A stretch of DNA of 64,000 nucleotides from a virus. Each line of letters starts with the position of its first letter. Position 1 is the stretch's first letter. The position numbers were made by a program, and so were the translations under genes. The stretch spans positions 1 to 64,000 of IMG/VR virus record IMGVR_UViG_3300032213_001988; one strand, given 5' to 3'. The notes beneath the pieces were generated by a model, which saw nothing but the letters and a program-made list of their open reading frames with translations, ran no database searches and was not told the DNA's origin. This document shows positions 1 through 64,000 of this stretch, in pieces.

Positions 1-2041
1 CAGTTATGGTTGTGTACTGAGTTGTTATTGATGGGCTTTCAGTATAAGTTCCTGGATGAACAATAATTGTTTTGCGTTGTGCGGTTATTAAAGTTAGTGC
101 TTTGGTAATAGAAGCAACTGGAGCAAGTAGATCTCCATTACCAGTAGTATCATTACCGTCTATCTGACTGACGTGAATCTCATAGTCAAAGCCAGCAAAG
201 GCTGTACCTGCAGCACCAGTTGGACCCGTAGGACCAACGTTAGATGAAGCGGACTCAACCCAATAGCCATCATAGTAAATGTAGATCTGTCCAGACGAGC
301 TGTTAAACCAAGCGTCACCAGTAGCTGGAGATGTAGGAGGGGTATCAGCAGATGTTGTAAACTTTCCAACTGCTCCTGTAGGACCAGTTGCTCCTGTTGC
401 AGATGCTGAACCAGGAATACCCTGTGCTCCTGTAGGTCCCGTTGGTCCGGTAACAGTGCTTGCTGGACCAGTAGGTCCTGTTGTTCCTTGCGCACCTGTT
501 GGACCTGTAGGTCCACCACTAGGTCCTGTTGGTCCAGTAGGGCCAGTGTCACCGATGTTACTTGACGCAGACTCTACCCAGAACCCGTCGTAGTAGACAT
601 AGATCTGACCAGTTGAACTATTAAACCAAGCGTCGCCGACATTAGGGTTTGCTGGTGGAGTGTCTGCTGAAGTTGTAAACTTACCGAGAGGACCAGTTGC
701 TCCTGTTGCACCAGTCGATGATGCAAAACCTGGAACACCTTGCGGTCCTGTTGGGCCAGTCGGGCCTGTAGGTCCCGTAGGACCTGTAACTGTAGAGGCA
801 GGGCCAGTTGGACCAGTAGGTCCACCACTTGGTCCGATTGGGCCTGTAGGACCCGTTTCACCAATGTTAGACGACGCAGACTCTACCCAAAAGCCATCAT
901 AGTAAACGTATATTTGACCAGTAGTTGAGTTAAACCAAGCATCACCAATAGATGGGTTTGCTGGAGGTGTGTCTGCTGCAACAGTAAAGCGGCCAGTGCC
1001 AGTCGCACCAGTTGCGCCCGTTACACCAGTAAGTCCTTGAATACCTTGTGTACCTTGCGGTCCTGTCGGGCCAGCTTGCCCCTGTGGGCCAGTAGCACCT
1101 GTTGCACCAACAGCACCAGTTGGACCAGTGACAGTTGATGCTGCCCCTGTAGCGCCAGTTGCACCAGTAGCACCCGTTGCTCCTGTTGGACCAGTAGGAC
1201 CAGTGACTGTACTAGCTGCTCCAGTTGGTCCAGTCGGACCAGTATCACCCCGGGTTCCAACAGCACCAGCAAGATTTATTTTCCAAGAAGTGTACGTGCC
1301 TGAGCCTGTTTTGTTTTTAAGATCAACTACAAGACTTCCCGTTGCTTTGTTATAAGAAACAACTTCACCGTGCATGTGATTGCTTATGTCGTAAGCAATA
1401 GTTACACTTTGAGCTATCGAGTAATCAAGTTGTAGATCTGCTGTAGTAAGAGTAATTTGACCGTTAGAAGCAATAGTTAACGAAGTTGTAGACGTTGTGC
1501 TGTATGTGTCACCATCTAAACCAGCAGCGCCTGTCGGTCCCGTTGGACCTGCAACTGTAGACTGCGCGCCTGTTGGTCCCGTTGCGCCAGTTGCACCAGT
1601 AGCTCCCGTCGCACCCGTTGCGCCAGTTGCACCAGTAGCTCCCGTGGGCCCTGCGTTCCCTTGCGGTCCTGTTGGTCCAACTTCTCCAGGAACACCTTGA
1701 TTACCCTGGACGCCTTGTGAACCGGTGGGACCAAGATCTCCTGTCGCGCCTGTTGGCCCCGTCGGTCCCATTAGACCAGTCGGACCACGCGCTCCTTCAA
1801 GACCTTGGCTTCCCGTCGCACCAGTTGCACCTGTCGCACCGGTTGGACCCGTTGCGCCAGCTAAACCTGCAGTACCTGTTGGGCCGGTAGCTCCAGTGGC
1901 TCCAGCAGATACCCAGGATGTTCCGTCATAGATGTAGAGTTTCTTGTCAGTGGTATTGAAATAGACATCACCCACTGCCGGACCGGCTGGCGCTTCGGCC
2001 AGCTGCAGTACGTTTAGCGGTACAAGAAATCTACGGCTCAT
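1..2041 (-). CDS. Collagen-like tail fibre/adhesin, partial (runs off the left edge); enters a probable beta-helix domain at the edge
   Basis: Not in the ORF track because it is open-ended. ATG at 2041 with [19 protein letters not shown]..., long G-P/A-T triplet tracts, repeated [15 protein letters not shown] modules, and at the edge [14 protein letters not shown]...PVASITKAL...[10 protein letters not shown]. Confidence 0.85.
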
Positions 2042-2074
2042 GTAGCCTCCTATATTACTAGGTTGCTATCGAAA

Positions 2075-3625
2075 TTAGCCGACGATGACTACGCGATATT
2101 GGTTTGTTGTTGGAGCAACTGCGAAGGCAATTGTTACGGTGTCTACCGTTGAGTGTGTGGCGTCAGCAAATACCTCTGCGTATGTAGAGTTGTCATACAC
2201 GGTAATAGCGACGTCACGAGTGTTGAAGCTGTGGGTAAGCACGAAGCTGGTTGCTGCGTTGTTTCCAACTGAGGCTGCAAACTTACGGGCAACGACTGTT
2301 GTATCAATCGCAATGGTGTCAGAGCTTACAGTGATACCAGTTCCAGCGCCAACGTTGAGGGTGTTGCCACTCTTTGTGAGACCGTCACCAGCAACTATCT
2401 GGCCAAGGCCAGTAAATTGTGTAAAGACAAGCTCTGTTGTTCCAATGGTGACTGCGCCGTCAGTTGTTAGTACGTAGCCGGAATCTGCGTTAGCAGTTCC
2501 TTCCTCTACGAATACTGCAAATGATGCGGTGACCTCGGTTGCGACGTCAGCATCTGTAGAGCGGTCTGGAGCTCCAGATGCCTTAACAACGTAGATACCG
2601 TTTTGTGCAGCGTTTGTCTGGTTCTTAACGAGTACTCGGTCGCCAGTAGCAAGAGTTACTCCGTCAATAACATCTCCGTTTTCAAGAGCGTTTGAAAGGT
2701 TTACGTTCGCAGTTGTTGCTACACGAACAGATCCCTTCCAGTCAATGCCTTGAACTGCGGTGTCTACGTAGGACTTTGTTGCTGCGTCTGACGCAGATGT
2801 AGGCGCGCCAAGACCTGTGATCTTGTTACCACCAGCAGCAAGGTCACTACCAAGTGTCTTGTTTGAAAGTGTCTGAGTGTCGGTTGTACCAACGACTGCG
2901 CCGGTTACTCCATGTACACCAGTTGATGCACCTGTGTGGGTTGTAAGGCTTGATGATGAAGCCTTGGCGTCCAACTGTGTCTGGATATTAGAGGTTACAC
3001 CGTTAAGGTAACCAATCTCTGTATCATCTACATCTGTGACTCTAAGTTGAACAGTTCCTGTAGCATCTGGGAAGGTAATTGTACGATCTGCAGTTGGATC
3101 TGTGACTGCAAGTGTTGTCTCGTGAGCGTCTGCTGTAGCGCCCTCAATAACGATACTTCCGTCTGAAACTGTAAGCCCTGAAACTACTGGGCTTGTGAGA
3201 GTCTTATTTGTAAGAGTCTGAGTATCAGATGTTCCAACAACGTTACCAGTTACACCGTGAATGCCGCTTGATGCATTGTGAGTTGAGACTGCACCCGAGA
3301 TGGAATCATCGATGTACTTCTTGGACTCGCCGATCTTTGCCCACGCGGTACCGTTGTCATAGTAAAGTACTAGCTCGGTGGCGTCGGTTGCAAAGAAAAG
3401 ACGACCAGCAGAACCAGCTGCAGGACGTGATGCAAGGGTTCCAGCAACGATCTTGCCAACTGCCTCAAATGCTGTGCCGTTGTAGACGTAGGTGGTCTTG
3501 TCTCCAGTGTTGTAGTAGACGTGACCTTCACCCAACGCTGTGGGTGCGGTTGCTAAGTTCTGGAACTTAACATTTAAGATCTCTAAACCGGTGAGATCAA
3601 TCGGGGTTAAAAACTTACGTGACAT
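2075..3625 (-). CDS. Tail fibre / minor virion protein
   Basis: 516 aa. N-terminus MSRKFLTPI is paralogous to the 2041 gene. Contains the widespread fibre motif DWKGSVRVATTAN...IDGVTLATGDRVLVKNQT...QNGIYVV. Confidence 0.75.
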   Translation of the reverse strand: MSRKFLTPIDLTGLEILNVKFQNLATAPTALGEGHVYYNTGDKTTYVYNGTAFEAVGKIVAGTLASRPAAGSAGRLFFATDATELVLYYDNGTAWAKIGESKKYIDDSISGAVSTHNASSGIHGVTGNVVGTSDTQTLTNKTLTSPVVSGLTVSDGSIVIEGATADAHETTLAVTDPTADRTITFPDATGTVQLRVTDVDDTEIGYLNGVTSNIQTQLDAKASSSSLTTHTGASTGVHGVTGAVVGTTDTQTLSNKTLGSDLAAGGNKITGLGAPTSASDAATKSYVDTAVQGIDWKGSVRVATTANVNLSNALENGDVIDGVTLATGDRVLVKNQTNAAQNGIYVVKASGAPDRSTDADVATEVTASFAVFVEEGTANADSGYVLTTDGAVTIGTTELVFTQFTGLGQIVAGDGLTKSGNTLNVGAGTGITVSSDTIAIDTTVVARKFAASVGNNAATSFVLTHSFNTRDVAITVYDNSTYAEVFADATHSTVDTVTIAFAVAPTTNQYRVVIVG

Positions 3626-3635
3626 TTAGAGCTCC

Positions 3636-4721
<1,086 letters not shown>

Positions 4722-4725
4722 TCAT

Positions 4726-4848
4726 CTACCTCGCACCAAAGATTGCAACTTCGACTACTTCTTCTGTAACAACGACCTCAATGGTTCCGTCTATTACCTC
4801 AAAAGTGATAGGCGAGGTAAAAACTTCTAGTGTCGCATTTTGCGTCAT
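4726..4848 (-). CDS. 40-aa micro-protein paralogous to the N-terminus of the 3636-4721 protein
   Basis: MTQNATLEVFTSPITFEVIDGTIEVVVTEEVVEVAIFGAR*. Its ATG overlaps the upstream TGA (ATGA coupling). Below the ORF-track size cut-off. Confidence 0.7.
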   Translation of the reverse strand: MTQNATLEVFTSPITFEVIDGTIEVVVTEEVVEVAIFGAR

Positions 4849-5195
4849 CTAGTTACCTCTGGTGTAACAACAAACTTACCTTCTAAGATTCTTTGAACGG
4901 TTGTATCTGGAGCAACCAGCTCCATGTCATAGAGGTAGGTTCCTGCAGGTATGCTTGAAGTAGCACCTGCGGTGATAGTTATAACTATTGTGCCAGTTGC
5001 GCCTGTAATGGTTATCCCATTACCTACCGACAGATTCACAATTAAGTTATCTGAGGTGTAGTCCGGGCGAACCTGCATCCTTGCAGTATAGCCTGTGAGG
5101 TTAACAACCTCGTTGCTGATCTTATACACTAGGCGACGAGTAAATGTAGATCCCTGGTTGCAGGTAAGGGTTAACGAGCTGTCCTTATACCTCAT
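4845..5195 (-). CDS. Small Ig-like virion protein (BppU-N-like fibre anchor)
   Basis: 116 aa beta-rich: NLTGYTARMQVR...GTYLYDMELV...RILEGKFVVTPEVTR; AGGAG RBS. Confidence 0.65.
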   Translation of the reverse strand: MRYKDSSLTLTCNQGSTFTRRLVYKISNEVVNLTGYTARMQVRPDYTSDNLIVNLSVGNGITITGATGTIVITITAGATSSIPAGTYLYDMELVAPDTTVQRILEGKFVVTPEVTR

Positions 5196-5301
5196 GTAGA
5201 TTCACTCCTACCAATTAAATAGACCTAGCTCCCCAAGCATATTTTAGCCCGTTTTATCTTTGTCTACTAGGTGTTTTGACGATACCACGCGGTGAAAACC
5301 C

Positions 5302-5310
5302 TGCTATAAT
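5302..5310 (+). promoter_or_regulatory. Extended -10 promoter (TGCTATAAT) upstream of the recombinase
   Basis: TGnTATAAT consensus in the intergenic region. Confidence 0.5.
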
Positions 5311-5397
5311 CATACACGTTTAACCAAAAGGGTGTACACTAGTTTTACGGGTAAAGAATTGTACATTCATGCGGAATTTGATGAATATGGAGAATTT

Positions 5398-6060
5398 ATG
5401 ACAGCAGGGATAGCACTACTTTATGCACGCGTTTCAACCCAAATGCAGGCCTCAGATGGCATGTCTTTGGACGCTCAGGAGAGGGAACTTCGGGCAGCAG
5501 CTACGTTTGCAGGCTACACCGAGATGGAACTTGTTCGCGAGGAGGGACGCTCTGGCAAGTCAATTAAAGGTCGCCCTGCCCTGCTTGGCGCACTTAGTAG
5601 ATTAGACAATGGAACAGCCTCGGCGCTGATTGTTACCCGTGTGGACCGCCTCGCACGTTCCACAAAGGACTTCTTAAACATCGTTGACAGAGCAAACCAG
5701 AAGGGTTGGCGTCTAGTGATGCTAGATCTTAATCTCGATACATCAACTTATCAAGGACGCTTCGTTGTGACAATCATGTCTGCTCTTGCTGAAATGGAAC
5801 GATCTATCATCTCAGAAAGACAGAAGTCAGTTCACAAGTATCGCCGTGAGACAGGGCAAAACTGGGGAGTTGATCTTGGCCCTAAAAGTAAGATCTCAGA
5901 AGATGCGATAAAGATCATCACAGAACTGCGAGATAAAGGTGTTTCATATCATGAAATAGCTCGTCAATTAAATGCTCAAAACATTCCAACTGCTTTGGGT
6001 GGAAATTGGCACGGATCAACTATTCGTAAAACTCTTAACTTCTTAAAAGGTAATAAATAG
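5398..6060 (+). CDS. Small serine recombinase (resolvase/invertase family) with C-terminal HTH/recombinase domain
   Basis: YARVST...SLDAQ, SGK...RPAL, VTRVDRLARS motifs. Likely start is ATG 5398 after GGAGA; the ORF track starts at 5332. Confidence 0.9.
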   Translation: MTAGIALLYARVSTQMQASDGMSLDAQERELRAAATFAGYTEMELVREEGRSGKSIKGRPALLGALSRLDNGTASALIVTRVDRLARSTKDFLNIVDRANQKGWRLVMLDLNLDTSTYQGRFVVTIMSALAEMERSIISERQKSVHKYRRETGQNWGVDLGPKSKISEDAIKIITELRDKGVSYHEIARQLNAQNIPTALGGNWHGSTIRKTLNFLKGNK

Positions 6061-6086
6061 AAGAAGGGCCTGATCTCTCAGGCCCT
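6052..6086 (-). terminator. Intrinsic terminator for the leftward primase operon
   Basis: 9-bp stem agggcctga/tcaggccct (6065-6086) with a GAGA loop on the minus strand, followed by a U-rich tract; lies between convergent genes. Confidence 0.7.
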
Positions 6087-6177
6087 CCGGGATTTACGTG
6101 TCTCTCCCAAGTACGTAGTTGATCCTGTTTGTACTATATACCTTTTTGTTGTACTTTGGCGTATTCTTGGGTGTTTC

Positions 6178-6720
6178 TTATTTTTCTTCTACAGCAGTAA
6201 AGGCACTCAACGGCGCGGATACTTCGTCGCCATTCTCATCTATCGGTGTAAGCGTAACTTCATGCTGCCTATCTAGCGAGGTAAGCATTCCTCCTACTGG
6301 AGGCAGTTTTGCAGCCTGCTCATCATTTTCTACATACTCAACAACGATTAAATCTAGTTCGGTAGCAATTGCAGCCTCAAGACGAGCACCCTTGCTTTCT
6401 TCCCAGCCTGGCAGCAGAACAATCGTGTCAGCCTCAAGTAGATACTTAACAGCTTCACGCATGTACTCCTTGCGCTCTTTTGTTAGGTCACCATCAAAAA
6501 ACTCGGCAGGGCTGCACACTGCAAAATTGGCGTCCCTAAACTCTTTTGCAACTCTATCAAAAAGTTCGTGGTTGTAGTTAGGAATTCCAGTCATTGGACC
6601 ACTTAGGTACATCCTGCTCATTCCATGCTCTACACTTTCAACCACGTCCTCGTTGCGAATTACAGTTACACCTTCAACATCTTCGCTGATGATCTCTGCA
6701 TCTATAATTTCTTCACTCAT
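6178..6720 (-). CDS. DUF4406-like protein (nucleoside 2-deoxyribosyltransferase-like fold)
   Basis: YLSGPMTG.PNYN...F...SPAEF...LLEADTIVLLPGWEESKGARLE. Confidence 0.75.
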   Translation of the reverse strand: MSEEIIDAEIISEDVEGVTVIRNEDVVESVEHGMSRMYLSGPMTGIPNYNHELFDRVAKEFRDANFAVCSPAEFFDGDLTKERKEYMREAVKYLLEADTIVLLPGWEESKGARLEAAIATELDLIVVEYVENDEQAAKLPPVGGMLTSLDRQHEVTLTPIDENGDEVSAPLSAFTAVEEK

Positions 6721-6952
6721 TTTCTTTATCCTCCTGTTGTCTTTCTTCCCGTGGCGGGCCAGATAACGCTATATTAGCTGCCACGTCTAGTCCGCTAATA
6801 AAGTAGTTTGATATTCCACGTTCTAAGGCAAATGCTGAGTAGGCAGATATCTCGTTAGATATTTTACTGCGAATCTCTGACTCGATCTCTAAGCGAATCT
6901 GAGACATCTGACTCCAAGGCATTTGCCATGATTCTGCACTCTGTTCTCCCAT
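6713..6952 (-). CDS. Hypothetical protein
   Basis: 79-aa ORF tightly packed between primase and the DUF4406-like gene. Confidence 0.6.
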   Translation of the reverse strand: MGEQSAESWQMPWSQMSQIRLEIESEIRSKISNEISAYSAFALERGISNYFISGLDVAANIALSGPPREERQQEDKENE

Positions 6953-6961
6953 ACGTGTTTT

Positions 6962-9595
6962 CTACCCTCTCGCAAAACGCGTAGCAGTTGCCCAGTCGAC
7001 ATCTCCAGTAGGAACAGCACGTGGTATAAGTACTCTACCAACTATCTCGGCTCTTGAACCTAAACCAGTAATATCGTGACCACGATCTGATATCTTTCTC
7101 TGGAAGGCAATCTGCGTCATCGCACGTTCACCACGTTCTTCACTCCATAGACGATATACAGCATATAGAGCCTTAACTGGTAGACGCGCGCCTTCAGACT
7201 CCTTAGTTTCTTCATTTAAGAAGATACCGATTCGGTCTTCATTCTTACGGTACATGTCTGCAGCCTCTGACACAGCAGCACACCACCCAAGTGAGTCGCG
7301 CGCGCTTGAACCTAGAAGTTTGATTGCGCCTTCAACTGCCCAAGAAAGAACAGCAGGCAACGCACCTTCAGGATCAAATATGTAAGCTTTTAACTCTGGG
7401 TCTGGAGATTCTGGAACCTTTGACCAAGGAATTGGTCTAATACGACGCCACATCGCGTCGTCAGTGATAATAGGTCTGTGGTTTGTAGTAACCCATAGTT
7501 TTGCACGTGATTGAAACGTAAAAGGTTTCTCTCCAGGTGAACGAGCAGAGATTTCAGAAGAACCAGTTAATTTCTTAACTGCGTTTTCTTTCATGCGCTC
7601 GCCGTCTGGCAACTCGTCGACCCAAACCATACGGCGTCCACGTAACTCAGCCCAGTGATAGAGATCTGATCCACTTGAGTTTCCATCATTTTGTGCAAGG
7701 ATTGACGAGTCAAGTGGCCAAGCATATTGTTGCGTTCCAAGGCACTTTACAAGAGCTTCAACAAATGTATTTTTACCTGAGCCTGAAGGGCCGTAGACTA
7801 AGAACATTACGTCGTGCGTGCGTAGACCAGTTAGCGAGAAGCCCGCTGCACGCTGGAGCCAATCCTGTAGTTCCTTATCTCCACCAGTTGCGAAGTCAAT
7901 AAACTGTTCCCAACGTATGTTGCGCATTCCTTGAGTGTAAGCTACTGGTGCGCGACGCGTGATGTAAAGATCAGGCCGTCCTTTCAGTAGCTCGCCGGTG
8001 CGAAGATCTATAACGCCGTTTATGACACCAAGAAGATGTTCATCACTGTCCCAGTTTTCCACGCCAACAAGAATACGTGGATCAGACGTAGCAGATTCAA
8101 TCGCACCGGCAAGTCTAGAGTTTGATTTTGCTTGCTGTGCCCATTTAATTACTTCACCTTGCTTGTCAGGGTCTTCGTAGTTTACTACCTCACTAGCAAT
8201 GATTGGCGCAAGTTTCTTTGTGAGCTCACGCATTTCAAGGTTTTCAACATCAGGCTTCCAATAGTTACCATCCCAGTGAAACCAACCAAGCCCTGGAGTG
8301 TAACGAACTGCTGGGCCAAACGCGTCTACAAGACGACGACCATTGCCTGTATCAGTTAACGTTCTTTTTCCAGGTTCTCCGCCTTCGTTCTCACCGATGG
8401 CATCTGCGTCACCTGGTACATCAATGTTAGAAAGATTAGAGGCGTCACGAACAGAGTCACCATCATGAATACCAGCGCTAATACTTCCACCAACAGTACC
8501 TGGTAGATGGCTGTTTTCGTTAAAGCCGTGAGAACGAGTTTCTACTGATGCAGCAGGCTGTTCGCCATTTTTCTTTGCTACAACTTTTGCCTGTGATTCT
8601 TGCTGCGATTTTTGTGCCCACTCTGTAAGACCTGGCCACATGCGGTCTGTTTTTGGATTTTCAATAACAAATGTAATTGCACGACGAACGTGCATAAGTA
8701 ATCCGCCTTGCCCTTCAAGCTCTAGCGGAGGGCGCACCTTCTCTGCGTTAAATCGAATCATCATTGTTTCAACTGCAAGACGTCCAGCCTCAGTTTGCAC
8801 TGGGAATTTATTTGCAAGAGCACAAGCCATACGAAATATGTCTACAGCGCGTGAGCCTTCATCAATTCCTTCTTCAAGAAGTTTTTCAATGTCGACTCTT
8901 TCGCCACCAAAGTCTAATCCATCAAGCCAACCCCACTCAGCTTCGCCTAAAGCAGTTCCGCCACGGCGTTGTCTCTTGCGTAGAACTGATAAAAGCTCTT
9001 CAGGTGCCTGCGCCATCTCAATTTCCCAAGGCGCTTTGCCTGGAACCCACTCGTAGCAATTGCCAGAGAAGTGACGTGACGGAGCAATAAGAACATATCC
9101 GTTGTGCTTAATATCAATTCCGTTAAGTCCGTTTTTCTTTAAGTTGCCAACAAGTCCTTCGTTGTCATCACATTTATAGAATAAGTGACGTCCACGAGCT
9201 TGCCCATTCTTGTATGAGTAGTTTCCAGTGAGAGCCTCAACTGTTGGAGGAAGAGCTCCGTCAAGTAGCGCCTCAAACTTCTCAAAAGAGGCAGGGCCAT
9301 CAGAACGTGGATCAATGTCAATAACAAAGAAACCAGAAGCTTGACAGTGAACACCGATGTTGTTATCAGGCGCCTGGGTGTACCAGCTGTTAATTGTTTC
9401 AAGATCTGATGTCGCGCGAGTATTCCACTCGGGTATAGATGGGTGCTTGCCTACATCCTTAGGCTCCGCATGTGGGCTGCTACATGTGCACCTTCCACCA
9501 GTAATTCCGTAACATGGAAGAATCTTCCACCCCTGCGATGCGTACCATACTGCCGCAGGTTGAAGACGACCCAGCGCTGAATCCCAATTTGTCAT
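6962..9595 (-). CDS. Bifunctional primase-polymerase plus D5/P4-type SF3 helicase
   Basis: N-terminal Prim-Pol (NIGV...FFVIDIDP, GRHLFY, DIK..GYVLIAPSRH); C-terminal Walker A GPSGSGKNT, VWVDE, LWVTTNH. Confidence 0.92.
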   Translation of the reverse strand: MTNWDSALGRLQPAAVWYASQGWKILPCYGITGGRCTCSSPHAEPKDVGKHPSIPEWNTRATSDLETINSWYTQAPDNNIGVHCQASGFFVIDIDPRSDGPASFEKFEALLDGALPPTVEALTGNYSYKNGQARGRHLFYKCDDNEGLVGNLKKNGLNGIDIKHNGYVLIAPSRHFSGNCYEWVPGKAPWEIEMAQAPEELLSVLRKRQRRGGTALGEAEWGWLDGLDFGGERVDIEKLLEEGIDEGSRAVDIFRMACALANKFPVQTEAGRLAVETMMIRFNAEKVRPPLELEGQGGLLMHVRRAITFVIENPKTDRMWPGLTEWAQKSQQESQAKVVAKKNGEQPAASVETRSHGFNENSHLPGTVGGSISAGIHDGDSVRDASNLSNIDVPGDADAIGENEGGEPGKRTLTDTGNGRRLVDAFGPAVRYTPGLGWFHWDGNYWKPDVENLEMRELTKKLAPIIASEVVNYEDPDKQGEVIKWAQQAKSNSRLAGAIESATSDPRILVGVENWDSDEHLLGVINGVIDLRTGELLKGRPDLYITRRAPVAYTQGMRNIRWEQFIDFATGGDKELQDWLQRAAGFSLTGLRTHDVMFLVYGPSGSGKNTFVEALVKCLGTQQYAWPLDSSILAQNDGNSSGSDLYHWAELRGRRMVWVDELPDGERMKENAVKKLTGSSEISARSPGEKPFTFQSRAKLWVTTNHRPIITDDAMWRRIRPIPWSKVPESPDPELKAYIFDPEGALPAVLSWAVEGAIKLLGSSARDSLGWCAAVSEAADMYRKNEDRIGIFLNEETKESEGARLPVKALYAVYRLWSEERGERAMTQIAFQRKISDRGHDITGLGSRAEIVGRVLIPRAVPTGDVDWATATRFARG

Positions 9596-9596
9596 A

Positions 9597-9806
9597 TTAT
9601 CCTTGTGTCTTACTTGCTACGAGAAGGGTAGCAAACCAGCGTTCTGCATCATCTGTAGAAATGTAGGCGCGCTCTCTTCCAGTCTCAGTTGTAGTTAGTA
9701 CTGCTGGTAGATCGCCAGAGTCAACTGCACGAGAAACAGTTCGAGCAGGTATTCCGTAAGTTAAAGCTACGTTTCTTATACTCATACGTCGTTGCGTCTG
9801 CTGCAT
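9597..9806 (-). CDS. MerR/excisionase-like helix-turn-helix DNA-binding protein
   Basis: MSIRNVALTYGIPARTVSRAVDSGDLPA; likely start ATG 9806 after GGGAGAG. Confidence 0.7.
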   Translation of the reverse strand: MQQTQRRMSIRNVALTYGIPARTVSRAVDSGDLPAVLTTTETGRERAYISTDDAERWFATLLVASKTQG

Positions 9807-10005
9807 GCTCTCCCTTTCAATACTGACAAAAACCCTAGTACATAACGCTTTTATAGGCATTGCTTAATGCAGAAGCAGTTTTGTATAATATGCGGAATTT
9901 GTGATAAATCAACTATAACGGGTATCTACCACTCATGTAAACAAACATACATACCAATTTTATGATTACAATTATTCTTACCCACTGCCGCAAAGGATCC
10001 TTTTA

Positions 10006-10377
10006 ATGCCACAAGAAGTAATCATTACCATTGCCGCTGTAATGGGTGGACTTGTCGTCATACTTGGCGGAATAATGTCAATATACAAGGTTGCTCGCCG
10101 CATCGATGAAGCCCTGGCTGTGGATGATCTAGGCAGAACAGTATCGGACCGTATGTCGCGCGTTGAGTACCAGCTTTACCGGAACGGCGGAAGCTCACTA
10201 GCTGATGAGGTAAGCGAGACGCATAGAATTGCAACGGAGACAGCGACGCAGGTACAAATAATGAAGGATATACTGTTAACTTTAATCGGGCAAGCCCCAG
10301 AATCTGCGCCAGCAAGAAGAAGAAAACCACGCGCTGCTACTAGCTTTGCTCTTAAAACATTCGATAAAGAAGACTAA
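10006..10377 (+). CDS. Single-TM membrane protein (actinophage lysis-cassette-type small protein)
   Basis: N-terminal hydrophobic helix and an NGGSSLAD motif typical of actinophage membrane proteins. Confidence 0.55.
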   Translation: MPQEVIITIAAVMGGLVVILGGIMSIYKVARRIDEALAVDDLGRTVSDRMSRVEYQLYRNGGSSLADEVSETHRIATETATQVQIMKDILLTLIGQAPESAPARRRKPRAATSFALKTFDKED

Positions 10378-10619
10378 CACCACTTAAAACTGCGCAAGTA
10401 GAAGCAGTTATCTCGACACTGTAGTAATTATATTAAACAGGGCGAGTCTGCTCAGCAGTACAGTTAGGTACACTTTTTATTAAAAAAAGATAGTCTTCAA
10501 TAGTGTACAGTTGAGCGTTACTTTTTTTACATTATTGTTTATAATATAGTTAAGTGTTTACTATAGGTATATAGTTTGCATCGTGCTGCGGCACCTACTT
10601 AGCGTTAAGATTGGTAAAA
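10378..10619. promoter_or_regulatory. AT-rich intergenic region (promoter, possibly origin)
   Basis: Non-coding, poly-T/A runs, TATAAT at 10540-10545. Confidence 0.4.
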
Positions 10620-10898
10620 ATGTCCTTAACTGAGAGGCTTTCTGTAGCCTCAGGCACAACAGTTGGTCTCCCATGCAGAGTCGGAAGTTTACTTGCTGGA
10701 GATCAGCTTTCAAAGGAAGATAAGGCAAAGCTTGCCGAAGTTCTAGAGGTTCCATACGGAGCCGCGGGGCGTCTACCTAATACAGCAATTGGTGCTGCCC
10801 TGCGTGATGAAGGCTTTGACGTTGGAGATGCAGCAGTCACAAAACACCGTCGTGGAGGATGTCGTTGTTTCGGTCCTAACCCCAAGGTTGCAATGTAA
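10620..10898 (+). CDS. Small HTH-like protein ending in HRRGGCRC
   Basis: ORF directly abuts the phosphoesterase; CRVG...HRRGGCRC may bind a metal. Confidence 0.6.
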   Translation: MSLTERLSVASGTTVGLPCRVGSLLAGDQLSKEDKAKLAEVLEVPYGAAGRLPNTAIGAALRDEGFDVGDAAVTKHRRGGCRCFGPNPKVAM

Positions 10899-12071
10899 AT
10901 GAGTCTAGCAGACAAGTTCTCTATGCCAGGAAGGTCTGGGTCTGATGTACGTCACACTAAGACACCTGAAGAATGGCGTCCCCGCATGGAGATCGATGAA
11001 GAAGGTGGCTATGCCATATCAACTCCAAAGGTTATGCCACCAGACGCGGTAGATATCTTAAAAGAGTTTGATCTTAGCCCAGATGATTGGATTATTACCT
11101 CAGTCCGCCGCTCTCGATGGCAACGCTACGATGAAGAGTGGCTGCACTCAGCTCGAGTTAACTTGGTCCCTGTCGCGCAAGGACTACAGGATAAGGCTGA
11201 TATTCAGTCCTTAATTGATGATATACGTAAGTGGAAGCCAAAGAAGTTTGAGAAAAAAGTAGGCAACCTCGCGTTTGTATTTGCCCCAAGCGACCAGCAG
11301 ATTGGTAAGAAACAAGGAGACCAAGGCACGGAGCAGACTATTCAAAGAATTCTTACTGCAACCGACGGCGCAGTTCAACGACTACATGATTTAAGAAAAG
11401 TTGGCCGTGAGATTGATACGGTCGTTATCGCGCTACTTGGAGATCACGTTGAAGGAAACGTGTCTCAAGGCGGGCGTCTTCAAAGCCACTCAGCATCTGA
11501 TCTTGGTCTTACAGAGCAGACGCGAGTTGGCCGTAGACTTCTTATGGCGCAGATTAAGGCATTTTCTCCTTTGGTAAACCGCATAGTAGTGGCGGTAGTG
11601 AATGGAAATCACGATGAGGTAAGTCGACAGTTTTCATTAGACCCAGCAGAAGGTTGGAACACTGAAATTGCAAGTGCTGTTCAAGATGCCTGCGCAGAGA
11701 ACGAAAATCTATCTCACATCGAGTTTAGATACCCTGCTAAGAGTCACCAGACCCTGGCTGTGGAGGTCTGTGGAACTATGATTGGCTTATTCCACGGACA
11801 TCAAACTGGCAAGGATGTAGTTAAGTATTTGTCAGAGCAGGCGGCAGGTCAGACTGCTCTCGGCGGATGCGACGTTTGGCTATCAGGGCACTACCATAAC
11901 TTTAGAAGTATGGACGTTGGTTCTCGCTTCTGGGCTCAGTGCCCAACAGTTGACCCTGGCTCAGCCTGGTATCGAGATCGACGTGGCTTAGAATCTAATC
12001 CAGGAATACTTACATTAGTTGTCGGTGAAAATCATGATCCGCGTCTTGACGTGAGTGTGATACCCGCATAG
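10899..12071 (+). CDS. Calcineurin-like metallophosphoesterase
   Basis: SDQQ, LGDHVEG, GNHDE, HGH and GHYH motifs. Confidence 0.85.
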   Translation: MSLADKFSMPGRSGSDVRHTKTPEEWRPRMEIDEEGGYAISTPKVMPPDAVDILKEFDLSPDDWIITSVRRSRWQRYDEEWLHSARVNLVPVAQGLQDKADIQSLIDDIRKWKPKKFEKKVGNLAFVFAPSDQQIGKKQGDQGTEQTIQRILTATDGAVQRLHDLRKVGREIDTVVIALLGDHVEGNVSQGGRLQSHSASDLGLTEQTRVGRRLLMAQIKAFSPLVNRIVVAVVNGNHDEVSRQFSLDPAEGWNTEIASAVQDACAENENLSHIEFRYPAKSHQTLAVEVCGTMIGLFHGHQTGKDVVKYLSEQAAGQTALGGCDVWLSGHYHNFRSMDVGSRFWAQCPTVDPGSAWYRDRRGLESNPGILTLVVGENHDPRLDVSVIPA

Positions 12072-12093
12072 CAAGAAAGGCGATGGTGCACAC

Positions 12094-12459
12094 TTGATAA
12101 GAAACCGTCGCCCGCACAAGGACCCAAGAAAAAGAGTACTACGCGAGGCAGAGGACAAGGTCACCAAGCCAGAGTACGAGCAGTCCGATGAGATAACTCG
12201 CATCGGTATTGTGTGGGCTGGCATACTCGATCTTGACGATGTCTTACCCGCAACTACAGTTGCAGCAATGATGTCTGCCGCAGAACTAGTGCAAGCTACC
12301 AGCTCAACCGACGCAGAACAGCATTGGATAGGCGCTGCCGCATACGCAGCAATGGGTGCCTATAGTGAGCCTGAGGAAGACGATTCTGACCGTGGTAAAC
12401 TAACCACGCCTGCTCCAACCATTGGTTTTGGAGTCCCAAGTCCACCTCAACAGTTGTAG
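12094..12459 (+). CDS. Divergent DUF6378-like helical protein
   Basis: VLREAED...RIGIVWAGIL...VAAMM...HWIGAAAYAAMG resembles the 37369-37692 protein. Confidence 0.5.
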   Translation: MIRNRRPHKDPRKRVLREAEDKVTKPEYEQSDEITRIGIVWAGILDLDDVLPATTVAAMMSAAELVQATSSTDAEQHWIGAAAYAAMGAYSEPEEDDSDRGKLTTPAPTIGFGVPSPPQQL

Positions 12460-12519
12460 GATTTGTTAGTATTAGTAAGGTAAATATACCTGACTTCCAT
12501 TACGTGGAATGGAGTTGCA

Positions 12520-15500
12520 ATGGCTTATGGTAATGATGTCGTTACTCGTGTTGTAACGGGGACATACCTTACTGGTCGCGGCGTACCTGCTCGTGGAAGA
12601 GTAACCTTTACTCCAACAGCAGTTGTAGTAGATCTAAACAACGCAGTCATAATTCCAGGCGCGATAGTCGCGACGTTAAATACTAGTGGTGCTTTCACAG
12701 TAACTCTTCCAACGACAAACAACCCAAATCTTTCGCCTGCCGGCTGGGCATATGAAGTAAACGTAAGATTATATGGTGTAAAACCACAAAGATTCTTTGT
12801 TTTCATTCCTAGTGGAAATACCGCACTAGATCTCAGCGTAGAGCTAAGCAGTGCGTCTCCTGTAGCAGACACAACAGAACTTCCTCCAATGCCACGTGGA
12901 CCAATTGGCCCTGTCGGTCCTACCGGCCCATCAGGCTCGGGTATTCGTGTTCTTGGTTCATTCGCAACATTAGGAGCTTTGCAAGCAGCATTCCCAACTG
13001 GCTCGACTGGTGACGGATACATAGTTGCTACTAATCTTTATGTGTGGAGTGCAAATACTTCAGCGTGGATTAACGTTGGTCCGTTTCTTGGACCTACAGG
13101 TGCTCAAGGTGTAACAGGCCCAACAGGTTCAACAGGCCCAACAGGCGCCACTGGTCCACAAGGAACAGTAGGACCTACCGGCCCGCAAGGAGTATCTGGC
13201 CCTGCGGGTGCTCAAGGTATTCAAGGAACTGTTGGTGCAACAGGCTCACAAGGTCCAACAGGCGCTACAGGAGCAACTGGTATTGCTGGTCCAACAGGAC
13301 CTACAGGCGCGACAGGCGCAACTGGTGCTGCATCTACAGTTACTGGTCCAACAGGTGCTACCGGTGCAACAGGATCCGCTGGAACTTCAGTAACAATTCT
13401 TGGTTCATATGTAAGCCTTGCCGCACTACAGGCAGCACAACCAACAGGCCTTCCTGGTGATGGGTATTTAGTTCTTGGAAACTTATACGTCTGGTCTGCA
13501 TCATCTGCAGCATTCGTAAATGTTGGACAGATTCAAGGACCAACAGGCCCAATAGGTGGAACAGGTTTAACTGGAGCAACTGGTGCGACCGGAGCTCAAG
13601 GAGTGACAGGACCTACAGGTTCACAAGGTATTCAAGGAGCAACAGGCGCCACAGGTGCACAAGGATCAACTGGTCCAACAGGCGCACAAGGCCCAACAGG
13701 CGCACAAGGTGTTCAAGGTAACGTTGGTGCAACAGGTCCAACAGGTCCGCAAGGACTTGCTGGAATAACAGGTCCAACAGGAATTGCTGGCCCAACAGGT
13801 CCAACAGGTGCGCAGTCAACAGTAACTGGTCCAACAGGTGCGCAAGGCGCAACAGGTCCAACAGGTGCGCAAGGTATTCAAGGTGTAAAGGGTGACCAAG
13901 GAGATCTTGGTCCTACTGGTGCAACAGGTGCGACAGGCGCAACAGGTGCAGCAAGTACAGTAACGGGACCAACAGGAAGTGTAGGACCTACTGGTCCAAC
14001 TGGAGCAACCGGTGCAACAGGATCTGTCGGACCAGCTTCTACAGTCACAGGACCGACAGGCGCTACAGGCGCTACAGGCGCTACAGGCCCACAAGGTATT
14101 CAAGGTGTAAAGGGTGATACTGGTAATGTCGGTGCTACAGGCGCTACAGGCCCACAAGGTTTAATAGGCGCTACAGGTGCGACTGGCTCAACAGGTGCAA
14201 CTGGCCCAGCAGTTACAGGCCCTACTGGTCCTCAAGGTCTAATCGGTGAAACTGGTCCGCAAGGAAGTACTGGTCCAACTGGACCTAACGGTGTAACCGG
14301 TCCAACAGGCGCAACAGGCCCAACCGGTGCTACAGGCGCAGCCTCTACAGTAACTGGTCCAACAGGTGCAACAGGTGCTACAGGCGCAACAGGCGCAACA
14401 GGCGCTACTGGTGCTGCGTCGCAAGTTACCGGCCCAACAGGCGCAACTGGTCCTACAGGTGCACAAGGTGTAATAGGCTCTACCGGTCCGACAGGCGCAG
14501 TTGGTGCAACAGGTGCAACAGGCGCAAGTATCACTGGTCCAACAGGAGCAACCGGTGCGACAGGCTCAACAGGCCCAACAGGCGCACAAGGAACAGCAGT
14601 TCGTATTCTTGGCTCATTCGCAACATTAGGAGCTTTGCAAGCAGCTTATCCTACAGGAGCTGCAGGCGATGGATATCTTGTAGTTGGAAATCTCTATGTA
14701 TGGAATGGAACTGCCTGGGAAAACGTTGGAACTATTCTTGGTCCAACTGGCCCAACAGGTGCAACTGGTCCTCAAGGTACAAACATTAACTTTAAGGGAA
14801 GCGTTGCTAACCTAACTGCACTAAACGCAATTACTGGTCAGGTGCGTAATGACGCATACATCGTAGACTCAGATGGAAATCTTTACGTATGGAGTGGAAG
14901 CGTTTGGGTAGACGCTGGGCAGATCGTTGGACCACAAGGTCCTACAGGCCCAACGGGTCCTACCGGACCAACAGGACCAACTGGAGCGCTTGGAAACTTT
15001 GCACCTACTGGAGCAACACCGCCATCTCCTGCAGTTGCAGGTAACGCCTGGTTTAACTCAGACAGCGGAAAAGTTTATATCTACTATGATAATTTTTGGG
15101 TAGAGGTTGGCGCGGCACCGGTGGGACCTACAGGTCCTCAAGGGCCACAGTCTACAGTTACCGGCCCAACCGGTCCGACTGGTATTCAAGGACCAACGGG
15201 TCCAACAGGCGCGCAAGGTCAACTAGGAACTACAGGAGCAACAGGTCCAACTGGTCCAACTGGCGCACAGTCAACAGTCACAGGACCTACGGGAGCAACA
15301 GGTCCTACCGGCCCAACAGGCGCTACAGGAGCTGCCTCTACTGTCACTGGACCTACAGGTTCACAAGGTATTCAAGGCCCAACCGGCCCAACAGGTCCAG
15401 TCGGACCAGTTGGTGCTGCATCAACAGTTACTGGTCCTACTGGAGCAACAGGCCCAAGTGTAACTGGTCCAACTGGCCCAACGGGTCCTACTGGAGTTCG

Positions 15501-17169
15501 TGGAGCATTCATTCCAAACTCTGCAACACCCCCAGCATCACCGGTAACTGGTGACACGTGGTTTAACACCGACAACGGTGCGGTATTTATCTATTACGAT
15601 TCATATTGGGTTGAAGTAGGAACCTCTGAGTTTGGTGGAGCAACAGGTCCCGCAGGAACACCTGGCGCAACTGGACCAACCGGTCCAACAGGAGCAACGG
15701 GTCCTACAGGTGCTGCTTCAACTACACCTGGTCCAACTGGTCCAACTGGTGCTTCAGTAACAGGCCCAACAGGCCCGCAAGGCCAGGCAATCATTGTTCA
15801 AGGTTCATATCAAGACTACGCTGCGTTTGCTGCAGGAGCTGGTGCAACCCCAGGTACAGTTGGGCATGCCTGGCTAATCGTAGCTGAGGATACACTCTTT
15901 GTTTACTCTGCAACGCAAGGTTGGATTGACGCAGGAGCAACAATTGGACCGACAGGTGCAACGGGTCCAGGATTCTCAAATGTAACTTCGTCCTCGTCTG
16001 TTCTAATCGGATCTGGAAACAAAACATTTACAATCACCGCAGGAAGTGCATTCTCATCTGGCCAACGCGTAAGAGCAATCAACACCGCGAATCTTGCTAA
16101 CTTTGTTGAAGGTGTTGCAACTGTCGCTGGTACAACTATGATTATAGCAACAGATCTTGTTGGTGGCTCTGGCACATATGCAGCATGGAGAATAGTATTA
16201 GTTGGAAATGTTGGAGCTACAGGACCAGCGGGTACTGCAGGAGCAATAGGACCAACTGGTCCTGGTATAACTGGTCCTACAGGACCAGCTTCAACAATTA
16301 CCGGCCCAACAGGCGCAACAGGGCCTCGTGGTCTTGACGGTGGAGTTCGTTATGTCGTAAGAAATACATCAGGTGAGTTTACGTTTGATGGCATTGCTGG
16401 AAATAACCCAAACATCACTGCAATTCGTGGAGAGACAGTGTACTTTGATGTTAGCAACGTAACAGTAGATCGCTCGTTTGCGCTGCGTCTTGCAAGCGCA
16501 AGCACCACCTCAGTTCCTGGAACAACAAACAACAGCCCGGCTGTTGGTCGTGACTCAGCATCGGCAGACACAGTTATCGTGTATCAGGTTCCGTTTAACG
16601 CACCTAATGCGATATTCTATCAGTCACCAGACAGCGCAGGACTATTCGGGCAGATTGACATCATCGCTAAGCAGGGACCAACAGGTCCAACTGGTGCACA
16701 AGGCGCAGCAGGCACTAACGGGGCTGTTGGAGACACAGGTCCAACCGGTCCAACTGGACCAGCCTTCGCGCAGTCAATAACATCGATTAGCTACAACCCA
16801 ACATTTGCTGGAACTGCACCCTATGCACAGGTAGGAACTACCGCTTTTGGTAAGTACACTAAGGCAGGGCAGATGGTGACCTTTGCGATTAGCATAAGTA
16901 TGGCAAACGTAACTAACTTTGGAGCTGGAAACTTTACAGTAACTCTCCCGGTAGCTCCATCAGCAGATACATATATGTTTACAGGATACCTGTATGATAC
17001 GCAAGGAGAGTACATAATTCATGCTTTATCAGAAGGCAGCGCAACAATGACACTTTACATATCTGGAGTAAATGGGCTATTAACTCCGCTGAGCCCTACG
17101 TCTCCAGTTACACTTGATATTTCAAGTGAAATAAATCTAAGCGGATCTTACATAAGTTTAACAGCGTAA
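12520..17169 (+). CDS. Large collagen-like tail fibre (1549 aa)
   Basis: Actinophage-type Ig-like N-terminal domain, very long GPT/GAT tracts broken by recurring globular modules, a degenerate cupredoxin-like domain and a C-terminal beta domain. Confidence 0.85.
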
Positions 17170-17190
17170 TAGAGATAAGGAGACCTAATC

Positions 17191-17868
17191 GTGCCAATTG
17201 ACTTTCCAGCAGGGCCAACAGTAGGTCAGACCTATACTTTTTCAACTCAGACTTATCAGTGGAACGGCACATCTTGGCGACTTGTTCGCACAAGTGCAGT
17301 TGGTCCTACTGGTCCAACTGGTCCCGCATCAACAGTGCCAGGACCAACTGGTCCAACTGGTCCAAGTGTAACTGGTCCAACTGGTGCAGCAAGCACTGTA
17401 ACTGGACCTACAGGACCGACTGGCCCAACAGGTAGCTTTGCAATAGCTGCTTGGAGTACTTACACTCCAACCTGGTACACAACTGGCACAGCAGCCTCAG
17501 TTGGAAATGGAACACTGACAGGCAGATACCAAAGCATTGGAAGAACAATAGTTGGAGAAATTCGTCTTGTGCTTGGTTCAACCTCTGTTCGCGGAACTGG
17601 AACGTATCGTTTTTCTCTTCCAACGCCTGGTATAGCGGAAAACTACCAGCCTATTGGACAAGTTGTTGTTCGCGATGAGGGTCCTGGAAGCACGTTCTTT
17701 GGCACAGTACTTTTCAACGCAGGATTGACAGACCGCATTGAGCTCTGGCTTCACTCACAAAGCGGAACTATCGTTGAGGGAGTTCAAATGACTCACGACA
17801 CTCCAATGTTGATCTCAACTAACGATAAGATTCTTATATACTTCCAATACGAAGCGAATCCAGCTTAG
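17191..17868 (+). CDS. Short collagen-like fibre protein
   Basis: MPIDFP N-terminus, short GPT tract, C-terminal beta domain similar to the C-terminus of the 12520 gene. Confidence 0.75.
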   Translation: MPIDFPAGPTVGQTYTFSTQTYQWNGTSWRLVRTSAVGPTGPTGPASTVPGPTGPTGPSVTGPTGAASTVTGPTGPTGPTGSFAIAAWSTYTPTWYTTGTAASVGNGTLTGRYQSIGRTIVGEIRLVLGSTSVRGTGTYRFSLPTPGIAENYQPIGQVVVRDEGPGSTFFGTVLFNAGLTDRIELWLHSQSGTIVEGVQMTHDTPMLISTNDKILIYFQYEANPA

Positions 17869-17878
17869 GAGATGACAC

Positions 17879-19624
17879 ATGCCAATTGATTTTCCTAACT
17901 CACCAACTTTAAATGATCAATTCACCTCAGGCTCAACAACCTGGAAGTGGGATGGTGCCAAGTGGAACATACTTGTTACACAGTCAAGCGGACCGACAGG
18001 ACCAACAGGTCCACAGGGAAACTTAGGACCAACAGGCTCAACTGGTCCAACTGGCTCGCGTGGAGTTTTTACAACATCATCTGCAACACCACCTTTAAAC
18101 CCATCAATTGGTGACGCGTGGTTTGACTCTGAGAGTGGACAGATCTACATTTACTATGATGGCTATTGGGTTGAGTCCGCTTCTTCAAACGTTGGTAATC
18201 AAGGAGATCTTGGTCCAACAGGTGCGACTGGCCCAATGGGTATTCAAGGATTAACAGGTCCAACTGGCCCAATAGGTCCGCAAGGGCCGCAAGGGACCGT
18301 AGGAGTGACAGGTGCGCAAGGACCAACTGGCTCAACCGGACCAACTGGTCCACAAGGAGTTACTGGCCCACAAGGAGCAACTGGTCCACAAGGACTTCAA
18401 GGCTCTACCGGAGCAACTGGCTCGCAAGGACCGCAAGGAACTCAAGGAACAATTGGTGACCTTGGGCCTACAGGTGCAACAGGACCTACCGGCCCGTTAG
18501 GTCCAACTGGACCACGAGGATTTACTGGTTTTACAGGGCCACAAGGTCTAACAGTTACAGGGCCAACTGGCGCGACAGGCGCGACAGGCGCGTCCGGCCC
18601 AACAGGTCCTTCAGGTGGACCTACCGGTCCTACAGGCTCGACAGGAGCAACGGGAGCAACTGGACCAACAGGTGCTCGTGGAGCAACAGGCGGCTCAGGC
18701 CCAACGGGCCCAACAGGTGCAGCCTCAAACGTTATAGGACCTACAGGACCTACAGGACCTCAAGGCGTAAACATTGTTATGCGAGCAAGTGTCGCAACAG
18801 TCGGAGCTCTTCCTTCAGTCGGAAACACAGTTAACGATGGACGCATAGTTGATGCAGATGGAAATCTTTATATTTGGACAGGCTCAGCCTGGAGTGACGC
18901 TGGGCAGATCGTTGGACCACAAGGTCCTACAGGCCCGCAAGGTGTTACAGGACCTACGGGCCCAACAGGTTCACAAGGTCTAACTGGATTGACTGGCCCA
19001 ACCGGTCCAACTGGCGCAACAGGCGAAGCACTTAGAATTCTTGGCTACTACTCAACATTAGCTGCCTTGCAGGCTGGTGACCCATTTGGTGCCGGTGGCG
19101 AAGGTTACGTAGTTGGCCTAGGACTTCTTTACGTCTGGTCTGTTGCAACTAATCAATGGATAAACGTTGGAAACATTCTTGGACCTACCGGTCCAACGGG
19201 CCCAGCAGTTACAGGCCCAACAGGTGCTGCATCTACAGTTACTGGTCCAACCGGACCAACCGGTCCAACCGGTCCAGCCTCAACAGTAACGGGACCAACT
19301 GGTCCTGCGTTCTTTAACTTAGTTGGAGCAACATACACTGCAAACCGCATTCTTGGTGCAGCAGACGCTGGTTCTCTTGTGAGAATGAACCTTGGAGTCG
19401 CAAACACAGTTACAGTCGCACCAGATCTCACATATAACTTCCCCATTGGAACTCAGATAGTCGTAGTTCAACTTGGCGCGGGGCAAACAACATTTGTTGC
19501 AGGCTCTGGAGTTACGATACGAAGTGAAGGAAACAAGCTTATCACCAAGGCGCAGTACGCAACTGCGTCACTAATCAAGTTAGCCGCAGACACGTGGTTG
19601 CTAGCTGGAAACTTGACGGTGTAA
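17879..19624 (+). CDS. Collagen-like fibre protein
   Basis: MPIDFP N-terminus, GPT/GPQ tracts, C-terminal [16 protein letters not shown]...TWLLAGNL domain. Confidence 0.8.
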
Positions 19625-19625
19625 T

Positions 19626-20531
19626 GTGCTAGTTGCCCAACATGGAGTTTTTTCTACGTATGAGTACCCATTTGTTCCAGTAGAGTGGTCAGCAGTTCCT
19701 ACATCTAGTTTTGGAACAACAAATATCAACTCGCTTGCGTTTGGCAACTCCGTCTATGTGGCAGCTGGAAACTCTGGCAAGATCGGGACCGCGCCTGATG
19801 GCGTTACATGGACCCAAAGAACATCGTCCTTTGGCACAACTCCAATCTATGCTGTTGCGTATCTAAATGGAGTTTTTTACGCTGCAGGAAGCACAGGGAA
19901 GCTTGCAACATCCGTTAACGGGACCTCAACCTGGACGCAGCGCACATCATCATTTGGCTCAAGTGTAATTCTTGGACTTGCCTATTCATCTGCTCTTTCA
20001 GTCTACGTTGCAGTCGGTGGAGATGGTAAGCTCGCCACATCAAGCGACGGTCTAAGTTGGACGCAGCGCACATCATCATTTGGTACTACATTTATTCGTG
20101 GAGTTGTTGCTTTTGGTGGAACTCTCGTAGCAGTTGGAGATGACGGAAAACTTGCAACATCAACTAACGGTTTGGTGTGGACACAAAGAACATCGTCCTT
20201 TGGTTCAACTCGTATCTACGGAGTTACCCTTGCCTCAAGTCGCCTCGTCGCCTTTGGCGCGGCTGGAAAGATAGCATCATCAGCCGATGGAATTAACTGG
20301 GTTCAAGGAAACTCGAGCTTTGGAAGCTCTGACATTCGCTCAGTGGCATATGCATCAAACGGCGTATATGCTTCTGCTGGAGCAGATGGCAAGATAGCAA
20401 CGTCCTTTGACGGCGTCGGTTGGGTAATTCGCCCTTCATCATTTGGAACGTCCACAATAAATGGTATTCACGTAAGTTTAACAAGGTCAATAGCCACTGG
20501 AGACAGCGGAAAGATCTCACTTTCAGTCTAA
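19626..20531 (+). CDS. Beta-propeller protein (WTQRTSSFG repeats, Asp-box/BNR-like)
   Basis: About seven ~40-aa repeats of the form W.QRTSSFG..I..VA....VAVG..GK.ATS.DG. Confidence 0.75.
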   Translation: MLVAQHGVFSTYEYPFVPVEWSAVPTSSFGTTNINSLAFGNSVYVAAGNSGKIGTAPDGVTWTQRTSSFGTTPIYAVAYLNGVFYAAGSTGKLATSVNGTSTWTQRTSSFGSSVILGLAYSSALSVYVAVGGDGKLATSSDGLSWTQRTSSFGTTFIRGVVAFGGTLVAVGDDGKLATSTNGLVWTQRTSSFGSTRIYGVTLASSRLVAFGAAGKIASSADGINWVQGNSSFGSSDIRSVAYASNGVYASAGADGKIATSFDGVGWVIRPSSFGTSTINGIHVSLTRSIATGDSGKISLSV

Positions 20532-20550
20532 GAAAAACAGGAGGTAAGAC

Positions 20551-20718
20551 ATGTATACATACGAGGTAACAAGCAACCCTCCAATGTGCAAGATTCTAAA
20601 GGATGGTCAATTAGTTGACCATAGTGGACCTTGGGAGTCAGAGGAGGCTGCCACATCATGGGCAGTGCTCTTTGTAGAAAAGTGCAACGGCGGATATGAT
20701 CCGTTCTCTGCGGCCTAA
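20551..20718 (+). CDS. 55-aa hypothetical protein, possibly a fibre assembly factor
   Basis: AGGAGG RBS; MYTYEVTSNPPMCKILKDGQLVDHSGPWESEEAATSWAVLFVEKCNGGYDPFSAA*; below the track cut-off. Confidence 0.7.
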   Translation: MYTYEVTSNPPMCKILKDGQLVDHSGPWESEEAATSWAVLFVEKCNGGYDPFSAA

Positions 20719-20779
20719 TCTTGAAGAACTTAAGTTACAATAAACCACGTAAGGACCATCAAATGAACGGAGATAGCGC

Positions 20780-21427
20780 GTGCCAGCTATAGATTTTCCA
20801 AACACGCCTACGCTAAACCAGGTATTTACAGCTGGTGGAAGCACCTGGGTCTGGGACGGAGCCAAGTGGGAAGTCTCCCGCGTTGCGCCAATTGGCCCAA
20901 CAGGTCCTCAAGGTATACAAGGAGCTACTGGTCCAACAGGTCCAACAGGTCCGCAAGGAAACCAAGGATTTACCGGTCCAACCGGAGCAGTATCAACTAC
21001 ACCTGGACCTACAGGACCGACTGGTTCACAAGGTGTAGTTGGCCCAACCGGCCCACAAGGGCCTACAGGCACCCAAGGTGTCACTGGTCCTACAGGTCCT
21101 ACAGGTGCACAGTCTACAGTGACTGGCCCAACTGGACCTACAGGTCCGCGTGGTTTAACAGGACCAACTGGAGCATCTTCAACGGTAACTGGCCCAACAG
21201 GCTCAACTGGCCCGTCAGGCCCAATCGGTAAGTTTACCGCAGGTCCAAATCAGCCAGGAGGCTCACTAACAAATGGAGATGCCTGGTTTAACACAATTAC
21301 AGGTGTTACATACGTTTATTATGAAGGAGTCTTTGTTGCTGCTGCCGGTGGAACAACTGGACCAACAGGCCCAATTGGAAATCCAGGCTCATATTCAATC
21401 ACTACTTCCTGGTGGTTAGGTGCATAA
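20780..21427 (+). CDS. Short collagen-like fibre protein
   Basis: MPAIDFP N-terminus, GPT tract, GDAWFN module. Confidence 0.75.
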
Positions 21428-21496
21428 CATGTATAGAATAATGACATTCAACTTAAGCTTTAATGTAACTCTTTTTAGAACGAGAGGTGTAAACTA

Positions 21497-24379
21497 ATGC
21501 CAGGTTTTATCGGCGGCAGTAGCGCAGGTTCAGGAGGCACCGGCGGAGAGATTTCCTTCCCAAAGGAGTTCATTGATCCGGTAACTAAGCTCCGCGTTTC
21601 CCAACCAGAAACGTTGATTGATACCGACTTCGAGTATGGTCTTCAGCCTACTAAGTGGGAAACCGTTGAGCTTATCAACAACACTCCATCTTTCTTTTCT
21701 AAGGGTGGCGACACAACCATACCTAACATCTCTGCAGTTGTTACAAACGCAGGTACACGCGAGATCACGGTAACAACAACAATTGAGCACGGCCTATCTG
21801 TTGGAATTCCAATCTCTGTAACAGGCACAAAGTCCGTCACCGCAGATGGCACCTATATTATTAACTCAATTCCAAATACAACGTCATTTACCTACCTATG
21901 TAAGGAAAATCAGCCAACCACTGCATCAATCGAGGATCTTTACACATCAATTATTACTGGTGAGTTTTTTCAAGGATCTCAGATTCGTATTGCTGCAACA
22001 GGTGGAATGGTTACAAACGCGTCAGCAACATCTACTATTACTGTAACTACCCCAAGCGCTCACGGCTTTAAGGTTAACACGCCGTTCTACTTCTTAAATC
22101 TAAACTCAACGGTTTCGCAGGTCTTTGACTCATCAAACTCAACAACAAAGTCATTTGACGCTTCAAACTCAGCTACCGCCCAGACCTTTGACGGATCAAA
22201 CACACTTAACTCGACAAACATTGACTTCTCAAACAGCGCGGTTGTTGGTGGAGCTACAAGCTCAATAACAGCAATAGATGCTGCAGCAGATACAATCAGC
22301 GTCTCGCATGGTACTGAAAACTTCCAAGGCAAGCCTATTGGAACACCTCTTTATTACAACGTTACAACTAGCTCAAATTACTTTGCAACAAATCCTCGTG
22401 GAGTTGTGTATCTTAAGACAAACACCACCTTAGGAACAATAAGCTCAACTTTTCAGGTGAGTGCACTCCCTGACGGAGATGTAATTGACATCACCGCAAA
22501 CATGACAGGCACCTTCCAGCTTGCAAATCAGGCTCGCACCTTCGCAGGAAACAACGTTGATCTTGTTACTGAGCAGACGATATCTATCGTGAACGATACA
22601 GCCAAGACATTTAACGGAACAAACACAGGAGGCCTTTACGGAACCTGTACCTCGTTTCCTGGAACCTCAACAGTTAACGTACTTAGCGGCTCTGGTCTTG
22701 CAGATCTTGCCTGGTATGAAGGCAGCATGGTTTTGTATACAACGACAGGAACCGCGCCGGCAGGTTTATCAAACAACACTACCTACTTTGTTACTAACTT
22801 CTTTCAACAAGGAACCTCAACTACATATTCATTCAGTCTAAAACCACTTCCAAATCAGTCACCGATTACCACCATCTCTGGTGGAACAGGCACTCATACC
22901 TTTACAGCAATTGGCGTATCGGTTGATCGAGACGTATTCCATATACAAAATCATGGATACGTGACAAATGACATGGTTAGATACAACTACCCTGCAGGTG
23001 GCAAGTTTGGTGTGGTTTCAATCGACCAGGACAAGGACTTCTACTTTGTCTCTCAGGTATATGACGCTCACAACTTTAATCTAAATCAGATTATTGGAGA
23101 GCTTACACCTTCAACAGACTCTCGCACAGGAACAAACGCAGGAACAGCAATCGCTCCTACCTCAGTTACAGCGATTGGATTTGGCGCAGGCCTTACATAC
23201 GCGGTGACGAGTGGAACTCTTCCTCCAGGTCTTTCTCTCAATGTATCAACAGGCGTTGTTTCTGGTACACCAAATGCTGCCTACAGTACTGCAAACGTTG
23301 TAATTACTGCAACCGACTCCGCAGGCACAACAGGCACACAGACTATTACGTTCCAGTTTAATCCTGCTCCAGAGATATACGCCTTTACTACCGCTACCTT
23401 TTCAACGCCTCTCACTGGTCGTTTCGGCCCTAGCGTTGCACAGATGAGAAGCAGCGTTGGAAGCCCAGCATGGGCCAATACATACTTGAATCAAGGTCGA
23501 GCAACCGGCTATCAGCTGTGGACTGTTCCAGCAACTGCAACATACGAAATTACAGCTGCTGGAGCAAGAGGTCAAATAAGTACAGCTAACAATCAAGGTA
23601 CTCCTTTGGGTGCGGTTGTTCGTGGAAGAGTTAGCTTAACTCAAGGGAGCACACTAGAAATAGTTGTTGGCCAGATGGCAAATAGCGGTGCTTCAGCTCC
23701 CGATTCTAATGCTGCTGGTGGCGGTGGAACATTCGTTTGTATTGGTAGCACAAATACTCCAGTGATGGTTGCCGGTGGCGGCGGTGGAAGTTATGCTGCA
23801 TGGGGTGGACAGCAATATCACAGCGGTCAAACTCGTCGCCGACCTATCTGGTCTGGAAGCTTAGCTCCAGCAAACAGCGGTGACGGAATAAACCCAGCTG
23901 ATGGTCAAGGTGGTCCTGGTTATCACGGCGGCGGCGGTGGTGGTCTTCTTAGCGGAGGTCAGGTGTACTCTGGTCGTTCACTTAGTGAGTCTGCTGGATC
24001 TTCTGACGGTAACCAACATCAATTTACTCAAGGCGCTGGGTTTAGCGGCTCAAATATCTTTGGAACTTTTTATGCAATCGGCGGTAACGCTAGCAGCTCT
24101 ACTAACGTTCTTGGTGGCTTTGGCGGTGGAGGCGGCGGTCACACAGGTAACAACACCGGTGGCGGTGGCGGTGGCTACTCTGGTGGTCCTGGCGGCTACA
24201 CCTCAGGTGGTGGAAACATCAACTCTGGTATTGGTGGAGGCTCATTTATTATTAGTTCAGCAACTAACGTAGGCACAAGCGACGGTCAATATGAAGGTTC
24301 TGGCACATTTAACGGTGTCGGAATTACAAACATTGGGTACCGCGACGGTACCGGCTACGTCACAATTACAAAGCTATAA
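21497..24379 (+). CDS. Large virion adhesin-like protein with putative Ig domain and C-terminal glycine-rich (ALK/LTK-GRD-like) domain
   Basis: KLRVSQPETLIDTDFEYG N-terminus; HG-type beta repeats; VTSGTLPPGLSLNVSTGVVSGTP (putative Ig); GYQLWTVP...GARG...GGGGTFV...VAGGGGG. Confidence 0.7.
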   Translation: MPGFIGGSSAGSGGTGGEISFPKEFIDPVTKLRVSQPETLIDTDFEYGLQPTKWETVELINNTPSFFSKGGDTTIPNISAVVTNAGTREITVTTTIEHGLSVGIPISVTGTKSVTADGTYIINSIPNTTSFTYLCKENQPTTASIEDLYTSIITGEFFQGSQIRIAATGGMVTNASATSTITVTTPSAHGFKVNTPFYFLNLNSTVSQVFDSSNSTTKSFDASNSATAQTFDGSNTLNSTNIDFSNSAVVGGATSSITAIDAAADTISVSHGTENFQGKPIGTPLYYNVTTSSNYFATNPRGVVYLKTNTTLGTISSTFQVSALPDGDVIDITANMTGTFQLANQARTFAGNNVDLVTEQTISIVNDTAKTFNGTNTGGLYGTCTSFPGTSTVNVLSGSGLADLAWYEGSMVLYTTTGTAPAGLSNNTTYFVTNFFQQGTSTTYSFSLKPLPNQSPITTISGGTGTHTFTAIGVSVDRDVFHIQNHGYVTNDMVRYNYPAGGKFGVVSIDQDKDFYFVSQVYDAHNFNLNQIIGELTPSTDSRTGTNAGTAIAPTSVTAIGFGAGLTYAVTSGTLPPGLSLNVSTGVVSGTPNAAYSTANVVITATDSAGTTGTQTITFQFNPAPEIYAFTTATFSTPLTGRFGPSVAQMRSSVGSPAWANTYLNQGRATGYQLWTVPATATYEITAAGARGQISTANNQGTPLGAVVRGRVSLTQGSTLEIVVGQMANSGASAPDSNAAGGGGTFVCIGSTNTPVMVAGGGGGSYAAWGGQQYHSGQTRRRPIWSGSLAPANSGDGINPADGQGGPGYHGGGGGGLLSGGQVYSGRSLSESAGSSDGNQHQFTQGAGFSGSNIFGTFYAIGGNASSSTNVLGGFGGGGGGHTGNNTGGGGGGYSGGPGGYTSGGGNINSGIGGGSFIISSATNVGTSDGQYEGSGTFNGVGITNIGYRDGTGYVTITKL

Positions 24380-24390
24380 GGAGAACATAG

Positions 24391-27300
24391 ATGCCAATTA
24401 ACGTAACATCCGTAGGTGCTGCAGGTACCCACTCCTTCGCTAAGACAAACGTCAACACCGCAGAGGACTACATCTTCTACAAGAACACCGGCGGAGACAC
24501 AATCCCAGCTGCCTACTCTACAGGACGAACCTTTATCTACTCTGCAGGCGCAGGAACTATTACCGGGCTAACAACTGGAGATCTTGTCTATGTAATTGCG
24601 TCAGGAAACGTGCGTCAACTTAAGTTTAGCTTTTCATCTGGTGGTGCAGCGATTAACTTCACAGGCGCAACCGCAGGATCAATTAAGTTCAACACACCAA
24701 CGATCTATGACAACAAGCTTAACATTGACGGCTCGTTCACAAATAACCAGGCGGTAAAGTACTACACCACTGGAACTCCGATGACAGGTCTTGTCAGCGG
24801 AAACACATACTTTTTACGCAACGTTTCAATCTCCTCCTTCGCAGGAGCGCAGGCACTTTACACTCTTACATCAAACACACATACATTTACATCAGGTGGT
24901 GTCACCGGACGCGTAGGCCCAGATCTTGCTACACTACGAGCATCATACACAACTGCAGCAGCGTGGCGCGACACATATCTGCAGCAGGGTAGCTTTCAAG
25001 GATACCAGGACTGGACAGTTCCGGTTTCAGGAATCTACGAGTTTGACGCGCGAGGAGCCTCGGGCTTTGACGGTGCAGGCGCAGGTGGCGTTGGCCGCGG
25101 TGCGATAGTTAAGGGACGCGTATCTCTTACAAAGGGTGAGATCATCACCATCGTGTGCGGTCAGACTGGAGTAGCACCAACCTCTGGAGCTGCAGGTGGC
25201 TCAGGCGGCGGAACATTCGTTGTTCGTAAGGCTGGAAACGTGCCGTTGTTCGTTGCAGGCGGAGGCTCTGCTGAGTCTGGTTCAGGCGCTGGACGTGACG
25301 GAGTCACAACAAACCTTGGAGGAACTTCAACTGCAGGAATTGCTGCCGGTGGTCAGTCAGGATTTGGTGGACGTTCAACTAACGGATACTCAGCAGGCGG
25401 TGCAGGATTTAATGGCGCTGGACAAGATGGTTTTTCTGGCAGCGGAGCCAACGCCGGTATTCAACTAGGTGGAGGAACATACGCAACGGGGCTATTCCAC
25501 AACGCAAACGCTCGTGTTGGTGGCTTTGGTGGCTTTGGTGGAGCAGGACAGTCAGACGGAACTGCATCAGTTCAATCAGGCGGAGCCGGTGGATACTCAG
25601 GCGGCGGTGGAGCTCGTACAACTAATGCCAACCAGTCAGGCGGCGGCGGCGGATCGTTTATTACAGCAGAGGCAAACACCATCTCAACATCAGACGGTCT
25701 ATATAACACATCATCTTCATTTAACGGTGTTGCAATCACAAACCTTGCTGCGTACAACACTGGAAACGGTACAGTTATTATGACACTAGTCTCTTCATTT
25801 ACCGCTGGTAACGAGTTGTACCCAACTGCTCTTGACGCAGAAAACGGCACAAACAAGATTCTAATTGCGTCTGCTGGAAACTCCTACCACGCGCTTACGC
25901 CGATCTCTCTTGACGCGCAAAATGATACTATTCATACTGCTGCAGGACACGGTCTTTCAAACGGACAGGCTGTTACATACTTCTTTAACGGAACTGTGCC
26001 TGCAGGTATAGCAAACAACACTACCTATTACATTAACACTGTAAACAACTATACATATCGAATTAGCACGACGCCTAGCAGCCCATCTTTTACAACAATC
26101 AACCTTACTACTCCGTCATCTCGCTCGACTGCAACATCAGACGTTGTGCGCGGTGTTGTTGTTAACACTGCACTTGACACGCTTACAATTAACAACCACG
26201 GTTTCCAGGTAGATCAGCCTATTCAGTATGATGCTGGCGGTGGAACTCCAATTGCGCCTCTACAGGATCAAACAACCTACTTCGTGCAGGAGGTTATTGA
26301 TGCGAACAACATTCGTCTCAAGATCTCACTGAACGCCTTAACATACATCAACTTTACCGCAGCTGGCACATCGACAACAAACAGCTTTATCTTCGTTACT
26401 GTCAACCTTCTTAACGATGAGTTATACCTGCCTAACCACGGTCTCTCAACCGGACAGGCTGTTAAGTACTCAAACGGCGGCGGAACAACAGTTGGCGGCC
26501 TAACCCACAACTCAACGTATTTTGTTATCAAGAGAGATAACAGCATTATCCGTCTAGCTTCCACTGCTGCAAACGCTGCAGTAGGAACAGCGGTTAACTT
26601 AACCGCAGTGGGAACTGGAACACAGACTCTTACCGTTACCTCACTTGACTTTACAACAGATACTATTACAATTCCGGGACACGGTTTCCTACAGGGTGAG
26701 CTAGTTCAGTATGACTCACAGGGACAGACTGTTATCAACGGTCTTACAACCGCAACTCCTTACTACGTCATCTTTGTTAACGGCGATAACATCAAGCTTG
26801 CCACAACTCCCGAGAATGCTACAGCAGGAACAGCGGTTAATCTCATTGCATCTCCTGCAGGAGTTGGAACTCATAAGATAACGTCTCTTAGCAAGACTCC
26901 TGATGGAACATACGAGATTGCGACCGTACCAAGTGCAACGTCATTTACTGCAATCGCGCGAGGAACAGTTCCTACAATCGTAAAGACCTTTAACCCACGC
27001 TCAACTGTGGATCCTAATCTCGAGACATTTAAGATTCCATCGCACGGTTTCTTAACTGGAACCGCGGTAACGTACTCTCGTGGCGGAGATACTGCAATCT
27101 TAGGACTAACACACAACACCGTCTACTATGTAGTTGCGGTAAACCGTGACTACATAAAGCTTGCAACAAGTGCCTCTGACGCCGAGTCTGGCATCACACT
27201 TAGCGTTTCTGACTTTGGTACAGGTGCGACTCACTCCTTTACAACATCTCAAATTAACGGAAACGTTACTGGTGGCGGAAACGTAACAATTGCCTCAGGC

Positions 27301-30231
27301 TCGGTTCTTGTTAACGGCTCAGGTACCTCGTTCTCTAAGGTTCTTAAGGTAGGAGACCAATTTAGACTGTTCCCACCTAACACCACGATTTCAAAGAACT
27401 TTGCCCCAACGGACGTTAACACAACAAACAACCGCATTACAATTGCGTCACATGGGTTTACCACAGGAGATGCCGTTGTGTTCTCAGCGGGCGGCGGAGT
27501 AGCGCCTAGCCCACTGATTGACCTTTACTATTACTTTGTCCGCGCAGTCTCAGCATCTGAAATCACCCTACACGGGTCACAAGCAGATGCTACCGGTAAC
27601 ACAAGCGTTGTAGCATTCTCAACTCAAGGAACAGCAGGAGCTACGCCGTTTAACCTAACAAAAACAACTCCACTTTCTCCGATCATTCGTAAGATCACCG
27701 CCATTGGGTCTGATACTCAGCTCTCTGTAGATCGTCCTTACTCAGCTGCGTACACCGCACAGTCATATTCGTATCCAACGTTTATCTACGTGCGCCCTCA
27801 AGGGTACGCGCTTCACCGCCCGTTTGACGGCGGAGTTGAGATGTCGACAGGCGCAAACATCTCGCTTGGCGTTATCGTTCGTCAGACACGTAAGTACTTC
27901 CGCTACCAGTCAGGTAAGGGTATTCAGACCTCCTGCGGTATTAACTTCCAGCCATCAATTGATATTGACAGCATGGTGAGAACTACTTCTACAACAGTAA
28001 CAGTAACTACACGTCGTCCTCACGGACTTATCTCAGGTTTGTTCGTTCGCATCTCCCAGGCTGAGGACTCCTTTGGAGTCACCAGCCAGGTATACAACGG
28101 CGATTTCCAGGTAACTGTTCCTGCAGGATCTCTTACAACGTTTACAATTAACCGCGTAGCACAGGTTGGCGCGGAGGCTAGGGCATATGGCTTCCCACAG
28201 TTCTACGTTCGTGAGTGGACCGGTGGAGCTGTTCGTTCAGGTATGTTTGACTTCCAGAACGGTATGTTCTACGAGTTTGATGGACAAAAGATCTACGCAT
28301 GCCGTCGCTCATCAACGCAACAGATGGCTGGAACAATCTCAGCACTTCAAGGCTCAGAGGTTGTATTCGGAACAGGAACAAACTTTACAGGACAAGTTCA
28401 CGTTGGAGACTACATCGTTCTACGTGGACAAAGTTACCGCGTAGCTGAGATTACCTCCGACACTCAGATGTCAATTCGTCCAGAGTACAAGGGTGCTTCT
28501 GGAACTGAGAGGGAGTTTAACCCTGCAACAGTTGTTAACACAACAACGAACTTGTTCTCAATCGTAAGTCATGGCTTCTCTCAAAACTTGCCACTTGTCT
28601 ACAACTCAATTGACGGTGAGCCTATCGGTGGTCTTATCAACGGTAGAGCATACTACTGTGACATCATTGATAACAACTCGTTTAAGCTAATGGCAAACCC
28701 AAATACATCTGGCACAAACGTAGATCTTTCAAGCGTAGGAACAACAACTGTTCACTCGTTTACACCTGCTAAGTCAGGCATCATTGCAACACTTACAGTG
28801 GACGTAAAGGTTCCGCAAGAAGACTGGAACATCGATCCTTGCGATGGAACAGGCATAACTGGATACAATCTAAACCTTGCAAGAATTCAGATGGCGTACA
28901 TCGATTACTCTTGGTACGGTGCTGGTAAGATTCGCTTTGGATTTAAGGATGGCGAAGGTATAGTCAAGTACGTTCATGAGTTTGTTCACAATAACATTCT
29001 TTACGAGTCATACCTGCGCTCTGGTAACCTTCCAGCACGCTATGAGGTTGTCACCTATGACAGCCCGACATATATTCCGTATCTGTTCCACTGGGGTACC
29101 TCTGTCATCATGGACGGCCGATATGACTCCGACCGTGCGTACTTGTTTACTGCAACAGGCCAGACGCTTAACGTCCCTGGAACAACCCGCAAGACATTCG
29201 CGTCTACTGGAATCAATCTTGCAACTGACCTTCTAACAGTTCAGACTCACGGTTTTAACAACGGTGACATCGTGCAGTTCCAGTCAATTGCTGCAACAGG
29301 TGCAAGAGGCGCTAACGCGCAAAACCCTGCAACATCAGTTGTTGGGTCAAACACACTTGCTAACCTAACAAACAATACATCATACAAGATTCTTGTAAAC
29401 TCTGTCAACCTGATACACTTACTTCCAGTTAGTGCAACGATTAGCCTAGGAGCAACTCAGGCTATCACCAGCGCACAAAGCGGCAATACCGTAACGATTA
29501 CAACAGCTAATCCTCACGGAATAACAACTGGTATGCCTGTTGGTTCATACTTTGGTCGCGTGCCTACCGGAGTGTACACAGCTACTAGAGTTAGTGATAC
29601 AGTATTTACCTACCAAGCAACTACCTCAGCTACAGTCGCATCCGCGGCTGACCCTAACATTGCAGTCACCGAGGTTATTAACCTTACCTCACAAGGAAGT
29701 ACACAGTTTACATACTTCCTGTTCCCAGACGGATCTGTAAACAACACATCTGGTCCAAACTATCAACCGCTGCTTTCAATTCGCCTCTCTCCATCAGTGT
29801 CCTCCGGTCTAACCGGCAAGCTTGGTGATCGAGATGTTATCAACCGCATGCAGTTACGTCTACAGGAAATTGGTATCTCATCTACACAGTTGGTTGACGT
29901 TAAGCTACTTCTTAACGCTCGTCTTAACAACCTTAACTTCGTAGGTGTAACAGCACCTTCCCTCTGTCAGATCGTTGAGCACACCGCGGCAGACACCGTC
30001 TCCGGTGGCGTTCAGGTCTACAACTTCCGCGCGTCTGGTGGTTCAGCTGCTGGTGTTGAAGGAACAACAAGTGTTAATATCGACGAGTTGTTTGAACTTT
30101 CAAACTCAATCCTCGGTGGAGACAGCGTTTTCCCTGACGGACCTGATATTTTAACCGTTGCCGTTTCACGTTTAGTAGGCGGTACCACGCTCACATCAGC
30201 TAAGTTATCATGGACTGAAGCACAGGCTTAG
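24391..30231 (+). CDS. Giant virion protein (1946 aa) with glycine-rich domain and many HG beta repeats
   Basis: GYQDWTVP...GASG...GGGGTFV...VAGGG domain; repeated (N/G)HG(F/L)..G..V.Y...G units; Thr-rich. Confidence 0.75.
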   Translation: MPINVTSVGAAGTHSFAKTNVNTAEDYIFYKNTGGDTIPAAYSTGRTFIYSAGAGTITGLTTGDLVYVIASGNVRQLKFSFSSGGAAINFTGATAGSIKFNTPTIYDNKLNIDGSFTNNQAVKYYTTGTPMTGLVSGNTYFLRNVSISSFAGAQALYTLTSNTHTFTSGGVTGRVGPDLATLRASYTTAAAWRDTYLQQGSFQGYQDWTVPVSGIYEFDARGASGFDGAGAGGVGRGAIVKGRVSLTKGEIITIVCGQTGVAPTSGAAGGSGGGTFVVRKAGNVPLFVAGGGSAESGSGAGRDGVTTNLGGTSTAGIAAGGQSGFGGRSTNGYSAGGAGFNGAGQDGFSGSGANAGIQLGGGTYATGLFHNANARVGGFGGFGGAGQSDGTASVQSGGAGGYSGGGGARTTNANQSGGGGGSFITAEANTISTSDGLYNTSSSFNGVAITNLAAYNTGNGTVIMTLVSSFTAGNELYPTALDAENGTNKILIASAGNSYHALTPISLDAQNDTIHTAAGHGLSNGQAVTYFFNGTVPAGIANNTTYYINTVNNYTYRISTTPSSPSFTTINLTTPSSRSTATSDVVRGVVVNTALDTLTINNHGFQVDQPIQYDAGGGTPIAPLQDQTTYFVQEVIDANNIRLKISLNALTYINFTAAGTSTTNSFIFVTVNLLNDELYLPNHGLSTGQAVKYSNGGGTTVGGLTHNSTYFVIKRDNSIIRLASTAANAAVGTAVNLTAVGTGTQTLTVTSLDFTTDTITIPGHGFLQGELVQYDSQGQTVINGLTTATPYYVIFVNGDNIKLATTPENATAGTAVNLIASPAGVGTHKITSLSKTPDGTYEIATVPSATSFTAIARGTVPTIVKTFNPRSTVDPNLETFKIPSHGFLTGTAVTYSRGGDTAILGLTHNTVYYVVAVNRDYIKLATSASDAESGITLSVSDFGTGATHSFTTSQINGNVTGGGNVTIASGSVLVNGSGTSFSKVLKVGDQFRLFPPNTTISKNFAPTDVNTTNNRITIASHGFTTGDAVVFSAGGGVAPSPLIDLYYYFVRAVSASEITLHGSQADATGNTSVVAFSTQGTAGATPFNLTKTTPLSPIIRKITAIGSDTQLSVDRPYSAAYTAQSYSYPTFIYVRPQGYALHRPFDGGVEMSTGANISLGVIVRQTRKYFRYQSGKGIQTSCGINFQPSIDIDSMVRTTSTTVTVTTRRPHGLISGLFVRISQAEDSFGVTSQVYNGDFQVTVPAGSLTTFTINRVAQVGAEARAYGFPQFYVREWTGGAVRSGMFDFQNGMFYEFDGQKIYACRRSSTQQMAGTISALQGSEVVFGTGTNFTGQVHVGDYIVLRGQSYRVAEITSDTQMSIRPEYKGASGTEREFNPATVVNTTTNLFSIVSHGFSQNLPLVYNSIDGEPIGGLINGRAYYCDIIDNNSFKLMANPNTSGTNVDLSSVGTTTVHSFTPAKSGIIATLTVDVKVPQEDWNIDPCDGTGITGYNLNLARIQMAYIDYSWYGAGKIRFGFKDGEGIVKYVHEFVHNNILYESYLRSGNLPARYEVVTYDSPTYIPYLFHWGTSVIMDGRYDSDRAYLFTATGQTLNVPGTTRKTFASTGINLATDLLTVQTHGFNNGDIVQFQSIAATGARGANAQNPATSVVGSNTLANLTNNTSYKILVNSVNLIHLLPVSATISLGATQAITSAQSGNTVTITTANPHGITTGMPVGSYFGRVPTGVYTATRVSDTVFTYQATTSATVASAADPNIAVTEVINLTSQGSTQFTYFLFPDGSVNNTSGPNYQPLLSIRLSPSVSSGLTGKLGDRDVINRMQLRLQEIGISSTQLVDVKLLLNARLNNLNFVGVTAPSLCQIVEHTAADTVSGGVQVYNFRASGGSAAGVEGTTSVNIDELFELSNSILGGDSVFPDGPDILTVAVSRLVGGTTLTSAKLSWTEAQA

Positions 30232-30240
30232 GAGAAAACA

Positions 30241-32950
<2,710 letters not shown>

Positions 32951-32954
<4 letters not shown>

Positions 32955-33190
32955 TAATGGAAACCGTAGGAAACTGGCAGTGGCACGCTGAGGAAAGCGA
33001 AAATGCTCCTCTACTTAACCTAACAATTAGAAGTATCTCAGACAACAAGACGATTCGTATCTCTGACGTCGTTTGGGCAACCGGCCGCGAGGACTTTCTT
33101 GAAGGTGTCTACAACACCGCAGTTGAGACCTTAGATGGAGCAGATCACTGTTGCTATGAAGGAAAGGTCACTTTAGTACCTAATACGTGA
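32951..33190 (+). CDS. Hypothetical protein
   Basis: 79-aa ORF coupled (ATGA overlap) to the upstream gene. Confidence 0.6.
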
Positions 33191-33230
33191 TAAGATAACT
33201 GCGTAGCGACGAACAACAGGGAGAGAAAAA

Positions 33231-34307
33231 ATGAAGGTAGCTATCTACACAATCGCGCTTAATGAACTTCAATTTGTACAGCCTTGGTATGACTCCGCAA
33301 AGGAGGCAGACTACCTTCTAATAGCGGACACAGGTTCAACTGATGGCACAATCGAGGCAGCGCAGAAGCTAGGAATTAACGTAATAAACGTTCTTGTAAA
33401 GCCTTGGCGTTTTGATATGGGCCGCAATGCGTCTCTTGCAGCGTTACCAGCTGATATTGACTACTGCATCGCACTTGACATGGACGAGGTACTTTTACCA
33501 GGTTGGCGTGAAGAGCTTGAAAAAGCGCACGCAGAAGGTTGGACTCGTCCACGCTACGAGTACACATGGTCATGGAACGAAGATGGGACACCTGGTCTGG
33601 TCTACGGCGGAGATAAGATTCATAAGCGTTTTGGATATCGCTGGAAGCATCCCGTTCATGAGGTCTTGATGACATACGGAGATACTCACGAAACACAGGG
33701 CTGGACAGGATTAAAGATTCATCACCACGCAGACAACACTAAGCCACGTAGTCAGTATCTTCCACTGTTAAAGTTTGCAGTTGAGGAAGACCTAAGTGAT
33801 GACCGCAACGCATTTTACTACGCACGCGAGCTATATTTTTACGGACGTAACGAGGAAGCTGCAGTTGAGTTTAAGCGTCACCTTGCACTACCTCGCGCAA
33901 CATGGCCGCCAGAGCGTGCTGCGTCAATGCGCTATCTTTCAAAGATTGAAACTGATAAGACAGAGTACTGGGCAAACCGTGCAGTTGAAGAAGCGCCTGG
34001 TCGCCGCGAGCCACTAGTGGATCTATCAAAGTACTATTACGAAACATCAAATTGGACAAAGTGCCTTGATTACGCGCAGGCTGCACTAGATATTAAGGAG
34101 CGTCCTCTTGAGTATCTTTGTGAAGACGAGGCTTGGGGATACACTCCACATGACATGCTTTCAATAGCAGCATATCATCTAGGAAAGTTTGATCTTGCTG
34201 CAGAGCACGGAAATCTAGCTCTTCAGTTAGCTCCAGCAGGTGAAAAGTCTAGGATTTCTTCAAATCTTTCTTTTTACGTTTCTTCTCTAGACGCTCCTTC
34301 TTCTTAG
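33231..34307 (+). CDS. GT2 (GT-A) glycosyltransferase with TPR-like C-terminus
   Basis: VAIYTIALNE...IADTGSTDGT...RFDMGRN...IALDMDE (DxD)...VHE; helical repeat C-terminus. Confidence 0.88.
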   Translation: MKVAIYTIALNELQFVQPWYDSAKEADYLLIADTGSTDGTIEAAQKLGINVINVLVKPWRFDMGRNASLAALPADIDYCIALDMDEVLLPGWREELEKAHAEGWTRPRYEYTWSWNEDGTPGLVYGGDKIHKRFGYRWKHPVHEVLMTYGDTHETQGWTGLKIHHHADNTKPRSQYLPLLKFAVEEDLSDDRNAFYYARELYFYGRNEEAAVEFKRHLALPRATWPPERAASMRYLSKIETDKTEYWANRAVEEAPGRREPLVDLSKYYYETSNWTKCLDYAQAALDIKERPLEYLCEDEAWGYTPHDMLSIAAYHLGKFDLAAEHGNLALQLAPAGEKSRISSNLSFYVSSLDAPSS

Positions 34308-34788
34308 CCTTTTCACGAGCTTGGCGTTCTAGCTTTTCGTTACGCTCAACGTGATATGCATCTACCGCGTTTGCACTTGTTCGTGAGCGCCAGGTAAAAT
34401 CACAGGCAGTGCAGTGAACTAATCTCATTGTTGCCCAGCGTCCACCGTTAGGCGTATCAACAACTAGTGTTTCTAGCTTATTAGGACGAGCTGTGCAATG
34501 AGGACATTGAGGGTATCGTTGACGACGGGATTCCTGACCGTTCCATGAAACGCTAAGCGCACGACGTATTTCACCTTCATCTTTTCCTCCCCAGATTCCC
34601 CAGATCTGCCGATGCTCTAGTGCCCACTTTAAACAGTCCTGTCGTGCAGGACACAAAAAGCAAAGGTTCTTTGCCTGGTACTTTTCAGTAGGCTCAGTTG
34701 AAAAGAAGTAATCACGAAGTTTCTCATTCTGCGGCAGTGCGCAAATCGCTTCTTTTTGCCAACTTAGATCTGTGGTTGCTCTGCTCAA
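34249..34788 (-). CDS. whiB: WhiB-family Fe-S transcription factor with C-terminal Zn-ribbon-like extension
   Basis: WQKEAIC...AKNLCFLCPARQDCL...GIWGG; followed by CPHC...CTAC and a Lys-rich tail. Confidence 0.88.
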   Translation of the reverse strand: MSRATTDLSWQKEAICALPQNEKLRDYFFSTEPTEKYQAKNLCFLCPARQDCLKWALEHRQIWGIWGGKDEGEIRRALSVSWNGQESRRQRYPQCPHCTARPNKLETLVVDTPNGGRWATMRLVHCTACDFTWRSRTSANAVDAYHVERNEKLERQAREKAKKKERLEKKRKKKDLKKS

Positions 34789-34789
34789 C

Positions 34790-35128
34790 TTACTGTAGCT
34801 CCACCCAGGTTGTTAAGATTGCGTAGTCTAGAAGATCTCCTTGTGGAGTTTCTCTATCTTCATCACAGACTGTCAAGTCTCTTTCGCCCGGGAGGTAGCC
34901 ACAGTAGCCTTGCGTCACTGTTGCAGTGTCGATTGATCCGTATCCGTTACCTAATGAAAATACTAAACCTTCGCGTTGAATTGCAGATGCAAGCGCACGA
35001 CGGACAACCTCATTTTCGATATCTACGTGCGCATCAGTGTAGAATATGTACGCAGCGTCGGTTTTAGGCTCGTAGCCCTCACCTTCCCATATAGACCATA
35101 AGGACTGGCCTGCTCTTGAATCTCGCAT
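34790..35128 (-). CDS. Hypothetical protein, probably leaderless
   Basis: 112-aa ORF; TACAAT lies 6 nt upstream of the ATG with no RBS. Confidence 0.65.
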   Translation of the reverse strand: MRDSRAGQSLWSIWEGEGYEPKTDAAYIFYTDAHVDIENEVVRRALASAIQREGLVFSLGNGYGSIDTATVTQGYCGYLPGERDLTVCDEDRETPQGDLLDYAILTTWVELQ

Positions 35129-35243
35129 GTATACATTGTATCTTGAGTCTCGCTCGTTTGCGCAGGAAACACCGGTATTTTTTAGACGTGAAGATATATG
35201 GACCCAGGCGTGAAAGTGTCTCTAATGACGACTGAGCGCCCTG

Positions 35244-35771
35244 CTATAGGTTGTTAAACGTGCCTAAGTATAGGTTGCCGTTAACGTCAGGCCATAGGTA
35301 CTGATAATGAGGAGGGCGATAGCCAGGGTCTTCTTCCCAGCCAAACTGGCTATACCAGCTGTAATCTTTGCGTAAAAGTGACACACGGTGCGTGGACGCA
35401 ACCTGTTCAAACTTATCTCTGTCTGCCATCCAGCCAGGAAAGACTAGCTCTGGAGAGATTAACTTGCGCTCAACTGCAATATCAAATGTGCCGTAGATCT
35501 TGCCAAGCATTGTAGACTTGTAGCCGCGCTTACGCCACTCGAAGTACGTCGCTGCAAGATAAGAGACTAGCACGGCTTCGTGTCCGCGCCACATGTGCGC
35601 AACAGGATGATTAACCCAACCTTTAGGGTCACGAAACTCGCCCGCAGGATTAAGCTTAGTTAAGGCTAGTAAACACTGCCAGCCTTCTAAGGTTTGCTTG
35701 TGAAGGCGCTTGTTATCAAGCTCAGCAGCAATGCGCTCGAACGAATCGGTCTGTTGCATAAACGTTTGCAT
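35244..35771 (-). CDS. Pyrimidine-dimer DNA glycosylase family (DenV/MSMEG_6728-like)
   Basis: MQTF...LDNKRLHKQTLE...HPVAHMWRG...HRVSLLRKD..WY.QFGW...Y.WP. Confidence 0.8.
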   Translation of the reverse strand: MQTFMQQTDSFERIAAELDNKRLHKQTLEGWQCLLALTKLNPAGEFRDPKGWVNHPVAHMWRGHEAVLVSYLAATYFEWRKRGYKSTMLGKIYGTFDIAVERKLISPELVFPGWMADRDKFEQVASTHRVSLLRKDYSWYSQFGWEEDPGYRPPHYQYLWPDVNGNLYLGTFNNL

Positions 35772-35800
35772 GTTGTGCGTCCTTTGTCATTTGGTAGATA

Positions 35801-35809
35801 AATTATATC
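35801..35809 (-). promoter_or_regulatory. Extended -10 promoter TGATATAAT
   Basis: TGn-TATAAT just upstream of the glycosylase RBS. Confidence 0.55.
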
Positions 35810-36086
35810 AGGTGCCCTTGCTATATGGGTCAGTATTGAGATCGTCTAGGTTAAGAGGATCAACGTCATACTGAACCTCATCTGCCTCCATGTTTGCGTA
35901 TATTCCTACTATAGTAATATCTCCACATGAGGCACAGACGTTAATCTCGCCTGTCTTTAGCTCATCTGGAACTGTCACCGCAGTTAGCTTAGATATTAAA
36001 CTTCCATCGTCTCCAACAGATTCTGGCTCCCACTGTGTGTTCTCTTCAAGATAACACTTCTCGCACTGCGGATAGGCTTTTGTCAT
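35808..36086 (-). CDS. Hypothetical Zn-binding protein
   Basis: CEKC...CASC. Confidence 0.6.
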   Translation of the reverse strand: MTKAYPQCEKCYLEENTQWEPESVGDDGSLISKLTAVTVPDELKTGEINVCASCGDITIVGIYANMEADEVQYDVDPLNLDDLNTDPYSKGT

Positions 36087-37318
36087 TCGTAGCGCTTCTT
36101 TGCTGCGTGCCTTGAGAAGCCCTTATCAGTGTCTATAAGCCATTCACGATCTCCGATTAGTTCACCCTGGGGTCCGTTAGGTTCCCCACTCAGAGAGGCA
36201 ACTACGGCATCTCCTAGCCACTTAGCAGCGTGCACTGGAACTGCCTTTCCCCACGTAGCTTGCATCGCAGAGTAGTCCTTAGCACCTTCAATGTCCCAAT
36301 CGTCTGGCAGACCTTGCATGCGTGCACACTCGCGGTGAGTAAGAAGTCGCGGTTCAGTTGGGTGAACAACATGATCTAACGCAGAGCCAGTAAGCACGTT
36401 ACACCAGTGATCTTCCTTCCAGCGATACGGCTGAGAAAACCCAAGTTTATACTGCTTGCGTACAACACGCGCAGATATGTCGACCCAACGTTGAGGAAAC
36501 TTGCCATCATTCATTTCAACGGCCTTCTTTATGGCTCCGCCAAGATCTCCGTTCCCTGGCCACCCGTCATTTCCAATGATGTCAAACACCTCTTGAATTC
36601 TCTGTGAGTGAATCGTGTCCTTGCCAATGTGCCCGTTTACCTTGCCGTTTTTTGAGCGCAAGGACTTAGTAAACTTAGAGTGTTTTTCAATGTAAGGCTG
36701 CGCCTCCCACTGTTGTGGAAGATGCGCAAGATCACCTATGATGTCCATGATCTTAGGGAATTCCTTAGGCTCTGTCACCTGCGCACCAAACTTTAATCCT
36801 TTGCGTACCGCAACCCAGAAGTAACGTGGTCGATACGAGAATCCACCAAGTTGAAGATTGTTTTGTTTTACGTGATATAAGTCGTATTTCTTACCAGAGA
36901 TCTCTTCTACCATAAGACGATACTTGTTCATCGTCTCTCTCCCTTGTGTATAGGCTTGCTGCACGCACTCAAACACAATAATCTTTGGCGCAACTCGCCC
37001 TGCGTATCTCATAAAGGCGCGCGTATGCTCGTGCGCTGCAGAATCAGGACCACGATTTGCAGGACCAGACCAGACTGACCAACCAGAGCATGGAGGACAG
37101 CCAACGACAGCATCAACCTTGTGAACTGGCCACTCGTTTGCGTCATCTGAGAAAAATGTGCTCCACTTATTGCCTAGATGATGACGATTAGCTTCTGCAA
37201 CTGCGTTGCCAAAGTTAAGTGTGCCCGTGCGATTTGTCATTTCCATTCCAGCCTGCACAAGGCCTAAGCTCATGAAACCTGCAAGCCCGTTGCAGTCAGT
37301 AAATGTTGGTGTAGTCAT
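36083..37318 (-). CDS. C5-cytosine DNA methyltransferase homologue with degenerate SAM-binding motif
   Basis: Motif IV GCPPCSGWS, motif VI FECV, motif VIII YRPRYF, motif IX RLLTHRECARMQGLPDDW, motif X WGKAVP; motif I reads DCNGLAGF. Confidence 0.8.
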   Translation of the reverse strand: MTTPTFTDCNGLAGFMSLGLVQAGMEMTNRTGTLNFGNAVAEANRHHLGNKWSTFFSDDANEWPVHKVDAVVGCPPCSGWSVWSGPANRGPDSAAHEHTRAFMRYAGRVAPKIIVFECVQQAYTQGRETMNKYRLMVEEISGKKYDLYHVKQNNLQLGGFSYRPRYFWVAVRKGLKFGAQVTEPKEFPKIMDIIGDLAHLPQQWEAQPYIEKHSKFTKSLRSKNGKVNGHIGKDTIHSQRIQEVFDIIGNDGWPGNGDLGGAIKKAVEMNDGKFPQRWVDISARVVRKQYKLGFSQPYRWKEDHWCNVLTGSALDHVVHPTEPRLLTHRECARMQGLPDDWDIEGAKDYSAMQATWGKAVPVHAAKWLGDAVVASLSGEPNGPQGELIGDREWLIDTDKGFSRHAAKKRYE

Positions 37319-37368
37319 AAAGTATCTCCCGTAGTAGCCACGGAAGGACTGTATACTGGCTTTTAAGC

Positions 37369-37692
37369 TTAAGGCTGCTCTAGGGGAGCAGTTTTATTGC
37401 TTTTTTCAGCCTCAAGTTGTCCTACCTCGTATCCACACCCAGCGTAGCCTGCAATATCAATCCAAGTATCAGGCTGAAAACCAGACTTTGACCCATAGCG
37501 AGCAAGTTTAAGCCCTACCATCATCATTGCAACGTCTTCGCGTGTAAAGTTGTAGTTAGTGATAACACTCCACACCTTTGCGATACGTTCAAAGTTCTCT
37601 TCTGGTCCTCCGTATTGAACGTCACGCTCGCCGGCAATAATTCTTGCCGCCTCGCGTAACGCCTCAACACGTGGTTTATTTTCCTGGCTCAT
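37369..37692 (-). CDS. DUF6378-like helical protein
   Basis: LREAARII.GER...YG.PEENFERIA.VW...DVAMMM..LKLAR...DTWIDIAGYA. Confidence 0.7.
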   Translation of the reverse strand: MSQENKPRVEALREAARIIAGERDVQYGGPEENFERIAKVWSVITNYNFTREDVAMMMVGLKLARYGSKSGFQPDTWIDIAGYAGCGYEVGQLEAEKSNKTAPLEQP

Positions 37693-37694
37693 CG

Positions 37695-37904
37695 CTAAAC
37701 TCTCACCTTGACTTTACAGTCTGCTGAAAACGTTAAGTCCATTGGTCCTTCTTCTCCACAGAAAATAAACATTTCTATGTCAATTTTTTCTTTTATAGAA
37801 TCGTAATCTTCTACTTTAAAATAAGAACATATTCTTTCTATAAGCTTTCCTTCAATTTGTTCTTTTGTTTTTCCAATAATCTGAAAAGTTATGGTTGCTC
37901 TCAT
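37695..37904 (-). CDS. Hypothetical protein, locally AT-rich
   Basis: 69-aa ORF coupled to its neighbours. Confidence 0.55.
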   Translation of the reverse strand: MRATITFQIIGKTKEQIEGKLIERICSYFKVEDYDSIKEKIDIEMFIFCGEEGPMDLTFSADCKVKVRV

Positions 37905-38323
37905 TATTTGATCCTTCTTTCTAACTTGTATGGTGAATAGTGAACTCCGTCAAGAAAAGGCTTCTTGTCGTCGTTTGAGCGAATAATAATATCTCCGCTT
38001 CTTATTGCAACTACTATACCTCTCCGTCCGTTGTGCATTGCGCCCGTTGAGTCGCTGAAGGCGTCGTTCATTACGCGCACCTCTTCACCGACTGTTAAGA
38101 AACCCGCCTGAGCAGGTACCCAAACCTCGTCCTTTGGTGGATCAACAAGCGAGTGGTTAAGCGCAAGTTTGCTAAATACCTCAACGGCAGACTTTGCATG
38201 CTCTGGTTTTAGCTCAAGCGCCTTCCATGTGTCTAGTAGCTCAAGAACAGCCTTGCCAACAACAACACGAACTTTTGCTGAGACAAACTGTTCTCTTGCC
38301 CATTCCTCATTTATATCTGGCAT
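37904..38323 (-). CDS. Hypothetical protein with SH3/KOW-like C-terminus
   Basis: LTVGEEVRV...HNGRRGIVVAIRSGDIIIR. Confidence 0.6.
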   Translation of the reverse strand: MPDINEEWAREQFVSAKVRVVVGKAVLELLDTWKALELKPEHAKSAVEVFSKLALNHSLVDPPKDEVWVPAQAGFLTVGEEVRVMNDAFSDSTGAMHNGRRGIVVAIRSGDIIIRSNDDKKPFLDGVHYSPYKLERRIK

Positions 38324-38324
38324 T

Positions 38325-38795
38325 TTACCCCTCCACTACTGGTCTGCACTTTGCGCAGACGTCTGGCGTCTTGCCAACGCCAACATCGTCAATTGCCCTT
38401 GAGCACATCGCGCACTTGACGCCGATGTCCTTTACCTTATATCCATTTAACTGACGCTGCTTATTCTTTTCCATCTTTTCAAGATAGAACTTGTTAAGCT
38501 GCTCGTCTGTTCCTCCCGCCGCAACGATGATGTTTGCAACAAAGTGTAGAACGTCAACAGCTTCCTTAACAATCTCTTCGCGGTCTGCGTAAGGCTTATC
38601 GTGCTGCCAAGGCTTCCACGAAATTGCCTGCCGCATCTCTGCAAGCTCATCGTCGATGGCTAACATGTTCCAGCGCATGTACTCAACAAGACGGCGGATA
38701 TTCGCGTCCTTGTCGCCTTCCATCTCTTCGTAGTTAATGTAGTAGACGTCCTTCTGCAGGTCGCGTGTCTTCTTTAGCCAGCTATCAAACAGCAT
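38325..38795 (-). CDS. Dimeric all-alpha dCTPase/dUTPase (T4 gp56-like) with C-terminal Zn ribbon
   Basis: DELAEM...WKPW...KEAVDVLHFVAN...FYLEKMEKNKQRQLNGY matches the gp56 pattern WKPW...E..D..HF..N...Y..K...N..RQ..GY; then CAMC...CAKC. Confidence 0.8.
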   Translation of the reverse strand: MLFDSWLKKTRDLQKDVYYINYEEMEGDKDANIRRLVEYMRWNMLAIDDELAEMRQAISWKPWQHDKPYADREEIVKEAVDVLHFVANIIVAAGGTDEQLNKFYLEKMEKNKQRQLNGYKVKDIGVKCAMCSRAIDDVGVGKTPDVCAKCRPVVEG

Positions 38796-39804
38796 ATACT
38801 GCTCCTTTTATGTTAAGTGTTCTTTCTAAGTTGTGCAGTGCTTCTTCCTTGCCCGGTGAGTTAGCTAAGTAGGCGCTACTCTGAGTTCTTGACAGATCGT
38901 ATCTTTCCTGTGGTGTCATATCCTCAATCGTTGCTGCAAGGTACCTCCAAGAATTGCCAATTGCAGACGTGCTTGTCCAAAGTGACGCGATTGGCGTTGC
39001 AGTGTTCATTGCTTGGATATAACGATACGTCCACCAGGTTCTATCCTTGTGCGGGGATATAAGTGCACCAATAGACTGCCTGATCTGTTCTTCAACCTGT
39101 GAGTCAGTCCAGCCCTTGTTCCACTTCATTGGCATGGCCGGATAGTTTAAGGTTGAAAGCTTTTTCTTTGTCCACGGTGAATCATGACTATCTGCTACCC
39201 ATCGCGCAGTTCTATCTGTTACACCCTGCGTGTTTTTCTCGACGATATACGCATCAAGGTTTACTCCGTGCAGTGATGCAGCAGCTCCTTCAGGCAGTTG
39301 GTCACTGGCGCTTTGTTTTGTGTCCCAAGGAAGAACAGGGCACAATGTAGTTGGCCATGTTTCATTTAGTAGAAACTCAACAACGGCAAGCATCTCATTT
39401 GATCTTGCAACCGCAAGACGGTATCCCTTGCGGTTCTTGTAGAACTCCTTTGTAAGGTTTCCGTTCCAGGTGCTGATTGATGTCAAACTCGATCTAATCT
39501 GCACAGGATTAGGCGCGTCAATAAAAAACCTAAGCTTATCTGTACCCTTAAGCAGATCAATAAGGTGTAGTGCTCCATACGCGTAGTTTGCGCTTAAACT
39601 TGTTAACGGAGAGATGCCAACAAGAACTGAGTCGTAGTAGTCCAGGTGTTGAGCTTCCCACGTAATATCTGGCTCAAGCATCACGACTTGATGCCCTGCG
39701 TCAGTAAGAACCTTGTCAACAAGACCTGCAAAAGATAGCGAGCGCTTGTTTGCACTGGTTGATACCTGTGGCGCAGACATACCTGTAATAAGAACGCGAC
39801 TCAT
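38785..39804 (-). CDS. GT-B fold glycosyltransferase, putative DNA transferase 2
   Basis: RVLITG...LTDAGHQV...YDSVLVG...RFFID; C-terminal WWTYRYIQAMNTATPI. Confidence 0.6.
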   Translation of the reverse strand: MSRVLITGMSAPQVSTSANKRSLSFAGLVDKVLTDAGHQVVMLEPDITWEAQHLDYYDSVLVGISPLTSLSANYAYGALHLIDLLKGTDKLRFFIDAPNPVQIRSSLTSISTWNGNLTKEFYKNRKGYRLAVARSNEMLAVVEFLLNETWPTTLCPVLPWDTKQSASDQLPEGAAASLHGVNLDAYIVEKNTQGVTDRTARWVADSHDSPWTKKKLSTLNYPAMPMKWNKGWTDSQVEEQIRQSIGALISPHKDRTWWTYRYIQAMNTATPIASLWTSTSAIGNSWRYLAATIEDMTPQERYDLSRTQSSAYLANSPGKEEALHNLERTLNIKGAVYAV

Positions 39805-41006
39805 GCATCGGTACCGTCTGCGTTTAACTTAACGCCCTTGTCCTCGCGTAGTGCGCGCGCAATGATGCGTTCACAGTGATCCTTAAACTGGTCATACGTT
39901 CCGATGTAAGGGCGTAACGCGTCAGCCTGTGCCTTTGCTGCTGCAACTAGCTCTGTATCTGACATCTTTTCAACGTCTGCGATGGTTAACTTATAGGCAT
40001 CACCTAACGGATCACCTTCGCCTTTATCGGTAACGAGAATAGATCCAATGTGCGCTGCGTAGAGGAAGCGCGAACGCCACCAACCTGAACCTGCGTGTGG
40101 ATACGGTGGAGAAAGAATTCCCCAACGAGTGTTGTAATACTCAAGTACTTCCTGCTCTGTATCAAGACGCTTTCCACCAAGCTTACGAATAAGTTTACGA
40201 CTACCAATAATTTCAACAGCCCAGTCTGGTTTCTTACGACCTAGCCATTCATCGTGTGGCATTAGTGCGCCAAGCACCCACGCACGATTCTTTTCTGTCG
40301 ATGGAGTTACAGCTGCGAGCGTATCGTTAACCACTACACTAGGGTCCAGTGCCTCAATGGGACCGACTTCTTTTGGCATACGTTTACGAACACCGGTGCG
40401 GTCACCCCACGCATACATCGGACAAACTGGAACCATACCAGCTTCCCAGCGGCGGTCAATCATGTCTGTTGCTGCCTGCACAAGACGTTTTTCGTAAGGC
40501 TGAACGTTTTCGTCTGTGTCCATCATGTAGTAACGTTCAATGTAGCATTTCTTCGCCGCAACTGGATCTAATACACGAACACGTTCTAACGCTGCCTCGA
40601 TATCTGCGCGACTAAAGTAGGTTGCGCCTTCTTCACCGCGATGCTCTGTTCCAACAAGCAGATGCTTATAGAGCATTGAAGGCTTTTTCATCATAGCGCG
40701 AGCGCCATTGAACACAGTATTAAACTGCCAATCATCAAAAAATCCAACCGCAGGCAAGCCTGAGGATAAAGTATAGAGAGCGCCCATAGCGCCTTGTCGT
40801 CCATTTAGCGAGTTCAACGGAGCAAGGTTAACCCAAGCAACATCGTATGAGGACAAATCCTCGCCAGGCGTTACCTTACGCCAGTCAACTTCATGACCTA
40901 AATCTGTTAATGCCTTTACAATTAACGCAGGCACATCAATCTTTTGTATTGTGCGTCGTTCTGTGTTAATCTGTAACGCAGTAAAACCAGTCATCAAGAT
41001 TTTCAT
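39801..41006 (-). CDS. GT-B fold glycosyltransferase resembling T4 beta-glucosyltransferase, putative DNA transferase 1
   Basis: MKILMTG...LTDLGHEVD...DLSSYDVAWVN.APLN...GFFDDWQF parallels the BGT N-domain (DVNDYD.LIVVNSSIN...YLFTDIRL); C-terminal WWRSRFLYAAHIGSILV. Confidence 0.65.
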   Translation of the reverse strand: MKILMTGFTALQINTERRTIQKIDVPALIVKALTDLGHEVDWRKVTPGEDLSSYDVAWVNLAPLNSLNGRQGAMGALYTLSSGLPAVGFFDDWQFNTVFNGARAMMKKPSMLYKHLLVGTEHRGEEGATYFSRADIEAALERVRVLDPVAAKKCYIERYYMMDTDENVQPYEKRLVQAATDMIDRRWEAGMVPVCPMYAWGDRTGVRKRMPKEVGPIEALDPSVVVNDTLAAVTPSTEKNRAWVLGALMPHDEWLGRKKPDWAVEIIGSRKLIRKLGGKRLDTEQEVLEYYNTRWGILSPPYPHAGSGWWRSRFLYAAHIGSILVTDKGEGDPLGDAYKLTIADVEKMSDTELVAAAKAQADALRPYIGTYDQFKDHCERIIARALREDKGVKLNADGTDA

Positions 41007-41029
41007 ACTACTCCTTAAATAATTGCTGG

Positions 41030-41061
41030 ATCATTACCCATGCTTGTGCATGGGTAATGAT
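41030..41061 (-). terminator. Perfect 14-bp stem-loop between the SSB-like and glycosyltransferase genes
   Basis: atcattacccatgc-ttgt-gcatgggtaatgat; only a weak U-tract follows. Confidence 0.55.
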
Positions 41062-41076
41062 ACCAGACAATCGTTG

Positions 41077-41631
41077 TTAGAACGGTGCAGCAGGTGGTGC
41101 AGCAGGCGCTGGAACTGATGCAGCAGCGGCAGGCGCTGGTGCAGGAGCAGGCGCAGCGGCAGGCGCTGGTGCAGGGGCAGGTGCAGGCGCAGCTGCCACT
41201 ACAGGTGCAGCAGCTGATGCTGTTGCAGTGTAGTACATCTTGATTTCGTTCTTCTTAGAGCCGTTCCACGTGCGAGAACCAATCTGCGCGCGGAAGGCAC
41301 GATTTTGCAGTGCTGCCTCAATAGCAGCGTTGCTTGGTGAAGTTGCGAAGTACTCACGGCCAAGGCCTAGAGCTGCCATCTTACGGAAGAACATTCCGAG
41401 TGCTGCAGGACTGTCTGGTGTAACAACAAGGTTATCCCAAACACGACGCTTAGCGTGCGCGCCACCTGTAACTTGCGCTGTTATCGCAAACATTGTCTTA
41501 CCAGATTGTGCAACCTTTGCAGTTGCTTCAATTACGATTAAATCGTAGTCTCCATCGGGAAGCGGCTCAAAATTACCACCACCGACATCTCCAGCGTCCT
41601 TTACAAGGTCGCCCCAGTTGAGTGAACTCAC
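41077..41631 (-). CDS. DUF669-like single-stranded DNA-binding protein with Ala/Pro-rich tail
   Basis: FEPLPDGDY.L.V.EA...SGK.M...G..RRVWDNL...KNEIK; (AP)n tail ending in PF. Confidence 0.75.
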   Translation of the reverse strand: MSSLNWGDLVKDAGDVGGGNFEPLPDGDYDLIVIEATAKVAQSGKTMFAITAQVTGGAHAKRRVWDNLVVTPDSPAALGMFFRKMAALGLGREYFATSPSNAAIEAALQNRAFRAQIGSRTWNGSKKNEIKMYYTATASAAAPVVAAAPAPAPAPAPAAAPAPAPAPAAAASVPAPAAPPAAPF

Positions 41632-41665
41632 GGTTATCCTTTCAATAGTGCGCTAACCAATTTGG

Positions 41666-42436
41666 TTAGGACGCGGCTTTCTTTGCTTTGGCTTCTGTCT
41701 TTTCGCCAAAAATCATGTCTAACATGCGCTCAATGCCAAGGTCTTGTTGTTCAACAATTTTACCAAGGCGTCCTTGAACACGCTCACCAGCTTCAAACTC
41801 GTCTGTTCGTTCGACGTACATACGACGAACTTTATACGGAGCTTGCAGTGGATCTGGGTTAGGAAAAGTCTCGACGTTGATTGCGCCAAGAATGTCGTAA
41901 AAGTATGGTGCCTGAATAGCAAGTTGACCCTGTAGGTACGGACGCATACGCCCGTCCTGGCCTGGTCGTGCCATAGCAGTAAGCACAACAGCTTCTAACG
42001 GTTGAGTTGGGTGCATTGTAAGGTCACGTAGGTCACGCAAAAGTGCGCCCATGTGACGAAGCAACTCGCCCCACTGTTGCATCTTCATCTGCTCTGTACC
42101 TGCAATTGAATCCATGCACTTCACTTGAAGCTCAGAGATAGAATCAATGATAAGAGATTTGAACTGATGCTTTCCAGTTTGTAACCACTGGAATGTTTTG
42201 ATAACAACGTCGTAGTCACGAACATTTACTACGACAGTGTCCCATGTGCCATCTGCGACTGGTGGTTCTTCGCGCAGAGGGTCCCAGTACCTTACGGTGA
42301 TAGGTAGGAATCGGTGCCCACCTTCAACGTCGAGCATGAGACGAGGATAGGGTGCAGTTACGGCAAAAGTTGACTTACCAACCTTTGACTCGCCATACAC
42401 CATGATAGTCAGCGAACGCTGTACTTCATTTGACAT
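41666..42436 (-). CDS. AAA/RecA-like ATPase (Sak4-like annealase)
   Basis: YGESKVGKST Walker A; LIIDSISE Walker B. Confidence 0.8.
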   Translation of the reverse strand: MSNEVQRSLTIMVYGESKVGKSTFAVTAPYPRLMLDVEGGHRFLPITVRYWDPLREEPPVADGTWDTVVVNVRDYDVVIKTFQWLQTGKHQFKSLIIDSISELQVKCMDSIAGTEQMKMQQWGELLRHMGALLRDLRDLTMHPTQPLEAVVLTAMARPGQDGRMRPYLQGQLAIQAPYFYDILGAINVETFPNPDPLQAPYKVRRMYVERTDEFEAGERVQGRLGKIVEQQDLGIERMLDMIFGEKTEAKAKKAAS

Positions 42437-42439
42437 ACG

Positions 42440-43375
42440 TCACTCACTTCCTTTCTTCTCTTCGATGTGGTAATACCCGTATGGATCGGATGATTCATAC
42501 GCCTCGCTAAGTGCTTGTTCGGCGGCGCTTCCGTCGTCAAACATTGGGCATATAGCGAAAAATTGACATTTCCATTTGCAATCACGACTTGGTCGTGGAT
42601 ACGCAACAAGCTGATGAGATGATCCATCGTCTAAGGCTTGACGCACGTTGAGCATATCAGATAGTGTTCCATGAATACGTTGCCAGAAGTTACGTAACGC
42701 AAAAACATTGTGTCGAACTTCCATCTGCTCATAAAAAGGTGGTCGTGCATTTGCAGAGCGTTTTACCTTCTTAAGCATTGTAAAGATTCCGCCTTCAGAA
42801 CGTTCGCCTTCTTTGTTCTGTGCAGTCTCAAGCATCATATATGTAAGGATCTGCTCATTCATGTGCGCCATCGCCGCAAAGTCTGTGAATGACCCTCCAA
42901 CAGTCTTAAAGTCACGGAACATACGCACGCCGTCAGCCTTACGACGAACACGCATATCAATCTTGCCTTGAAGAATAACCTTGCCATCAAACAACGGCAT
43001 CTCGATAATTTCTTCTGTAGAGATCATCTCTAGCTCAGCATCAATTCCATTTTCTTCAATCCACTCAAGATATCCTTCGAGCATGATGCGCCCAAGCTCA
43101 GCCTCAGCGTCAAGATCATACGTATCTCTAATCTGCGCTTCTAGGTCTGCCTTATCCTTTGCAATAAGAGCAGAGTGCGCCTCAAGAAGAGGTATTCCTT
43201 TTGAGTAGTAGTCATCAAGCGCCTGGTGAATGCGAGAACCAAGCGCTAACGCACCAGTCTTTGACTCTGTGCGTGGACGTAAACGACGGTAGTAGCTTAG
43301 CCACCACTTACGTCGACAATCCTTAAATGTTTGGATCTCTGAGTTTGATATGCGTATTGGTTCTACTACGCTCAT
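42440..43375 (-). CDS. PD-(D/E)XK RecB/Cas4-like exonuclease
   Basis: SNSEIQTFKDCRRKW...LGSRIH...GKID...RDFKT...Q...Y; C-terminal CKWKCQF..IC. Confidence 0.85.
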   Translation of the reverse strand: MSVVEPIRISNSEIQTFKDCRRKWWLSYYRRLRPRTESKTGALALGSRIHQALDDYYSKGIPLLEAHSALIAKDKADLEAQIRDTYDLDAEAELGRIMLEGYLEWIEENGIDAELEMISTEEIIEMPLFDGKVILQGKIDMRVRRKADGVRMFRDFKTVGGSFTDFAAMAHMNEQILTYMMLETAQNKEGERSEGGIFTMLKKVKRSANARPPFYEQMEVRHNVFALRNFWQRIHGTLSDMLNVRQALDDGSSHQLVAYPRPSRDCKWKCQFFAICPMFDDGSAAEQALSEAYESSDPYGYYHIEEKKGSE

Positions 43376-45177
43376 AGCTTTCCTGCCTTGTCGTCTTTAA
43401 GTAGTGATAACAATTGTGCCTTATCGCGAACGATTTGCTCAAAGTTATCAGCCTTGGTTTCAAGGACTTGAATTACGCGTTCCTCAATAGTTCCTTCAGT
43501 AACATAGTCACTAATGATAATTGAGTCATGAATCTCAGAACCAATGCGGTGCACACGGTCAAGAGCTTGCTTGTGATCAACAAGTGACCAAGGGCGCTGC
43601 AGCATGATTAAACGACGTGCTGCAGTTAGCGTGATTCCAACACCACCAGCCTGCGCTGTAAAAAGTATCCACTTGATCTTGCCAGCCTGAAAATCATCAA
43701 CCGCTTGTTGACGTTCATCCTCAGACTGAGCACCAGTGATGAGACCATGTGGAATTTTTTCCTTAGTCATTTCTGCACTAAGTAAATCTATAAGTTGGCG
43801 TGATACCGCGCATACTGCAACTGAGTCATCGCCAAAGTCGCCGTTCTTAATATCATCCATAACTGCATCAACCTTGCATGATGGGCCAATAAGTGTTACC
43901 TTGCTCTCACCGGTTGTCTCATCAACGCTCATTTCAGCGAAAGAACTTGCAAACTGCAGCAACCTTATTGTTTGTGTTAAAGGGCTAGGTGCTGTAACTG
44001 ACTCACCGTCCTCGAGTTCAGCAATCATAAGATCACGCATCTGGTCATAAGCTTTCTTTTGCTTAGTGGACATTTCTACGTCCTTGCGTTCAAACATCAT
44101 TTCTGGAAGCCAAGGAAGAACCTTTTGCTTAAGCATACGACGCATACGCGGATTTATCGCCGCGTAGAACTCTTGTTCCATGTGAGGCTTTACACCTAGA
44201 ACCATCATTCCGCCAAAGGCATTCATCATTGTGTTAATCATGCGGTCAATCCAACGCGTCTTACTTGGCCATTCATCTGGTGATAACCAGTGCAATATAG
44301 ACCACATATCTAATACGTTATTGGCGATAGGTGTTCCTGTAAGAGCAAACCGAATATCAGCGTCACCTGTTGCCGCCCAAAGAGCACGAGTTTGTTTTGA
44401 CTTAGGCTCCTTAGATCTGTGGATCTCATCAGCAACGACTGCCTTAAAGTCAATTGTGTTTAATTCACGCAGGTGAACCTCGCAGCGATTCTCTGAAACT
44501 CTATCATCGTGGCCACCGCACTCTGGGCACTTTGCAAGTGCAATTGAACCGTAGCCAGAAAGACGAGAATGCGAGCGCAGAGATTCCCAGTTAATGACGT
44601 ATACGTCAGCCTCTTCCTCAAAAATCTTGCGACGTTGAGTTGCAGAACCTTTAATAACTTCTACATCAACTCCAGGCCACCAGCGTTCAAACTCACGCTT
44701 CCAGTTTTTCTTCAATGTATTAGGGCAAACGATTAACGCAGGAAATACGTCTTCACCGCGATCTTGTAGTTCTTTAAGTGCACGGATCGCCTGTGCTGTC
44801 TTGCCAAGGCCAGGTTCATCTGCAAGCAGCGCACGTCGGGCTACTGCTAGAAACTTTACGCCAGCTCGCTGGTGCGGGAATAGATCCTCGTTAGAGCCGT
44901 CCTCAATTACTTCTAGTTCACGTAGTTCGTTTGCTGGCGTAATTCTACTTGAAACCTCCTGCCCTGCCCATACGGCTAACCTTGGGCCGATTACGAGATC
45001 ATCGCGAAACGTTGAGCGCAAAGCTAGGCAGGTTGCCCAGGATGTAGGAACGCGCCATTGCTGCTCTTTAGGGTCCCACTTAGAACCAGGGATACTTTTG
45101 CAAAGCTCCTTAAAGCGCCACTCTGTATGGATAACTACATTCTTACCCAGTTCATCGAGCTCTACGTTTACTGGCAC
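43372..45177 (-). CDS. SNF2-family DNA helicase
   Basis: LLADEPGLGKT, VADEIH, LTGTPI, GVGITLTAA, QALDRVHRIG. Confidence 0.92.
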   Translation of the reverse strand: MPVNVELDELGKNVVIHTEWRFKELCKSIPGSKWDPKEQQWRVPTSWATCLALRSTFRDDLVIGPRLAVWAGQEVSSRITPANELRELEVIEDGSNEDLFPHQRAGVKFLAVARRALLADEPGLGKTAQAIRALKELQDRGEDVFPALIVCPNTLKKNWKREFERWWPGVDVEVIKGSATQRRKIFEEEADVYVINWESLRSHSRLSGYGSIALAKCPECGGHDDRVSENRCEVHLRELNTIDFKAVVADEIHRSKEPKSKQTRALWAATGDADIRFALTGTPIANNVLDMWSILHWLSPDEWPSKTRWIDRMINTMMNAFGGMMVLGVKPHMEQEFYAAINPRMRRMLKQKVLPWLPEMMFERKDVEMSTKQKKAYDQMRDLMIAELEDGESVTAPSPLTQTIRLLQFASSFAEMSVDETTGESKVTLIGPSCKVDAVMDDIKNGDFGDDSVAVCAVSRQLIDLLSAEMTKEKIPHGLITGAQSEDERQQAVDDFQAGKIKWILFTAQAGGVGITLTAARRLIMLQRPWSLVDHKQALDRVHRIGSEIHDSIIISDYVTEGTIEERVIQVLETKADNFEQIVRDKAQLLSLLKDDKAGKL

Positions 45178-45206
45178 CTATTGGTCCTCTCGTCGTTACG
45201 TAATAC

Positions 45207-45215
45207 ATACTATCA
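45207..45215 (-). promoter_or_regulatory. Extended -10 promoter TGATAGTAT
   Basis: Upstream of the helicase, with TTTACA 16 bp upstream of the hexamer. Confidence 0.5.
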
Positions 45216-45276
45216 GGATTTGCACTTTTGTAAATACTATTTATGCTTAGTATCTATGGAAATAATATATCACGTA

Positions 45277-45732
45277 TTACTGCAATAAACGCACTGGCTT
45301 CCAGCCTGTTTTTACAAGTTTAAGTAGACCGTGCCTTATCGCGTCAAGTGCGTGACCTTCTCCACCTTTGTGCCAGTACTCAAGTTTCTTGAGCTTAGGA
45401 TTGTCAAACATTGCCTTTGCATCTGCCGGTGATTGAAAGTAGATGTCATCTGGCTTTCTACCTGCGTCCATAAGGCACTGCTTAAGGATGCCAATTTGCT
45501 CAAGCGAGTACGGCGCCTGTGAGTTGCGAACCGTCTGCGCGTTAATGGTAAATCGCTCACACACAACGTCTAAAGTGTCCCCGTAAGAGGCTAGAGTGTC
45601 CCGTATAGGCTTGGCGTATTCCTCCTGTTGGAATTCACCAGACCAGATTAAAACCGGCTCCTGGCCGCTCTCAAGGCTAAATAAAGCCATTCCAGTGGAT
45701 TTCCCTGGGTCTACTGCAAGAACGTATCTCAT
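45277..45732 (-). CDS. RuvC-like Holliday junction resolvase
   Basis: VLAVDPGKSTG...VVCERF...H..DAIRH. Confidence 0.7.
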   Translation of the reverse strand: MRYVLAVDPGKSTGMALFSLESGQEPVLIWSGEFQQEEYAKPIRDTLASYGDTLDVVCERFTINAQTVRNSQAPYSLEQIGILKQCLMDAGRKPDDIYFQSPADAKAMFDNPKLKKLEYWHKGGEGHALDAIRHGLLKLVKTGWKPVRLLQ

Positions 45733-47555
45733 TAGTATTTATCTCCCCAAGTCTCCATTGGACCGTCAATACCGGCGGTAAGTGGGACGTCCCAACCCTC
45801 AGTTGTAGTCATGCATTGTTTAACAACTTGCATAATCTCCTGGGCGTCCTCGCGTGGTGCGTTAAGAACAATTTCGTCGTGTACTGGCACGATAAGAAGC
45901 TCGGTTAGATCTGCCTGGTCAAGTTTAATAAGATTTGCCTTGAACACCTCGGCAGCTCCACCTTGAATGAGATAGTTAACAAGTGTGTACGCGCGATCTT
46001 CATCACAAGGTAGGCGTCGACCTGTCCAGGTGTAGACGTATCCTTGTCCCTCTGCCTTCAAGCGTCTCATTCCAGCATCTTCAATTTGACGTTGAAAGAG
46101 CGCCATGCCAGGGAAGCGTAGATCAAACGCGTCTGATGTTTGGCGCATCTGTGGCTCAGTAACTCCTGCTGTTAACGCCTGCTTAGCAACTCCTGCTCCG
46201 TAGAGACGTCCATACACAGTTCCCTTAATTAGGTTACGGCGCTTATCTGACCGTTGCATCGTTGGATCTCCGTAGATTTCACGACCAATTTCAGTGAAAG
46301 GATCTGACCCTGTTGCATCTGCACGGTTAAAGAGCGTGATGAGATTTGGGTCCTGTGAGAGGGAGGCAAACATTCTAAATTCAACCTGGTCAAGGTCTGA
46401 GGTAATGATGACATGATCCTTATCCTTTGGTATGAATGCGGTGCGAACAGTTGCGTCGCCTTTAGGCAACGTCTGTAGCGCAGGGTTTTGGATTGACATG
46501 CGGGAGGTACGAGCGCCAAGCGTCTTTACAGAGGGATGTACAAAACCGTTCACGTTGTCATTGATAAAGTTTGCAAAGTATGTGTTGGCAAGCTTATCTG
46601 CCTTGCGTTGTTTTAGCACCACATCAGCGAGATTCTTTACGTCAGCGTTGCCTGAGATTGCAAGAAATGCAAGTTGGTCCTTATCGGCAGATTTTTGACC
46701 AGATGCTGTAAATGTTGTGATCTCTGCACCAAGCGACTCGAACAAGCGAACAAGTTGAATGTTACTTGTGATTGATACTCCGTTATACGTTTTCTTTGCC
46801 CAGTCTTTTACGGACTCTGCATACGCAGTTAGTTCATCAAACTTCTTCCTTGAGTAGTCAAGATCAATACGTGCGCCGTTAATCTCCATGCGGGTGACAA
46901 TCTTGCGCGCAGCCATTTCCAATTCATATGCACGATGATAAGGCTGTCCTGGCCCGCACTTCTCCCAGAACTGTTCCCATATGCGCATTGTTAAAACTGT
47001 GTCAAGTGCACCGTAAGCCCAATAAGGCTGGAAGTTTGTAGGGACAGTTCCCCATGTCCAGCCGTTTGTTGCTAGTGATGTATCAAGAGTTTCCTGCATT
47101 GCAGCTGCGCGTCCATCAACGTAAAGTGACGCAAGACGTTTTAACGCACCTGAGCCAAGAGGATCAATAATGTGCGCCATAATCATCGTGTCGTGTGCGC
47201 GTTCCCACGGCATCTTCCAGGTTGAGTGAACATCAAACCAACGAGCTTCAAACGCAATGTTATGGCAGACTATTGGGCCATCAAACTTATCCATAGCCTC
47301 GTAAAAAACACCAGACCATTCCTTCCAAGGAATTGCCCAACCTGTTAATCCATCGCCTACCTGCACTAAACGTAGTTGCCCGTGCCAAGGAGATAGAGCG
47401 TCCTTACGCTCACCACCTGGATTCTCACCAGTTTCAGTGTCAATTGAAATTGCGTTGTGAGGGCGACGTTCACCTAGCCACGCAATAAACTCGCGCGCGG
47501 TATCAACGTTATCAACGAGATGTAGTTTTACGTCGCTTAGTCCTGTAGTTGTCAT
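45732..47555 (-). CDS. polA: Family A DNA polymerase (3'-5' exonuclease plus polymerase)
   Basis: Exo SIDTET, HN..FE, HDTM, YGALD; Pol motif A SDLDQVEFR, motif B R..IKG..YG..YG, motif C VHDE. Confidence 0.95.
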   Translation of the reverse strand: MTTTGLSDVKLHLVDNVDTAREFIAWLGERRPHNAISIDTETGENPGGERKDALSPWHGQLRLVQVGDGLTGWAIPWKEWSGVFYEAMDKFDGPIVCHNIAFEARWFDVHSTWKMPWERAHDTMIMAHIIDPLGSGALKRLASLYVDGRAAAMQETLDTSLATNGWTWGTVPTNFQPYWAYGALDTVLTMRIWEQFWEKCGPGQPYHRAYELEMAARKIVTRMEINGARIDLDYSRKKFDELTAYAESVKDWAKKTYNGVSITSNIQLVRLFESLGAEITTFTASGQKSADKDQLAFLAISGNADVKNLADVVLKQRKADKLANTYFANFINDNVNGFVHPSVKTLGARTSRMSIQNPALQTLPKGDATVRTAFIPKDKDHVIITSDLDQVEFRMFASLSQDPNLITLFNRADATGSDPFTEIGREIYGDPTMQRSDKRRNLIKGTVYGRLYGAGVAKQALTAGVTEPQMRQTSDAFDLRFPGMALFQRQIEDAGMRRLKAEGQGYVYTWTGRRLPCDEDRAYTLVNYLIQGGAAEVFKANLIKLDQADLTELLIVPVHDEIVLNAPREDAQEIMQVVKQCMTTTEGWDVPLTAGIDGPMETWGDKY

Positions 47556-48026
47556 TTAATCCTCTAGTATCGTTACATCAATACTGCAATTTTTAAGATA
47601 ATCAATTGTAGCTTCTGGCTTTCGGTGAATTGCCTTACTGCCAACACGCATAACAACTCTTGCAACTCCTGAGTTAGACACAAGCTTTGCGCATTGTAGG
47701 CATGCTACGTCTGTTATGTATATTGTTCCACCTTCAATACGTGATCTATCAACGTATAAAAGAGCATTTGCTTCTGCATGAATTGACGGACACGTGTCAT
47801 ACATGTTATCTAGTGGTACAAGACCTTGCGCACGCGGGCACCACTCAATGCAGTCGCCCTCAACGTCAAGAGTTGCAGCAGGCCCATTATACCCGGTAGA
47901 CGCAACGCGCTGGTTGGAAGAAACTACAACCGCGCCAATCTGTGCACGAGAACAACGTGAACGTTTAGCAATGGTGTCTGCTACGTCCATCCATACCTTG
48001 TCCCATGAAGGTCTATCTAAGCTCAA
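47556..48026 (-). CDS. dCMP deaminase
   Basis: CSRAQIGAV...TGYNG...HAEANAL...ACLQC (H.E...C..C zinc motif). Confidence 0.9.
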   Translation of the reverse strand: MSLDRPSWDKVWMDVADTIAKRSRCSRAQIGAVVVSSNQRVASTGYNGPAATLDVEGDCIEWCPRAQGLVPLDNMYDTCPSIHAEANALLYVDRSRIEGGTIYITDVACLQCAKLVSNSGVARVVMRVGSKAIHRKPEATIDYLKNCSIDVTILED

Positions 48027-48256
48027 AACGGAACATCTCCCTTATCATCGTCATCATCAATGTGACCGTACTCGTCCATTCCTTCGTGAACTCCTGCAGC
48101 AAGAATATGCGCAACAATAGTTACAGCCTGTCGACGTGTAAAACCAGCACGCGTAAGTTCGCGATACATCTCATGCATCTGTAGTGCAGCCTCGCGCAAA
48201 GGACTTATATTAAAGTCCTCCTCGTTAAGACCGCCTTCTTTCTTATTGTCCGTCAT
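48023..48256 (-). CDS. Hypothetical protein
   Basis: 77-aa ORF coupled to both neighbours. Confidence 0.65.
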   Translation of the reverse strand: MTDNKKEGGLNEEDFNISPLREAALQMHEMYRELTRAGFTRRQAVTIVAHILAAGVHEGMDEYGHIDDDDDKGDVPF

Positions 48257-49134
48257 TATTTACTTTTCTTGTCTGCTTGCTTTTCATCCTTCTGTAAGTT
48301 ATTTAGAACAGCGCGTTTCATCGAGTCAGTATACCACTTCTCAGCGTCGTTAAGACGCGCATACGTTGGCTCACTCACAGTTGCCTGCATTGCAAGCATG
48401 GCAGATGACTTAACCTCGTTCCAGGTGCGTCCAGTGATTGCAGGAATTGTCGGGCTATGCAGTGCGTGTGCAAGCTTATCTGCTGAGGCGTAGTGCTGCT
48501 CATAAATGTGAAGTGATCCTACGTGGTGATTGTATGTTCCAGGCTCGATACCTAAAACAGATGCCATAGCAATTTGCACGCGAGTAAACTGGAAGAAGTC
48601 ATACGCTGCACCTAGCCATACATCGTTTGAGCGCATATACACACTCATGTTAAGCTTGTTATTACGAATACGGAACTGATGCAGGATTGTGCAAGGGTAG
48701 TCACGCTTTCGTTCCTGTAGGTCAAGCTGCGGGTTCCAAATTGTAACTACTGCCTGTCGTGTATCAGGGTCTTGCATAAGTCTGTCAATAATCATGTCGT
48801 ATTGCCCTGCAGTTCGAGGACCGTATGCTCCGTGAAATAAACCGTTGTCCTCCGCGTAGTTTGCAAACTGCGGGCCAACGGAGATAACTAAGTCTGGAAT
48901 AGTTACACCTGCAAGAAGTTGACACGCCTCAACCGCACCGATGCCAGGAACTGTTCCTCGACCAACCTCAAGAGGTAAGGTGTTAAACACGTTGTCAATG
49001 CGAATAATCGCATCCTCGATCTCAAGGGTCTTCATACCACGTGGAGCAACCTCCTTGCCGTGCTCAAGTACATGCTTAACAAGATCAACGTATCCGTTGA
49101 CTCCGTCTTCTATATTTATTATCGCAGTATCCAT
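48256..49134 (-). CDS. Thymidylate-synthase-fold enzyme, dCMP hydroxymethylase-like
   Basis: DYPCT catalytic Cys; MRSNDVWLGAAYDF has Asp at the dUMP/dCMP specificity position; GSLHIY. Confidence 0.85.
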   Translation of the reverse strand: MDTAIINIEDGVNGYVDLVKHVLEHGKEVAPRGMKTLEIEDAIIRIDNVFNTLPLEVGRGTVPGIGAVEACQLLAGVTIPDLVISVGPQFANYAEDNGLFHGAYGPRTAGQYDMIIDRLMQDPDTRQAVVTIWNPQLDLQERKRDYPCTILHQFRIRNNKLNMSVYMRSNDVWLGAAYDFFQFTRVQIAMASVLGIEPGTYNHHVGSLHIYEQHYASADKLAHALHSPTIPAITGRTWNEVKSSAMLAMQATVSEPTYARLNDAEKWYTDSMKRAVLNNLQKDEKQADKKSK

Positions 49135-50132
49135 GCGTCATCCTTTTCTTGTAGTGTAGCAACTCGTAGAATTGCATCTCCGTATTCTTCCTTGCTTTTG
49201 TTAAAGAACCTACGCACATACTGCGGGTGAGGCAGAACAGAGTAGTAGTCCTCGTGTACGGGAATTGACGCCAACGTCTTCTCCGCAAGACGCCCAAGAA
49301 CAACTATTCTTGGGAAACCTAACGTTCTCCATAACTTTAAGAAGGAGTCCTTCACACCTTCATCGTTTATATTGACGATGCCCACGGCACGCCAAAGCTC
49401 CTCGGACATTGCAGTAAGTAGATACTCCGCAGAGTTACCATCAACAGGCATAAACGGAAGTTTTGTTTCCTCGCCGTATTTCTTTACGATGTTACGCGTA
49501 TCTCCAATAAGCAGCACCTTCGGGCTTGGGTTTCCAATATAGTATGGAAAAGGCTCGAGCTTGGCTGCCATTAACTCAACCTGCTCCGCGCTATCAACTA
49601 TATACTTTGCAACCTCAGGTATAAGATCAATGCTGTCTGCTGGAGGCTCAATCTTTGCAATGATGTTTGATGAGCCACAGGCAATTTCATATTGTTTAAG
49701 AATATCACTGAGGTCATCTACGTCTACAAAGTCGTCGCCGCGAGAGGCAAGACGCTGCTGAATAACATCAAGAGGCTGATATAGCCAAAATTGAGCAACG
49801 CCACGAGACATAAGGAAGAGTTCAACCCAACGCCAACCGGCCTTGCCTAATAGACCATATCCATCCTTGTTTGTACTTGGGCGAAACTTAGGAGCGTATG
49901 TTACTTCGCCCCAGTGCCAACGATCTGATAATCCAATTTTATTAAACCAATTTATTGGTTCAATTGACATGACGTAGTCGTTTAACACCCAACGGCGTGT
50001 TTGTTCTTCAGGACGCCCCTTGTGAAAAAGACGCGTTGGAGTAGTTGCAAAGCGCTCGTTAAGCTCGTGCTCAACTGCAGCGATAAGAGAGCTCTTACCC
50101 GATGCGTCGGTACCTTCGATTACTATAAACAT
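49119..50132 (-). CDS. dNMP (thymidylate-type) kinase fused to a uracil-DNA-glycosylase-like domain
   Basis: IEGTDASGKSS P-loop and DRWH; C-terminal VLLIGDTRN...FMP..GNSAEYL...IVVLGRLA...LPHPQY. Confidence 0.75.
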   Translation of the reverse strand: MFIVIEGTDASGKSSLIAAVEHELNERFATTPTRLFHKGRPEEQTRRWVLNDYVMSIEPINWFNKIGLSDRWHWGEVTYAPKFRPSTNKDGYGLLGKAGWRWVELFLMSRGVAQFWLYQPLDVIQQRLASRGDDFVDVDDLSDILKQYEIACGSSNIIAKIEPPADSIDLIPEVAKYIVDSAEQVELMAAKLEPFPYYIGNPSPKVLLIGDTRNIVKKYGEETKLPFMPVDGNSAEYLLTAMSEELWRAVGIVNINDEGVKDSFLKLWRTLGFPRIVVLGRLAEKTLASIPVHEDYYSVLPHPQYVRRFFNKSKEEYGDAILRVATLQEKDDAWILR

Positions 50133-50158
50133 CTTGTCCTTTTGTCCTTAGTAGAATG

Positions 50159-50167
50159 ATTATAACA
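50159..50167 (-). promoter_or_regulatory. Extended -10 promoter TGTTATAAT
   Basis: Upstream of the kinase-TS-deaminase-polymerase operon. Confidence 0.6.
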
Positions 50168-50179
50168 CGTTAAATTGTC

Positions 50180-50650
50180 TTAGGGAATAAGCTCAATTCT
50201 GTACATCTTTTCAATACCTTTATCCTTAATAGACGCCTCCTCAAGTAAGCGCTCTGCAACCTTAGTAAGATAGCGAGCGCCACCTTGGTCATACTTGTAT
50301 AGCGCCTCAAGCACCGCGTCTGGCTCATCGGATACCTGTGCCCAGTATCTTGGCTTCTCTGGAAACACGAGATCAACCTCGAACGTAGGGTTGCACTGCT
50401 CGCAAGGAACTGAGTCTGCATCTAGATTATTAACAGGCCCCTCAGATAGGCCGTATCTTTTTACAAGAGGGCAAGCTGCACCGTGAAATACAAGCGATAT
50501 TCCAATGCGCGAAAGAATGTATGCGCCGTTCTCTGTCTTATAGAGCTCGAACTCGATCCAGCGAGTAGAACCACGACGCCAGGAGGAAGACGAGGCTAGA
50601 AGTTTGCCGTTGAACTGCAGTATGCGAGTTCCGTCTTTTACCTCAAACAA
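50180..50650 (-). CDS. Hypothetical protein
   Basis: 156 aa, TTG start with AAGGGG RBS; extended -10 TGATACTAT at 50687-50695. Confidence 0.65.
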   Translation of the reverse strand: MFEVKDGTRILQFNGKLLASSSSWRRGSTRWIEFELYKTENGAYILSRIGISLVFHGAACPLVKRYGLSEGPVNNLDADSVPCEQCNPTFEVDLVFPEKPRYWAQVSDEPDAVLEALYKYDQGGARYLTKVAERLLEEASIKDKGIEKMYRIELIP

Positions 50651-50721
50651 TTATTGTCCCCTTAGTCATAACGTCGTTAGACGTAAATAGTATCATAAAA
50701 TCTGTGCTACAGCGACTAGTA

Positions 50722-51045
50722 CTACTCATTTTCTTGTCCTCTGTCTATGCGCATTGGATTTTCTGTTGCATACTTTATACAAAAATTCATAACTTCTAGC
50801 ATTTTCATAGATACGTCAGGTCCGGCTAGAGTTTGCGCGTCCATGAACTCTGCAACTCCTCTAAAGTATAGGCTTACTTTATTAAAGTAATCTTCAATAG
50901 ATGTAGGGTCTGCCTCTAGGGCTTCCTTGTGAGAGCATTCTGAGTAGCTTAACGCCTCGTTGTCCTTATAGACTACTCTGTATATCTTAGGGTACCCGTT
51001 ATCACCTTCGTCGATTATTGTTGTGTATCTTACCTCAAGTGCCAT
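50722..51045 (-). CDS. Hypothetical protein at the end of the tail operon
   Basis: 107 aa, coupled to the tail fibre gene. Confidence 0.6.
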   Translation of the reverse strand: MALEVRYTTIIDEGDNGYPKIYRVVYKDNEALSYSECSHKEALEADPTSIEDYFNKVSLYFRGVAEFMDAQTLAGPDVSMKMLEVMNFCIKYATENPMRIDRGQENE

Positions 51046-52628
51046 TACTTTTTGTCCTTTCGTATGTTATTTATGTCCTCAAGGTGATCTACCCTGAGAG
51101 AAAGTTCTTGAATTGACTTAATAACAGGGGAGATAAGCTGGTAGTAGTCAATTCTTCTTACAGGGCTTGGTGCAAGTCCAGGTTCAGGCGCAAGCTCGCT
51201 TTCATCACGGAAGACAAGACCATAGTTCTCAATACCTTCGCTTGACATGAGTTTTTCAACGTCCTGCGCAATAAGACCGTACTGCACAGAGTCAGCTTGC
51301 TCATTCCACGCGAACGAAACAGGAGTAAGCTTATTGATGAAGTTTAGACCAAGCCCAACTGGAGAAACCTTTTGCTTTAGGCGTAAGTCAGACTTTGCAC
51401 CGGGAGCGCCTGCAGGACCAGGAGCACCTTTAGGGCCAGGAGGGCCAGGAGGGCCAATAGGACCAGTAGGTCCTGCAATGAAAGGTCCACGAAAAATTGT
51501 TCCGCTGCTATTGATATATGCAAGACCAGTGCCAGAGCCTTTAAGGCCAGAGGCAAAATACGAGCCAGTGATGTCCATATTTCCGGCTACAAAAACATTA
51601 CCAACGGTTGAAATTGTGTAGCCAGACACAATTGATCCAGAGACAAGAAGCCCACCAGTTAACTGAGCCTTACCCGACATTTGAAGCCCACCGAACAACG
51701 AGTTAACGCCTAAGAAGCCCATGCCAAGAAAGTTAGTTCCAGAATGCTGTAGAATAGCTCCAGTAGATCCAAGAAATATCCTAGGAACACCATTATTGAC
51801 AGCACCAAGATTCATTCCCGTGCCAAACGTAGGGTCACCATCACTAGCAGATAGAGATCCTAACGGTGTTCCGCTATTTCCATAAATTGTTAAGGTACGA
51901 TTGCCACCATCAAGCTCTACTCTAGCTTTCTCTCCAAGCAAGGGATCTCTTGTTCTCACTGTTCTACCTGTAAGTGTTCCAGCAGTAATGTTAGTTGCGT
52001 TGATGTTCTCAACGATAATATCTGTTGCGTTTATTGTGCCAGTCGAACCGTCAAAGGTTAGTGTATTCACTCCGGCAGAGTTTATTGCACGCAAACCTTG
52101 TGCGGTAAGTTCAATGCGCGAAACATCGTTTACGTTATCCTTAAGCTCAATCTTCTTGCCTTGAATCAGCGACGCGGTAATTGCGTTGGCTGAGATCTTG
52201 TCTGCAACAATGGCGTTAGCAGAGATCTCATCCGCGGTAATTGCGTTGGCTTGAATCTCGCGCGCGGTAATGGCATCAGCGCTAATCTTGCCTGCAATAA
52301 TGGCGTTGGCGTTAATTACACGTGCGTCAATCGCGTCAGTGGTGATGTTACGGTTTGTGACCGCGTTGTTGTTCAGCTCAGAGTTGGTAACCGCGTTCGC
52401 GTCAATGGTACGAGTAGAGATCTCATTGGTTCCAATTGAGTTTTCTACAACCGCAAGATTTTTTATCGTCTCCGTGACAACTGCTGCACGTGGAAGCTTC
52501 TCTGTTGTAACAACCTGTGCCTGTAGACGTTTTGCAGCAGGGCGTTTTTCAATGTAGCGTAGACGCGAGTCAATGTTAGTTGTCATGTTACCTACAGACT
52601 TACGAGATCTAAAGCGACGACTAGCCAC
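51045..52628 (-). CDS. Tail fibre/spike with C-terminal intramolecular chaperone (peptidase S74)
   Basis: 10-aa repeats AITA.EI.AN; short GPP collagen; SDLRLK...GLIAQDVE...IDY.QLI..VIKSIQEL. Confidence 0.88.
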   Translation of the reverse strand: MASRRFRSRKSVGNMTTNIDSRLRYIEKRPAAKRLQAQVVTTEKLPRAAVVTETIKNLAVVENSIGTNEISTRTIDANAVTNSELNNNAVTNRNITTDAIDARVINANAIIAGKISADAITAREIQANAITADEISANAIVADKISANAITASLIQGKKIELKDNVNDVSRIELTAQGLRAINSAGVNTLTFDGSTGTINATDIIVENINATNITAGTLTGRTVRTRDPLLGEKARVELDGGNRTLTIYGNSGTPLGSLSASDGDPTFGTGMNLGAVNNGVPRIFLGSTGAILQHSGTNFLGMGFLGVNSLFGGLQMSGKAQLTGGLLVSGSIVSGYTISTVGNVFVAGNMDITGSYFASGLKGSGTGLAYINSSGTIFRGPFIAGPTGPIGPPGPPGPKGAPGPAGAPGAKSDLRLKQKVSPVGLGLNFINKLTPVSFAWNEQADSVQYGLIAQDVEKLMSSEGIENYGLVFRDESELAPEPGLAPSPVRRIDYYQLISPVIKSIQELSLRVDHLEDINNIRKDKK

Positions 52629-54642
52629 GCTTATCTACCTCCCACTCTGCAATTAGTTTTAACGATACCTTTTCAGGAAACGTTGGGCTGTTTCCGACTG
52701 AAACCGTGTACGAGTCAATCTTACGCACAATAACGGTGTCACGTGGCTCAAGATCTGACGCAAGACGCATCTTAACAAACTCGTCATCAATTACGAGCGA
52801 GCACCAGTCACCTGGTGCATACGTCCCAACTACGGGATTAAGTGAACCGTTAACACCTACCGTGATGTCGGCAAGTGGCGGACGAAACTCACTAAGATAG
52901 CGTGAAGCTGTCTCGTAAAGAGCAACCTCATCTACTTCATCGTTCTCTGAGACGTCGTCCTCAAGAATAGGCCAGCCATCAAGTAGTAGTTCTAACGAGG
53001 CAGCAGCGGAGTATGGCTGACTTGCACCTTCACCAAGATCACCGATGTTGCCAACCGCCCACATGCGCGTTACCGCGTCATCTGACTTTTCATCAAGAGA
53101 AAAATCACTTATCTGTCCAGGGTACTCAAATACAAGTTCATCTGCGCCAAAGCGACTTATTGGAGATACCTCGCCTGGTGCTGGAGGATTAGGATAGTTT
53201 ATTGGAAGTAGAACAAACTCTCGCTTAAACGACGCCGTGTTTGGGTCATAGAAGCAGTCGATGCGATACTCAAAGCCGTCTGTTCGTTCAACAGGAGAAG
53301 CTGATCTTCTCTTTGAGCTCGAAAGACGATCTGAATACTTATCAAGCTCCTCGCCAACGTTTCTTAACTCAAAGCCGCGATAATTTTCTGGCTCAAGATC
53401 AATTCCGGAGTATTCGTCTGTGGAGTAGTCAAGTCCTCCAATGTCAGAGTTGGCGGTGTATGGTCCGTATGTTCCAACAAGAACATATGGAGTTACAACC
53501 GCGGTAGCACCTGCTGCAACAGCTGATGGCGCGATGTTGACAAGACCAGAGGTAAGATAGCTAAACGTGTTTGCAGTCGTTGAAAGAATAATGTACTCTC
53601 CGTTAAGAATCTCTGAGAACGAGTTGCCTTGATCAACGCCAGATATAACTACTCTTTGTCCAACTGAGAACCCATGACTCCCAGAGGTAGTAAGCGTTGC
53701 AACGTAGTCAACTAGCTGCTTGTTTGTAACTGTTCTTGTGTTAACAGACACTGCAGTAGGTGGAACCGTTCCACTTTTTGCGTAGGTTAGTGTTGTTGCT
53801 GTTGGAGTGCTTGCAACGATGTATTGCCCGTTAAACGTCTGGTCAACGTTTCTTATAAGAACAACCTGCCCTGGACTAAGCCCATGAGCAGTAGAGGTAG
53901 TTATAGTTGCAAAACCACTTGCTATTTGCTTATTTGTTATTAAAACTCTCTCTGCTAAACCAGGCTCAATTTCATCGTTGGCAAACTCTAGGTTTGTAAA
54001 ATCAGCTAACATGGAGTCGATAAGACTCTTAACCCAATCATACGTATCGGTGTTTACAAGAACAGTAACTAGAGGATAGGTTCCGTTTGCAACTCCTACA
54101 GCGTCAATAGAGAACGTGGTGCTAGTCGGAGCTGGGCTACTTCTTACAGTGTAGAACCCGTCAAATGGAAAATGTTGTACCTCACGAAACGACATCTTTA
54201 CAGATGATCCTGCTGCTATCTCATATGTGTAACCTGGATCTAATGTAACTGCACCGATGCCGCCAGACACAACTATCGTGGCTCCAAGATCATGTGACCA
54301 CGTCTTCCACACACGGCGACGAAATAGGTAGCTTGTCCACTCTGACGCATTGATGTCAAGCGTGCGGCTAATAAGGTTGTAGTTGCGAGACCAGATAACT
54401 CCTCCCCACACACATACTCCGTCTCTAGTTACATATAGCGCAGTTTTTCCTGGCATTGTCGAGTCGTAAAGATTAAATGACGCTGTCTTGTCAATAACAG
54501 GGATGTTGCCGCTAAAGCTCCCTGCGCCTTTTAGCGCACGTCCATAGCTTACACCTTGAAATGGAATCTCCGCTAGTAGCGTGTTACTTACAATGTCGGT
54601 AACAAAGTACCGATACGTTGCAGCCTCTGTATTAAAACCCAT
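52621..54642 (-). CDS. Minor tail protein (Tal/hub-like) with inserted HG beta domains
   Basis: YRYFVTDIVSNTLLAEIP; follows the Dit-like gene; three FCCH-like inserts. Confidence 0.75.
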   Translation of the reverse strand: MGFNTEAATYRYFVTDIVSNTLLAEIPFQGVSYGRALKGAGSFSGNIPVIDKTASFNLYDSTMPGKTALYVTRDGVCVWGGVIWSRNYNLISRTLDINASEWTSYLFRRRVWKTWSHDLGATIVVSGGIGAVTLDPGYTYEIAAGSSVKMSFREVQHFPFDGFYTVRSSPAPTSTTFSIDAVGVANGTYPLVTVLVNTDTYDWVKSLIDSMLADFTNLEFANDEIEPGLAERVLITNKQIASGFATITTSTAHGLSPGQVVLIRNVDQTFNGQYIVASTPTATTLTYAKSGTVPPTAVSVNTRTVTNKQLVDYVATLTTSGSHGFSVGQRVVISGVDQGNSFSEILNGEYIILSTTANTFSYLTSGLVNIAPSAVAAGATAVVTPYVLVGTYGPYTANSDIGGLDYSTDEYSGIDLEPENYRGFELRNVGEELDKYSDRLSSSKRRSASPVERTDGFEYRIDCFYDPNTASFKREFVLLPINYPNPPAPGEVSPISRFGADELVFEYPGQISDFSLDEKSDDAVTRMWAVGNIGDLGEGASQPYSAAASLELLLDGWPILEDDVSENDEVDEVALYETASRYLSEFRPPLADITVGVNGSLNPVVGTYAPGDWCSLVIDDEFVKMRLASDLEPRDTVIVRKIDSYTVSVGNSPTFPEKVSLKLIAEWEVDKRG

Positions 54643-54684
54643 GTCGCGTTAGCCTATGTCTCTCGTCGTTGTTATCATTGTAAA

Positions 54685-55632
54685 CTATCCAATCCACCCA
54701 GAGCGGTAGTAAACACGCAAGGTTGCATTACTTGCAGCGTTGCCTTCATCAATTACAGTGATTGTGTTTTGTCCTGGAGAAAGTCGTATCCAGTCAACAA
54801 GCGTGTCAATCATCGAGCGTGTGCCTTCAATTGAGCCGTCAAGTGCAACCTCTCGGTCCTGGGTGTCAATCTCTAGAAACTGTCCGTTTGGCACAGGATC
54901 AATAACAAGAATCAACTCGTCACGAGTCGAGTTTGTGATAGTTAGAGGGCCTGTTACTCCTCCAGAAAGTTCAAGGATAACGTAGACCTCGTAGTTACCG
55001 ATGTTTGTAACAACACCTGTTCCAGTTTTTCCTGCGCCAGTGTTACGCACAGGAATTTCAACAACAGAGTATCCTTCTGGGTCAGAGTCGTCCCACTCAT
55101 ACTTAATTGGATCTGCTGCTCTTAGCGTTATAGAAAACTCAGTTCTTCCACGAGCGTTAACTGTCTCAATGTCAGGTTGACCACTTAGACGCACGAACGA
55201 AGCGCGTGGTGGATCCTCAAATGTTCTAAACCAGGCGCCTCGATAGACAAGGTTTGTATCGCGAATAAGTTTATCTCGTGCCGCAGCAACGTATGATGGG
55301 CTTGGCGGAAGAAACACTCCTTCAAGAGTAAAGGTGCGAGACTGCCAACGCCCGTTGATGTCATAGGATCCGTCAGCAAAACCGCGCTGTATGTTCGGCA
55401 TGTCAAGGTCAGGGTGACCCCACCAACCTTTAATGCTGGTGCATACCCAGATCACGTTGTTCTCGTCAATTGCGTTAAGAATAAGATCTCCAAGAATGAT
55501 GTCAGAGTTTAACTTCATTCCAGAGATGTAAGGCTCTGGCAAAGGAGTTAGCGCACGCTTGACTACCTTGTTTTCACGGTATTGCTCTATCGCACTAGGC
55601 GCTACGTCAATGTATTCTTTTTCCTCTGACAC
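54685..55632 (-). CDS. Distal tail protein (Dit-like)
   Basis: Immediately after the tape measure gene; GWWG.P...DG...R.FTLEG...LSPGQNTI...YYRSGW. Confidence 0.8.
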   Translation of the reverse strand: MSEEKEYIDVAPSAIEQYRENKVVKRALTPLPEPYISGMKLNSDIILGDLILNAIDENNVIWVCTSIKGWWGHPDLDMPNIQRGFADGSYDINGRWQSRTFTLEGVFLPPSPSYVAAARDKLIRDTNLVYRGAWFRTFEDPPRASFVRLSGQPDIETVNARGRTEFSITLRAADPIKYEWDDSDPEGYSVVEIPVRNTGAGKTGTGVVTNIGNYEVYVILELSGGVTGPLTITNSTRDELILVIDPVPNGQFLEIDTQDREVALDGSIEGTRSMIDTLVDWIRLSPGQNTITVIDEGNAASNATLRVYYRSGWIG

Positions 55633-58600
55633 TATGCAGCTCCTTTACGCATTGCAAATGCAATCTTGCGAGATACGATCTCTGCAAGCTCTGACTCATT
55701 CATACCCTGTGAAGGATACACGTTTATTGTAGTTCCACCACCAGCACCGCCGGAAAGCATCTGAATCATCGCCTTGTCACGCTTTGATAGACCGTCTGGG
55801 TCAAGAGGCTCAACACGCTCTGCACGACCAGCCTCACCAATACGTGCAAGCATTCCTCCTGGTGTTGCAGGGACGATTCCACCCATCGCTAGGGCAATAG
55901 GAGGAATCTTTTGAAGTTGATCTATGTCCTTACCGATTTTTACCTTATTTGCTTGTCTAATTGCCCAGTTAATTCCATCTATGACGTTGTTAAGTCTGTC
56001 AATGATAAAGTTTACAACTCCCGAAAGCCCAGATTTTAATCCGTCCCACAGTCCAGTTGCAAGGCTGGTTATCTTTGTTTTAATTCCAGTAATGAACGGA
56101 TAGATTGTGTTTGTAAAGAAGCCAGATACCTTGTCCCAAGCTGCAGAAATTCCACCAGAGATAAAGTCCCAGATGGCACCAGCTCTAGTTTTTACGGCGT
56201 TAACAATACCAGAAACAAAAGGGTAGATAGTTGTATCCCAGAAACCCTTTACAGTGGTCCATACTGCCATGATTTTGTCATAGATCCAATTCCAGATCAT
56301 TGCGCCAAATGCTGCAACCTTTGCAACAATTGCGGTAATGAATGGCAGAATGGTGTCGTTCCACCAGCCTGAAACAGTCCCCCACACCTCAACAATCTTG
56401 TCATACAGGAAGTTCCAGACGATAAGACCAATTCCGATGATGATCTCAACGATGGCCTTCCAAAAACCATATATAGCTTTAAAGTAGTCTTCTACTAAGC
56501 CCCACACAAACTTAAGCGCATCAATAAAGAAGTCCCAGATCTTAGCTCCAACTTCAGCTATTTTTCCAAAGATATCCTTTATAAACTCCCAGGCAGCGCC
56601 AATTGCATCCTTAACTGCAGCCCATACCTTATCAACGAGCTCTCGGAACGCCTCGTTCTTTTTGTAGAGAGTAACAAATATAGCAACAAGAGCAACGATG
56701 GCTAAGACTACGAGGGCAAAAGGGTTGTTAATCAGCGCTGTTGAGAGAAGTTTGAACACGGCTGTAAAGACCTTAACTGCAGTGCTAACAACACCAAATA
56801 TAGTTGCAAGGGCGTTAAACGCAAGAATAAGAACATACAGAATAAAGTTTCCTACAGCTATAAGAATAATCTTAATTAGGCCAAATGCAAGTAGGAAGCC
56901 TGTGATCGGGCCAAGTACCTTTGCTATAGCTTGAACAACATCGTTCTCAAGAATCTTTCTTACGACAGTCGCAGCGACGTTTAGGGTGTCAAAGAAGGTC
57001 TTCATCTGTCCGGAGTCGGTGAGCAGATCAATGATCTTAATTACATTTACAGTAAGCTCTGCAAGCGCAGGTCCAGCCGCGTTTGACTTTGTAAGAATGT
57101 TTCCAAAAGCGTCAGCGCCGCCCTTTAGAATATCAAACGCCTTGCCAACGTTTGGATCAGCACCAGCTTTTAGGATCTCCTTAAAAAACGCGCCGACAGC
57201 CTCGAGAGCAGATGCAGCGTTCTTTGAAGAGTTAAGGAAGAACTCCTTGAGTTCCTTTTGTCCTTCTACTGTTTTTCCAAATTCCTTGAATCCCTTTAAT
57301 GAACCTTCTAACCAGTCAAGTAGGAACTGTCCGCCGGTACCTGGACCGACGTTTGCCTTGATGACAACTCCGAGAGCACCAAATGCTTCCTTAAATACTT
57401 GACCAATTTCAGCAGCAACGTCTCCTGCCGTATTGAAGAACTCTTCGAGCTTTCTCTTGCCTTCCTCGGTGTTGAAGTAGGTGTCCCACTTCTTTCCTTG
57501 CGCATCTAGGAACTTAAGGAACCGCTCGGTGACAGGCTGAGCCGCGTTTAGAACAGATAAAGCTATTCCCCAGGCTGACCCAATAATAGAACCCAAAGTA
57601 CGAATGTTTGTTGCAGCATCCTCAAACAGCTTAGCTAACTTGTCAAGGTTCTCTGATTTTGCGATTGCGTTTGCTATTTCAATTGCAGCGTCACCTAAGG
57701 CAGAACCGACTCCTGCAAGGCCAGTCTTAAACACCTCAAAGGCTTTGCCGTCTGTTAGGATCTTAATTGCTTCTTCTAGCTTAGGAAGAAATTCCTTTGC
57801 GATGGCTTCCTTTAGCTCTTTAATCTTTCCTTGCAGCGAGACAATAAACTCTGCAAAATCCCTTTGCGAAGGTGTAAGACCAGCAAAAGGATCATCTCCT
57901 CCACCTTCTTGTGCCTTCTTTAGATCGCGCTCTGCTCGCTCAATCTCTCGTTTTGCGTCTGCTTCCTTGCGCGCGCCTTCGATAATCTTTTTATTCTTCG
58001 CGTCCTCTGCGTCAAGAACCTTTTGATTAGCATCTGCAAGACGTTGAGACGCCTCAATAACGGCTTCAACTCCTTCAGGTCCAGTCTTTGCAAGACGATC
58101 TTGCTCCTTGGCAAGATCACCGTTGCGGTCCTTTGCCTTGCGTAGGTTTAACTCTGCCTCTGCGTAGGCAAGCTCTGCTTCCTTGCGAGCACGAGAGTTA
58201 GGTGGAAGATCTTGAGCACGCTGTAGAGTCTCGCGAGCCTTCTCAAGCTCAAGGGCTGCCTTCTTCTCGGCAAGTGCCGCGTCCTCCGCGTCAAAGCCAA
58301 GTTGCTGGATTGTTTCATTTGCTTTTTCAAGTGCCAGGTTGTACTCGCGCTGGGCTTCCTCGGCGTCCTTTGTTGACTCTGCTATTTCTTTATTAGCCGC
58401 AAGGATTGCTTCCTTGTTGCTTTCAACAACCTCACCAAAACGGCGATAGGCATCATCAACTCTATCTTGAGCAGCAGTAGTGTCCTTTGCTCCTTTTTTC
58501 TGAGCATTAAGATACTTTGATACAGCTTGTCCCACTCCGCCTAATGCTAGTTTAGCAGCTATTGCTCCTATACCTACAGAGACAAAAGCCGAGCCAAGCG

Positions 58601-58955
58601 CCACAACAGAAGGTATTGCTGCCGCAAAAGATGCGCCTAGTGAGACTGCAGCGGTGATAATAGAGCCTAGCCCACTGACAAGCACAGACAAGGTAGTCTG
58701 GAGAGTCATTCCAGCTCTTTGTAGAGTAGCAAATGCCTTTCCGACAGCTAGCGCTTTTCCTATTTGGTCGTTATCAAATATCTTAGCGCCATCTGGACCA
58801 AACGCCTTTCCAAAGGCTCCGCCAAATGTTTTTCCAGCACGTGCACCCGCACTACCGGCAAGTCCGCCAACTCTGTCAAGATCTTTCTTAACAGCTCCAG
58901 CAAAACCGGTAGTGATTGGTCGAATAATTATCGACGCCTCGCCAACTACTGCCAC
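55632..58955 (-). CDS. Tape measure protein
   Basis: 1107 aa; VGEASI N-terminus, coiled-coil segment, W/F-periodic repeats, LARIGEAGRAERVEPL C-terminus. Confidence 0.92.
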   Translation of the reverse strand: MAVVGEASIIIRPITTGFAGAVKKDLDRVGGLAGSAGARAGKTFGGAFGKAFGPDGAKIFDNDQIGKALAVGKAFATLQRAGMTLQTTLSVLVSGLGSIITAAVSLGASFAAAIPSVVALGSAFVSVGIGAIAAKLALGGVGQAVSKYLNAQKKGAKDTTAAQDRVDDAYRRFGEVVESNKEAILAANKEIAESTKDAEEAQREYNLALEKANETIQQLGFDAEDAALAEKKAALELEKARETLQRAQDLPPNSRARKEAELAYAEAELNLRKAKDRNGDLAKEQDRLAKTGPEGVEAVIEASQRLADANQKVLDAEDAKNKKIIEGARKEADAKREIERAERDLKKAQEGGGDDPFAGLTPSQRDFAEFIVSLQGKIKELKEAIAKEFLPKLEEAIKILTDGKAFEVFKTGLAGVGSALGDAAIEIANAIAKSENLDKLAKLFEDAATNIRTLGSIIGSAWGIALSVLNAAQPVTERFLKFLDAQGKKWDTYFNTEEGKRKLEEFFNTAGDVAAEIGQVFKEAFGALGVVIKANVGPGTGGQFLLDWLEGSLKGFKEFGKTVEGQKELKEFFLNSSKNAASALEAVGAFFKEILKAGADPNVGKAFDILKGGADAFGNILTKSNAAGPALAELTVNVIKIIDLLTDSGQMKTFFDTLNVAATVVRKILENDVVQAIAKVLGPITGFLLAFGLIKIILIAVGNFILYVLILAFNALATIFGVVSTAVKVFTAVFKLLSTALINNPFALVVLAIVALVAIFVTLYKKNEAFRELVDKVWAAVKDAIGAAWEFIKDIFGKIAEVGAKIWDFFIDALKFVWGLVEDYFKAIYGFWKAIVEIIIGIGLIVWNFLYDKIVEVWGTVSGWWNDTILPFITAIVAKVAAFGAMIWNWIYDKIMAVWTTVKGFWDTTIYPFVSGIVNAVKTRAGAIWDFISGGISAAWDKVSGFFTNTIYPFITGIKTKITSLATGLWDGLKSGLSGVVNFIIDRLNNVIDGINWAIRQANKVKIGKDIDQLQKIPPIALAMGGIVPATPGGMLARIGEAGRAERVEPLDPDGLSKRDKAMIQMLSGGAGGGTTINVYPSQGMNESELAEIVSRKIAFAMRKGAA

Positions 58956-58985
58956 TCTGTTCTCACCTCCTTCCTTAAGTTCTTA

Positions 58986-59438
58986 CTAGTTATTTTCTAA
59001 TGGTGCGTCCAGCACATTACCAAACGGAAGCGGTGAGTCTGCATCAACTGCTGTTGGTGCAACGTAACGCTTTGGCTTCATTGCTGGGTTGAACGGTTCG
59101 GGCATCTTCTCTTCAGGATCATCAAAATCTTTTATCGTAGACGCGTCAAACGAGTTAGCTGTATTTTTCTTACTATACTTATAGGTAGTGTCATACATGC
59201 TTTCGTAGATTTGAGTACGAACGGCATCACGAGCATCGGCTTGCTCTGCGGTACCATAATTCATATCATCCTCAAGGAAGTAGTGAAGAACGTCTAACAT
59301 GTCTGAAGCAGGCATGCTTGCGAGTTGCAGTCCGTTCACTAATGCTCTTCCATTCACATAGGGCCAGAGGTCAATCCCCCACTCTAGGAGACTTCTGGCC
59401 GCTCCGTAGGGCGGCCTGAGTATTCCTCTACAAGCCAC
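58986..59438 (-). CDS. Tail assembly chaperone, -1 frame extension (gpGT-like)
   Basis: Overlaps the end of the chaperone in the -1 frame; directly precedes the tape measure gene. Confidence 0.65.
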   Translation of the reverse strand: MACRGILRPPYGAARSLLEWGIDLWPYVNGRALVNGLQLASMPASDMLDVLHYFLEDDMNYGTAEQADARDAVRTQIYESMYDTTYKYSKKNTANSFDASTIKDFDDPEEKMPEPFNPAMKPKRYVAPTAVDADSPLPFGNVLDAPLENN

Positions 59439-59719
59439 GCCGTGATATTTGCCAGTGTTTCTACCGGCACAATTTTTTCGCTAGCAAGAAGAGTTGAAAA
59501 GCGTGTGTAGCTTTCCTCAAGAAGTACTTGCGCAAAAAACGTGTCAATCATTCCTGCTGCCTTAGATGGGTCATTATCCCCAGAGCTTGCAGCAAGTTGC
59601 AGCATAAGCTTTCCTTGCACTGCTGGAACGCAGTGAAATTCCTCGTTGTGAAGCTTAAAGGACAACGGGCTAGTTTCAACACCTTCACCCGATCCAAAGT
59701 CCTTGAATCTAGTAGTCAT
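59384..59719 (-). CDS. Tail assembly chaperone (gpG-like)
   Basis: Position before TMP; ends WLVEEYSGRPT. Confidence 0.8.
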   Translation of the reverse strand: MTTRFKDFGSGEGVETSPLSFKLHNEEFHCVPAVQGKLMLQLAASSGDNDPSKAAGMIDTFFAQVLLEESYTRFSTLLASEKIVPVETLANITAWLVEEYSGRPTERPEVS

Positions 59720-59776
59720 GTATTATTTTTCTCTCTTTCCTGTGTCATTGAGACGGTTGTCTCCGTTATTATTTTA

Positions 59777-60169
59777 TCAAACTAGAGCAAGTCCTAGGTT
59801 GTCTTTTAGGTATCTATTCGGCTTAGTTCCTGGGTGTCTAACTATAGGAGTAAACACCATTCCTCCGTTAGTTACAAACCTAAGTTTGCCTCCCCCGCTG
59901 CGCGTAATCGTATGACGGCGTGTGCCTTCATGGTGCATGTATGCGTAGCTAACCGTTGAACCTACGTACCAATAAGGTCCGAAGGTGTCACGGCTTCTCC
60001 TCGAGTGAATTGACTTTTGGAGAAAATTAGTTTGTTTTCCAACCTGCCTGCGCGCTGCAGCTTGAACTGAAAGTGCGCGACGTCGCATGTCGTTGTCAAC
60101 CATTCCACCTGCTCCATTTAGCATGTGGTTGAAATTTGGATAAAACTTTATGTCTACGACGTTTGCCAC
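59777..60169 (-). CDS. Neck/tail completion protein (HK97 gp10-like)
   Basis: Basic 130-aa protein; YA..HHEGT...HPGTKPNRYL. Confidence 0.65.
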   Translation of the reverse strand: MANVVDIKFYPNFNHMLNGAGGMVDNDMRRRALSVQAAARRQVGKQTNFLQKSIHSRRSRDTFGPYWYVGSTVSYAYMHHEGTRRHTITRSGGGKLRFVTNGGMVFTPIVRHPGTKPNRYLKDNLGLALV

Positions 60170-60675
60170 TATGGCACCACCACAGAGAGCTGCATGTTGA
60201 CAAGTTGAAAACCACCCTCAACAGTTGGAGCATCAACAGTTGCAATAACTCCAAGCCCTAGGCCAGTCTCATCCCAAGGATCAAATGACTTCATTGACTC
60301 CATAAGTACCCACGCGTCGACAGCAGACAGCGCACTGCCAGCCTCGATCTTTTCAGCTGATGGAGGACGACCGTTTATCCCAACTACAGGCACCTCACGG
60401 GCAATAGAGATAGCTAAAACTGCCGTTCTTGGCATGTGACATCTTTGCGGGCTAGAAGCTTGATCACCTGGAGTCCCAAGATACATTTGAATGAATGAAA
60501 CGACAAGCTGTTCGCAGTCAATGGCAGGATTTCCCATTGTCCAGTAGCAGCGAGCAGGTAGAGGAACACCATATGATGTAAGAACGGATGTAACCTTCTC
60601 GAGGACCTGGTCCATCATGTTTTTAAGACTAAGTGCGTCTGGATCTACACTGGAAACGTCGTATACGGCAGCCAT
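60169..60675 (-). CDS. Tail terminator-like protein
   Basis: Position; YWTMG.PAIDCEQL...RE.P. Confidence 0.55.
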   Translation of the reverse strand: MAAVYDVSSVDPDALSLKNMMDQVLEKVTSVLTSYGVPLPARCYWTMGNPAIDCEQLVVSFIQMYLGTPGDQASSPQRCHMPRTAVLAISIAREVPVVGINGRPPSAEKIEAGSALSAVDAWVLMESMKSFDPWDETGLGLGVIATVDAPTVEGGFQLVNMQLSVVVP

Positions 60676-60685
60676 TTAGATACCC

Positions 60686-60820
60686 TTATTCCGTACCTGT
60701 GGAATTTAGCCTTGGAGAGGACGAAAGTGTCTCTAATCCCTTGTGAGCAGCCTTGCTAGCTGCGTTAGAGCGGTTTAGAGCAGGACTCGAGATCTTAAAC
60801 GTTGTTTTGCTGTCTTGCAT
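60686..60820 (-). CDS. 44-aa hypothetical protein
   Basis: AAAGGAG RBS; MQDSKTTFKISSPALNRSNAASKAAHKGLETLSSSPRLNSTGTE*; fills the gap between adaptor and terminator genes. Confidence 0.5.
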   Translation of the reverse strand: MQDSKTTFKISSPALNRSNAASKAAHKGLETLSSSPRLNSTGTE

Positions 60821-60846
60821 CGTTATTTCTCCTTTATGTCGTTGGT

Positions 60847-61983
60847 CTACGCTCCACCAAGCGTGAACGCGTTGATATTCGAGTTCGCTAGTTGGAATCT
60901 TATGTTACCTGAGCAGATAAGAACGGTTTCAGTGGTTCCCGGTGATTCCACGCTTGGTCTAGATGCGTAAAGATCATAAGTACCAGGGTCAACCATCCCT
61001 ATAACACTAAGGGCATTCGCATAGCTGACATTAAATGTAATGTCATACGCTGCCTCATCAATACTTACCGCTCCCTGGTCAGTATCAAGCTGCTTTGTTT
61101 GTCCATAGTTGCGAATAATAAGATTTGGGACCCAGTTGCCTTGCTCAACAAGAAACTCTGCCGCGATGTACTCGAGAGGAACGGTTACAGATCCTCCAGT
61201 TGATTTTACTTCAATATCAAGCTCGCTTGTGCCAAGACGAAGAGGCTTTGGAGTGTAGCGGCGTCCGCGCGGAACATCAGGAGAAAACACACGAGCCTTT
61301 GCTCGTGCCTTGTCCGGGTTTGTGGACTTAAGAAATAGATCTACCATGTAGATACCAGTGCGCATCTCTTCAATGAAGTCCTGGCTGTCTAGAAGCGTGT
61401 AGGATACGCCTTGTCGTGCTATAGATGTGACACGCTGTGGAAGAGCACAGTCATCAGACCCTTCAAAAAGCTTTACAAATTCAATTGCAAGTGTTCGTGC
61501 AGCCATTCTTCCCATAGTAGGAGCATACGTTCCATACGAGTACGTAATTTCTAGGTTACAAGGCGTCCAAGGAATACCTGTGGCAGCTTGAACTGTTGAG
61601 TGATCTACTAGGTAGTACGCTGATGGGTCAAGAATAACTCCGTCGCGACGACGAATCGAGTGAATCTTTGTTACAGGGCGTCCGCGAAGACGAATACGGG
61701 ACTCTGGAGATAAACCGTCAGTTACTCCGCCCTCAAACTCGTCAGCTGGAATGTTAAATACTGCTCCGTCAAGAAGCACCGCTTGATACGTGTTTGTAGA
61801 CGCGCCGTAGCGGAAAATTCTGTTTTGGCAGACGTATCGCTCAGTTACAGTCGTGATTCCGCTGTACTTGCGACCTGACATTGACCAAAGAAGTCCAGAT
61901 GCTGACTTACAAGCTTCATAGGCAAATTCCGAGTCGGCGTAAGGTGTGCCGAGCTCGTCGGGTGTTACCCAAAGGTTACTCAT
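60847..61983 (-). CDS. Head-to-tail adaptor protein with C-terminal extra domain
   Basis: ASGLLWSMSGRKY...LPQRVTSIARQGVSY...TGIYMVDLFL..NP. Confidence 0.75.
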   Translation of the reverse strand: MSNLWVTPDELGTPYADSEFAYEACKSASGLLWSMSGRKYSGITTVTERYVCQNRIFRYGASTNTYQAVLLDGAVFNIPADEFEGGVTDGLSPESRIRLRGRPVTKIHSIRRRDGVILDPSAYYLVDHSTVQAATGIPWTPCNLEITYSYGTYAPTMGRMAARTLAIEFVKLFEGSDDCALPQRVTSIARQGVSYTLLDSQDFIEEMRTGIYMVDLFLKSTNPDKARAKARVFSPDVPRGRRYTPKPLRLGTSELDIEVKSTGGSVTVPLEYIAAEFLVEQGNWVPNLIIRNYGQTKQLDTDQGAVSIDEAAYDITFNVSYANALSVIGMVDPGTYDLYASRPSVESPGTTETVLICSGNIRFQLANSNINAFTLGGA

Positions 61984-62005
61984 ACCGTCCCTCTTGTCCC
62001 ATTTA

Positions 62006-62057
62006 ATAAAAACAGGCGGTGTACCTGTGTATACCTATTACACATCGGCACACCGCC
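62006..62057 (-). terminator. Intrinsic terminator after the major tail protein gene
   Basis: caggcggtg...caccgcctg outer stem plus an inner tgtgta/tacaca stem, followed on the minus strand by TTTTTATT. Confidence 0.65.
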
Positions 62058-62070
62058 TGCTGTACTTAAA

Positions 62071-63117
62071 TTACGCTGTTGGATCCTCGTTTGAAGCAAT
62101 GATAAAGTCGATTGGTAGATCGGCGTTGTAGTCATTGTTTCCTGGGATGTTGTACGCAGACGTTGATCCCTGGCTTGTGAAGTCAGAAACTGCGCGGCTG
62201 TTTGTTGGTACGGTTGCTGCGCCTACAGGTGATACTGCTGTTGAGGCAACGTCTCCTGTTGTCTTAGCGTAGCGGAACTGTGTAGTGCTTGGCACTGCGG
62301 TAATTGTGTAGGTACCGTTTAGTGTTGCATCTACTCCAGTAACTACGACGCTGTCACCAATCTCAAATCCGTGAGCAGCTGATGTCGTAAGTGTTGCAAC
62401 GTTAGTTGTAACTGCCTTATTTGACACAGCAGCCACAAGAGTAGGGTGCCATCTGTAGAAACCATTACGTCCTGTTGGTGCCCATGTTGAACGTGCGTAT
62501 GAGTACGGACGCTCTGTGGCAACTGGGTACTCCCAGCGAGAATCAAGTCCTTCTCCGAACAAAGAGTTTCCAAGGCCGTAACCTTCAAATGTATTTGCAA
62601 GCAAACCATTCTCAATTACACGGTCACCAGATTGGCGAACCTTTACGTATGGGAAGACCCAGTGGAAGTAAGGCAATGTAGATGACTTCTTGCCATCCTT
62701 GATTGCGTGTGACCAGCACTCGATTGCGACACCAGTTGCTGCAGGATCATCTCCTACTGCTGGTGAAGACCAACCGATTGACTTACGGTTTGGTGCTGCG
62801 AATGTTCCGAGGTTCTTGCGAAGCAAGAGACCGCCGGACAAAAGTTGTGTTAGTTCAGGATCTGGCTCACAAATTGCCAGTTCCATTGTGATACGCTTTA
62901 GCGTATCTGGAGACTTGTAAACTACACAGACGGTGCCATCGGCAGCCTTCTCTGTGATTTCGTCTCCTTCTTCATATTCAGGCGTAAACGAAACGCGGAT
63001 GAAAGCTGACGTAGTGTAGCTGTCTCCTGGTGTGTTCAGAAGATTACCGGCCGCATCGAGGCGAGTAACCCGAATGGACACGCCTTGAATACTTGCGGCG
63101 TAATCTTGAGTTGCCAT
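62071..63117 (-). CDS. Major tail (tube) protein with C-terminal accessory domain
   Basis: IRVTRLD..G...EEGDEI.EK.ADG.VC...PDTLK...CEPDPEL; inserted AAHGFEIGDSVVVTG...NGTYTI domain. Confidence 0.85.
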   Translation of the reverse strand: MATQDYAASIQGVSIRVTRLDAAGNLLNTPGDSYTTSAFIRVSFTPEYEEGDEITEKAADGTVCVVYKSPDTLKRITMELAICEPDPELTQLLSGGLLLRKNLGTFAAPNRKSIGWSSPAVGDDPAATGVAIECWSHAIKDGKKSSTLPYFHWVFPYVKVRQSGDRVIENGLLANTFEGYGLGNSLFGEGLDSRWEYPVATERPYSYARSTWAPTGRNGFYRWHPTLVAAVSNKAVTTNVATLTTSAAHGFEIGDSVVVTGVDATLNGTYTITAVPSTTQFRYAKTTGDVASTAVSPVGAATVPTNSRAVSDFTSQGSTSAYNIPGNNDYNADLPIDFIIASNEDPTA

Positions 63118-63157
63118 GTGTTTCTTTCTCCTTATTTAGCTATCAACGTAGATAATT

Positions 63158-64000
63158 CTACGCTGTTAGATCGATTCTTACTGCGAGGTGAATGGTCGTA
63201 TCAAAATAAACAGCCGCTGGGCGGATTGCCTTGATACGCATATCATTTTGGTTCCCTGCCACGTCGTAGCCTTGAGCTAGCGTGTCAGTAACGACATCGA
63301 CGTCGCCAAGAATTGTCCTGACTTCACCGGTGCCGTACATCCATTTGTTTGTCGCTGACGCCGTTGCGCCTGTCTGTCCTGTAGGCCCGTTTCCACTGTA
63401 GCCAGAACCAAGAATGATCTTAGTTCCGCTGACTGTCTGAAGGTGGCCTTTTTCTTTATTATCAAAGATCATGTAGTTAGCTGATAGAAGACCAGCAACG
63501 TCCTTTGTCATGTGAATGACACCATTTTCTCCACAAGGAGAGGTATCTGCTAGTTCATAGTCAAGTAGGGCAAGCGCACGTACAGCTGACAGCGCTGTGG
63601 TGCCGTTAAGAAGTGTCGCAGTTGAGTCACTAAGTGCTTTATTTGCGTGGCTTCTACCTTTTCTAACTCCGCCATCCCAGAGCTCGCGCTCCATTGCCTT
63701 CTGTGTTATACCGTCAAGCTGACGCTTAACTCGTTCTATGTAATCAATGCCGTTAGCATCTAGTGTTGAGCGGTAATCTTCAGCTTCAATAAAAAATGGT
63801 TTAATTTCAGTGTATCGCACAGGTGTTGCATCTGAGGCAATAGTGATAAGCGTTGTGTCTGTGTCGTCGATATTCTTTGCAGAATAGATGTCAGTGTTCC
63901 ACTCCTGTGAGAATCCTCTGATCCATTGATCCTCGCTTGAACGAGTGTCAGGCTTTGCTACGGTGAATAGACCGAACTCCGAAGGTGTAATCTTCGGTGC
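63158..64000 (-). CDS. Capsid-type protein, partial (resembles the Rosebush/Patience-type pentamer capsid protein)
   Basis: Frame stays open to the window edge (APKITPSEFGLF...WIRGF...PFFIEAED...AMERELWDG); lies upstream of the major tail gene. Confidence 0.55.
   Translation of the reverse strand, partial: APKITPSEFGLFTVAKPDTRSSEDQWIRGFSQEWNTDIYSAKNIDDTDTTLITIASDATPVRYTEIKPFFIEAEDYRSTLDANGIDYIERVKRQLDGITQKAMERELWDGGVRKGRSHANKALSDSTATLLNGTTALSAVRALALLDYELADTSPCGENGVIHMTKDVAGLLSANYMIFDNKEKGHLQTVSGTKIILGSGYSGNGPTGQTGATASATNKWMYGTGEVRTILGDVDVVTDTLAQGYDVAGNQNDMRIKAIRPAAVYFDTTIHLAVRIDLTA

Follow-up and report, generated by a model that had tools for sequence, protein, structure and literature searches.

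A gene on the minus strand of a 64,000-nucleotide viral sequence (IMG/VR record IMGVR_UViG_3300032213_001988, positions 1 to 64,000; hereafter the window) encodes a nucleotide kinase fused to a stripped-down UDG-fold domain, and our analyses confirm that this is a real architecture. Kinase-UDG fusions of this kind are widespread and apparently not previously described; we found no published account of one in the literature. They are very common in the predicted hydroxymethyl-cytosine modules of uncultured freshwater actinophages and occur also in the cultured Bacillus phage G. Base replacement in phage DNA is a major escape route from restriction and CRISPR, and base-modification enzymes have been turned into tools, among them hmC glucosylation reagents, UdgX and 5-HMUDK. 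We judge it about an even call that the protein is a modified-dCMP kinase coupled to a uracil-type DNA glycosylase, a function that its conserved residues would predict within a modified-cytosine nucleotide module.

An earlier note on this DNA had proposed, from the sequence, a TMPK-like kinase joined to a domain with the UDG layout. Profile matches and the predicted structure bear this out, and every motif that it quoted is present: EGTDASGKSS (residues 6-15) and DRWH (70-73) in the kinase half and VLLIGDTRN (206-214), PFMPVDGNS..YL (226-238), IVVLGRLA (276-283) and HPQY (302-305) in the UDG half. AlphaFold models the full-length protein with high confidence (pLDDT 93, pTM 0.92), and a Foldseek comparison with UDG families places its C-terminal domain in the UDG alpha/beta fold, the point on which the note had let its proposal stand or fall. 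Because homologues and cluster representatives keep the two-domain arrangement and a confident structural model reproduces the UDG fold, the architecture is not a product of chance. The whole protein contains a single cysteine, C152, and the last 16 nt of its gene are shared with the beginning of the TS-homologue gene downstream (Table 1).

Table 1. Positions in the window of the fusion gene, its domains and motifs, and the associated genes
Feature	Position	Strand	Details
Whole fusion gene	49119..50132	-	337 aa + stop; ORF list
P-loop nucleotide kinase domain, N-terminal, YorR/thymidylate-kinase class	49641..50132	-	aa 1-164
P-loop EGTDASGKSS	50088..50117	-	aa 6-15; G7, G12 and K13 invariant, n=70 relatives
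DRWH, position of TMPK/dNK-type DR[YH] acceptor-phosphate motif	49914..49925	-	aa 70-73
LID-like segment RLASRGDD	49731..49754	-	aa 127-134; aligned with YorR RLRVRGDE
Long linker helix	49557..49640	-	aa 165-192; DSSP helix 168-192 in model
Minimal UDG-fold domain, C-terminal	49122..49556	-	aa 193-337, no Cys; Foldseek, VIA, hhalign
Motif A equivalent GDTRN, right after strand beta1	49491..49505	-	aa 210-214; aligned with UdgX GEQPG
PFMPVDGNSA loop, equivalent of DNA-contacting family-4 G.PFVGPAG loop	49428..49457	-	aa 226-235; hhalign
N254, end of beta2, aligned with UdgX N91	49371..49373	-	conserved in 70/70; hhalign
Motif B equivalent HPQYVRR	49209..49229	-	aa 302-308; H302 = UdgX H178, R308 = R184 by alignment
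TS homologue, downstream partner	48256..49134	-	Pfam Thymidylat_synt 3.7e-27
dCMP deaminase, same operon	47556..48026	-	Pfam dCMP_cyt_deam_1 3.6e-18
Family-A DNA polymerase, next operon gene	45732..47555	-	ORF list
All-alpha NTP pyrophosphatase, dUTPase_2 family	38325..38795	-	Pfam PF08761 2.2e-12; PHROG dUTPase 3e-21

The N-terminal half shows sequence and fold features of the YorR/TMPK class, namely a Walker A motif, a DRW acceptor motif, an arginine-bearing LID and a TMPK-like fold. It is matched by PHROG 761, 'thymidylate kinase' (1.2e-12), and its closest solved relative is the SPbeta prophage protein YorR (PDB 2axp, 3kb2), which a broad family profile matched across the whole chain in a search of the PDB (2axp, 6.2e-21) and which Foldseek returned first (2axp/3kb2 at 2e-7), with TMPKs and PPK2 after it. 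Within the DRWH motif, which aligns with DRF of YorR, R71 is invariant and D70 is kept in at least 90% of 70 relatives, and R127, R131, G132 and D133 of the LID-like segment are invariant among 40 closer relatives. Pfam Thymidylate_kin (PF02223, gathering threshold 27 bits) gave no match to the fusion protein at E<=1, and the T4 gp1 structures 1dek and 1del were absent among the Foldseek and HMMER matches listed for the kinase, an absence that is still compatible with distant similarity. Both YorR and the YorR/TMPK-like kinases of the DLP3, RB69 and RL38J1 clusters are single-domain proteins, in contrast to the two-domain fusion. In these cytosine-modification clusters, YorR-like 'nucleotide kinases' adjoin TS homologues with dCMP as substrate (PMC13326640); those TS homologues are D169N 5-hydroxy-dCMP synthases, whereas the partner of the fusion retains D169. 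Since the dNMP step in RB69 and DLP3 is served by a distinct kinase of the T4 gp1 type (PMC13326640), the substrate role of the YorR-like cluster kinases stays putative. Membership of the 5-HMUDK family (PF18748, HMUDK_HMUD1) was rejected, as the fusion protein has no Pfam match at E<=1 while M6 gp54 itself is matched at 7.7e-18, and hhalign to M6 gp54 aligned 39 P-loop columns only.

All 44 of the best PDB matches that Foldseek returned for the C-domain belong to the UDG superfamily (1l9g at 6.5e-5), as do the top 12 matches from VIA (Z 7.5-11.6; family 4 11.6, UdgX 11.3, family 5 10.2). UDG families 1-6 have in common an alpha/beta/alpha fold built around four parallel strands; the model has four strands (residues 206-210, 250-254, 275-279 and 297-300), and hhalign of the domain against UdgX gave E-values of 2-3e-5. 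The Pfam UDG profile (PF03167) scores 14.2 bits with the whole protein and 16.8 bits with the C-domain alone, below the gathering threshold of 24.3, and weak matches to it occur in 20 of 36 family members. Searched against the PDB by sequence, the C-domain had no match either as a single sequence or as profile A2, and the broad full-length profile A3 found kinases only among the matches listed. Indirect backing for UDG homology comes from gp315 of phage G (331 aa), because this full-length homologue, with both domains aligned (hhalign 3.6e-21), passes the same Pfam UDG cut-off at 48.2 bits; it also scores 28.9 bits with Pfam Thymidylate_kin. The best structural matches, family-4 UDGs (T. maritima 1l9g, T. 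thermophilus 1ui0) and UdgX (M. smegmatis 6ail), share with the C-domain an element order of beta1 with motif A, the PF..G loop, beta2 with its Asn, LG..A, and beta4 with the His motif. However, the C-domain is shorter (~145 aa versus ~190-210), lacks the Fe-S cysteines, the R-loop and H109, and is fused to a kinase. Family-4 UDGs hold a [4Fe-4S] cluster with four cysteines, and the earlier note's remark that such cysteines are absent here is borne out: residues 193-337 contain no Cys; 27 relatives out of 70 likewise lack it and just one has four. The domain is nearly neutral (median net charge 0), not clearly basic in the way that DNA binding might lead one to expect. The loop at residues 215-234 reaches a pLDDT of 86-92 in the full-length model versus 67-68 in a model of the isolated domain; the modelling hints that the active-site loops of the UDG half may pack on the kinase. 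Separately, membership among the aGPT-Pplases and amino-acid:DNA transferases (PF18724) was rejected: the fusion protein has no Pfam ADDT match at E<=1, M6 gp51 is matched at 1.4e-46, and the fold of the C-domain is that of a UDG and not the helix-hairpin-helix glycosylase-like fold predicted for aGPT-Pplases (PMC8989533).

Conservation was assessed in 70 diverse relatives that are 27-70% identical. At motif A, G210 is present in all 70, position 211 carries D in 56 relatives and E in the remaining 14, and R213 is found in 61, giving a family consensus of G-[DE]-x-R-x from which the Pro-Gly of family-4 GE[A/G]PG is absent. The earlier note had stated that GDTRN matches none of the family motifs GQDPY, GINPG and GEAPG; it is indeed non-canonical, yet it aligns with the GE(Q/A)PG of UdgX and family 4, the 14 relatives with E at position 211 read GE, and in profile-profile hhalign D/E211 falls on UdgX E52. 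In phage G gp315 the same motif reads AQNPG. The loop that follows keeps F227 and P229 in 70/70, S234 in 69/70 and G235 in 64/70. N254 corresponds to UdgX N91, which hydrogen-bonds uracil, and we take the roles of E52, N91, H178 and the DNA-backbone arginine R184 from the same source (PMC10359453). In motif B, H302, P303 and R308 are invariant and Q304 is kept in 68/70; compared with the family-4 definition HPS(S/A)(L/V)(L/V)R (PMC10359453), it retains the His, the Pro and the +6 Arg and has Gln in place of Ser. The region of the UdgX R-loop KRRIH, with its nucleophile H109, is deleted in the profile-profile alignment, and at the position that matches the uracil-stacking Phe the family varies among Y, V and F. 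The earlier suggestion of a catalytically dead domain is disfavoured by this pattern: because the motif-A acid and the equivalents of N91, H178 and R184 are conserved in 70/70 relatives, a dead UDG half appears unlikely.

A full-length search returned 394 homologues within 185-590 aa, the best 120 listed being nearly all full length, and a C-domain search matched 1143 cluster representatives, in which the architecture is conserved. Members of the family were seen in this analysis in phage and viral sequence only; a scan of GTDB species genomes with patterns from close relatives found no relative, a result compatible with distant cellular homologues. Longer fusions (591-2000 aa) were sought and none was found, which is weak evidence, and the three shorter forms that were recovered are probably fragments.

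The gene neighborhood points to modified cytosine. The TS homologue has the MilA CMP hydroxymethylase as its best PDB match (5e-23) and carries the dCMP-hydroxymethylase signature of L143D and N177D with D169 kept, a combination of the hydroxymethylase type (PMC13326640). An alternative assignment as 5-hydroxy-dCMP synthase was rejected, as D169 is kept and D169N is the diagnostic change. In 80 of 80 loci the fusion gene is followed by a TS homologue whose residue at the N177 position is Asp, and in three distant contigs this gene comes directly after it; the polymerase order is repeated in DSL-LC01 and in metagenome contigs. Prediction of a complex between the fusion and the TS homologue scored 0.00 against a mark of 0.32, a value with no bearing either way. 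The T4 hmC precursor pathway (gp42, gp1, gp56, cd) has its set of activities matched by predicted ones in this phage: a hydroxymethylase-type TS homologue, a dNMP kinase, a dCMP deaminase and a dUTPase/dCTPase-like enzyme of the all-alpha type; the all-alpha pyrophosphatase is the candidate for the pathway's dCTPase/dUTPase. The two systems differ in that the kinase here is of the YorR/TMPK class where T4 uses gp1, and that T4-type alpha- and beta-glucosyltransferases (AGT, BGT) are absent from the 131.5-kb genome. To our knowledge the T4 pathway includes no UDG domain.

The gp315 cluster of phage G encodes a TS homologue in which positions L143 and N177 are both Asp, the same type as the partner studied here, together with a dCMP deaminase, a sugar-nucleotide gene and a T4-type DNA alpha-glucosyltransferase (Pfam AGT), the last in contrast to the present genome, where neither AGT nor BGT is matched. 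A related phage of Gordonia, GodonK, has the kinase, TS, deaminase and PolA genes in identical order, and a genome-wide search of GodonK detected no UDG; phages of the GodonK type can do without the UDG-like domain. Whether a phage has this domain is not tied to whether it has a dCMP deaminase. When other UDG genes were sought in this genome and four related phages, the sole match was phage G gp315.

In the reading that we favor, a modified-dCMP kinase joined to a uracil-type DNA glycosylase, the overlapping TS homologue would turn dCMP into 5-hydroxymethyl-dCMP, as its signature residues suggest, and the kinase would take this product to the diphosphate, as fold, motifs and conserved gene order suggest, after which the modified nucleotide would enter the triphosphate pool and reach the adjacent family-A polymerase. 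The C-domain, judged by its conserved residues, would be a minimal descendant of the family-4/UdgX lineage without an Fe-S cluster; it would most likely flip a uracil-type pyrimidine (U, possibly 5-hmU) from DNA and cut its glycosidic bond, a prediction made because its motif-A carboxylate, base-reading Asn, motif-B His and DNA-backbone Arg have all been retained. Such excision would police freshly made phage DNA. The closest precedent for policing of this kind comes from phages whose genomes carry modified T, in which PolA is fused to an active UDG domain (PMC13697223). These phages (SP15-like phiLo 9qhs and YerA41; SPO1 and SP-10) likewise combine a UDG fold with an enzyme of replication or nucleotide supply and a replaced pyrimidine, but the partner is a polymerase and not a kinase, and thymidine rather than cytosine is modified. 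PhiLo 9qhs is among the top structural matches of the C-domain (VIA Z 10.2). If active, the mini-UDG would be the smallest UDG without Fe-S in the family-4 lineage, possibly of unusual specificity, and cytosine-modifying phages, like thymidine-modifying ones, would tie 'proofreading' by base excision to the way in which modified nucleotides are supplied or used; if inactive, it would represent a glycosylase fold recruited for nucleotide or DNA binding. A bolder extension, which we consider doubtful, is that the C-domain founds a new phage-only UDG family without Fe-S, with a specificity tuned to the modified-cytosine lifestyle and coupled to the supplying kinase, for instance by removing unmodified C, U or hmU, which would leave the modified base as the sole survivor in phage DNA or would destroy host DNA.

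Several features speak against the favored reading, namely the missing Pro-Gly, the sub-threshold Pfam score, the lack of a sequence-level PDB match for the C-domain, the variable stacking residue, the near-neutral charge, the absence of the domain in GodonK and its independence of the dCMP deaminase, and the fixed position between kinase and TS would fit a nucleotide-level or scaffolding role of the UDG half as well. It is conceivable, if on balance unlikely, that this half is no glycosylase and instead serves as a base- or DNA-binding module tethering the kinase, and perhaps TS, to replicating DNA, or as a pyrimidine-nucleotide sensor. The vaccinia D4 UDG, which is a polymerase processivity subunit, offers a parallel. 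The overlapping stop and start codons, the confidence of the 215-234 loop in the full-length model only, the dispensability in GodonK-type phages and the near-neutral charge would all suit such a role, but a scaffold alone would not be expected to keep D/E211, N254, H302 and R308 invariant at 27-70% identity. We find it quite improbable that the domain is instead a cytosine-directed glycosylase that removes unmodified C and would thereby destroy host DNA or ensure full C replacement in phage DNA, as a functional analogue of T4 DenA/DenB. Unmodified C would be the logical 'wrong' base because the phage is predicted to replace dC; however, engineered family-1 cytosine glycosylases require Asp at the base-reading position, where this family has an invariant Asn, and cytosine is a poor leaving group. 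The analogy that would help this proposal is again that of the UDG-PolA fusions, which remove the unmodified precursor base dU (PMC13697223).

We give similarly little credence to hypermodification at the DNA level, in which the kinase would phosphorylate a 5-hydroxymethyl-pyrimidine in DNA and the UDG fold would flip or transfer the base. A kinase with a base-flipping fold conceptually resembles the 5-HMUDK/aGPT-Pplase pair, and metaviromes hold 5-HMUDK fused to other hypermodification enzymes (PMC8989533), but neither HMUDK_HMUD1 nor ADDT is matched, M6 gp54 aligns by its P-loop only, aGPT-Pplases have a different predicted fold, and the kinase bears the DRx and LID elements of TMPK/YorR mononucleotide-type enzymes. 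That the fusion reflects an erroneous gene call, a faulty assembly or the remnant of a decayed UDG is scarcely credible and effectively refuted: a single ORF of ~290-360 aa recurs across independent contigs and samples that number in the hundreds, DSL-LC01 and G, both phages with GenBank entries, encode it as one ORF of 331-332 aa, and the C-domain is under strong purifying selection. The one observation in favor of an artefact comes from a 1.5-kb contig (L084), in which the kinase and UDG halves are separated by an in-frame TAA with a GTG start after it; this is a possible split form in which the order of kinase, UDG-like domain and TS is kept.

The 337-residue kinase-UDG fusion has a two-domain architecture, and the assignment of both domains is solid. 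AlphaFold modeled the whole protein with a pLDDT of 93 and a pTM of 0.92, and the isolated C-domain (aa 193-337) with a pLDDT of 89. The earlier note had proposed a UDG layout for this C-domain; each motif that it quoted was found in its place in the ORF, and the layout was borne out by a Foldseek search with the C-domain model, in which the best 44 PDB matches were all UDG-superfamily structures, led by the T. maritima family-4 UDG (6.5e-5), with T. thermophilus UDG and UdgX next. VIA-align, a structural comparison independent of Foldseek, gave Z-scores of 11.6 against 1l9g (family 4), 11.3 against UdgX, 10.2 against both family 5 and the UDG-PolA of phage phiLo, 9.0 against SMUG2, 8.6 against SMUG1 and 7.5-8.4 against MUG/TDG, with unrelated folds coming next at 7.0 or less. 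At the sequence level the UDG signal is weak: the C-domain scores 16.8 bits against a Pfam UDG cut-off of 24.3, 20 of 36 family members match Pfam UDG at E<=1 (best 8e-4), and a sequence search of the PDB with the C-domain returned no match. This gap is bridged by gp315 of Bacillus phage G, located by a BFVD fold search, which aligns to the family across both domains (hhalign 3.6e-21, 279 columns) and alone scores 48.2 bits with Pfam UDG and 28.9 bits with Thymidylate_kin, passing both.

To place the active site, we pulled UdgX genes from public genomes by DNA pattern and compared a 60-sequence UdgX alignment with a broad C-domain profile, which aligned end-to-end (E 2-3e-5). Conservation was counted across 70 relatives sharing 27-70% identity with the window protein. 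G210-D211 correspond to G51-E52 of the UdgX GEQPG motif, with Gly in 70/70 and position 211 occupied by Asp in 56 and Glu in 14, while P229 (Pro of the UdgX/family-4 PFVGPAG), N254 (UdgX N91), H302 (H178) and R308 (R184) are each found in 70/70. In family-4-type catalysis water is activated by E52; UdgX N91 and H178 form hydrogen bonds to uracil, and binding to the DNA backbone is through R184 (PMC10359453). The earlier view that GDTRN matches none of the UDG motifs is literally correct, but the sequence aligns as a family-4 motif with Asp for Glu and the Pro-Gly lost; that Fe-S cysteines are missing stands, the C-domain having no cysteine at all. Both the UdgX R-loop and the segment bearing the family-4 Fe-S cysteines are deleted in the profile alignment. 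The position aligned with the stacking Phe varies (Y/V/F) and nearby F227 is invariant, with the loop register uncertain there. Motif A of phage G gp315 reads AQNPG, a form resembling UDG families 1-3, in which catalysis falls to the third residue.

The N-domain (aa 1-164) matches PHROG 761 'thymidylate kinase' at 1.2e-12, and among solved structures it is closest to YorR of the SPbeta prophage (2axp/3kb2; 4e-8 with a close-family profile, and 6.2e-21 with a broad profile that spans the entire YorR chain), which also tops the Foldseek ranking, followed by thymidylate kinases and PPK2. Its family has kept the P-loop, a DRW motif aligned with YorR DRF and a LID-like RLASRGDD that lines up with YorR RLRVRGDE. 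A 5-hmdU DNA kinase is ruled out for this domain: it has no match at E<=1 to PF18748, the family that M6 gp54 matches at 7.7e-18, and its alignment with M6 gp54 is confined to the P-loop, which counts against the same assignment.

Among proteins of 185-590 aa, 394 match the fusion at E<=1e-3, nearly all of the best 120 being full length (333-341 aa), and a relative is encoded in 122 IMG/VR stretches. A C-domain-only profile, searched against a database clustered at 50% identity, matched 1143 cluster representatives (593 at E<=1e-10); the best 150 of these are mostly 290-360 aa long and are matched at approximately residues 160-310, and fusion is therefore the norm. The window phage, whose complete 131.5-kb record (the window being its first 64 kb) has direct terminal repeats, finds its nearest GenBank relative in the metagenome-assembled Actinomycetia phage DSL-LC01, which encodes a full-length, 52% identical homologue annotated merely as 'thymidylate kinase'. 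GTDB species genomes, scanned with patterns from close relatives only, yielded no close relative of the fusion, and our literature searches, including one aimed at such a fusion, found no paper describing it. On one short metagenome contig, a possible split-form homologue with GERRN as motif A has the kinase and UDG-like domain as two in-frame ORFs, between which lie a TAA and two further codons before translation restarts at GTG; the separate UDG-like ORF still lies between the kinase and TS homologue genes, and the gene has either been split naturally or acquired a nonsense mutation.

Coordinates of the fusion and of other features in the window and in comparison sequences
Feature	Sequence	Position	Strand	Length	Match or remark
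Kinase-UDG fusion ORF	window	49119-50132	-	337 aa	
TS homologue	window	48256-49134	-		
ORF between TS homologue and dCMP deaminase	window	48023-48256	-	77 aa	no family match; acidic end DDDDDKGD
dUTPase_2-family pyrophosphatase, all-alpha	window	38325-38795	-		2.2e-12
DUF6378 protein	window	37369-37692	-	107 aa	3e-26
C5 cytosine DNA methyltransferase	window	36083-37318	-		Pfam DNA_methylase 9.3e-23
T4 endonuclease-V-like pyrimidine-dimer DNA glycosylase	window	35244-35771	-		Pyr_excise 9e-14
WhiB-type regulator	window	34249-34788	-		7e-15
Family-2 glycosyltransferase	window	33231-34307	+		PHROG 13126, 1e-111; weak sub-threshold TPR-repeat match near C-terminus
Tail-region protein	window	51045-52628	-	527 aa	collagen-like run of Gly-Pro-X triplets
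Candidate DNA-modification cluster, gp309-gp319	Bacillus phage G	719-9495			
YorR-like kinase, TS homologue, dCMP deaminase, PolA	Gordonia phage GodonK (cultured)	5001-9813			
Split kinase and UDG-like ORFs	short metagenome contig	1-1537			

The fusion lies in a minus-strand operon that continues, after a 16-nt overlap, with the thymidylate-synthase (TS) homologue and then the 77-aa ORF, dCMP deaminase, family-A polymerase, SNF2 helicase, PD-(D/E)XK nuclease, AAA_24 and DUF669. The best solved relative of the TS homologue is the CMP 5-hydroxymethylase MilA (5e-23). Read against published diagnostic positions, it has Asp at the N177 position, which denotes a cytosine substrate, and, like T4 gp42 and MilA, Asp at the L143 position, which denotes a non-methyl product (PMC13326640); D169 is retained and the enzyme is therefore not of the D169N type making 5-hydroxy-dCMP. 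In all 80 loci with enough sequence, the gene directly after the fusion encodes a TS homologue bearing the N177-position Asp, and the gene order is the same in three distant metagenome contigs. In DLP3, RB69 and RL38J1, too, TS homologues that modify dCMP have YorR/TMPK-like 'nucleotide kinases' as neighbours (PMC13326640). Conserved synteny and these signature residues give good support, short of proof, to a role for the fusion in supplying a 5-hydroxymethyl-dCMP-type nucleotide. Elsewhere in the window, the dUTPase_2-family pyrophosphatase could be a candidate dCTPase/dUTPase clearing canonical nucleotides, like T4 gp56. No T4-type DNA glucosyltransferase was found in the phage's genome, and the family-2 enzyme is the only glycosyltransferase seen within window positions 34000-64000. 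Given the predicted replacement of dC by 5-substituted dC in this phage, the C5 methyltransferase seems redundant, unless that replacement is partial or the target is another.

In the giant Bacillus phage G, the candidate cluster places the fusion gp315 alongside a sugar-1-phosphate thymidylyltransferase, a HAD phosphatase, a Pfam AGT DNA alpha-glucosyltransferase, a dCMP deaminase and a TS homologue of hydroxymethylase type whose signature is that of the window's, a gene set suggesting that the phage carries glucosylated hmC. GodonK shares the window's gene order, with a few small ORFs in between, and its TS homologue has Asp at both diagnostic positions, L143 and N177; modified cytosine is probably carried by this phage as well. 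Its 260-aa kinase bears an unrelated C-terminal extension of ~88 aa in place of the UDG-like domain, and no UDG was detectable in its genome, indicating that this domain is accessory rather than obligatory in the pathway.

Since the catalytic set is fully conserved, the most economical reading of the mini-UDG is that it would be an active uracil-type DNA glycosylase, to which we give roughly an even chance; activity would also fit the precedent of the UDG-polymerase fusions, which are active in phages with modified thymidine (PMC13697223). A simple rationale of removing deaminase-caused dU is weakened by one distant contig in which the fusion is present and the deaminase is absent between the TS homologue and PolA. 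A rival to the uracil-type reading is a cytosine-directed glycosylase, and another is that the fusion acts in DNA-level hypermodification. The functional reading is further limited by the about neutral charge of the C-domain, and the mini-UDG may instead serve non-catalytically, in binding or tethering. Model confidence for the loop at aa 215-234 is higher in the full-length protein than in the isolated domain, which might mean that the active-site loops are in contact with the kinase.

Close to the pyrimidine-dimer glycosylase gene lies that of the WhiB-type regulator, which points to an actinobacterial host. The DUF6378 protein matches PHROG 474 and 1167, both labelled 'phosphofructokinase', a label that for a protein of only 107 aa seems to be a PHROGs misannotation.
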